Assembly (NCBI GenBank): GCA_012295275.1
Contig: CM022679.1
Span: 27,652,001-27,716,000, forward strand
DNA: 64,000 nucleotides
Source: Chrysomallon squamiferum
Taxonomy: Eukaryota; Animalia; Mollusca
Direction: 5' to 3'
Shown here: piece by piece, positions 1 through 64,000 of the stretch
How positions within the stretch are numbered: the stretch's first letter is position 1
Layout: the number at the start of each line of letters is the position of its first letter
Notes under the pieces: model-generated
Databases searched by the model: none
Seen by the model: only the letters and a program-made list of their open reading frames with translations
Told to the model about the DNA's origin: nothing
Made by a program: the position numbers and the translations under genes

Positions 1-172
1 TGATCCTTCAGACAGTATATATTTTTTTTTTGCTAATAATAATAATAATAACAATAATAATAATAATTTAAAAAAATGGTAATTAAATTTCTATAAGATA
101 TACTGAATTTAAAATCAAAGCGTTTTTCTCCAAATCTTAAGAATATCATGTGTACAGTTAAATAAAAATAAA

Positions 173-217
<45 letters not shown>

Positions 218-387
218 GACAACAACAATAATAATAATGATAATACTCTTACACAGCAGTTCAGATAAACTTTGTATTTTAAAGACGATGTCAAAATGAA
301 GAGAAAAGATCGGAACAGTTCGTTATCAAAAAACTGTATAGAGGTTATCTCAAGTAAAATAAAATAAAATGTAATTTGTATTTTCAG

Positions 388-878
388 GATAATCGGCAAG
401 CGATCTGTTTCCTCTGATTCGCCTCACATCAGAAGTTGTAAGTGTAGTACTTTTTGTCTAAACTAATACAAGAAAAAAATGTATATTTTTGTGGATACTT
501 ATGTACGTAACTAAGCATATATCACTGAATGAATATATGTATATATGTTTGTATGTATGTATGTCTGTATGTATGTAAGTATGTATGCATGCATGTATGT
601 ATGTATGATCGTATGCATGCATATATGTATGTGGATGTATGCATAAACGTGTGTATCTATGTATGTAGGTATGTCATCCATGTGTGTATGTGTATCTACG
701 TATGCATAGATAGATACGGACTGAAGAATGAATGGATATTGATGAAAAATAATGTCTCATTTAAATTTCTAAATTCTTTAATTATTGGCGACAGAGAGCT
801 GATATTATGTATTTATTTATTGTTTTTCTCGTTTCAGTGTCAGGAAAAGAGGGAGAAAGCAAGATGAGTTCACGATAA
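388..878 (+). CDS. 3' part (last two exons) of a secreted-peptide family paralog; 5' exons presumably lie left of the window
   Basis: ttttcAG|388-437|GTAAGT then gtttcAG|838-878(TAA), with AATAAA at 877-882. Phase-2 entry reads xIIGKRSVSSDSPHIRSLSGKEGESKMSSR*. Exon and flanking introns are homologous to 10849-10915 and 11301-11336. GKR is an amidation plus dibasic cleavage motif. Confidence 0.6.
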
Positions 879-957
879 TAAAATATTGTGTGATGAAAAC
901 ACCTATTTCTATCATTCTGTTAAGATAAAAAATCATAAAATCATTAACGATTTAACT

Positions 958-1066
<109 letters not shown>

Positions 1067-4000
1067 CATGCATTTTCTGTAAGCATTATCAGTATTTTAT
1101 TTTCATAAATGTAAAATAATATATATTTAAAAGACCAAATTTTCACTGAATAACTTTGCCTCATCGTATTTATAGTGCACTTAAATGTTCTTCTGTTCTT
1201 TTTTCGAAATTGAATGTCCTCCAAATCAAGAAAAGTGATAACAATTAATTTTATACTTACTTTTTCTTTCCCGAATGAAATTGGTCTGCACTTTGTAATT
1301 AAAAACACAATGTATATACATTGGAATGCAATGAAGCATCACGTTTGTTAAACAGATTCCTAGCGGTGCATCAATACTGTCTAAAACTATAACATATCTA
1401 TATATACAATATAACAATAGTGCAGCAATTCGATGAATACATCGGTGAATGATACTTCTCACTTTTTAAAATATCACTTTTTAAAATATAATTTGTAAAA
1501 TATTTAACGAGATTAGTCTTATTTCCGAGAACGTAACAATGCCGTTGACGAGACATGAACGTATGACACCCACATATGTATGTGTATGTGTATGTATATA
1601 TGTATGTGTGTCTGTATGTTTGTATGTATGTATGTATATGTGAGATTAACTGCATACTGAGCCTATATAAATAACAACTGTCTAACAAAAAATGTTTTCT
1701 TTTAGTAATTGGGAATCAGATGCATCATATTTATACTAAAACAAATTACATACAACATAGCTACTTCCTTCGTATTAATTACAGTATTCGAGTAAATGTC
1801 ACAAATAGTGTTTACATAGCACTGAAACTGACAATTATTCTTCTAATGATTCATCAACACTATTTTTTTTTTTTTAAATCACTGAATTAATAATAATCAT
1901 CAAAAATAAGACCTCACTAAAACTGATGTTCAATGACGTTAGAGAACTGGTTTCAGTAACACATATAAAGTGATCAGTAAATATGACTCATGTCGGAAGA
2001 TGTCGATGGACTAAAAAATTCAAATATACCGCGCTTTACGTTTCTCGTTTACGTAAGTTTAACGACTTTACGGGAGGCAGCGAAATGACCACCTACTCTC
2101 TAAGTACCAACTGAAAAATCGTGTCCTACGATTGTACTGTTGTTACTGTAATTACTAGCATGAATATGAATGAATATTCTTACTTCACATAATGCAATTT
2201 TGAATTAAACACTGTCTCCTCTGTTACATTAAAAACATTCAAATTTTGAAAAGAATATGTTCTCTTTCTTAGTTATAGTTTCCAGCTATCTGCAGTTAAA
2301 CTACACTGAATTTTGCAATTTGAAATCAGTGAACCTACAGGAAGCAAAAGAAAGACATAGTAACAAACACACAGGTCAGACTGACCAAATGACTGACACG
2401 TTAGCAAGTAAACTCTGTGAGATTATAGATGATAGAAAGATTGATAGGTAAATAAATAAATAGACAGATAGATAGATAGAGAGACAGAAAGACAGATAAA
2501 TATTTAGATGGATAGGTAGATAGATCGATAGATAGATTGATATATTAGACAGACGTTGAGAACAGAGTAGTGACGAATGGATCGATAGATAGATCGATAG
2601 ATGGATCGATAAAGACACATACATTCAGACAGACAGGTTGAAAGCCAGAGTGAGAGTCAGACATGGAGATTAAAATAAACCAAAATATGATAAAAGAAAT
2701 AAAGATTTATTCTGAATATTCATTTAATTCTCGACTGAGAAAATGTACAAGATTTTTTCTCGTTTCTGTTTTTTTTCTTTCTTCTTTGTCTTCTTCTTTT
2801 TTAAATTATTATCATTGCTTCTCAAAAACAGCTACAGTTATTTTATTTGTATCTTTATTATTAATATTACCATCATCATCAATTGCAAACGTCACAAAAG
2901 TGGCTTCAGTAGTTGTTGTAGTAAGTAATGGTTGTTGCTATAGTGGCTGTAGTAGTTGTTGCTGATGATGGTGTAGCAGTAACAATAACCTGTATACAAT
3001 TAAAGAATAGCTGTTAAAATACATTATATGTATTACTGTACAAACAACAGTCGGTATACTTAATGAATATGAAAAGCAAAAGAAAAAGGAAAACATAAGA
3101 TATGCCATTACTATTATTAAACATTTAATAAGATTAAAAACGCCTCTAATATTTGAAACATGAATATTAATACTGTCACAATTTTAATACCACTAAAAGT
3201 ATCTCCTTTATTATGGTACCATAAAAACATGAAATTACCAAACATGACTAATTATTAAATAACTGAATAAACTTTAATGACTTGTCTCCTCAAAAATAAA
3301 ATAAAATTAAATTAAACATTTCTGTCCATGTTCTAGGTCCACTGAAGGTCATCACAAATCAGAGGCATCATCAGGGCTCATAATGGTCATAAACCGTATT
3401 AGCATTTTCTCTACACCTGTCAGATTTATATTTCTGTACATTTTTATAAGTGACATCTACTGAATAATCCCCTTTCCTTGATGTTCTGAGTTTTCTTTCT
3501 TTTTATCATTTCTCCCTCAGTTTCTTCTTCTATTATTATTATTAATTTAGAAACCAATGTCAAGAAGTGCACACACATACACACACATCTATATACATAT
3601 TCACACATACATACATACCTATTACACACATACTTACATCTAAACAAATATATATACACACAGATACACATACATATATTCACATGTACATATATATACA
3701 CATATATCTATATACACATGTACATACATAGATACATATACACACATGCCTATGTACATACATACACTTTTAAGTTCTTTTTTCTAATACGCTATAGATA
3801 GTAAGAGTGTGACAGATAGAGAGATGACTGTTCATGCATTTACAGTTCAATTATTTTACGTAATCTTCTTAGTACTGTTAAAATAGAGACAGACAGAGTG
3901 TATGACAGATGTACAGATTAAAATATGTCAGTTTTCTTTTTAAGCTGTAACAATTTTAATATTTTTGACTGATTCATACTTTTCTGTCGTAGTACAGAAT

Positions 4001-4324
4001 AATATAATATTCAAATTTTTGATACAAAATATTTTATTACATTCGAACATGATAATTTTTAAAACCTCGTGTTATCGATATCGTAGATAGTCTTCAAGTA
4101 AGACTGTTGAATAACGCGACTGTTTTTGATATTTTCGCATGATATATATACATTTTATCATTAAAGTATCCCGACATTAAAGAAATTTAAAGAACAGAAA
4201 GACGGTATGACAGTTATCTTACTGCCAGATTTATAATTTTTAGACTAATATAATATTCAAATGTCTGTTACAAAATATGTTCCTACATTAGTACTTGATT
4301 ATTTTAAAAGGCTCGTGCATTCGA

Positions 4325-4875
4325 TATAGTACACTTTCTTCCTGCTAGTTTGTTGAATAACACTACTGTTTTCGGTAAGATGTTTTCACATTATAACTAT
4401 TTTTTCATATTAATATTTATCTTGAAAGAAGTATTAGAATTAAACACAATAAACATTTCATAATATTAGGTTATTACATATGTTAAAACTTCATGAGAGA
4501 AATACATTCATAATCATGATAGAGAGAGTGACACTGACATTTTCGTTTTTTTAATTTTCAAATTCAGTGTGAAATAAGGACAGTGATAGAACTTGAATAG
4601 TTATTTTCAATTAAAATTTATATATTTTTGCAATTAAAATGCTATACATTTGCCGACATCGATAATAAATTTCATTAATACTGTCTGAATTTAAAGGAAA
4701 TAATTTTTACCACTAGAAGCTTATTACTAAAATATGCCGAATGTCATATAAATTTCATTAAACAATTTTGGCATTCATTTAATAGGAAAACTCGTTGGAT
4801 TTGATAAATAATTTGTTTTTCTCGTTTCAGTGTCCGGAAAAGAGGGAGAAAGCAAGATGAGTTCACGATAATAAA
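4325..4875 (+). pseudogene. Internally deleted copy of the peptide gene (putative 5'UTR exon plus terminal poly(A) exon only)
   Basis: 4300-4392 is identical to 8130-8222, including the donor ttcg|GTAAGA at 4375. The signal-peptide and micro-exons are absent. The next acceptor is gtttcAG at 4830, followed by AATAAA at 4870-4875. Confidence 0.5.
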
Positions 4876-4979
4876 ATATTGTGTGATGAAAACACTTAAG
4901 TGTCTATTATGAATCTCTTTAACCTATTTCTATAATTCTATTTAGATAAAATGTCATAAAATCATTAACGATTTAACTA

Positions 4980-5060
<81 letters not shown>

Positions 5061-7250
5061 CATCCATCCATCCATCCATCCATTTTCTGTAAGCATTATC
5101 AGTATTTCATTTTAATAAATGTAAAATAATATATATTTAAAAGACCAAATTTTCACTAAATAACTTTGCCTCATCGTATTTATAGTGCACTTAAGTGTTC
5201 TTCTGTTCTTTTTTCGAAATTGAATGTCCTCCAAATCAAGAAAAGTGATAACAATTAATTTTATACTTACTTTTTCTTTCCCGAATCAAACTGGTCTGCA
5301 CTTTGTAATTACAAACACAATGTCTATACATTAGAATCCAATGAAGCATCAATTTGTTAAACAGATTGCTAGTGGCGCATTAATAGTGTCTAAAACTAAA
5401 GCATATCTATACACAATATAAAAATAGTATAGCAGTTAGACTCAATATATCGGTAAATGATATTTCTCACTTTTTAAAATATAATTTGTAAAATTTTTAA
5501 CGAGATTATTCTTATTTCCGAGAAAGTAACAATGCCGTTGATGAGATTTTAACGTATGACACCCACATATGTATGTGCATGTGCATGTATGTATGTAGGT
5601 ATGTATGTATGTATGTATGAATGTATGTATGTATGTATGTATGTATTTATGTATTTGTGAGATTAACTACGTACTGAGCCTATAGAAAAAACAACTGTCT
5701 AACAAAAAACTGGTTTTTTTTAGTATTTGGGAATAAGTTTGATCATATTTATAATGACACGAATTACATACAACATACCTTTTTCCTTCTTGTTAATTAC
5801 AGTATTCGAGTAAATGTCACTTTTGTAAATCAGTTTTTACATACCACTGACTCCTTAATGAACAACATCCATGTATATAATCTATACACGTTTATGTCTT
5901 TCTACATGTGAGTCTTCAATTGTGTGTATTCACCTGTCCCTTTAACCAATTATATAGCTAACTGTATATCTATGCATCTATGCATCTGTCTATCTATCTA
6001 TCTCTCTATCTGTCTCTCTGTATGTCTATCTATCCATCTGTCTATCTATCTGTCTATCTGCCTGTCTATCTAAATGTATAATATATGCATAAATGGGTTG
6101 AATATGTCTCATAATTAATCTTCTAATGATTCATAAAACCTTTTTTATTTTAAATTTCTGAATAATAATCATCAAAAATAACAACTCACTAAAACTGATG
6201 TTCAATGACTTAAAAATACTGGTTTCAGTAACACATATAAAGTGATCAGTAAATATGACTCATGTTGAAAGATGTCGGTGGACGAAAAAATTCAAAAATC
6301 GTACCACCTACTCTCTAAAAACTAACTGAAAAATCGTGTCATTCGATTGTACTGTTGTTACTGTAATTACTGGAAGTTTCCTAATGTGAATGAATATTCC
6401 TATTTCACATAATGCAATATTTAATATTTAATTTAAAAATGTTTCCTCTGTTACATTAAAACATTCAAATTTTGAAAATAAAATGTTCTCTGTCTTAATA
6501 AATAAATAAATAGACAGATAGATAGAGAGATAGAAAGAGAGATGAATATTTAGACAGAAGATAGATAGATACATAGATAGATAGATAGACTGATATATTA
6601 GTCAGACAGACAAAGAAAACAGGGTAGTGACAAATGGATCGATAGATCGATCGATAGAGACACATACATTCAGAGAGACGAGTAGAGTCAGACCTGAAGA
6701 TTACAATAAACCAAATATTCTATGGAAGATGAAAGAAATAAGGATTTATTCTGAATATTCATTTGATTTTTATGCCCTAGACTGAGAAAATATACGATTT
6801 GTTCTTTTTTGTGTTTTATTTATTATTTGTTTGTAATATATACCATTACTACTATTAAGACATTAGATAAGACTAAAAACGCCTCTAATATTTGAAATAT
6901 GAATATTAATACTGTCACAATTTTAATAACAGCATCTTCTTTATTATGGCACCACTAAAAATATGAAATTACCAAACATGACTATTTATTAAATCAGTGA
7001 ATAAACTTTAATGACTTATCTCCTCAAAAATAAAATAAAATAAAATTAACAATTTCTCTACATGTTGCAGGTCAGTTGAGGGTCACAACAAATCACAGTC
7101 ATCATCAGGGCTCATACTGGTCATAAACCATATCAGCATTTTCCCTACACCTGTCAGATTTATAGTTCTGTACATTTCTATTTCTGACATCTACTGAATA
7201 ATCCCCTTCCCTTGACATGCTGAATTTTCTTTCTTTATATCATTTCTACC

Positions 7251-7298
<48 letters not shown>

Positions 7299-8129
7299 GA
7301 TTATTATTCATTTAGAAATCAATATCAAGAAGTGCACACACACATCTATATAAATATCTGTGCATACATACATATTACATAGATATAACATACATACATG
7401 CTTACACCTATACAAATATATATATACACACAGACACACATACATATATACACATGTACATTCAAACATATATATGTGTATATATATATACAGACACATG
7501 TACATACATAGATACATATACATACATACAAATATATAAACATACACTTAGTCAAGAAATGCACACTCATTCACACACATCTATATACATATCTATACAT
7601 AAATACATATATATTATATACATACATGCTTACACCAATACAAACATATATATATACACAGACACACATACATATACACACATGTACAGATTAAAATATG
7701 TCAGTTTTCTTTTTAAGCTGTAACAATTTTAATATTTTTGACTGATTTATACTTTTCTGTCGTAGTACAGAATAATATAATATTCAAATTTTTGATACAA
7801 AATATTTTATTACATTCGTACATGATTTTAAAAAGCTCGTGTTATCGATATCATAGATATTCTTCCAGGAAGGTTGTTGAATAACACAACTGTTTTTGAT
7901 ATTTTCACATGATATATATACATTTTATCATTAAAGAATCCCGACATTAAAGAAATTTAAAGGACCGAAAGACCGTGTGACAGATATAGAGATTAAAATA
8001 TGTCAGTTATCTTTCTAAGCTGTCATAATTTTAACATTTACTGTCAGATTTGTAATTTTTTGTCGTTGTAAAGACTAATATAATATTCAAATGTCTGAAA
8101 CAAAATATGTTATTACATTAGTACATGAT

Positions 8130-8210
8130 TATTTTAAAAGGCTCGTGCATTCGATATAGTACACTTTCTTCCTGCTAGTTTGTTGAATAACACTACTGTT
8201 TTCGGTAAGA
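8130..8210 (+). promoter_or_regulatory. Putative core promoter and non-coding first exon of the peptide gene (donor at 8205)
   Basis: A ~90-bp block nearly invariant in three copies (4300, 8130, inverted at ~26578-26670), while the flanks of the 4300 copy are clearly diverged. It ends in CG|GTAAGA, ~240 nt upstream of the acceptor at 8441-8442. The TSS position is inference. Confidence 0.45.
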
Positions 8211-8457
8211 TGTTTTCACATTTTATATATATTTTTAATGATCCCGACAGTGCTAATAAATTTCATGAAACAGTATTCACAATCATTTAATAAGACAATG
8301 TGTTGGATTTGATAAATAATCATCCTATAGTAGATATTTCATATATTATAATAGTTATTATATTAATCAGCGTAGAAAGAAAAAAATGTATAATTTAATC
8401 ACTAAAAATATATTTATTTCGCTAAAACTCTCCATGTTTCAGTTGACCTGGTGTGCA

Positions 8458-10466
8458 ATGTCTGCACTGAAACTGAAAATCTTTCTCGTCTTGCTAATTT
8501 TGGGATCAGTGGAGGCCGGGTCAGCTGATGGATGGGAACCTTACAAACCACTGTAAGATTTATTTTAGCTGTCTTCCTATGTTAATCCAAATGTAAATTA
8601 TTTTATTTTGTAAGATTTATTTCTATTCTTGTTACTCAATAAATATCAGACGAGGTTGGAAAATTCAAAATAATTATAATTATTGATGATTCTGTGAAAT
8701 AGTGTTTCCTTCTAATCCAATAACAAAAAAGAATTAGAATTATTAAGAGTTGATCATTAGTTTATGTTTCTCTTTCTTTTTCTGTCTTTTTTTTTTTTTT
8801 TTTTCACAACTACAGCAACTTAGACCCACGTTGTCATTTTGCTAAATAGTACTGATATCAGTGTTCACTTTTCAGAAACAGAAGGAGTGCTCGTGGGTGA
8901 GTATCAATTTATCTAAAAAAGAAGTACACACATATACATACATACATACATGTATGTAGCAAACAGTACGAAAAACAATAATGATGATGATGATGATACT
9001 AACAGTACAGCCAAACCACTTACACCAGAAAGCCCACCACCATCATACAAAACAACATCATGAACAACGAAAATAATAATAATAATAATTGATGATTCTG
9101 ATGATGAATGTGATGATAATGATATTTGTGATGATGAATAGCGAAGAATGGTAATAATAAAAAATGTGATAATTATTTCATTGCTATATCTACTGAAAAG
9201 TAAAAAAAAAAAAAAAATATTATTTGTCTATGCTCCTCAGCTGGTAAGTATCAATTACAAGTAAGCATTTTAATTGTATTTACATGATTGCAAACAAATT
9301 CTAATATCACAATGAAAGAAGCAAATACACATCTGGCCTGTTATAAGTTTATGTGCTTTAAAATAAATATTTTTAAATGCATTTTGCACAGACTAACCAT
9401 GAGATGGATCCAAATTTATTTTTAAGTTCCGATACTTATTATTTGATTGATAATTGTTTCTCTTCAAAATATCAAACAAACAAACAGCCTGGCAAGTCTC
9501 ATTCTCTTAAATTGTAAAACAATTTAATTCAGCAGAAATATTATATATTGGGTCTTAGTTTTGTAAAACGTATCAGAAACCATTAAAACAAGTCTCTTTG
9601 ATATATTCGTAAGTTAATAGAGAGCACCCCACCTGGAAAAAGAACTGAATGGGGATTTCATGCAGTATGAACATAATGGCATTAAAACAGACGACATTGA
9701 TAAACAAATAAATTGTTAAAAAGGACCTCATTATATATGACAATGCTGATAATGCTGAATTCATTTTCTAACAAATGGACACTCAATCAGTTTATGCTTT
9801 TTAAACGTTCACACTTCTTTTCCTGCAAATGTATACTTTTTACTTCCCTGTATATGTGAAGCATATTTATCCTTATTAGTGTATTGATTAAGGACTTTTT
9901 TCTTTGATTGTTTGTCACTTTTATTCTTTGTTTTGCTATCTGATAATATATCAAAATAAAAGTAACACAATCAAAACATCTTTCTTTTATCTTTTTAAAA
10001 CAGGTCGAGAAGACATGCGTGAGTCCTATTCTCTTAAACTCTAAGACAAATTACATCAGCAGAAATATTAGATTGGGTCTTAGTTTTGTAATACGTATTA
10101 GATATTATTACACACACGTCTCACTGATATATTAATAACGTAATACGTACCCATGAATTTTGCCTCGGAACAAAACTTGAATGAGGACTTCATGTAGTAT
10201 GTTCATCATGACCTTAAAGCAGACGACATTAATTAAAAATAAACTGTTCATTTTGTGTGAAAATATTGATAATGCTCAATTCATTTTTCTAACTAATAGA
10301 CATTCCATCATTTTATAATATAAACACTCACACTTCTTTTGCTATAAACATATACAGGCTTCCTCCACTGTCTAAGTGAAGCATATTATCCTTATTAGTG
10401 TATAATTGATACAATATAAAGTCACTAATGTATAATACAGGTGGTATAATACAGACTATAACAAAC

Positions 10467-10507
<41 letters not shown>

Positions 10508-10915
10508 TAATAATAATAACCACAATAAAAATAATCATTATAATTATTAGAACATACACTGAATTTAAATTCAAACGGTAATTTGCCAATATTAGAGATA
10601 TCAGAGCTAAATAAGAAGAAGAAGAAGAAAGAGAAGAAGAGAACAAATAAATACCCTTAATAAACGACTGATCACAGAAGATGTTCCTAAGACAGCAGTT
10701 GAGATACATTCTTTATTTCAAAGACGATGTCAAAATGAAGAGAAAACTTCTAAACTGTTCATTATAAATATCAGTATAGAGGTCATCTAAAGCAAGATAA
10801 AATAAAAATGTCTCCGAAATGTGACTAAAATATAATCTATATTTTCAGGAAGCGATCTAACTCTAAGTTGAATGACTTCAGCAGTTTGTCTGACCTCTTC
10901 GGAAACAAGGAATAA
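8458..10915 (+). CDS. Micro-exon gene A: small secreted cationic peptide precursor (~66 aa), family unidentified
   Basis: Exons 8458-8552, 8876-8896 (21 nt), 9241-9243 (3 nt, least certain), 10004-10018 (15 nt) and 10849-10915. All introns are GT-AG and phase 2. Translation: MSALKLKIFLVLLILGSVEAGSADGWEPYKPLNRRSARGWSRRHAKRSNSKLNDFSSLSDLFGNKE*. The N-terminus is a classic signal peptide (basic n-region, hydrophobic core, small residues at -3/-1). AATAAA overlaps the stop and recurs at 11331. Confidence 0.7.
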
Positions 10916-12104
10916 ATATGTGTTTATGCATATTTATGTACGTAACTATGCATATATGTATTTATGTATATATGAATATTTGTACCTATGTACGTATGCA
11001 TGCATATATGTATTTGGATGTAAGCATAAACGTGTGTATGTAGGTAGGTATGTAGGTAGGTAGGTGCATGTATGTGTATATGTATCAACGTATGCATAGA
11101 TAGATAAATATATAGTTATCGACTGAAGAATAAATGAATAGTGATAAAAATAATGTCTAATTAAAATTTAAAAAAAAAATTGTTTTTGGCGACAGAGAGC
11201 TGAGATTATTTATTTATTTATTGTTTTTCTTTTCTTTTCTTTTTTTTTCTTTTTTATATATATTTTTTTTCTTTCTTTCTTTTTTAGCCCCGCTTTACAG
11301 TGCCTGGAGAAAGAAATATGAGTTCACGATAATAAAATATTGTGACATGGAAAACACTTAAGTGTCTGTTATGAATCTGTTTTACCTATTTCTATAATTT
11401 TATTTAAATATGAAGTCTTAAAATCATTAACAATTTAACTAAAATATCTCTCTTTCTCATTCTCTCTCTCTCTCCATTTGCAGAAGCATTATTAGTATTT
11501 TGTGTTTTGTAATCAGTATACTCTCCTTTTTACATTATGTATTAGTATTTAATATCTGATGCTCTCCTAATAAATTACTACATGTAAACCTCGAATAATG
11601 TTGAAACTGAGACAGCTTTAAACGAAAAACATGGAACATTGAAACGTTTAATATCCGCACATCACATATTTCTGTCTTTCTATCTTTGTGTATGTCTGTC
11701 TTTCTATTTAGCGAGAGAAGGATAAAGATTTTATTCTTAAAATATTAATTTCCTTAAAAATTATCAATTTATTTTTTTAACTATACCAACTATGAAGCTA
11801 GAACTGATAGTGCTTAAGAACGAAAATAATTATGATCGAAATCCAATTTTTCGTTATAGTGATTTAATTTTTCGTGAAGGTGTCCTAATGCAACTGAGAT
11901 GATATGAAATGATTTGGTAAAAAAGAATGTGATAATTAAATTCACTAATAAGTTAAGTAATGTTTCATTGTTATGTGTTATTTATGTATTGTTTCATTAT
12001 GAAATATTAATGCTAAAATTGATGAAAATATCCTTGAAACGAAGGTATCAGACTAAATCCTGTAGATATTAACATACGTATAATAGTAATAATAATAATA
12101 ATAA

Positions 12105-12135
<31 letters not shown>

Positions 12136-12803
12136 AAGAAGAAGAAGAAGAAGAATATTAATAATAAATAAATAAATAAATAAACGAAAAGAAAAAGAAG
12201 AAAAACTGAAGAAACATAATAGTTTCTTTATTATTGCTATTTTTATATAATCTAAGTTAAAAACTTGTGTGAAATGATTTTACTTTCTTATTATTAGTAT
12301 TATTAGTAGCAGTATTGTTGTTGTTGTCGCTGATAATTTCATTGTTATCATTATTATTACTGTTGTGATTATTATTATTGTTATAGTTATTATTATTATT
12401 ATTATTATCATTCTGAAACATTCATCATCATAATCATCAATTATAATAATAATTATTATTAATATTATTACTATTATTGTTATAATTACTCTTGTTGTTG
12501 TTGTTGTTGTTGTTCTTATTATTATTATTATTATTATTATCATCATCATCATCATCATCATCATCATCGTTATCATTATCATTATAACAACGATTGTATA
12601 TTCTTAATTTACATCATTTACCCAATTCTCGATCATCAGTAATGATAACTATTGTTCCAGTTGTATGAGACTAAATTACCTAATCTCAGTAACGGTAAAT
12701 GAAAGAATAAAACATGTTAAATGAAACGTCTGAATCCTACATGTTAGTGTAACGGAAAGATGATGGAGGACATTTTGACTGAGAAATATAATAGTTTGGA
12801 ACA

Positions 12804-12838
<35 letters not shown>

Positions 12839-12977
12839 CGTAAAATTTAGATGTTGTATGTATCTATATATTCAATTCAAAAAATAAAAAATAATAAAAA
12901 AAATAAAGAAATGAATATTGTGTAGATAAAATAATAAAAAATAAAAATAATATATTAATATTATTATTTATTGTGGA

Positions 12978-13037
<60 letters not shown>

Positions 13038-13916
13038 CATCATCGTCGTCGTCATCATCATCATCATCATCATTATTTATTTATTTATTATATTTATTTT
13101 TATTATTATTATTTGTTGCTACTTTTCCATTAATATCCTTCTTATTTTTTCTTAAATAAAGAAAGCAGGAGAAAACGACGTAATTGGCAGATTTTCTATA
13201 TATTAGTGTACCTGTTAAATTATAAGTTCATTTTCTAGTATTTTGTTTTCACGCACCTCTTATTTTCTTTTTTAGTTTATCAGTTAAGAAAATGTAGTAT
13301 TAACCATCGGTGTTATTAAATATACCTTTATTGTGAATACACCTGCAGAAGATACAGAAAATAAACGAGAAATGTCATAGGTATCAAGAATCTTTTAGAA
13401 AACGGAAAAACTGTTTTCAGAGGGGATGAAAAGAATGGAAATTTAATGTGGAACGAAGACTTTATTAATATATGATTAGTAGATGTAGAAACAGTGTAGT
13501 AATTAGAAATTTAGTCTCATACAACTGGAACAATAGTTATCATTACTGATGATCGAGAACTGGGTAAACAATGTAAATTAAGAATATGCAATCATTGTTA
13601 TAATGATAATGATAACGATGATGATGATGATGATGATGATAATAATAATAAGAACAACAACAACAACAACAACAGCAACAAGAGTAATTATAACAACAAT
13701 AATAATAATAATAATAACTGTAACAATAATAATAATCACAACAGTAATAATAATGATAATAATGAAATTATCAGCGACAACAACAATACTGCTACTAATA
13801 ATACTAATAATAAGAAAGTAAAATCATTTCACACAAGTTTTTAACTTAGATTATATAAAAATAGCAATATTAAAGAAACTATTATGTTTCTTCTGTTTTT
13901 TTCTTTTTCTTTTCGT

Positions 13917-13947
<31 letters not shown>

Positions 13948-13958
13948 TTACTAATATT

Positions 13959-13989
<31 letters not shown>

Positions 13990-15078
13990 TTCTTCTTCTT
14001 CTTATTAGTATTATTATTATTATTATTATTATATTATTATGTTAATATCTACAGTATTGAATCTGGTACCATCCTTTCAAGGTTGTTTTCATCACTTTTA
14101 GTATTAATATTTCATAATGAAATAATACATAAATAACACATAACAATGAAACATTACTTAACTTGTTAGTGAATTTAATTATCACATTCTTTTTTACCAA
14201 ATCATTTCATATCATCTCAGTTGCATTAGGACACCTTCACGAAAAATTTAATCACTATAACGAAAAATTGGATTTCGATCATAATTATTTTCGTTCTTAA
14301 GCACTATCAGTTCTTGCTTCATAGTTGGTTAAACAAATAAATTGATAATTTTTAAGGAAATTAATATTTTAAGAATACAATCTTTATCCTTCTCTCGCTA
14401 AATAGATAGATAGAAAGACAGACATATACAAAGATAGAAAGATAGAAATATGTGATGTGCGGATATTAAACGTTTCAATATTCGATGTTTTTCGTTTAAA
14501 GCTGTCTCAGTTTCAACATTATTCGAAGTTTACATGTAGTAATTTATTAGGAGAGCATCAGATATTAAATACTAATACATAATGTAAAAAGGAGAGTATA
14601 CTGATTACAAAACACAAAATACCAATAATGCTTCTGGAAATGGAGAGAGAGAGAGAGAGAGAGAATGAGACAGAGAGATATTTTAGTTAAATTGTTAATT
14701 ATTTTAAGACTTCATATTCAAATAAAATTATAGAAATAGGTAAAACAGACTCATAACAGACACTTAAGTGTTTTCCATGACAATATTTTATTCAAACGGT
14801 AATTTGCCAATATTAGAGATATCAGAGCTAAATAAGAAGAAGAAGAAGAAGAAGAATAAGGAGAAGAAGAGAACAAATAAATACCCTTAATAAATGACTG
14901 ATCACAGAAGATTTTCCTAAGACAGCAGTTGAGATACATTCTTTATTTCAAAGACTATGTCAAAATGAAGAGAAAACTTCTAAACTGTTCATTATAAGTA
15001 TCTGTATAGAGGTCATCTAAAGTAAGATAAAATAAAAATGTCTCCGAAATGTGACTAAAATATAATCTATATTTTCAG

Positions 15079-15145
15079 GAAGCGATCTACCTCTAAGTTG
15101 AATGACTTCAGCAATTTGTCTAAACTCTTCGGAAACAAGGAATAA
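15079..15145 (+). other. Duplicated terminal coding exon of the peptide gene (orphan or alternative last exon)
   Basis: Intact ttttcAG acceptor; reads xKRSTSKLNDFSNLSKLFGNKE*. Confidence 0.55.
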
Positions 15146-15651
15146 ATATGTGTTTATGGATATTTATGTACGTATCTATGCATATATGTATTTATGTATA
15201 TATGAATATTTGTACGTATGTACGTATGCATGCATATATGTATTTGGATGTAAGCATAAACGTGTGTATGTAGGTAGGTAGGTAGGTAGGTGCATGTATG
15301 TGTATATGTATCTACGTATGCATAGATAGATAAATATATAGATATCGACTGAAAAATAAATGAATAGTGATAAAAATAATGTCTAATTAAAATTTCAAAA
15401 TTCTTTTGTTTTTGGCGACAGAGAGCTGATATTATTTATTTATTTATTTATTGTTTTTCTTTTCTTTTCATTTTTTTTCATTTTTTTTTCTTTTTTAGCC
15501 CCGCTTTACAGTGTCAGAAGAAAGAAATATAAGTTCAAGATAATAAAATATTGTGACATGGAAAACACTTAAGTGTCTCTTATGAATCTGTTTTACCTAT
15601 TTCTATAATTTTATTTAAATATGAAGTCTTAAAATCATTAACAATTTAACT

Positions 15652-15770
<119 letters not shown>

Positions 15771-16395
15771 CCAGAAGCATTATTAGTATTTTGTGTTTTG
15801 TAATCAGTATACTCTCCTTTTTACAGTATGTATTAGTATTTAATATCTGATGCTCTCCTAATAAATTACTACATGTAAACCTCGAATAATGTTGAAACTG
15901 AGACAGCTTTAAACGAAAAACATGGAACACTGAAACGTTTAATATCCGCACATCACATATTTCTGTCTTTCTATCTTTGTGTATGTCTGTCTTTCTATTT
16001 GCTTGAGAGAAGGATAAAGATTTTATTCTTAAAATATTAATTTCCTTAAAATTATCAATTTATTTTTTTAACTATACCAACTATGAAGCTAGAACTGATA
16101 GTGCTTAAGAACGAAAATAATTATGATCGAAATCCAATTTTTCGTTATAGTGATTTAATTTTTCGTGAAGGTGTCCTAATGCAACTGAGATGATATGAAA
16201 TGATTTGGTAAAAAAGAATGTGATAATTAAATTCACTAATAAGTTAAGTAATGTTTCATTGTTATGTGTTATTTATGTATTGTTTCATTATGAAATATTA
16301 ATGCTAAAATTGATGAAAATATCCTTGAAACGAAGGTATCAGACTAAATCCTGTAGATATTAACATACGTATAATAGTAATAATAATAATAATAA

Positions 16396-16426
<31 letters not shown>

Positions 16427-17245
16427 AAGAAGAATATTAATAATAAATAAATAAATAAATAAACGAAAAGAAAAAGAAGAAAAACTGAAGAAACATAATA
16501 GTTTCTTTATTATTGCTATTTTTATATAATCTAAGTTAAAAACTTGTGTGAAATGATTTTACTTTCTTATTATTAGTATTATTAGTAGCAGTATTGTTGT
16601 TGTTGTCGCTGATAATTTCATTGTTATCATTATTATTACTGTTGTGATTATTATTATTGTTATAGTTATTATTATTATTATTATTATCATTCTGAAACAT
16701 TCATCATCATAATCATCAATTATAATAATAATTATTATTAATATTATTACTATTATTGTTATAATTACTCTTGTTGTTGTTGTTCTTCTTCTTCTTCTTC
16801 TTATTATTATTATTATTATCATCATCATCATCATCATCATCATCATCGTTATCATTATCATTATAACAACGATTGTATATTCTTAATTTACATCGTTTAC
16901 CCAATTCTCGATCATCAGTAATGATAACTATTGTTCCAGTTGTATGAGACTAAATTACCTAATCTCAGTAACGGTAAATGAAAGAATAAAACATGTTAAA
17001 TGAAACGTCTGAATCCTACATGTTAGTGTAACGGAAAGATGATGGAGGACATTTTGACTGAGAAATATAATAGTTTGGAACACTAAAAAAAAAAAAAAAA
17101 AAAAACCTCGTAAAATTTAGATGTTGTATGTATCTATATATTCAATTCAAAAAATAAAAAATAATAAAAAAATAAAGAAATGAATATTGTGTAGATAAAA
17201 TAATAAAAATAAAAATAATATATTAATATTATTATTTATTGTGGA

Positions 17246-17305
<60 letters not shown>

Positions 17306-18218
17306 CATCATCGTCGTCGTCATCATCATCATCATCATCATTATTTATTTATTTATTATATTTATTTTTTATTATTATTATTTGTTGCTACTTTTCCATT
17401 AATATCCTTCTTATTTTTTCTTAAATAAAGAAAGCAGGAGAAAACGACGTAATTGGCAGATTTTCTATATATTAGTGTACCTGTTAAATTATAAGTTCAT
17501 TTTCTAGTATTTTGTTTTCACGCACCTCTTATTTTCTTTTTTAGTTTATCAGTTAAGAAAATGTAGTATTAACCATCGGTGTTATTAAATATACCTTTAT
17601 TGTGAATACACCTGCAGAAGATACAGAAAATAAACGAGAAATGTCATAGGTATCAAGAATCTTTTAGAAAACGGAAAAACTGTTTTCAGAGGGGATGAAA
17701 AGAATGGAAATTTAATGTGGAACGAAGACTTTATTAATATATGATTAGTAGATGTAGAAACAGTGTAGTAATTAGAAATTTAGTCTCATACAACTGGAAC
17801 AATAGTTATCATTACTGATGATCGAGAACTGGGTAAACAATGTAAATTAAGAATATACAATCATTGTTATAATGATAATGATAACGATGATGATGATGAT
17901 GATGATGATAATAATAATAAGAACAACAACAACAACAGCAACAAGAGTAATTATAACAACAATAATAATAATAATAATAACTGTAACAATAATAATAATC
18001 ACAACAGTAATAATAATGATAATAATGAAATTATCAGCGACAACAACAATACTGCTACTAATAATACTAATAATAAGAAAGTAAAATCATTTCACACAAG
18101 TTTTTAACTTAGATTATATAAAAATAGCAATATTAAAGAAACTATTATGTTTCTTCTGTTTTTCTTCTTTTTCTTTTCGTTTATTTATTTATTTATTTAT
18201 TTATTTATTACTAATATT

Positions 18219-18249
<31 letters not shown>

Positions 18250-19333
18250 TTCTTCTTCTTCTTATTAGTATTATTATTATTATTATTATATTATTATGTT
18301 AATATCTACAGTATTGAATCTGGTACCATCCTTTCAAGGTTGTTTTCATCACTTTTAGTATTAATATTTCATAATGAAATAATACATAAATAACACATAA
18401 CAATGAAACATTACTTAACTTGTTAGTGAATTTAATTATCACATTCTTTTTTACCAAATCATTTCATATCATCTCAGTTGCATTAGGACACCTTCACGAA
18501 AAATTTAATCACTATAACGAAAAATTGGATTTCGATCATAATTATTTTCGTTCTTAAGCACTATCAGTTCTTGCTTCATAGTTGGTTAAACAAATAAATT
18601 GATAATTTTTAAGGAAATTAATATTTTAAGAATACAATCTTTATCCTTCTCTCGCTAAATAGATAGATAGAAAGACAGACATATACAAAGATAGAAAGAT
18701 AGAAATATGTGATGTGCGGATATTAAACGTTTCAATATTCGATGTTTTTCGTTTAAAGCTGTCTCAGTTTCAACATTATTCGAAGTTTACATGTAGTAAT
18801 TTATTAGGAGAGCATCAGATATTAAATACTAATACATAATGTAAAAAGGAGAGTATACTGATTACAAAACACAAAATACCAATAATGCTTCTGGAAATGG
18901 AGAGAGCGAGAGAGAGAGAATGAGACAGAGAGATATTTTAGTTAAATTGTTAATTATTTTAAGACTTCATATTCAAATAAAATTATAGAAATAGGTAAAA
19001 CAGACTCATAACAGACACTTAAGTGTTTTCCATGACAATATTTTATTCAAACGGTAATTTGCCAATATTAGAGATATCAGAGCTAAATAAGAAGAAGAAG
19101 AAGAAGAAGAATAAGGAGAAGAAGAGAACAAATAAATACCCTTAATAAATGACTGATCACAGAAGATTTTCCTAAGACAGCAGTTGAGATACATTCTTTA
19201 TTTCAAAGACTATGTCAAAATGAAGAGAAAACTTCTAAACTGTTCATTATAAGTATCTGTATAGAGGTCATCTAAAGTAAGATAAAATAAAAATGTCTCC
19301 GAAATGTGACTAAAATATAATCTATATTTTCAG

Positions 19334-19400
19334 GAAGCGATCTACCTCTAAGTTGAATGACTTCAGCAATTTGTCTAAACTCTTCGGAAACAAGGAATAA
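19334..19400 (+). other. Duplicated terminal coding exon of the peptide gene (third + strand copy)
   Basis: Same sequence and intact acceptor as 15079-15145. Confidence 0.55.
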
Positions 19401-19909
19401 ATATGTGTTTATGGATATTTATGTACGTATCTATGCATATATGTATTTATGTATATATGAATATTTGTACGTATGTACGTATGCATGCATATATGTATTT
19501 GGATGTAAGCATAAACGTGTGTATGTAGGTAGGTAGGTAGGTAGGTGCATGTATGTGTATATGTATCTACGTATGCATAGATAGATAAATATATAGATAT
19601 CGACTGAAAAATAAATGAATAGTGATAAAAATAATGTCTAATTAAAATTTAAAAAAATTCTTTTGTTTTGGCGACAGAGAGCTGATATTATTTATTTATT
19701 TATTTATTGTTTTTCTTTTCTTTTTTTTTTTTTTTTTTTTTTTTTTTCTTTTTTAGCCCCGCTTTACAGTGTCAGAAGAAAGAAATATAAGTTCAAGATA
19801 ATAAAATATTGTGACATGGAAAACACTTAAGTGTCTCTTATGAATCTGTTTTACCTATTTCTATAATTTTATTTAAATATGAAGTCTTAAAATCATTAAC
19901 AATTTAACT

Positions 19910-20017
<108 letters not shown>

Positions 20018-20625
20018 CATTTCCAGAAGCATTATTAGTATTTTGTGTTTTGTAATCAGTATACTCTCCTTTTTACAGTATGTATTAGTATTTAATATCT
20101 GATGCTCTCCTAATAAATTACTACATGTAAACCTCGAATAATGTTGAAACTGAGACAGCTTTAAACGAAAAACATGGAACACTGAAACGTTTAATATCCG
20201 CACATCACATATTTCTGTCTTTCTATCTTTGTGTATGTCTGTCTTTCTATTTAGCGAGAGAAGGATAAAGATTTTATTCTTAAAATATTAATTTCCTTAA
20301 AAATTATCAATTTATTTTTTTAACTATACCAACTATGAAGCTAGAACTGATAGTGCTTAAGAACGAAAATAATTATGATCGAAATCCAATTTTTCGTTAT
20401 AGTGATTTAATTTTTCGTGAAGGTGTCCTAATGCAACTGAGATGATATGAAATGATTTGGTAAAAAAGAATGTGATAATTAAATTCACTAATAAGTTAAG
20501 TAATGTTTCATTGTTATGTGTTATTTATGTATTGTTTCATTATGAAATATTAATGCTAAAATTGATGAAAATATCCTTGAAACGAAGGTATCAGACTAAA
20601 TCCTGTAGATATTAACATACGTATA

Positions 20626-20684
<59 letters not shown>

Positions 20685-21501
20685 AAGAATATTAATAATA
20701 AATAAATAAATAAATAAACGAAAAGAAAAAGAAGAAAAACTGAAGAAACATAATAGTTTCTTTATTATTGCTATTTTTATATAATCTAAGTTAAAAACTT
20801 GTGTGAAATGATTTTACTTTCTTATTATTAGTATTATTAGTAGCAGTATTGTTGTTGTTGTCGCTGATAATTTCATTGTTATCATTATTATTACTGTTGT
20901 GATTATTATTATTGTTATAGTTATTATTATTATTATTATTATCATTCTGAAACATTCATCATCATAATCATCAATTATAATAATAATTATTATTAATATT
21001 ATTACTATTATTGTTATAATTACTCTTGTTGTTGTTGTTGTTTCTTCTTCTTCTTCTTATTATTATTATTATTATCATCATCATCATCATCATCATCATC
21101 ATCGTTATCATTATCATTATAACAACGATTGTATATTCTTAATTTACATCGTTTACCCAATTCTCGATCATCAGTAATGATAACTATTGTTCCAGTTGTA
21201 TGAGACTAAATTACCTAATCTCAGTAACGGTAAATGAAAGAATAAAACATGTTAAATGAAACGTCTGAATCCTACATGTTAGTGTAACGGAAAGATGATG
21301 GAGGACATTTTGACTGAGAAATATAATAGTTTGGAACACTAAAAAAAAAAAAAAAAAAAACCTCGTAAAATTTAGATGTTGTATGTATCTATATATTCAA
21401 TTCAAAAAATAAAAAATAATAAAAAAATAAAGAAATGAATATTGTGTAGATAAAATAATAAAAAATAAAAATAATATATTAATATTATTATTTATTGTGG
21501 A

Positions 21502-21564
<63 letters not shown>

Positions 21565-23683
21565 CATCATCGTCGTCGTCATCATCATCATCATCATCAT
21601 TATTTATTTATTTATTATATTTATTTTTATTATTATTATTTGTTGCTACTTTTCCATTAATATCCTTCTTATTTTTTCTTAAATAAAGAAAGCAGGAGAA
21701 AACGACGTAATTGGCAGATTTTCTATATATTAGTGTACCTGTTAAATTATAAGTTCATTTTCTAGTATTTTGTTTTCACGCACCTCTTATTTTCTTTTTT
21801 AGTTTATCAGTTAAGAAAATGTAGTATTAACCATCGGTATTATTAAATATACCTTTATTGTGAATACACCTGCAGAAGATACAGAAAATAAACGAGAAAT
21901 GTCATAGGTATCAAGAATCTTTTAGAAAACGGAAAAACTGTTTTCACAGGGGATGAAAAGAATGGAAATTTAATGTGGAACGAAGACTTTATTAATATAT
22001 GATTAGTAGATGTAGAAACAGTGTAGTAATTAGAAATTTAGTCTCATACAACTGGAACAATAGTTATCATTACTGATGATCGAGAACTGGGTAAACAATG
22101 TAAATTAAGAATATACAATCATTGTTATAATGATAATGATAACGATGATGATGATGATGATGATGATGATAATAATAAGAACAACAACAACAACAACAAC
22201 AGCAACAAGAGTAATTATAACAACAATAATAATAATAATAATAACTGTAACAATAATAATAATCACAACAGTAATAATAATGATAATAATGAAATTATCA
22301 GCGACAACAACAATACTGCTACTAATAATACTAATAATAAGAAAGTAAAATCATTTCACACAAGTTTTTAACTTAGATTATATAAAAATAGCAATATTAA
22401 AGAAACTATTATGTTTCTTCTGTTTTTCTTCTTTTTCTTTTCGTTTATTTATTTATTTATTTATTTATTTATTACTAATATTCTTCTTCTTCTTCTTCTT
22501 CTTATTCTTCTTCTTCTTATTAGTATTATTATTATTATTATTATTATTATATTATTATGTTAATATCTACAGGATTGAATCTGGTACCATCCTTTCAAGG
22601 TTGTTTTCATCACTTTTAGTATTAATATTTCATAATGAAATAATACATAAATAACACATAACAATGAAACATTACTTAACTTGTTAGTGAATTTAATTAT
22701 CACATTCTTTTTTACCAAATCATTTCATATCATCTCAGTTGCATTAGGACACCTTCACGAAAAATTTAATCACTATAACGAAAAATTGGATTTCGATCAT
22801 AATTATTTTCGTTCTTAAGCACTATCAGTTCTTGCTTCATAGTTGGTTAAAAAAATAAATTGATAATTTTTAAGGAAATTAATATTTTAAGAATACAATC
22901 TTTATCCTTCTCTCGCTAAATAGATAGATAGAAAGACAGACATATACAAAGATAGAAAGATAGAAATATGTGATGTGCGGATATTAAACGTTTCAATATT
23001 CCATGTTTTTTGTTTAAAGCTGTCTCAGTTTCAACATTATTCGAGGTTTGCATGTAGTAATTTATTAGGAGAGCATCAGATATTAAATACTAATACATAA
23101 TGTAAAAAGGAGAGTATACTGATTACAAAACACAAAATACTAATAATGCTTCTGGAAATGGAGAGAGAGAGCGAGAGAGAGAGAATGAGACAGAGAGATA
23201 TTTTAGTTAAATTGTTAATTATTTTAAGACTTCATATTCAAATAAAATTATAGAAATAGGTAAAACAGACTCATAACAGACACTTAAGTGTTTTCCATGA
23301 CAATATTTTATTATCGTGAACTCATATTTCTTTCTCCTGGCACTGTAAAGCGGGGCTAAAAAAGAAAAAAACAAAAAAACAATAAATAAATAAATAATAT
23401 CAGCTCTCTGTCGCCAAAAACAAAAGAATTTTGAAATTTTAATTAGACATTATTTTTATCACTATTCATTTATTCTTCAGTCGATATCTATATATTTATC
23501 TATCTATGCTTACGTAGATACATATACACATACATGCACCTACCTACCTACCTACCTACATACACACGTTTATGCTTACATCCAAATACATATATGCATG
23601 CATACGTACATAGGTACAAATATTCATATATACATAAATACATATATGCATAGTTACGTACATAAATATGCATAAACACATAT

Positions 23684-24078
23684 TTATTCCTTGTTTCCAA
23701 AGAGGTCAGACAAACTGCTGAAGTCATTCAACTTAGAGGTAGATCGCTTCCTGAAAATAAAGATTATATTTTAGTCACATTTCGGAGACATTTTTATTTT
23801 ATCTTACTTTAGATGACCTCTATACTGATATTTATAATGAACAGTTTAGAATTTTTCTCTTCATTTTGACATCGTCTTTGAAATAAAGAATGTATCTCAA
23901 CTGCTGTCTTAGGAAAATCTTCTGTGATCAGTCATTTATTAAGGGTATTTATTTGTTCTCTTCTTCTCTTTCTTCTTCTTCTTCTTCTTATTTAGCAATA
24001 TCTCTAATATTGGCAAATTACCGTTTGAATTTAAATTCAATGTATGTTCTAATAATTATAATGATTATTTTTATTGTG

Positions 24079-24131
<53 letters not shown>

Positions 24132-26341
24132 TATTATATAGTTTGTCATAGTCCGTATTATACCACCTGTAATATACATTAGTGACTTTATATTGTATCA
24201 ATTATACACTAATAAGGATAACATGCTTCACTTAGACAGTGTTTGTTTGTTTGATATTTTGAAGAGAAACAATTATCAATCAAATAATAAGTATCGGAAC
24301 TTAAAAATAAATTTGGATCCATCTCATCGTTAGTCTGTGCAAAATTCATTTAAAAATATTTATTTTAAAGCACATAAACTTATAATAGGCCAGATGTGTA
24401 TTTGCTTCTTTCATTGTGATATTAGAATTTGTTTGCAATCATGTAAATACAATTAAAATGCTTACTTGTAATTGATACTTACCAGCTGAGGAGCATAGAC
24501 AAATAATATTTTATTTTTTTTACATTTCAGTAGATATAGCAATGAAATAATTATCACATTTTTTATTATTACCATTCTTCGCTATTCATCATCACAAATA
24601 TCATTATCATCACATTCATCATCAGAATCATCAATTATTATTATTATTATTTTCGTTGTTCATGATGTTGTTTTGTATGATGGTGGTGGGCTTTCTGGTG
24701 TAAGTGGTTTGGCTGTACTGTTAGTATCATCATCATCATCATTATTGTTTTTCGTACTGTTTGCTACATACATGTATGTATGTATGTATATGTGTGTACT
24801 TCTTTTTTAGATAAATTGATACTCACCCACGACCACTCCTTCTGTTTCTGAAAAGTGAACACTGATATCAGTACTATTTAGTAAAATAACAACGTGGGTC
24901 TAAGTTGCTGTAGTTGTGGTAATAATAAAGACAGAAAAAGAAAGAGAAACATAAACTGAGTCTGTTTGTTTGTTTAATATTTTGAAGAGAAACAACAATT
25001 ATCAATCAAATAATAAGTATCGGAACTTAAAAATAAATTTGGATCCATCTCATGGTTAGTCTTCTCAAAATTCATTTAAAAATATTTATATTAAAGTGCA
25101 TAAAATTACAACAGGTCAGATGTGTATTTGTTACTTCAATTTTGATGTAAGAATTTGTTTGGTACTGTTGTAAATACAGTTAAGATCCCTACTGATAATT
25201 GACACATACCATTCTCTCAAGGGAACACATAAATAAAAATAAAAATCAATTTTTCAGCAGACATAATAATGAAATAATTATCACATTTCTTACTATTACC
25301 ATTCATCGCTGTACACATACTATTCATCAACACATATAATATTCATCGGAATCATCAATTATTTTTATTATTATTATTATTATTGTTGTTCTTGTTGTTG
25401 ATTATGTTGTTTTTTGTGTTGGCGGTTGCAGTTGTGGTGTAGGTGGTTTGGCTGTACTCACCTACGAATACTCTTTTTCAATCTGTAAAAGTGAACACTG
25501 ATATTAGTACAATTTAGTATTATCATCATTATTATCTTTGTTGTTTTAGCTGCTGTTTGCCACTCTCTCTCACACACACACTTCTGTGTGGAGATAAATT
25601 GATACACACAGATAAGCCCTACTTCTGTTTCTGAAAAGTGAACACTGATATGAGTACTATTTAGTAAAATAACAACGTGGGTCGAAGTTGCTGTAGTTGT
25701 GGAAGAAAACAAACAAAGACAGAAAAAGAAAGAGAAACATAAACTAATGATCAACTCTTAATAATTCTAATTCTTTGTTGTTATTGGATTAGAAGGAAAC
25801 ACTATTTCACAGAATCATCAATAATTATAATTATTTTTGTCGTTGTTCATGATGTTGTTTTGTATGATGGTGGTGGTCGTTCTGGTGCAAGTGGTTTGGC
25901 TGTACTGTTAGTATCATCATCATCATCATTATTGTTTTTGTAATGATAAATGATACTCACAGTGTGCTGAAACATGTGCAAAAAAGAAATATATATAATA
26001 ATATAATAAAGCGTTTTACACAAAATATGAATGGAATTAGTTCTTTCTCTATAACATATACTTGTAAATAACAGCGACCATAGGATATACAAAGAAACAT
26101 TTAAATAGTCTGAATCTGGAATCCTTCGTCTTGAATTTTCCAACCTCGTCTGATATTTATTGAGTAACAAGAACAGAAATAAATCTTACAAAATAAAATA
26201 ATTTACATTTGGATTCACATAGGAAGACAGCTAAAATGAATCTTACGGTTGATCGTAATGTTCCCATCCATCAGCTGACCCGGCCACCACTGATCCCAAA
26301 ATTAGTAAGACGAGAAACATTTTCAGTTTCAGTGCAGACAT
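23684..26341 (-). CDS. Micro-exon gene B: inverted paralog, small secreted cationic peptide precursor (up to ~77 aa)
   Basis: Exons 26341-26247, 25966-25961 (6 nt), 25630-25610 (21 nt, weak GTGTGT donor), 25482-25462 (21 nt), 24847-24827 (21 nt), 24485-24483 (3 nt) and 23750-23684. All are phase 2 and the joined frame is open: MSALKLKMFLVLLILGSVVAGSADGWEHYDQPTLNRSRAYLLKKSIRRNRRSGRGWKRSTSKLNDFSSLSDLFGNKE*. Confidence 0.65.
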
Positions 26342-27495
26342 TGCAAACCAGGTCAACTGAAACATGGAGATTTTTAGTGAAATAAATTTATTTTTTAGTG
26401 ATTAAAATATACATTTTTTTCTTTTTACGCTGATTAATATAATGACTATTATAATATATGAAATATCTACTATAGGACGATTATTTATCAAATCCAACAC
26501 ATTGTCTTATTAAATGATTGTGAATAATGTTTCATGACATTTATTAGCAGTGTCGGGATCATTAAAAATATATATAAAATGTGAAAACATCTTACCGAAA
26601 ACAGTAGTGTTATTCAACAAACTAGCAGGAAGAAAGTGTACTATATCGAATGCACGAACCTTTTAAAATAATCATGTACTAATGTAGGGACATATTTTAT
26701 AACAGACATTTGAATATTATATTAGTCTTTACAACGACAAAAAATTACAAATCTGTCAGTAAATGTTAAAATTATGACAGCTGAGAAAGATAACTGACAT
26801 ATTTTAATCTCTATATCTGTCACACGGTCTTTCTGTCCTTTAAATTTCTTTAATGTCGGGATGCTTTAATGATAAAATGTATATATATCATGCGAAAATA
26901 TCAAAAACAGTTGTGTTATTCAACAGCCTTCCTGGAAGAATATCTATGATATCGATAACACGAGCTTTTTAAAATCATGTACGAATGTAATAAAATATTT
27001 TGTTTCAAAGATTTGAATATTATATTATTCTGTACTACGACAGAAAAGTATAAATCAGTCAAAAATATTAAAATTGTTACAGCTTAAAAAGAAAACTGAC
27101 ATATTTTAATCTGTTCATGTGTGTATATGTATGTGTGTCTGTGTATATATATGTTTGTATTGGTGTAAGCATGTATGTATATAATATGTATGTATTTATG
27201 GATAGATATATATATAGAGATGTGTGTGAATGAGTGTGCATTTCTTGACAAAGTGTATGTATATATATTTGTATGTATGTATATGTATCTATGTATGTAC
27301 ATGTGTGTGTATATATATATACACATATATATATGTTTGAATGTACATGTGTATATATGTATGTGTGTCTGTGTGTATATATATGTTTGTATAGGTGTAA
27401 GCATGTATGTATGTCATATCTATGTAATATTATGTATGTATGTATGTACAGATAGGTATATAGATGTGTGTGCACTTCTTGAGATTGATTTCTAA

Positions 27496-27539
<44 letters not shown>

Positions 27540-29196
27540 TGATAATAAAAACAGGTGGAAATGATATAAAGAAAGAAAATTCAGCATGTCAAGGGAATGG
27601 GATTATTCAGTAAATGTCAGAAATAGAAATGTACAGAACTATAAATCTGACAGGTGTAGGGAAAATGCTGATATGGTTTATGACCATTATGAGCCCTGAT
27701 GATGACTGTGATTTGTTGTGAACCTCAGTTGACCTGCAACATGGAGAGAAATTGTTAATTTTATTTTATTTTATTTTTGAGCAGATAAGTCATTAAAGTT
27801 TATTCACTGATTTAATAAATAGTCATGTTTGGTAATTTCATATTTTTATGGTGCCATAATAAAGAAGATGCTGTTATTAAAATTGTGACAGTATTAATAT
27901 TCATATTTCAAATATTAGAGGCGTTTTTAGTCTTATCTAATGTCTTAATAGTAGTAATGGTATATATTACAAACAAATAATAAATAAAACACAAAAAAGA
28001 ACAAATCGTATATTTTCTCAGTCTAGAGCATAAAAATCAAATGAATATTCAGAATAAATCCTTATTTCTTTCGTCTTTCATAGAATATTTGGTTTATTGT
28101 AATCTTCAGGTCTGACTCTACTCTGGCTTTCAACCTGTCTCTCTGAATGTATGTGTCTCTATCGATCGATCTATCGATCCATTTGTCACTACCCTGTTTT
28201 CTATGTCTGTCTGACTAATATCTCTATCTATCTATCTATGTATCTATCTATCTATCTTCTGTCTAAATATTCATCTCTCTTTCTATCTCTCTATCTATCT
28301 GTCTATTTATTTATTTATTAAGACAGAGAACATTTTATTTTCAAAATTTGAATGTTTTAATGTAACAGAGGAAACATTTTTAAATTAAATATTAAATATT
28401 GCATTATGTGAAATAGGAATATTCATTCACATTAGGAAACTTCCAGTAATTACAGTAACAACAGTACAATCGAATGACACGATTTTTCAGTTAGTTTTTA
28501 GAGAGTAGGTGGTACGATTTTTGAATTTTTTCGTCCACCGACATCTTTCAACATGAGTCATATTTACCGATCACTTTATATGTGTTACTGAAACCAGTAT
28601 TTTTAAGTCACTGAACATCAGTTTTAGTGAGTTGTTATTTTTGATGATTATTATTCAGAAATTTAAAATAAAAAAGGTTTTATGAATCATTACAAGATTA
28701 ATTATGAGACATATTCAACCCATTTATGCATATATTATACATTTAGATAGACAAGCAGATAGACAGATAGATAGACAGATGGATAGATAGACATACAGAG
28801 AGACAGATAGAGAGATAGATAGATAGACAGATGCATAGATGCATAGATATACAGTTAGCTATATAATTGGTTAAAGGGACAGGTGAATACACACAATTGA
28901 AGACTCACATGTAGAAAGACATAAACGTGTATACATGGATATTGTTCATTAAGGAGTCAGTGGTATGTAAAAACTGATTTACAAAAGTGACATTTACTCG
29001 AATACTGTAATTAACAAGAAGGAAAAAGGTATGTTGTATGTAATTCGTGTCATTATAAATATGATCCAACTTATTCCCAAATACTAAAAAAAACCAATTT
29101 TTTGTTAGACAGTTGTTTTTTCTATAGGCTCAGTACGTAGTTAATCTCACAAATACATACATGCATACATACATACTTTCATACATACATACATAC

Positions 29197-29227
<31 letters not shown>

Positions 29228-29755
29228 CATACATACATGCACATGCACATACATATGTGGGTGTCATACGTTAAAATCTCATCAACGGCATTGTTACTTT
29301 CTCGGAAATAAGAATAATCTCGTTAAACATTTTACAATTTATATTTTAAAAAGTGAGAAATATCATTTACCGATATATTTAGTCCAACTGCTACACTATA
29401 TTTATATTCTGTATAGATATGTTTTAGTTTTAGACAGTATTATTGCGCCACTAGCAATCTGTTTAACAAATATGATGCTTCATTGGATTCTAATGTATAG
29501 ACATTGTGTTTGTAATTACAAAGTGCAGACCAGTTTGATTCGGGAAAGAAAAAGTAAGTCTAAAATTAATTATTATCACTTTTCTTGATTTGGAGGACAT
29601 TCAATTTCGAAAAAAGAACAGAAGAACACTTAAGTGCACTATAAATACGATGAGGCAAAGTTATTCAGTGAAAATTTGTTCTTTTAAATATATATTATTT
29701 TACATTTATTAAAATGAAATACTGATAATGCTTACAGAAAATGGATGGATGGATG

Positions 29756-29864
<109 letters not shown>

Positions 29865-30208
29865 TCACAATGTGGAAGAAAAAGAGTAATAGGTTAACGG
29901 GCATTATTCACTGAAAGATGTTGTGTTTTTCATTAAAGTAAACTTTAAAATAATCCAAGAAGTTTAAAAAATGAAAGAACCATACTACGACGACTAAAAA
30001 GGTATTCCTTCAGAACGATAAATTTTACATTCATATCGAGAGCCGTGTCGTCTTTTACTTCAATATGTTTGTTCTGCCATTTTGACATTGATTTATTTTC
30101 GTAATCTTTTTTCTTTTTCTTCATTATAGACTTATCTTTTCTTTATTCTTTTCCATTTTATTTTTATCTCTTTAAGGCATTGATGTGAAGCATTTCTCCA
30201 AAATGAAC

Positions 30209-30253
<45 letters not shown>

Positions 30254-30761
30254 AATGAAATGACTGTCTCTAACGGAGATGATCTGTAAATTATGTAATT
30301 AAAACATGTCTGTTGATTTTTAGACAGAAGATGTATCTCTAATTTAATATTTATTGTCTAACTGCCTACGAATCTGAGTTGACAGAAAACTCAATAAAAA
30401 TATTTCCTTAATATTTTTAGTACATTTTGAAACGTAAAATATAAAATTGTATTAACAACATTTTGACCATCTAAATCGGTGGTTTTAATCATCATGAATA
30501 TTTATTATTAATTAAGCTTTGACATTTTTCTAACTGTTTTTGGTAATGTTTCGTCTCATTCAAATTCTGCATACTGTTACAATAAAAAAATACAATATTT
30601 TTCATAGTTTTTATGTAGCGAACCTTGATGGCGAATACCAACATCCTCGCTGTGAGTACAGTAATTATTTCTGAAACCAGGAAAACTACACTGTTCGACA
30701 GATGTTTCATTTCCTTCACATTTTACATTTATGAAAATAAAATACTGATAATGCTTACAGA

Positions 30762-30853
<92 letters not shown>

Positions 30854-30963
30854 TAGTTAAATTGTAAATGATTTTATGACTTTTTATCTAAATAGAATGA
30901 TAGAAATAGGTTAAAGAGATTCATAATAGACACTTAAGTGTTTTCATTACACAATATTTTATT

Positions 30964-31163
30964 NNNNNNNNNNNNNNNNNNNNNNNNNNNNNNNNNNNNN
31001 NNNNNNNNNNNNNNNNNNNNNNNNNNNNNNNNNNNNNNNNNNNNNNNNNNNNNNNNNNNNNNNNNNNNNNNNNNNNNNNNNNNNNNNNNNNNNNNNNNNN
31101 NNNNNNNNNNNNNNNNNNNNNNNNNNNNNNNNNNNNNNNNNNNNNNNNNNNNNNNNNNNNNNN
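30964..31163. other. Assembly gap (200 N)
   Basis: A run of exactly 200 N, typical of a fixed-size scaffolding join. Confidence 0.99.
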
Positions 31164-32261
31164 CCCTAACCCTAACCCTAACCCCAACCCCAACCCCAAC
31201 CCCAACCCCAACCCCAACCCCCAACCCCCCAACCCTAACCCCTAACCCCCTAACCCTAACCCCAACCCTCCCCAACCCTAACCCCAACCCTAACCCTAAC
31301 CCTAACCCCTAACCCTAACCCTAACCCCTACCCCAACCCTAACCCTAACCCCAACCCCAACCCCAACCCCTAACCCTAACCCTAACCCCAACCCCTAACC
31401 CTAACCCTAACCCTAACCCTAACCCTAACCCTAACCCCAACCCCCTAACCCTAACCCTAACCCTAACCCTAACCCTAACCCTAACCCCTAACTCCTAACC
31501 CTAACCCTAACCCTAACCCTAACCCTCCTAACCCTTAACCCTAACCCTAACTCCTAACTCCTAACCCTAACCCTAACCCTAACCCTAACCCTAACCCTAA
31601 CCCTAACCCTAACCCTAACCCCAACCCTAACCCTAACCCCTAACCCTAACCCTAACCCTAACCCTAACCCCAACCCTAACCCTAACCCCCCTAACCCTAA
31701 CCCTAACCCCTAACCCTAACCCTAACCCCTAACCCTAACCCCCTAACCCTAACCCTAACCCCTAACCCTAACCCTAACCCTAACCCTAACCCCTAACCCT
31801 AACCCTAACCCTAACCCCTAACCCTAACCCCTAACCCTAACCCTAACCCTAACCCTAACCCCAACCCTAACCCCTAACCCTAACCCCAACCCTAACCCTA
31901 ACCCCAACCCCAACCCTAACCCTAACCCCTAACCCCAACCCTAACCCCTAACCCTAACCCTAACCCTAACCCTAACCCCTAACCCTAACCCCTAACCCTA
32001 ACCCTAACCCTAACCCTAACCCTAACCCTAACCCTAACCCTAACCCCTAACCCTAACCCTAACCCCTAACCCTAACCCTAACCCTAACCCTAACCCTAAC
32101 CCTAACCCTAACCCTAACCCTAACCCTAACCCTAACCCTAACCCTAACCCTAACCCTAACCCTAACCCTAACCCTAACCCTAACCCTAACCCTAACCCTA
32201 ACCCTAACCCTAACCCTAACCCTAACCCTAACCCTAACCCTAACCCTAACCCTAACCCTAA
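31164..32261 (-). repeat. Telomeric repeat array (CCCTAA)n = (TTAGGG)n on - strand
   Basis: ~1.1 kb. Distal part is interspersed with CCCCAA/CCCCTAA; pure from ~32070. C-strand on + at a contig start is the polarity of a left chromosome end. Confidence 0.98.
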
Positions 32262-33050
32262 CCCTGACCCTGACCCTGACCCTGACCCTAACCCTGTGAC
32301 CCTGTAACCCTAACCCTAACCCTAACCCTGACCCTGACCCTGACCCTGACCCCTAACCCTGACCCCTAACCCCTGACCCCTTAACCCTGACCCTAACCCT
32401 GACCCTGACCCCAACCCTGACCCCTGACCCTGACCCTGACCCTGACCCCCACCTGACCCTAACCCTGACCCCTGACCCTGACCCTGACCCTGACCCTGAC
32501 CCTGACCCTGACCCTGACCCTGACCCTGACCCTGACCCTGACCCTGACCCTGACCCTGACTCCTGACTGACCCTGACCCTGACCCCAACCCTGACCCTTA
32601 GACCCTGACCCTGACCCTGACCCTGACCCCTGACTGACCCTGACTCCCCTGACCCTGACCTGACTGACCTGACCCTACCCTTACCCCTAGACCCCTGACC
32701 TGACCTGACCCTGACCCTGACCCTGATTGACCCCTGACCCCTCACCCTTGACCCTGACCCTGACCCTGACCCTGACCCTGACCCTGACCCTGACCCTGAC
32801 CCTGACCCTGACCCTGACCCTGACCCTGACCCTGACCCTGACCCTGACCCTGACCCTGACCCTGACCCTGACCCTGACCCTGACCCTGACCCTGACCCTG
32901 ACCCCTGACCCGGTAGACCCCTGACCTGACCCTGACCCGGACCCTGACCCTGACCCTGACCCTGACCCTGACCCTGACCCTGACCCTGACCCTGACCCTC
33001 ACCCTGACCCTCACCCTGACCCTGACCCTAACCCTAACCCTAACCCTAAC
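32262..33050 (-). repeat. Telomere variant repeat zone (CCCTGA)n = (TCAGGG)n, ending in four canonical CCCTAA
   Basis: First CCCTGA at 32262, pure blocks at ~32475-32560 and ~32752-32900, canonical units at 33026-33049. Confidence 0.97.
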
Positions 33051-35050
33051 GTGGCAAAAATGATTACCAGTAGTACTGTCACTTATATATCTGTGTATGC
33101 GATGTATACTGGTAGTACTGCCAGTAATGTATATAGGTATACATTGATTACCAGTAGTACTGTCACTTATATATCTGTGTATGCGATGTATACTGGTAGT
33201 ACTGTCAGTAATGTATGTAGGTATACAATGATTACCGGTAGTACTGTCAGTAATGTATGTAGGTATACAATGATTACCGGTAGTACTGTCCGTAATGTAT
33301 GTAGGTATACAATGATTACCGGTAGTACTGTCAGTAATGTATGTAGGTATACAATGATTACCGGTAGTACTGTCCGTAATGTATGTAGGTATACAATGAT
33401 TACCGGTAGTACTGTCCGTAATGTATGTAGGTATACAATGATTACCGGTAGTACTGTCAGTAATGTATGTAGGTATACAATGATTACCGGTAGTACTGTC
33501 AGTAATGTATGTAGGTATACAATGATTACCGGTAGTACTGTCAGTAATGTATGTAGGTATACAATGATTACCGGTAGTACTGTCAGTAATGTATTTAGGT
33601 ATACAATGATTACCGGTAGTACTGTCAGTAATGTATTTAGGTATACAATGATTACCGGTAGTACTGTCAGTAATGTATGTAGGTATACAATGATTACCGG
33701 TAGTACTCTCATTAATGTGTGTAGGTATACAATGATTACCAGTTGTACTGTCAATAATGTGTGTAGGTATACAATGATTACCAGTAGTACTGTCAGTAAT
33801 GTCTGTAGGTATACAATGATTACCGGTAGTACTCTCATTAATGTGTGTAGGTATACAATGATTACCAGTAGTACTGTCAGTAATGTCTGTAGGTATACAA
33901 TGATTACCGGTAGTACTCTCATTAATGTGTGTAGGTATACAATGATTGCCGGTAGTACTCTCATTAATGTGTGTAGGTATACAATGATTACCAGTTGTAC
34001 TGTCAGTAATGTATGTAGATATACAATGATTACCAGTAGTACTGTCAGTAATGTATGTAGGTATATAATGATTACCAGTAGTACTGTCAGTAATGTATGT
34101 AGGTATACAATGATTACCGGTAGTACTGTCAGTAATGTATGTAGGTATACAATGATTACCGGTAGTACTGTCAGTAATGTATGTAGGTATACAATGATTA
34201 CCGGTAGTACTGTCAGTAATGTATGTAGGTATACAATGATTACCGGTAGTACTGTCAGTAATGTATGTAGGTATACAATGATTACCGGTAGTACTGTCAG
34301 TAATGTATGTAGGTATACAATGATTACCGGTAGTACTGTCAGTAATGTGTGTATGTATACAATGATTACCAGTAGAACTGTCAGTAATGTATGTAGGTAT
34401 ACAATGATTACCGGTAGTACTCTCACTTATATACCTATGTATACGATGAATACTGGTTGTACTCAGTAATGTATGTAGGTATACAGTGATTACCAGTAGT
34501 ACTCTCACTTATATAGCTATGTATATGATGAATACTGGTTGTACTGTCAGTAATGTATGTAGGTATACAATGATTACCGGTAGTACTCTCACTTATATAG
34601 CTATGTATACGATGAATACTGGTTGTACTGTCAGTAATGTATGTAGGTATACAATGATTACCGGTAGTACTCTCACTTATATAGCTATGTATACGATGAA
34701 TACTGGTTGTACTGTCAGTAATGTATGTAGGTATACAATGATTAACTGTAGTATCGTCACTTATGTATTTAGGTATACGATGATTGCCACTAATGTATGT
34801 ATGTATAAGGTGATTATTGATAGAACTGACGCTCTAATGGACGTATAAGGTGAGTACCAGTAGTACTGTCACTAAAGTATGTATAAAGGTGATTTACTGG
34901 TAGTACAGTCAATAAATTCGTGTATTTATTAGGTGATTACAGATAGTACTGTCATTATAATATACGTAAGGTGAGTACTGGTAGAACAATCACCAGTGTG
35001 TATATGTTTAAGGTAGTTACCAGTATTACTGGTATTGTTCTCAGTAATAT
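33051..35050. repeat. Subtelomeric 42-bp tandem satellite (~40 well-conserved copies to ~34750, then decaying)
   Basis: Unit AGTAATGTATGTAGGTATACAATGATTACCGGTAGTACTGTC; directly abuts the telomeric tract. It explains the 14-aa periodic ORFs. Confidence 0.97.
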
Positions 35051-35616
35051 AAGTAGGAATGATACTAATATGAAAAGTTATGAGAAATGTCTTTTTCAAA
35101 CAATTATTATAATTAGCGTGTGTTTTTGTATGTGACTGAACTTATTAGTGATTTTGTTTCTTGTTGTTGTCGCTGTTCTTCTTGTTGTTGTCTTTCTTAC
35201 AGTTTTTTGCTGTTGTTGTATTGTGGGTTTTTTTTTTGGGGGGAGGTATTATAAAATTATTCTGCGTATAATTACAACAAAAATAAGAATGAAACAAGTG
35301 TCACTGAACCTCTTTATTCGACGGATAAGAACTGTGTTTAAATATGACGTCACCTTTTTATCATAAATATCCACTGCATGATTGCTTAGATCCCATGTGA
35401 CAGTGTTATTTTAACTTACCAGTGTGTAGTCGAGTTTGTTTCGTTTTTTTTTTTGTTTTTTTTTGGTAGGTTGGTTTTTGATGTTGTTGTTTTGTTTTTG
35501 TTGGGTCAGTCTTACAAATAGGAGGAGAGAACAGAAAGAATTATGAAATAATATAAGAATCAGTAAAAATGGTCTTAGATATGCAAAATGTCGCTACCGA
35601 GAATGATATGCCTTGA

Positions 35617-41412
<5,796 letters not shown>

Positions 41413-42222
41413 CGCTTAAAAGTTTAAAATGTATATACAGTTGTTTTTTTCCTTTTCGTGAAAAATTCCTGTTTTTAATTCACTAATTAAATGAGATGAA
41501 TGCACACTTGAAAACAAAAGCTTCACTTGGAATCTAAGATCAAACATTACATAGTTGTTTTCTCGTCGACAGCAACTTTATTCAGCGAAAAGACAAACGT
41601 GAAGAATATAGAAGAAATTTACTATTGGCTATTTATTTAGTCGATGGAAACAGAGAAACGAAACGAGAGAGTTGATTCGGCCGTGTACTGCGGGCCTGGT
41701 CGATGGAAGATTGACATCTGAGAATTCACATTTGTCAGTGGCTTACAGTACGTATATGTCTGAGCATGTTCCAACTCAACACTGACAAGTCTGTCACACG
41801 TACGATAACGAATTACTTAATCAAAATATGCAGAGATCTTTAGTATTCAACCACCAAGCTAAGGCGTTTTTTATGAAAACGTCTGCTATCTACACCTATA
41901 TATATCCGTATACTGTAATGGCCTCCTTTCACCTTACAACTACTTCAGTAACGTCACATTAGAAATTAGCAGCTGCTTTCCAAGGTGAATGGCAGAGTTT
42001 ACCCTCGTCAACAGTATGAATCTGTGTGCTGACGTGATCGCTAGAGACAGACATCAACTGACATTCAGTTTTACATCGTCTGTCGTGTTTTCATAGCTCA
42101 ATGAAGTTTAACCTCTGATCTCTTTTAAACCTAAAAATCATTTATCTGGAATTTACTGTAACTGTATTCATGTTGAGCACATCTTAAATTATTAAGTGAT
42201 TTCGAGACAGCTACAAATTAAC

Positions 42223-42279
<57 letters not shown>

Positions 42280-43580
42280 TAAAGAAAAAATACATTTCGA
42301 CATCAGTATTAACAAAATGGAATAGATCCTAATAATTATCTCTGTAAACGTAAATTAAATAAATCGGCGCTGAAAGATGACCACCATTAACTTGAAACAA
42401 TTTCGTCAATTCCAAAAACAAAATAACAAAAATAACAAACAATCGATGACATCGGCAGAACATTAACAGATACAAAACAATGGCTTTCTAAACTATTAGT
42501 TGTTCCCAGAAATAAAACTATAAAGCTATAAATCAGATACATGTTATTCATATTACGCCGAGTTTGGATAGTTCCTGACGTTTACGGACGTAATTTCATT
42601 TACACGTAATAAAACTAAGAATTTAGAGCCAGAGTATTCTAATAACAGCTAATTTTATTATGGTTTTCCTCTTATTTCCAGAAAAAGATAATCACCAGCA
42701 CAGTTCTCTTGAATGTCAGAGTTTTTATTGTGTATGTACGTGCGTGTGTGGATTTGCTGTGACTTAAGTTTGACAAGAATGTAAAACTCTGTTGGTGTTA
42801 ATAAGAAGAACAATAATAATAATGCACGTGAATATGTATGTGTGCACTAACGCATACATATGATGTTTCTATTCCAAGAAGTTAGATAGCAAACCTATTC
42901 AAAATAAAGATATATAAATCAATGTTCGTTTTAAATAATAAATTAATGTTTTCTATTTTTCTAATGAATAACCATAACATTTCAAGACTAATATCAGAAT
43001 ACATTTTTGAAAAAAAAATGTGTGAAGAATCTGATCTGATGTTTGGTTGATATTATAGATTCGTTTTTACTTGTTTGTGTGAATGTGCATGTTGTAACAT
43101 CATTCATTCCTATGTTTCAAAATAATGTTAATCAATTCCTAAAACAGAGTCTCAAATATAATCCGTTGTTTGAAAAAGAAATAACGCATACAGACCATTC
43201 TTGTGTTAATATTTAATTTTACGACATTAGTAATGCGATTAATATATGTTATGATATATCAAGGTTCTGCAATGTAAATAGAGATAAAATTCATTCTAAT
43301 TTTCCTCAGTTTTGTGCTCACAAAATATAATGCCGTGTTTTAATCAGTCTGTTTAACATGTTGTTGTTGGGTTGTTGTTGTTTTGTGTGGGTTTTTTTGG
43401 TGGGGCGTATTTTATGTAAATTTTGTTACACCTTATTATGATTAATTACTTGTTAAATAGAAGATAAGTACGTTCGTGCTTTCGTTTCAAACAGGTGTCA
43501 ATGGCCGGGGAATGAGTCCAGGGTTCTAGCAGCCTGTTAGGAGAACTGATCAGCTGCATGCTGGACTCAGTATGAAACAT

Positions 43581-43815
43581 AGGGGCGGATCCGTGACAAA
43601 AAGGGCACCATAACATTATTGAAAAATTATATACGGTTCACAGGGACCGTAATATAATAATGCTACAACAGGACACTGCCAGATGTATTCTAATCCATAC
43701 ATTTACTGAAAATGCCAATATTTTAAAAAAGAATGCTAAAAATTCTAAATAAAAGGGGCACTTCTCAAATTTGCGAGGGTCCGAACACCTTGGACCCCCC
43801 TCTAGGTCCGCCCAA
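43581..43815. mobile_element. Short MITE-like element with GC-rich terminal inverted repeats
   Basis: AGGGGCGGATCC at 43581 and GGTCCGCCC at 43805-43813 flank ~210 bp in AT-rich DNA. No clear TSD; superfamily not established. Confidence 0.5.
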
Positions 43816-43865
43816 GTACATCAACAACGTCATAAATTCTGTGTTTGTTTATATATAACCAATGG

Positions 43866-43910
<45 letters not shown>

Positions 43911-44745
43911 TACAACGTTTTCACAATGCCTTTCACATCAAGGATATTTTATATAATTTTTGCTTTCTTGTTATTAAAGTTAGCGAATAAAGCATGTGTA
44001 TAACAAGTTTTATTACTTTTAGTTTATTTTCTCTAATTTTTCTTCTTCTTCTTTTTCATTTTCCTTTCTTTTTGTCTGTCTGTCTTCCTTTATTTTTTTA
44101 TTTATTATTTAATGTATTTATTTTGTGGAGATGGGCTTATTCGGGGATTTGAAATCAATTCTTTAACCACGTGCTAAATCAAGATTTATTAATTTTTTAT
44201 TAATTTATTTATTTTGTTTTATTTTATTCATGTATGTATCTTTTTAATTATTATTATTAAAATTATTATCTTTATTATTTTTATTTACTACAACGACGAC
44301 GACGACGACGATTATTATTATTATTATAATGTTTAAATTGTTTTCAATAAAATGAGTCTTTCCCTGGTTAATTAGGAAAGGAAAAGACAAAGAAACCAGA
44401 TAGACAAGCACTAAAAAGAAATGAATCTAAAACTACAAGCGATGAACACAGAGATGCGTGCTAAACATCAATGGGAACTGTTAAAACTTGCACAGCAATA
44501 CTTAACGTTAGCTCACTGAACTTCGCATGTGTGCCTCAATTATTTGTCTCCCATTCCGCTATTTGTTGAATGTGTCAAGCCAAGTGCTACTTTTGTTGCA
44601 GTTATCTTCTAATGTTCTCGTCGACCACTCACGTCTCAAATGGTGAGGTCTTCACCCAATTACTTTCCTAACTTATATTTTGCTTTGTCACCACCTAAAC
44701 AAACAATAATTTCTTTGTTTCTTTTTTCTATTGTTTTCTTTTTTT

Positions 44746-44796
<51 letters not shown>

Positions 44797-44878
44797 TATT
44801 TATTTATTTATTTATATTTATTTATTTATTTTTTAAAACATTTTTGGGACGAGGTTTTTTGTGTTCTAAATTTACTAT

Positions 44879-44987
<109 letters not shown>

Positions 44988-45271
44988 TATAACTGGCAGT
45001 ATTCGAAACAAAACCGTTTAATGTTTAGAGAAAGGCACTTCGGTGTTTAAAGAAATTATAATTTTTTTATCAGAGATATGTTAACATTGTTTTAAAGAAA
45101 CTAGAAGTACTGGGCAATGATTACTGCTGTTGGAAAAATTATAACTGTATTTTGAAAAAAAATTATTATTTTGTAATTAGAGAAATTATTAATTTTGTAT
45201 TTGGAGAAATTATAATTTTGCTTTCAGAAGTATATGGAAATGATAAGTGTTTTTAGAGAACTAATATTTCT

Positions 45272-45680
45272 GAATTTAGAGAAATGATAACTTTGTATTT
45301 AGAGAAATGCTAACTTTGTATTTAGAGAGACGATAACTTTGTATTTAGAGAGAAGATCTCTTTGTATTTAGAGAAAAGGATAATTTTTTATTTAGAGCAA
45401 TCATAACTTTGTAATTAGAGAAATGATAATTTGGTATTTAGAGACATTATAACTTTGTATTTAGAGAGATGATAACTTTGTATATAGAGAAATTCGAAGT
45501 TTATATTTAGAGAGATGTTAACTTTGCATTTAAAGAAATTCTAACTTTGTATTTACAGAAATTCTAACTTTGTATTTACAGAAATTCTAATTTTGTATTT
45601 AGAGAAATGATAACTTTGTATTTACAGAAATTCTAACTTTGTATTTAGAGAAATGATGATTTCGTATTCAGAGAGATGAT
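45272..45680. repeat. 23-bp minisatellite
   Basis: Unit AGAGAAATGATAACTTTGTATTT, ~17 diverged copies. Confidence 0.9.
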
Positions 45681-47224
45681 GAAGTGTTTCTGTGATGGCA
45701 GACCAGCACTCGGGAGAATTGATCTGACCAAAGTCAGTTTATCTATAAATGCGTCCGAGCTCATCTCTTTCCGGTAATTAACATAGCACAGCTGTTTGAC
45801 CAAAAGAAGGAAGTCGCAGTCGTTGTAGTTGACTGGACATCGTCCATCTTGTAGTAGCAGTTGTTAATTAACGTCAGCTGAGAGGGATATCTTTTCATCT
45901 CTGTAAAGGAATACTTCGTTGACAACGCTTGAGTACTCAGGGACATCACAGATACAGTTGCAAAAATGAGTTATCAGTTGTTTGTTTTCGTTTTATTAGC
46001 AGATAAATAGTCGGACCCCAAAACAGCTGTAAGATGGAAGCATATGCAATACATTTAAGCCATCATTTTTTTGTTCCACATATACACTTAATGGAAATAT
46101 TTGTATTATAATGTTCTTGTAGTTGGTTGGTTGTTGTTTAATATTGTTTTTTTTGATTTTATATATTATTTTATTTTAAGTCTAATATTTCTACCAGTAT
46201 TATATTTCTACTGTTATATTTCTACTGTTATATTTCTATTGTTAAATTTCCAGTATTATATTTCTAATATTATATTTCCAGTATTATATTTCTAATGTTA
46301 TATTTCTGTTGTTATATTTCCAGTATTATATTTCTAATGTAATATTTTTATTTTTTCATATTTTGCTGCTTTGTTTTAGAACCGTCAGTTAATTTTACAA
46401 GTTGGAGAAGAACTCAGTTTGAAGCAATTAATTCCTTCTCGGTATTATAGTATTTTCTACATTTATTCTCTGGTGAAAAATCACCAGGTGTGAGGGGACC
46501 TTAAGAAAGTCAGTGTGTTAAAAAGAAAAACAAGCCTCTCCTGACATATTAATCGATCGTGTTGCCATTTACCAAGATAGGAAGATAAAACGTAATTTTC
46601 ACGTTAGACAGAGTGTGTCGTGTCATAAATATTTGATTCTTAGAAAATTAACCTCGGCGCAAACTAGAATGAAAATGTTTAGTAAAAACATTCGGAATAT
46701 TAAAGACTAAAAGAAAAAGTTTAGTAACAAGAAAATTGTGAATACTAAAAACCAAAAGAAAAATTTTACCAAAATACGTTTTGAACATTAAAAACTGAAC
46801 ATATTTCATTCTTATTTTTCTTCTTTTTCTTTGTGGTCACAGTTTTCGGTTAGTTTCACTTTGTATCTCTGTCGATCTAAGTCTCTATATGACTCGCCGC
46901 TGTTCCATTAAAATGATTTATTGTAAGAAATTCGTTACAGAGAAGTAGAGGAAAGCAAAAGTGACATACAGACGCACATATATTTATATATGCTCATTCC
47001 ATTTTATATAAACATACAAAAACATATACACGTTTAGATATATAACTATATATCACACATCACGTACATGAACATTCAGATACATAAACAAGCCCACAGA
47101 CGCACACAGACGCACACACACATACACTCATATATGCACACATACATACATACACGTAGAGAAAAACATACTGATACACATGCAGCGTGCCAGATTATAA
47201 ATATTGGATCCGTAGTGGCTAATG

Positions 47225-47700
47225 TGTATCTGTTTAATACATTGTGTATAATACATGTTTCATAACTGTTTAATACATGTTTAATATCTGTTTAATGTCT
47301 GTTTAATATCTGTATAACATATGTTTAACATAATTATGTTTAATATATGTTTAATTTCTGTTTAATATCTGTATAATACAGATTTAATTTCTGTATAATA
47401 TCTGTTTAATACATGTTTAATGTCTGTTTAATATCTGTATTAAATCTATTTAACATAATTATGTTTAATACATGTTTAATACATATTTGATATCTGTTTA
47501 ATATCTGTTTAATATAAGAAATATCTGTTTTTAATATCTGTTTAATACACATTTAGTTTCTGTTTAATATCTCTTTAACATAAGATTAATATATTTATAA
47601 TATCGGTTTAACATCTATTTAATACACGTTAAATACGTACTTAATACATGTTTAATACATGTTTAATTCCTTTTTAATATTTGATATAAGTTTAATAGAT
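47225..47700 (+). repeat. ~11-bp degenerate satellite (ATATCTGTTTA)n
   Basis: Direct periodicity; reverse complement of the array at 49945-50290. Confidence 0.85.
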
Positions 47701-48054
47701 ATTTCATAGTTGTTTGTTCTACACTAACACATTAAATCTGGGGGTTTTGTTTTACAGTTTTCAAAACTAGGTCAGTTGACAAAGCAAAGAAGAGACGATA
47801 AGGAAATGTGTTCAGTTAATGTTATAACGTTGTGTTTGTTGTAAAAAAAATCCTTGGGGAAGGATGTGAAATAAAATGACTGTATTTGTAGCACCGTGGT
47901 GAAAGAAAATACACATTACAATACGGCTAGCTAATATTTATCGTCTCCCTATAGACTACGTTTTACATTTAATTTCGCCTCCGAATTGTCTACCAAAAAA
48001 GTAGTTTTACTACTGTGAAACATTTTCATTTCTAGTGAAATTTGAGATGTAACT

Positions 48055-48331
48055 AAACTTTCATCAAGAATCATTTATTAGCTTTATATGTTGTGTAGAT
48101 GTAAATTCTTGTGAGTTTAAACTTTAAACTTTCATCAACAATCATTTATTAGCTTTATATGTTGTGTAGATGTAAATTCTTGTGAGTTTAAACTTTAAAC
48201 TTTCATCAACAATCATTTATTAGCTTTATATGTTGTGTAGATGTAAATTCTTGTGAGTTTAAACTTTAAACTTTCATCAACAATCATTTATTAGCTTTAT
48301 ATGTTGTGTAGATGTAAATTCTTGTGAGTTT
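48055..48331. repeat. 71-bp tandem repeat, ~4 copies
   Basis: Copies start at 48055, 48126, 48197 and 48268; nearly identical. Confidence 0.95.
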
Positions 48332-48892
48332 ATCGTGTAAGGTGCACGAGCGCTGAATCAAGAACTCAGTAAACTACACGACTGGCTTGTTACAAATTTG
48401 AGAATATTTACCTTTTTAAAAATGTCATGATTTTATATACATATATCTTTTTTTACTTTACAAAAGATATTGTTTTGAAGAGGAAATAAATTCTGGAAGT
48501 GGATATTTCATACAAAAATACCATAAATAAACTGAGACAAAAATAATGTATTATAAGAAGCAGTTAAATCATGTTTCAGTTCATTTACTTTCTGAAATGT
48601 TACATGAGAGATTTATGATCTAAATATGAGAATACTGTCAGACAGGATAACGTGAAGCAGTCTGTTAGCTGTATTTTCAAATTTTAAAACTTGGTGAATT
48701 GTATTATAATAACATGTTTATTTATTTATTTATTTATTTACTTATTATTATTATTATGATTATTATTATTATTATTCAAAATCTTTCTACAGTTCAAGAT
48801 TTAGAAGTCTATTGTAAACTTCAACATAAAGTTTTTCCAACAGACATTTATCCTAATAATTAAACATTATATAATATATATATAGAAAAACA

Positions 48893-49530
48893 CAAGTGTT
48901 GCCAGACATTCTCTAGACACAGAAAAAAAAAATGTTCCCAGTCATTCTACATAGAGAAAAATAAGTGTTCCCAGTCATTCTACACATAGAGAAAAATAAG
49001 TGTTCCCAGTCGTTCTCCACATAGAACAAAACAAAAACAAGTGTTCCCAGTCATTCTCCACATAGAAAAAAAAGGTGTTCCCAGTCGTTCTCCACATAAA
49101 AAAAGTGTTCCCAGTCATTCTCCACATACAAAATCAAAGTGTTCCCAGTCGTTCTCCACATAAAAAAAAGTGTTCGCAGTCATTCTCCACATAGAAAAAA
49201 AACAAGTGTTCCCAGTCATTCTCTACATAGAAAAAAAAAGTGTTCCCAGTCATTCTCTACATAGAAAAAACAAGTGTTCCCAGTCATTCTCTACATAGAA
49301 AAAACAAGTGTTCCCAGTCATTCTCCACATAGAAAAAAAACAAGTGTTCCCAGTCATTCTCTACATAGAAAAAAAAAGTGTTCCCAGTCATTCTCTACAT
49401 AGAAAAAACAAGTGTTCCCAGTCATTCTCTACATAGAAAAAACAAGTGTTCCCAGTCATTCTCTACATAGAAAAAACAAGTGTTCCCAGTCATTCTCCAC
49501 ATAGAAAAAAAGAAAAGTGTTTCCAGTTAT
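48893..49530. repeat. Minisatellite of ~35-42 bp (GTGTTCCCAGTCATTCTCYACATAG plus A-rich tail)
   Basis: ~16-17 copies; length variation is confined to the A tract. Confidence 0.93.
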
Positions 49531-49683
49531 CCTCGCTGTCTGCCCGGTTTCCCGTAAAACATATTTTTACATAGCACCGGATTTCCGAAATTTAAAAGTT
49601 TCAGCTTTCCGAAATCACTGTCCTTACTTTTCGACAAGCACGATCAGCTCACTTTAATGAGGTTAGTCTAGTTGTATTGTGTT

Positions 49684-49857
49684 AGCGCATGTTTTGGTAT
49701 TGAATCAGAGCATTTTGTTTATCTTAGATTTTGATCATATTTTCTCAGCGCATGTTTTGGTATTGAATCAGAGCATTTTGTTTATGTTAGATTTTTATCA
49801 TATTTTCTCAGCGCATGTTTTGGTATTGAATCAGAGCATTTTGTTTATCTTAGATTC
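49684..49857. repeat. 63-bp tandem repeat, ~2.7 copies
   Basis: AGCGCATGTTTTGGTATTGAATCAGAGC recurs every 63 bp. Confidence 0.9.
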
Positions 49858-49944
49858 TCCGCATACAGTGTGAACTGTGAGTGGCATAAACTGACTGCGT
49901 ATTCTTACGTCATTCGTGCTGTTTTGATCTTCAACATTGCAGTG

Positions 49945-50290
49945 TTAAACGTATTAAATATGATATTAAAGACAGATCAAACATATTAAATATGTATTAA
50001 ACAGATATTAAACAGATATTAAACATGTATTAAACAGATATTAAACAGATATTAAACATGTATTAAACAGATTTAAATAGATATTAAACCTGTATTAAAC
50101 AGATATTAAACGTGTGTTAAACACATATTAAACATAAATTAAACTTGAATTATACCTATATTAAATAGATATTAAACATGCAATAAACAGATATGAAACC
50201 TGAGTTAAACAGATATTAAACACATATATTAAATAGATATTAAACTTGTATTAAACATACACTAAACTTCAATTAAACTTGTGTTAAAGA
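49945..50290 (-). repeat. ~11-bp degenerate satellite (TAAACAGATAT)n
   Basis: Same unit as 47225-47700 in opposite orientation. Confidence 0.85.
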
Positions 50291-51684
50291 GATATTTGAC
50301 ATATATAGCTGGAAAACAATAAAAATTTTGAATTGTTGGTTGACAACAAATATAGCTGTCTTCCTCATTTCCTAGTAGCTTTCTTGTAACCACAGCTATC
50401 ACTGATACTGGTACTACAGTAACTATTTGTACTAATCAGCCTACCACGACAACAACACTACTACTTCTACTACTATTACCACTACTACTACTACTACTAC
50501 TAATAATAATAATAATAACAGTAATAATAAATACTGTGAATACTCTTACTACTACAGCTGCTAACGTTCCTGTTATACAGCTAACGTAAATGATATGATT
50601 ACTTCTATTACTATTATCGCGCTGCCACAACCACAACTACTACTAACACTGTTGCTACTAACATCACTCTTAGTACTATTACTAACAGCGTTAGTGCTAA
50701 TACTAGAAATAATATTAATTGCAAAAATACTTCTATTTCTAGAACTAGTGACACCACGACTACTTTCACTACTGCTGATTAACACTATACTTATTGTGTA
50801 CGTTTTTAGTTCTTGTGTGTAAGTGCGTGTGCGCGTGTGTGTGAGTGAGTGCGCGCGCCTAAAACAGGATTACAGTTAGTAAGTTTTCACACACAGAGGA
50901 TAATGAAAAATATTCAGTCATTCTTCTTCAAACCCACACACATTTGTTCCTCGTGGCAGTTTGAAGAAAACGCCGCTAAATATTTAATTTCACTTTCAGC
51001 CAATCGCAGCCTGAGGCTACGTCTGGAAGCGTCCAGTATTTATATTAATAGCATCGACGATTGTTCCTAATTGAAATCAACAAATTTACTGCGACAAACT
51101 AGAGTTAAGTTCATTTGCAATACACACTACGTGACAGTTTTTCAAAACAGTGTAATTTGTGATAGAATTATTTTATTAACAGTCTGTCTACTTCAAAACG
51201 ATGTTAAAATATCATTGGTTTTATGCCTCTAGTAAATCAGTTATTTTTACTTGATGAAATATAATTTGAATCATGTTAGTTTGTACTTTTATAGACGTAT
51301 GTATGGAGGCATGTGTGCGTTTGCCAGTGTGCATGTTTTTGTGTAAACATTTGAATGTTATATATGTTTGTATGTATATACATAAGTATGTACGTATTTA
51401 TATTAATGTTTTCGTCTGTATGTGTTTCAGTGAGTGTTTGTCTGTCTGTGTGTTTTAACTAAATAATGTTGTATATGAATAAAGTTAATAGAGTTGATCC
51501 TGAAACCTATTACACTGTAATCAAACATCACTCTAAGCGAAAAGTCATCTAAAATCTGTGACGAGAATCAACATTTTAACAAGTCTCTACAGCACCATTC
51601 ATCGCAACGAAGAGGACCCGCGGCGAAACGTGGACGTCAGTCATTCTGACCCTGACTAGAGTTTCAACATTCCTCTTTAATGCC

Positions 51685-52150
51685 TGGTTACATTGTTTTA
51701 TGTTGGGTTACATTTTTTATGTTTCGTTACATAGTTTTATGTTTGATTACATTTGGTCACATTTTTGTATACTTGGTTACATTGTTTTAAGCTTGGTTAC
51801 ATTGTTTACATTGCTTTATGCTTGGTTACATTGTTTTTATTTGGTTAGGCTGTTTTATATTTGGTTACATTGTTTTATGCTATGTTACATTGTTTTGTTT
51901 GGTTACATTGTTTTAGGCTGGTTACATTGTTTTATATTTGGTGACATTGTTTTATATTTGGTTGCATTGTTTTATATTTGGTTACATTGTTTTATATTTT
52001 GGTTACATTGTTTTATGCTTGTTTACATTGTTTTATGCTTGGTTACATTGTTCTATATTTGGTTACATTGTTTTATGCTTGGTTACATTCTTTCATATTT
52101 GGTTACACTGTTTTATATCAGGTTACATTTTTTATGTTATGTTGCATTGC
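51685..52150. repeat. ~21-bp minisatellite
   Basis: Unit TTGGTTACATTGTTTTATAT/GC, ~22 copies. Confidence 0.9.
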
Positions 52151-53550
52151 TTTATTTCTGTCCATGACATTCTCCGCATTGCTTATTACATTTTACAGTG
52201 CAACATCAACACGCTGTTAATATTCAATAAAATAATATAAATGTATAAAAAGAACAAAACATTGCGACCACCCTAGTACTGTGCATTACAATTATAGAAC
52301 GTCTTCTCTGAGTATTAGATTGTCCACGTCACATCAGAAGTTAATAGGTTTCAGCAGACAAAACACTTCACGACGGCTGTCCATGTTATTGTTGATTGAT
52401 AAAATTCTACAGCAAACTATCACATTAATTATAATTGTACTGTAATTCTGAAACTAACAGTAGATTCAGTAGCTGCTTCGGCAAACAAGCCTAAAGATGC
52501 AAACGTAATTAGAACAAAAAAAATAAAATACTTCAGTCTCACATGCATGTACAAATCTCGTTTTGTTTAATTTAATGTGTAATACATAACGTAAAAAATT
52601 GGTTACTGTCAAATGAATGAAGAATATTTCTGTGGTTAAAAACATATGTTTTAACGCGTGCTTTCAGATATTTTGATAAATCATATTGTAAATGAAAATA
52701 AAACAAATTTCCATGACTGAAAAATATAAGAACCAAAAACAACAATATCATGTAAAGATTAAAAACTTAATATTCTCTATTAAATACTCTCGTTCATATC
52801 TGTAACTTGCCATATTCAATGTTCACTACTATAAATACCCTCGTTCGTGTCTGAAAATCGTCATGTTCAGTCTTGACTACTAAATACCTTTGTTCATATC
52901 TGAAAATCGTCAATTTCAGCGTTCACTGTGAAATACTCTCGTTCCTATTTTAACGCGTCAATTATTCTCGTTCTTATCTGTAACTCGTAATACTTCATAT
53001 CTAATATTAACTATGATAAAATTTCGTTCATATCGATAAATCATCATACTGAATATTAACTATTAAGAAAAATTATTTCGTGACCAGCTGCTGTGAAAAG
53101 ACAGTTGATTTTTTTTTTTTTTCTGTTGTGCTCTTGATGACTTTTCAGTGAATCTTTGTTATGAGCCGACTGGAAACTTATCGATCTGAAGGAGATGATA
53201 TCAGACATTTTAAACGCTAGAAGTTGTAAAAGGTTTCCAGGCAAGTATGTATCTCAGACTGTTCTTTTTCTTGACGTTTTCTCACAGTAAATCAACATAC
53301 GAATTGTAGCATTGTAATTAAACAAATACGTTCCTCTGTGATGTAAATATGGTTTCAATGTTTTCAGTGTATAAGTTGTATTAATCAGTGAAACCAGTTG
53401 TATAATGCCTGAAATATTCACGTAATGCCAGTTACTACAGATACCAGACCATTTATCCGGCAAGCTTGAAACCAAGGTTGTCCGGATGTCGCGAAAGTCT
53501 AAACCTTTACTGGAAATATTGATCTATGTATGTATGTATGAATGAGTTTA

Positions 53551-53602
<52 letters not shown>

Positions 53603-54233
53603 TTAAAAAATAAAATTGTATTTAACAGACACAAATTAATACTCTTCTAAAGAACAGTCTGATCGATTTTTATTAATTCACTTAAAATTCCTCTACAGAA
53701 AACACTTATCACTGGTATATGTGTTTTGTTTTGGTCTTTTAGATATGATAAATGAAAACGAGGGTAAATTGACTCTAATAATACACAGCAACAGTTTCAC
53801 TTGAACTGGTGCCATTGAAAATAAAAGCGCGCCTAATTCAAAAGTAGCCAGTTTAAACACAGCCGGATAAATAGTTCAGTACATGTACCAGTCATTTCAC
53901 GTCGTGACTCCATCATTTAGAATAGATTTAGTTAAAAGTCAACAAGTCTGGAACGTTTTATGGTTAGTGCCAATGTTTCCTACTACGAGGGAAAAATGTA
54001 AAAGTATATAATGTAGATTTAACAAATAACGTGTTCAGAACACGCTAATCAAACCCCAAGTGAAACTATTTAAACAGAAAAACACATGCACCTATAACAA
54101 AACAATTTTATTATTTTCAATATGTATTTGTTTTGGGGTTTTTATTTTTAACTTTCAAAACTTTGTTGTTCTTCACAGAGAACTAAGATCTTAGTTCTCT
54201 GTTCAATAAAATAAATAAAACATTTTATTATCC

Positions 54234-54312
<79 letters not shown>

Positions 54313-54368
54313 TATATATACAAGAGTGTGTGCGTGTGTCAGTGTGTTAGTGTGTGTATGTGTGTTCA

Positions 54369-57300
54369 TTATTCCTGTGTTGATGAACAACACAACTGTG
54401 TCACATCACCATGTGATATTGTTCTTGGAACACAAGTGTCTTCTACGTCAGATGGCTCAGTTTGTGTAGGTGTGGACAACGAGCGCGTGTTCTGTGGTAT
54501 CGCTAGGTGAGGCAGTGGCACGTCAGCGAGTGGGTTTGTAAAGAGAATATTCATGCAGATGACAAGTGGAAACCTGAACTCGAAGCCGAGAGTGACTAAA
54601 ATAACGGGCTGGAAGAAAACAAAACGAAGTGGTGTGTTAAATATCTTCATTGCTACTTAGAAGTTAATTCAGCGCATGTCTCACTGCTAAAACTGATCCA
54701 ACCACATCCAAATAACTTTATATTACAAACAAATGTGATACACAAATAATTTTACATCACATAAAAATGTGATACACAAATACGTTTAAATCACAAACAA
54801 ATGTGATAAACACAATTTTACATCACTAACAAATGAGATAAATACGTAAACAACTTCACAACACAATTTTATATACCAAGCAAATGTTTTGACTTCAGAG
54901 CTTTATTTTTTCACTTGAATCTGTTCACATACACACACAAAACCCAAACCCACAATTTGTTATCTGTTACTATATACACCACTGTAACAGCCAGTTTAAC
55001 TATGCAACATCGAGCCTTGATTTGAACATTTCACTGTTTGACAAGATCATAAATTTTAACACTTAATCAGCAGTAACCATCTAGACATACATTTCAACAC
55101 TTAATGAGCAGTAACCACCTAAACAAACATTTCAACAGTTAATCTACGGTAACCATCTAGACATACATTTCAATAGTTTATTCAAATGCAGCCATCTGGT
55201 CATATATTTTTATCTCGGATTGAATTTTAGTTGAAGTTTAGGTAATAAAAGTCTGGACATTATCAACAAGAAAATAAAAAATTATTTTACCTCATCTATT
55301 TTCAGTGAGAGAAATTTGAAATCTGTGGATGTTAAATTCTGAGCATGTCCGCCTGGAGACAGAGAAGCAGCTGTCAATCTGTCGACAAATAATTGATGAA
55401 ATTGTAACACAGCAAATACCATAAATATAACACAGCAAATACCATAATTATAATACAGCAAATACCATAATTATATACAGCAAATACCATAATTATAATA
55501 CAACAAATACCATAATTATAATACAACAAATACCATAATTATAATGCAGCAAATACCATAATTATAATACAGCAAAAACCATAATTATAATACAGCAAAA
55601 ACCATAATTATAACACTAGCAAATACCATAATTATAATACAGCAATTACCAGAATTATAATACAACAGATATCACAATTATAATTAAAATACCAAAATTA
55701 TAATGCAGCAAATACATAATTATAATGCAGCAAATACCATAATTATAATAGCAAATACCAAAATAGCAATTATAATACAGCAAGTAACATAATTATAATA
55801 TAATGAATAAAAAAAATTATATTACAATTGGTACCAAAATTATACTATAACAATTACCAAAATTATATTAAAACAAATACCAAAATTAGAATACATGTAT
55901 AACAAGTATGAAAATTATAATATAGCAAATATCTGACTGACAAATAAAGATACATTACATTTATTTCATTAGTTATTTTCATCTTAAGTCTAATTATCAA
56001 AATTAGGAAAAGAAAAAAGAGAAGATAAAAAGAAAATGACCAACCTGACACAGACATTACGAGTGGTTTTCTTTGTAACAGAACCAGAAAAATGTTCACA
56101 TGTTATACTTCGTCTGACAGAGAGCAACCTGCAACAGATTTCTTACATTTTTATCACAAACACAAACACACCAGGCACATCCACCCCCCCCCACACACAC
56201 ACACCAACACACTCTGACATACACACACTCACACTCTCTGACAAACACACACACACTCACACTCTCTGACACATTCACTCACACACTCACATTCTCTGAT
56301 ACACACATTGACTCTCTTACAAACACTCACATTCTGACACTCACTCACACTCTGACACACACACACACACTCACTCACTCTGAAAAACACACGCTCACAC
56401 TCTCTCACACACTCACTCACTCAAACACACATACAGACACTTTGACAGAAATATGCAATGAAACAGTTCCTTCATCTGCAGTGTTTGAATGATTTCTCAC
56501 ACAAACAACAAACTCCTAAATCAACCAACCTGTTTTGAAATGTAATGATCAAGTCAACACCATAACTGTAGCCCACCCATCTCCAGCAAAACTGAAACCG
56601 AATAAAAAAGCAATATTAAATCAGAATCTAGTACAAGACTGTAACAACAACTCTAGTGAACACAAATAACATATACATAATTATACAGTAACACAAGTAT
56701 ACATAGTTGATATCAGACAAGTAATATAAACACATATTTATATATTTTATTGGACCAATTTTTTTTTTTTTAACTTTCTTAAATGTTAATAACTTAATAA
56801 TGAAAGAAAAAAAATGTCTTAAAAGAAAATTCAGCTCTGCCTGTAATAAAATATTTGACCCATCACATTGAATCTCATTGAAAGTCACCCAGCCAGCAAC
56901 TGAGTTTCAGCTAACAACAGTGGAGTGACACAAATATTTTCTATTTTGATATTTTGTCAAAAAAGCATCTACATGTCCCTTATCTGAAAATGTGTCTGGC
57001 TTGAACCAGGCAAAATGTGACTTAACACTCAGGTTGGTGTGAAGGGTCACAGGTGTGTACATAAACAAGTCTTACCGTGCTGTTTCTTTGCAAGATTCGT
57101 CCACATCGCATAGAATGGGAAAGAAAAACATCTTTGTCTATTTGTTTAGGTCTGAAACAGCAACCAGTATATACTTAGACTCCACAACAACAACAACAAC
57201 AATAATAATATTAGCAGCAAAATAACAATAATAATAACAATAATCATAACAACAATAGTAATAACAATAACAAATACAGTAATATTAATAATAATAATAA

Positions 57301-60300
57301 TAATAATAACAAAACAACAACATACCCATCATGTCTGTGTTCATACATTAGTACATACCCATCATGTCTGTGTTCATACATTAGTACATACCCATCATGT
57401 CTGTGTTCATACATTAGTACATATCCATCATGTCTGTGTTCATACATTAGTACATACCCATCATGTCTGTGTTCATACATTAGTACATACCCATCATGTC
57501 TGTGTTCATACATTAGTACATACCCATCATGACTGTGTTCATACATTAGTACATACCCATCATCTATGCCCTGTTCGAGGCGCAGTGCATTCATCCACTG
57601 GTACTCGTAAAAAGGTTTCAGAGATTCTGAAAGAAAACAGTACAAAAGTATCTGACAGAAGTTTTATTTATTCTAAAACAATAGTTAATACATCACTACA
57701 GACGATTAATGAAAACTGAACAAATTATGTAAACATATTTGGTATTCAGGAAAAAAATGTTGTTTAAAAATATATATTGTTTCTTTTTTAACAAAGAAAA
57801 AACATAATAATAATAAAATGGAAAACAAAAAGTTTATAAAGTAAAAATGAAAGTGAAAGGAGATATAAAAAGAGTGAATAAAAATAATTAATTCACCTTT
57901 TGGGATAATTCTGTCATTTTCTATGAGTTTGATCGAAGCCATATCAAGAACAATATGTTGCCATCGCAGAGCTTGGAATGTACAAATAAATGGCTTCCCT
58001 TCCGGACACTGCAGAAAACATCTGTCATCTGTAAGAGTGGAAAATATTAACTTACTTTTAGTATTGCTGAGTTTTTGTTAAAATGCGTTTAAAAAAGGAT
58101 ACTGAAAGTTACAGCCATTGTTTGAATGGAGATATGACTGTTTATACATAACAATACATAGTGTTTGAATGCTCTCAGTCAGTCTGAAGATCTTTGTGTG
58201 CAGAACTAAAAGTAAACAGTCCTAGGCTTATTTGACCTGTTACCAACCAGAACAAGTTAAAATAGAGAAAAACAGAGAAATATTAATATCTACAACAAAA
58301 CTAGACAGACATTAATATCAAAATTAAAATTAGACACACGTCAATATCAAAATTAAAACTAGACACACATTAATATCAAAATTAAAATTAGACTTACGTT
58401 AATATCAAAATTAAAACAAGACACACATTAATATCATAATTAAAACTAGACACACATTAATATCAAAATTAAAACTAGACACACATTAATATCAAAATTA
58501 AAACTGGACAGACATTAATATCAAAATTAAAACTAGACACACGTTAATATCAAAATTAAAACTAGACAGACATTAATATCAAAATTAAAAATAGACACAC
58601 ATTAATATCAAAATTAAAACTAGACACACATTAATATCAAAATTAAAACTAGACACACATTAATATCAAAATTAAAACTAGACACACATTAATATCAAAA
58701 TTAAAACAAGACAGACATTAATATCAAAATTAAAACTAGACACACATTAATATCAAAATTAAAACTAGACACACATTAATATCAAAATTAAAACTAGACA
58801 CACATTAATATCAAAATTAAAACTAGACACACATTAATATCAAAATTAAAACAAGACAGACATTAATATCAAAATTAAAACTAGACACACATTAATATCA
58901 AAATTAAAACTAGACAGACATTAATATCAAAATTAAAAATAGACACACATTAATATCAAAATTAAAAATAGACACACATTAATATCACAATTAAAACCTA
59001 GTCAGATAAAAATATCAAAATTAAAACTAGACAGATATTAATATCAAAAAGAAAACTTGTCAGTAACAAAAATAAAATTAAGAATTAACCTCCAACAAAT
59101 GATTTGAAAAATTGGTCCGATTCATCATTTAAAGTTTCTCTGTCACCATCCCAGGATAAGTTACAACGCAGGAACACCCACTGCAAAGATAAAACAAAAA
59201 ATTAGCCCACCTGCATGTGTATCACTATACTGCTTGTTACACATTTATTTTTGATTTACCACTGGTTATATTTTTCATGATCAATCACTTGTTACATGGT
59301 TGTTCATGATCAATCACTTGTTAAATGTTTGTTCATAATCAGTCACTTGTTAAATGTTTGTTCATGATCAGTCAAGTTACATGAGATTTATGTGAAGATC
59401 AATTAAGTCATTGTAACTTATGTGTAGATTTAGTAAGTGAAAACAAACTCTTTTTAGCAAACTGTAGACATCCATCTCAACTTGTAAAACAAACATTTCA
59501 GCAGACTGAATCAACCTCTCCATCAGATCCTCACTGAAAATATAAATAAATAAACAAACAAACAAACAAACAAATAAACAAAAATAAACAAACAAATAAA
59601 TCATGATAAAGAATGGATTGGTTATGAAAATTAAATGTTTGGGTTTCGGTCAAATAATTTCAATGTTTTCTATTTCTGGTAAAAAGTTCTACAGACAGGA
59701 AGACAGAGAATAAACTGTACCTGATTTCTTTCAGTAGACTGGGATCTCGCTGATACATGACATTGTGTAACAACCAGTCCATGCACAACTGTTCAACTTC
59801 TGGGAGGACATACATCTGTGATGCTGTATAGTACGTACACACTGACTTGACACTGACAACAGAAATATGTCATAATATACACCACTAACAACTGTAATGT
59901 CATAATGTACACTAACAACAGAAACATGTTACAGTGTACACACTAACAACAGAAACATGTTACAGTGTACGCACTGACAATACATTTATTTACATAAACG
60001 AGAACTGTCTTCATAAAGCTCACCTTAAAGAGTCTTTTATTATACTGACACACTCTGGTATCAAAGGGTCCTGTAAATAAATTATTAAAAAGTTATTTCT
60101 GTTTGCATGTGTCTGTATGCTTGAATACTATGTGTATGTTTGTGTATGACTGTATGTATTTAATAACTTAAAATTACTTCGAAGTAGAGAGCAAAATTAT
60201 TTTATATAACTGTTATTTATTTTAGTAAATGACTTCTAATGACAGTTATTATATACAAGTTATTTGAGTAAATATTCAAGTAAACTGCTATTATAAACAA

Positions 60301-62494
60301 GTTATTTGAGTAAAATATTCAAGTAAACAGCTATTATATACAAGTTATTTGAGTAAAATATTCAAGTAAACAGCTATTATAAACAAGTAAACAGCTATTG
60401 TAAACAAGTAAACAGCTATTCTAAACAAGTAAACAGCTATTATAAACAATTAAACAGCTATTGTAAACAAGTAAACAGCTATTGTAAACAAGTAAACAGC
60501 TATTATAAACAAGTAAACAGCTATTAAAAACAAGTAAACAGCTATTATAAACAATTAAACAGCTATTATAAACAAGTAAACAGCTATTATAAACAAGTAA
60601 ACAGCTATTAAAAACAAGTAAACAGCTATTATAAACAATTAAACAGCTATTATAAACAAGTAAATAGCTATTAAAAACAAGTAAACAACTACGTACAACA
60701 AGGAAGAGACAGGCAGCTGACAAGACACTGATAACATCCACTGGCTTCATGATGACATAGTCCTTGTACAAGGAGCCAAACACTATATTTAATCCTGAAA
60801 AACGCTCAGCACATTTAACACACATGTTTTGTAATAAAATGCTGTTTATATAAAAACAGATTACAGTAAAACAGTTTGTCAATCACACGACAAGATGACA
60901 AACTACTATAAGTGCATGTAACTGGTATATATGTCAATACTGAGACATATAACTGATATTATTATAACTACAGTATTCAAACTGATTTGTTAATATGTAA
61001 CTGGTATATATGTCAAAACTGAGGCATATAACTGATATTATTATAACTACAGTATTCAAACTGATTTGTTAACATGTAACTGGTATATATGTCAAAACTG
61101 ATACATATAACTGATATTATTATAACTACAGTATTCAAACTGATTTGTTAACATGTAACTGGTATATATGTCAAAACTGATACATATAACTGATATGTAT
61201 ACTTGTCAATACTAAGATATATAACTTACATACAAATGTCAGTACTCAGATATTCAACTTATAAACATGTCAATACTCAGATATATAACTGATATCTACA
61301 CATCAACACTCAAATATGTATCAATATTCAGATATATAACTTGTTAATACTCAGATATATAATATATACATGTCAACACTCAGATATAACATCCTGCATT
61401 TCTCTTTAATACATAACACACAATTATATTAAATAACAAGTATTAACATTATGAATATATTTAATAATAATATTATATTCATTCATTCATATAAATAATG
61501 TATATGAATGACTTTAGTGGAGGTCTAGATATTTTCAAAGTTATTATTGTAGATAAGAGACAAAAGTAAAAATTGTTTTACAATAAATATTTTGCGAAAA
61601 AAATTGAGTGATTACCTTTTTCATCGATGTTGTTGTCTGTTATGTCAATATGAATTGTTTTTTGACTTGATTCATTCCAAGGTCCACTGAACATACTGGA
61701 AAAGTATCTGGACTGAAAAAAAAAAAAAAATGTATATATATATATATATTTATTTACATAAAAGAACCTATGATAAGGTGTAATTAAACAAATAAATATT
61801 TAGGACAATATTTTCTTTGTCAATTATTTACCTGACACAGGTAATGTTTGTGAAGATGCCATTCTCGCCCCAATGCTTTAATTGTCACATCACTTTTCTG
61901 ACCTTTCAAGTAGAGAGTTTCGTAGATGTACTTGGATGTTGACTTAAAATGCTTACTACAAAAATATAAAATATTTCATTATTTGTTAGGTTATCCAGGA
62001 AGGGGTATATAATTAAATGAATTAATTGTATAGATAGTATCATAGTTTACTTCTTTGTTTCATACATGCTGAAAGTTACTATAAACAGTACTTTAACTAA
62101 GGGTGTAACTGTAAGGGGTTACAAATGCCTGAGTAAGGGGAGAAATAAAAATACAATAAATAAGTTCTTGTTTTTTGGCATTACATGAATGCTTTAACAT
62201 AAAAAGTTACATGTGAAAGAGTATTTTCCATTAAACCGTTATACTCAGAATTCTGGACAACGATTACTCATTTAGTTACTGCCAGTTACTGGTATCCACA
62301 AATTTAAATATTATATTTATAATAAATAGGATTTTTTGATAATATATTTCTGGTTACCGTTTTGGGGTCTGCAAATCAACTGTACTATTGTCACTGTCAT
62401 TCGGCTCTTCTGGTTCCCATTTTCGTTTCTGGCTTCTACCCCAATTATAATTATTGTATACATTTTTGGAAATTCGTTCCAACGAATTTCCCAT
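54369..62494 (-). CDS. GMCL1: Germ cell-less protein (BTB/BACK CUL3 adaptor), 520 aa, 15 coding exons
   Basis: Exons 62494-62358, 61955-61832, 61712-61616, 60794-60697, 60070-60024, 59852-59721, 59533-59449, 59180-59090, 58028-57897, 57626-57557, 57151-57076, 56591-56530, 56128-56045, 55378-55291 and 54608-54369. All GT-AG and phase-compatible, 1563 nt in total. GCL-family motifs: MGNS.., TPKRKHFKSTSKYIYETL, ALGREWHLHKHYLCQSRYFSSMFSGPW, VFGSLYKD, FVLQVEMDVY, EGKPF, SMRCGR, CWRWVG, FPLVICMN. Confidence 0.96.
55405..55870. repeat. 23-bp intronic minisatellite
   Basis: Unit ATACAGCAAATACCATAATTATA, in a GMCL1 intron. Confidence 0.88.
57320..57562. repeat. 33-bp tandem repeat (7 copies) that includes the exon-10 splice donor of GMCL1
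   Basis: Unit CATACCCATCATGTCTGTGTTCATACATTAGTA, starting at 57321 and then every 33 bp. Confidence 0.97.
58295..59055. repeat. 29-bp intronic minisatellite (~26 copies)
   Basis: Unit AATATCAAAATTAAAACTAGACACACATT. Confidence 0.96.
60250..60690. repeat. 21-bp intronic minisatellite abutting a GMCL1 donor
   Basis: Unit AAACAAGTAAACAGCTATTAT; longer ~42-bp variant units at 60250-60380. Confidence 0.92.
60917..61200. repeat. 79-bp intronic tandem repeat, ~3.5 copies
   Basis: TGTAACTGGTATATATGTCAA at 60917, 60996, 61075 and 61154. Confidence 0.92.
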
Positions 62495-62977
62495 TGTTGG
62501 AAAGTCGGGAAAACAGAGTAGTTTCCCTTTGCAAATCTCGTAGCTGTGTCATCTCTAAAAGATAAAAAGTATTATAATTTTTAAAATGTTTTTTTCTGCT
62601 TATCTTTTTAATTGTTTTATTGTTTAATAAACTTATTAGTGGGGGGGGGATGAAAACACACTTTTTTTTTTCTTTAAATTATTGCCTGGATGGAATGAGA
62701 AATTTAGGGATCAATAAATTACGATCAATTCTTCGGCAGTTCGAAATCGGGGTGCAAGATATCAAACATCATTCCCACAGTTCCTGTGTACCAAGCCGTT
62801 GTCATCCGTTTAATAGGAAACAAAATGAACACGAAAAAAAATACTAAAGTTCGATTTAGATCATATTTTCTCTGCCTCTTTATACACCATGATATACAAT
62901 AACAGTATAACCTTATAAAAATATCGTAATTACTAATTATAATGCAGAGAATTGGCCCAAATGTCTTTCTCCCTTAC

Positions 62978-63140
62978 CTGTATTCTCTCCTCTCTTGAAC
63001 TCTCTTTCACCGCAGTCACACAGATAACATCTCACACTCCTGACGAACACTGGCAGACCATTACTGTCTTGGGTTCCTCAAGAAAGCATCAGCGACAGTG
63101 TGTACCATATTTTAATATCCCACGTGTCGGATGAGAAAAA
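62978..63140 (-). other. Putative non-coding 5'UTR exon of GMCL1
   Basis: Strong donor CAG|GTAAGG at 62977. The ATG exon has an upstream acceptor (ttttAG at 62555-62556). The 5' boundary is not determinable. Confidence 0.45.
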
Positions 63141-63453
63141 AACCTCAGACGTTAATGGTGTTTATGTCTCTTTAGATTGTGCTTTTAGTTCAGTCCCTCA
63201 TATATATATACTTGTAATATCCACTATGCAGCAGAATGTACGTGCTTTGAACAATATTTTAAAAGACAAGTGGCAGAGTTAAGAATTACTATTTGTATAT
63301 GTGTAATACAAACTAATATAATACTGTACTTTGTTAAGAAAAACCAAATGGCTGAGTGATGGTATATATTAATATTAATAAACAATATTTTCAAAAGTAC
63401 TTTTAATTTTTTTAAAGCAACAATACAGAACAAATAAATAACTTGCACTTTGT

Positions 63454-63493
<40 letters not shown>

Positions 63494-64000
63494 TTAAATA
63501 TAAATGTTTCAAGTTAAATAATCTGTAAACACAATTTACCTTTTAACATTAATTTATAATATGAAAATTAAAACTTTTAAAATTATTTTTACATTTATTT
63601 TTCCAACTTTTTTTAGTTTTCTGTGGTCTTTTTAATCTTACTAGAATGTGAAAAAGAGCTGTGATTTAAAAATATGTATTTCCAGATGTTTGTTCTCTCT
63701 TAATATTTCTATGAAGGATGACCTGTGAGCTACCACTGAGCTACATGTATGAGAACATAGACGCAAAAATATCAAAAATAAAAACATGGACACGTTTATA
63801 TATTTAAAAAGTAATTTATTTATTTTCACAAGCGTTTTTGCATAAATGTAAATTTTCTACTTGTGTGCAAAATTTAATGTCTATCCTTGCAGTTAATTAT
63901 AGGGCATCTTTCAGTCAGTGTGTTTGTTTTAAGTTACTGACAGAAAACTGCACTGGTCAGAACTCCACTAGAACAAAACAAGTAATACTAAGTTGAGGGG

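What the first reader, a model, noticed from the sequence alone, without database searches (positions are those of the whole stretch)
8521..8552. Conserved signal peptide, hypervariable mature start: positive-selection signature
Seen: comparing 8458-8552 with 26341-26247, the first 81 nt differ at 3 sites, while the last 14 nt differ at 5 sites, all in amino-acid-changing codons (PYKPL to HYDQP). The adjacent intron is again nearly identical. Homologous 21-nt exons read NRRSAR, NRRSGR, NRSRAY and LKKSIR with conserved acceptor flanks. Established: this pattern typifies conotoxins and host-defence peptides. Inference: diversifying selection; counts are small.
Basis: partly seen in the sequence, partly recalled or inferred. 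Interest (0 to 1): 0.72.

Follow-up and report, generated by a model that had tools for sequence, protein, structure and literature searches.

The report
Fast-evolving micro-exon peptides in vent snail
In a snail related to deep-sea vent gastropods, duplicated genes for a small, predicted secreted peptide differ far more in the peptide-coding part than in the DNA around it and appear to be built from tiny swappable exons, which likely marks a positively selected, possibly antimicrobial peptide family with no match in the databases searched.

Summary
Two inverted copies (A 8458+, B 26341-) differ at 3 of the first 81 nt and 5 of the last 14 nt of the signal exon, against 93 of 3,497 nt in non-coding flanks; no 14-nt flank window reaches 5.

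Five changes alone cannot show selection (P about 0.3 for no synonymous change). Contigs of a public run add two more exon forms. Across the mature start and four 21-nt exons, 28 of 28 changes alter residues (P about 0.0005; 0.02 if only single-base changes count). Diversifying selection is likely.

Two corrections. The signal is not more conserved than the introns. The animal is not a cone snail: a neighbouring GPCR groups with the vent snail Gigantopelta.

The genes have symmetric phase-2 micro-exons (3, 6, 15, 21 nt) that are duplicated and deleted between copies. They build a predicted cysteine-free, Arg-rich core ending at Lys-Arg. No homologue was found. It looks like mussel myticalins (linear cationic defence peptides) with schistosome-MEG-like exons, but is a member of neither family. 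Expression and activity are untested; a reproductive peptide is the main rival.

The parts
8443..8552 (+). Gene A first coding exon: 15 nt of 5' UTR, ATG at 8458, predicted signal peptide (codons 1-23), start of mature peptide (8527-8552), phase-2 donor GTAAGA
   Evidence: signal GRAVY 1.56; cleavage site judged by eye, no SignalP run
8527..8552 (+). Hypervariable mature start: 13 variable sites among copies A, B and two X1 forms, all non-synonymous
   Evidence: codon classes read by hand
8876..8896 (+). Gene A 21-nt phase-2 micro-exon (NRRSAR)
9241..9243 (+). Gene A 3-nt micro-exon (CAG acceptor, GTAAGT donor)
9488..9491 (+). 4-nt GC-donor candidate, likely a decayed exon; its inclusion shifts the frame
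10004..10018 (+). Gene A 15-nt micro-exon (SRRH)
   Evidence: a diverged paralogous 15-nt exon is seen as an X1 loose end
10849..10915 (+). Gene A Lys-Arg exon. The strong donor of the paralogue at 438 is deleted here; it either reads through to a stop at 10913-10915 or uses a weak phase-1 GTTTGT donor at 10884
11301..11340 (+). Gene A last exon: in frame for a phase-1 junction, stop overlapping AATAAA
26247..26356 (-). Gene B first coding exon (ATG at 26341), inverted duplicate of A
25961..25966 (-). Gene B 6-nt micro-exon; this part of the intron is absent from A
25610..25630 (-). Gene B 21-nt exon (NRSRAY), degenerate GTGTGT donor; 6 of 21 differences from A vs 9 of 182 in the upstream intron
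25462..25482 (-). Gene B older 21-nt exon (LKKSIR), GTGAGT donor
24827..24847 (-). Gene B 21-nt exon (NRRSGR), within a 728-nt block 97% identical to A
24483..24485 (-). Gene B 3-nt micro-exon; downstream, a stretch of about 880 nt holding A's 15-nt exon is deleted
   Evidence: the same deletion joint is in X1
23684..23750 (-). Gene B Lys-Arg exon to stop
23303..23342 (-). Gene B last exon with stop and AATAAA
388..437 (+). Lys-Arg exon of a more diverged upstream paralogue (5' part lies outside the window), with Gly before Lys-Arg (amidation-type signal) and an intact GTAAGT phase-1 donor
838..886 (+). Last exon of that paralogue, in frame with the exon at 388
820..4880 (+). Repeat unit whose upstream region is joined directly (about 4812) to a last exon: all other coding exons are deleted
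15079..15551 (+). Orphan Lys-Arg exon and last exon in a 4.26-kb tandem repeat
19334..19809 (+). Second orphan Lys-Arg exon and last exon

Best explanation
This is a tandem and inverted cluster of small gene copies in a snail whose nearby GPCR groups with Gigantopelta; the copies are predicted to encode secreted prepropeptides whose Arg-rich core is likely diversified by positive selection and by gain and loss of in-frame micro-exons, and likely acts as a linear cationic host-defence or microbe-control peptide. Shown: the duplications, the excess of residue-changing differences in core exons, symmetric micro-exons with canonical splice sites, open frames, Lys-Arg sites and deleted copies. Inferred: splicing and expression; signal cleavage after residue 23; convertase cleavage at Lys-Arg releasing a 22-residue (A) or 26-33-residue (B) core of net charge +4 to +6 (internal Arg-Arg sites could cut it shorter); selection as the cause; antimicrobial function. 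My odds are about 0.75 for a real peptide family under diversifying selection and about 0.45 for that together with a defence or microbe-control role.
For: Core vs flank divergence: 5 of 26 vs 93 of 3,497; pooled young comparisons 12 of 68 vs 16 of 705, P=8e-7. No synonymous change among 13 sites in exon 1 and 15 in the 21-nt exons: joint P=0.0005 at the measured ts/tv; 0.005 when a 15-nt pair with 2 synonymous of 8 is added; 0.019 for single-base changes only. Listed signal changes are 3 non-synonymous and 3 synonymous vs 13 and 0 (P=0.02). 7 of 7 strong-donor micro-exon candidates on the sense strand of the two genes are multiples of 3, vs 1 of 10 elsewhere in the window. All 8 of 8 and 32 of 32 skipping combinations stay open. 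Predicted cores: pI 11.4 and 11.3 (10.9 without the weak exon), 19-23% Arg, no Cys. This matches the myticalin precursor plan: signal, variable core with pI>11 and >10% Arg, Lys-Arg, often Gly for amidation, an intron just before ATG, a phase-1 intron in the C-terminal extension, tandem copies and pseudogenes (PMC5577615; PMC12294457).
Against: No transcript or peptide evidence is in hand. No sequence homologue ties it to any defence peptide. The region was chosen after seeing the cluster, and sites were treated as independent. Window-only single-base changes give P=0.08. The X1 forms were phased by me from matching contig depths, its tables list only sites 31 or more letters from contig ends and 8 of 44 records, and X1 may not be independent of the assembly. 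A and B have lost the strong donor of the Lys-Arg exon, B is a chimera with one weak-donor exon, and several neighbours are fragments, so some copies may be decaying. The hypervariable stretch itself is neutral to acidic in A and B, not the cationic part, and the C-terminal tail is short (19 aa, net -1), not anionic as in myticalins.
Confidence: 0.45

Rival explanations
1. A real, positively selected secreted peptide family, but reproductive or pheromonal (sperm, seminal or egg peptide) rather than defensive.
For: Exon-faster-than-flank divergence is also reported for abalone fertilization genes (10.1101/107672, passages). Abalone sp6/FITZAP is a small, rapidly evolving, furin-processed gastropod sperm peptide with splice isoforms (PMC6952181, passages). 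The several dibasic sites could release short signalling peptides.
Against: FITZAP is strongly anionic and has two exons, whereas these cores are cationic and cysteine-free. The precursor plan fits myticalins in several details.
Confidence: 0.22
2. No selection: the cluster comes from multi-nucleotide mutation, compensating small indels or patchy gene conversion among decaying duplicates.
For: Three non-coding 26-nt clusters with 5-6 differences exist in the same duplication. A gapped alignment needs only 2 substitutions and 2 gaps, and P(2 or more in 26) is 0.15. Several changes are adjacent. The region is full of rearranged and broken copies.
Against: The pattern repeats in separate exons and forms (exon 1 in B and in two X1 forms; the 21-nt exon at 25630, P=0.0016). 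It stops at exon borders and contains no synonymous change even among single-base events (0 of 15). The X1 form keeps the ungapped register of A. No donor for either patch lies elsewhere in the window apart from one 5-mismatch hit at 51905. Gap events are 13 against 93 substitutions.
Confidence: 0.18
3. A secreted neuropeptide-like or structural (mucus, shell or scale matrix) peptide that diversified after duplication.
For: Signal peptide plus Arg-Arg and Lys-Arg sites and a Gly-Lys-Arg site in one paralogue are also the marks of neuropeptide precursors (own knowledge).
Against: Neuropeptide mature regions are normally the conserved part (own knowledge). No Pfam or PDB match. There are no repeats or motifs typical of matrix proteins.
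Confidence: 0.12
4. A venom peptide (conotoxin or octopus SF1-type mimic toxin).
For: [quoted passage not shown]
Against: The scaffold's GPCR is sister to Gigantopelta aegis (100/100), in a family of symbiont-hosting, grazing, filter- or deposit-feeding snails (PMC7895826). There are no cysteines. SF1 genes are octopod-only and mostly two-exon (10.64898/2026.02.02.703354).
Confidence: 0.03

Closest known systems
Myticalins / modiocalins (mussel linear cationic antimicrobial peptides; PMC5577615, PMC12294457)
   Same: Signal, hypervariable Cys-free Arg-rich core with pI near or above 11, Lys-Arg site, Gly-Lys-Arg in some members, C-terminal extension, intron just before ATG, last intron phase 1 within the extension, tandem copies and pseudogenes.
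   Different: Signal does not fit the myticalin consensus; the core is split over phase-2 micro-exons instead of lying in one exon; the extension is about 19-24 aa and not anionic (35-75 aa, anionic in myticalins); gastropod rather than mytilid; activity untested.
Schistosome micro-exon genes (MEGs; PMC4350168, 10.1101/2023.06.21.545858)
   Same: Secreted product, very small symmetric exons in multiples of 3, expansion by duplication, excess of non-synonymous change.
   Different: 3-5 micro-exons covering 20-31% of the coding sequence (59-73% of the core) against 10-20 exons covering most of it; MEGs are described as restricted to flatworms; a prohormone-type Lys-Arg precursor; alternative splicing not shown here.
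Conotoxin genes (10.1101/107672)
   Same: Mature-coding exons diverge faster than adjacent non-coding DNA; gene turnover.
   Different: Not a cone snail; no cysteines; the signal here is not slower than its flanks; the mature region is spread over micro-exons.
Abalone sperm sp6/FITZAP (PMC6952181)
   Same: Small, rapidly evolving, convertase-processed secreted peptide of a related gastropod lineage.
   Different: FITZAP is anionic with poly-Asp and has two exons; no similarity seen.

Membership tests
Myticalin | Signal peptide matching the family consensus | tested here: not met
   Exon-1 translation compared by eye with the consensus printed in PMC5577615; only general hydrophobicity is shared
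Myticalin | Cys-free core with pI>11 and >10% Arg before a Lys-Arg site | tested here: met
   A: 22 aa, pI 11.44, 23% Arg; B: 33 aa, pI 11.31, 21% Arg (10.88 without the weak-donor exon); on predicted gene models
Myticalin | Three exons, with signal, core and dibasic site in one exon | tested here: not met
   Core split over phase-2 micro-exons
Myticalin | Intron just before ATG and phase-1 intron in the C-terminal extension | tested here: met
   Acceptor 15 nt before ATG; phase-1 GTAAGT donor at 438 in frame with the last exon; only a weak donor in A and B
Myticalin | Anionic C-terminal extension of 35-75 aa | tested here: not met
   19 aa, net -1
Myticalin | Antimicrobial activity and gill expression | not testable with these tools
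   Needs synthesis and tissue RNA
Schistosome MEG | Very small symmetric exons | tested here: met
   3, 6, 15, 21 nt, all phase 2; 7 of 7 multiples of 3; predicted, not confirmed by RNA
Schistosome MEG | Micro-exons make up most of the coding region (10-20 exons) | tested here: not met
   20% (A) and 31% (B) of the CDS
Schistosome MEG | Variant pool made by alternative splicing | not testable with these tools
   All skips keep the frame, but no transcript is in hand
Schistosome MEG | Flatworm origin | tested here: not met
   Gastropod by the scaffold's GPCR
Conotoxin | Conoidean host and venom-duct expression | tested here: not met
   GPCR sister to Gigantopelta, apart from Nucella and Babylonia; no Conus row was in the tree; expression not tested
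Conotoxin | Mature exon diverges faster than flanking non-coding DNA | tested here: met
   About 7-fold in raw differences, 9-fold per non-synonymous site
Octopus venom superfamily SF1 | [quoted passage not shown] | tested here: not met
   Gastropod host and 5-8 coding exons; features from 10.64898/2026.02.02.703354; the flanking genes were not searched for

The most novel reading that the evidence does not exclude
A vent-snail family of symbiont-control or defence peptides that combines the myticalin-type precursor with a MEG-like cassette of symmetric micro-exons, so that positive selection, exon duplication or deletion and exon skipping together generate a combinatorial library of short cationic peptides: an independent origin of micro-exon diversification outside flatworms, in a lineage that hosts chemosynthetic bacteria.
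Probability: 0.2. Interest if true: 0.8.

Novelty: new variant of a known kind. Interest (0 to 1): 0.52.

Why it matters
The selection signature itself is a textbook pattern. What is less ordinary is the gene: an apparently undescribed peptide family whose variable core is assembled from 1- to 7-codon exons that are gained and lost between copies. Such genes are easily missed by annotation, which would explain the lack of database hits. If expressed at a microbe-facing tissue, it gives concrete, synthesizable candidates for how vent snails manage bacteria (the word 'antimicrobial' has 0 occurrences in the main text of the Gigantopelta hologenome paper), and a case of micro-exon-based peptide diversification in a mollusc.

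Tried and rejected
Whole genome: none held, so the full paralogue set could not be collected.

RNA: no RNA holder listed. Contigs of three metatranscriptome runs X2-X4 showed only short, low-identity matches. This is no evidence either way.

Homologue searches of exon 1: ESM Atlas gave no usable hit for A and only sub-0.9 hypothetical clusters for B. phmmer on 1.84 billion representatives gave one hit with no matched stretch, a repetitive 1,054-aa sequence, rejected as spurious. The word-index search gave 0 hits at longer and near lengths. Pfam gave 0 families for 4 of 4 exon translations. PDB gave 5 non-significant COX1 hits for exon 1 and none for the Lys-Arg exon. All queries were single exons of 21-40 aa, so sensitivity was low; the spliced precursor was not searched. 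A 19-nt signal pattern in metagenome contigs gave 2 hits, both chance with no extension.

An early reading as an octopus venom tachykinin-type gene was dropped after the GPCR search and tree. The 4-nt GC-donor exon at 9488 was rejected as constitutive because it shifts the frame. Earlier scan findings: none by place, sequence or words. Paper searches for a described micro-exon peptide family in molluscs or peptides of these snails listed nothing of the kind; only listings and abstract starts were seen, and the library is open-access only.

Full report
OBSERVATION. Copy A (8458-8552, +) and copy B (26341-26247, -) lie in an inverted duplication of 3.7 kb at 95.7% identity. The alignment confirms the counts: 3 differences in the first 81 nt (8481 I>M, 8493 synonymous, 8513 E>V) and 5 in the last 14 nt (8540, 8545, 8547, 8549, 8552), all in residue-changing codons. 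The shared intron start differs at 3 of 116, and all non-coding aligned DNA at 93 of 3,497 (2.7%; 40 transitions, 53 transversions). No 14-nt non-coding window (0 of 3,484) has 5 differences; 24 of 3,472 26-nt windows do, in three clusters. Taking the mature part as 8527-8552 (signal cleavage after residue 23, judged by eye), 5 of 26 gives Fisher P=0.0006 against the flank, 0.005 against the intron and 0.033 against the signal (3 of 69). The cluster is more than chance. The signal, at 4.3%, is not slower than the flank.

ORGANISM. No genome is held. A GPCR exon at 40678-41412 (-) is 78% identical to an RYamide-receptor-like protein of Gigantopelta aegis and 71% to Haliotis rubra (80 hits). In a 20-row tree (the window protein plus 19 of those hits, picked by me) it is sister to Gigantopelta at 100/100. 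Gigantopelta is a peltospirid neomphaline; the family is endemic to vents and includes symbiont-hosting, grazing and filter-feeding genera (PMC7895826, passages). The species is not determined. Caveat: the peptide cluster lies left of a 200-N gap (30964-31163) that is followed by a CCCTAA telomere array, and the GPCR lies right of it, so the link is by scaffold only.

GENE ANATOMY. A splice-site scan finds on the sense strand of A exons of 21, 3 and 15 nt, and in B exons of 6, 21, 21 and 3 nt with strong donors plus one 21-nt exon with a degenerate GTGTGT donor. All 7 of 7 strong-donor candidates in the two gene spans are multiples of 3, against 1 of 10 elsewhere in the window (P=0.0004; counted as four length classes, 0.012). 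The antisense spans gave 2 weak candidates, neither in frame. Exon 1 ends in phase 2 and a Lys-Arg exon (10849; 23750) begins in phase 2. The models give ORFs of 66 aa (A) and 77 aa (B), and every skipping combination stays open (8 of 8; 32 of 32). Between signal and Lys-Arg lie cysteine-free cores of 22 aa (net +4, pI 11.4, 23% Arg) and 33 aa (net +6, pI 11.3, 21% Arg). A more diverged paralogue ends at 388-886: its Lys-Arg is preceded by Gly (amidation-type signal) and a GTAAGT phase-1 donor joins in frame to a last exon whose stop overlaps AATAAA. All 6 of 6 copies of that last exon keep this frame. A, B and two orphan copies have deleted the strong donor; A and B either read through to a stop or use a weak phase-1 GTTTGT (10884 in A). 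The core is unaffected either way. B is a chimera: its 3' half is 97% identical to A over 728 nt, it carries two extra 21-nt exons and a 6-nt exon, and it lacks the 15-nt exon; the deletion joint is also in run X1. One repeat unit (820-4880) has lost all coding exons but the last. This is a birth-and-death cluster in which micro-exons are duplicated and deleted with their flanks.

MORE COPIES. Contigs of public run X1 (kind not on record; it holds 0.64 of the words; independence from the assembly unknown) were laid on 8390-8915 (44 records laid, 8 shown, only sites 31 or more letters from a contig end listed). Matching contig depths, I read three exon-1 forms: copy B itself (9 differences, as in the window), a form with D24H, G25K, W26S, Y29R, K30R and L32P (8 of 26 nt), and a form with D24V and G25E. 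This phasing is my inference. Intron contigs there differ at 2 and 6 of 85. One contig across the acceptor and signal differs at 8 of 73, so the signal varies too; of its listed sites plus A-B, 3 are non-synonymous and 3 synonymous.

SELECTION TEST. By hand classification, all 13 variable sites in 8527-8552 and all 15 variant bases among the four 21-nt exons change residues. Expected synonymous fractions are 0.22 and 0.26 at ts/tv weight 1.5. Adding the 15-nt exon against an X1 loose-end paralogue (2 synonymous of 8) gives 0.005. Dropping multi-base codon changes leaves 0 of 15, P=0.019; with window data alone this weakens to 0.082. The 21-nt exon at 25630 differs from A's at 6 of 21 vs 9 of 182 upstream (P=0.0016), and pooled young comparisons give 12 of 68 vs 16 of 705 (P=8e-7). 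Against: the region was chosen after the fact, sites were treated as independent, and a low gap penalty realigns the 14 nt as 2 substitutions and 2 gaps, though the X1 form keeps the ungapped register and gaps are 13 events against 93 substitutions. Relaxed constraint alone would give intron-like rates with synonymous changes, which is not seen. I put diversifying selection on a real peptide family at about 0.75.

MECHANISM. Most likely the precursor enters the secretory path, loses its signal, and is cut at Lys-Arg (amidated where Gly precedes it) to release a short linear cationic peptide; selection changes its residues while symmetric micro-exons let its length and charge change without breaking the frame. 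Duplication, divergence, splice signals and frames are shown; expression, processing and activity are inferred. A defence or microbe-control role is preferred because the precursor plan matches myticalins in core chemistry, Lys-Arg or Gly-Lys-Arg, intron before ATG, phase-1 intron in the extension, clustering and pseudogenes (PMC5577615, passages and section 2.1; PMC12294457, passages). A reproductive peptide is the main rival: abalone fertilization genes show the same exon-over-flank pattern (10.1101/107672, passages) and sp6/FITZAP is a small furin-processed sperm peptide (PMC6952181, passages).

MEMBERSHIP AND NOVELTY. It is not a myticalin (signal, exon plan and extension fail), not a MEG (micro-exons are 20-31% of the CDS; MEGs are described as small-symmetric-exon secreted genes that appear restricted to flatworms, PMC4350168, passages; 10-20 exons, 10.1101/2023.06.21.545858, part 1 of 3), not a conotoxin, and not octopus SF1 (10.64898/2026.02.02.703354, parts 1-3 of 10 and passages; its figures and supplements were not seen). 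Sequence searches with single exons found no relative, at low sensitivity. Paper searches (listings only) showed no description of such a family. It works like a known kind, the hypervariable secreted prepropeptide, with an unusual micro-exon core. Verdict: new variant of a known kind, interest 0.52.

Noticed in passing
window 30964-33050: A 200-N gap followed by a (CCCTAA)n telomere array grading into CCCTGA variants and a 42-nt satellite (33059-35060). The peptide cluster is scaffolded outside a chromosome end, so its placement may be a mis-join or it may be subtelomeric.
   Followed up: partly
window 40678-41412 and about 35617-36005 (-): Two-exon RYamide/luqin-receptor-like GPCR, 78% identical to a Gigantopelta aegis protein; used as the taxon marker.
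   Followed up: yes
window 11447-23312: 4.26-kb tandem units, 98% identical, each holding an inverted 1.2-1.4-kb arm pair (86-88%) and an orphan Lys-Arg exon plus last exon. May be real copy-number variation, alternative terminal exons for gene A, or an assembly artefact.
   Followed up: partly
window 820-4880: Repeat unit with the upstream region fused at about 4812 to a last exon: an emptied copy of the peptide gene.
   Followed up: partly
window 7070-7160 (+), with homologues near 3337 (+) and in the B duplicate: Candidate 5' UTR exon after a TTGCAG acceptor, conserved in the upstream repeat units; donor not fixed.
   Followed up: no
window about 55300-62800 (-): Multi-exon gene whose exon near 61620-61710 reads like a BTB-domain protein of the germ cell-less type (recognised from recall, not searched).
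   Followed up: no
window 8087-8124: Non-coding cluster of 6 differences between A and B within 26 nt, in a region with a local 250-nt duplicate; possibly a gene-conversion patch, and the best local counter-example to the selection reading.
   Followed up: partly
window about 25210-25220 (-): Decayed homologue of the 3-nt micro-exon after the LKKSIR exon (GAG acceptor, GTATGT donor); read as a 6-nt exon it would create a stop, so it is probably skipped.
   Followed up: no
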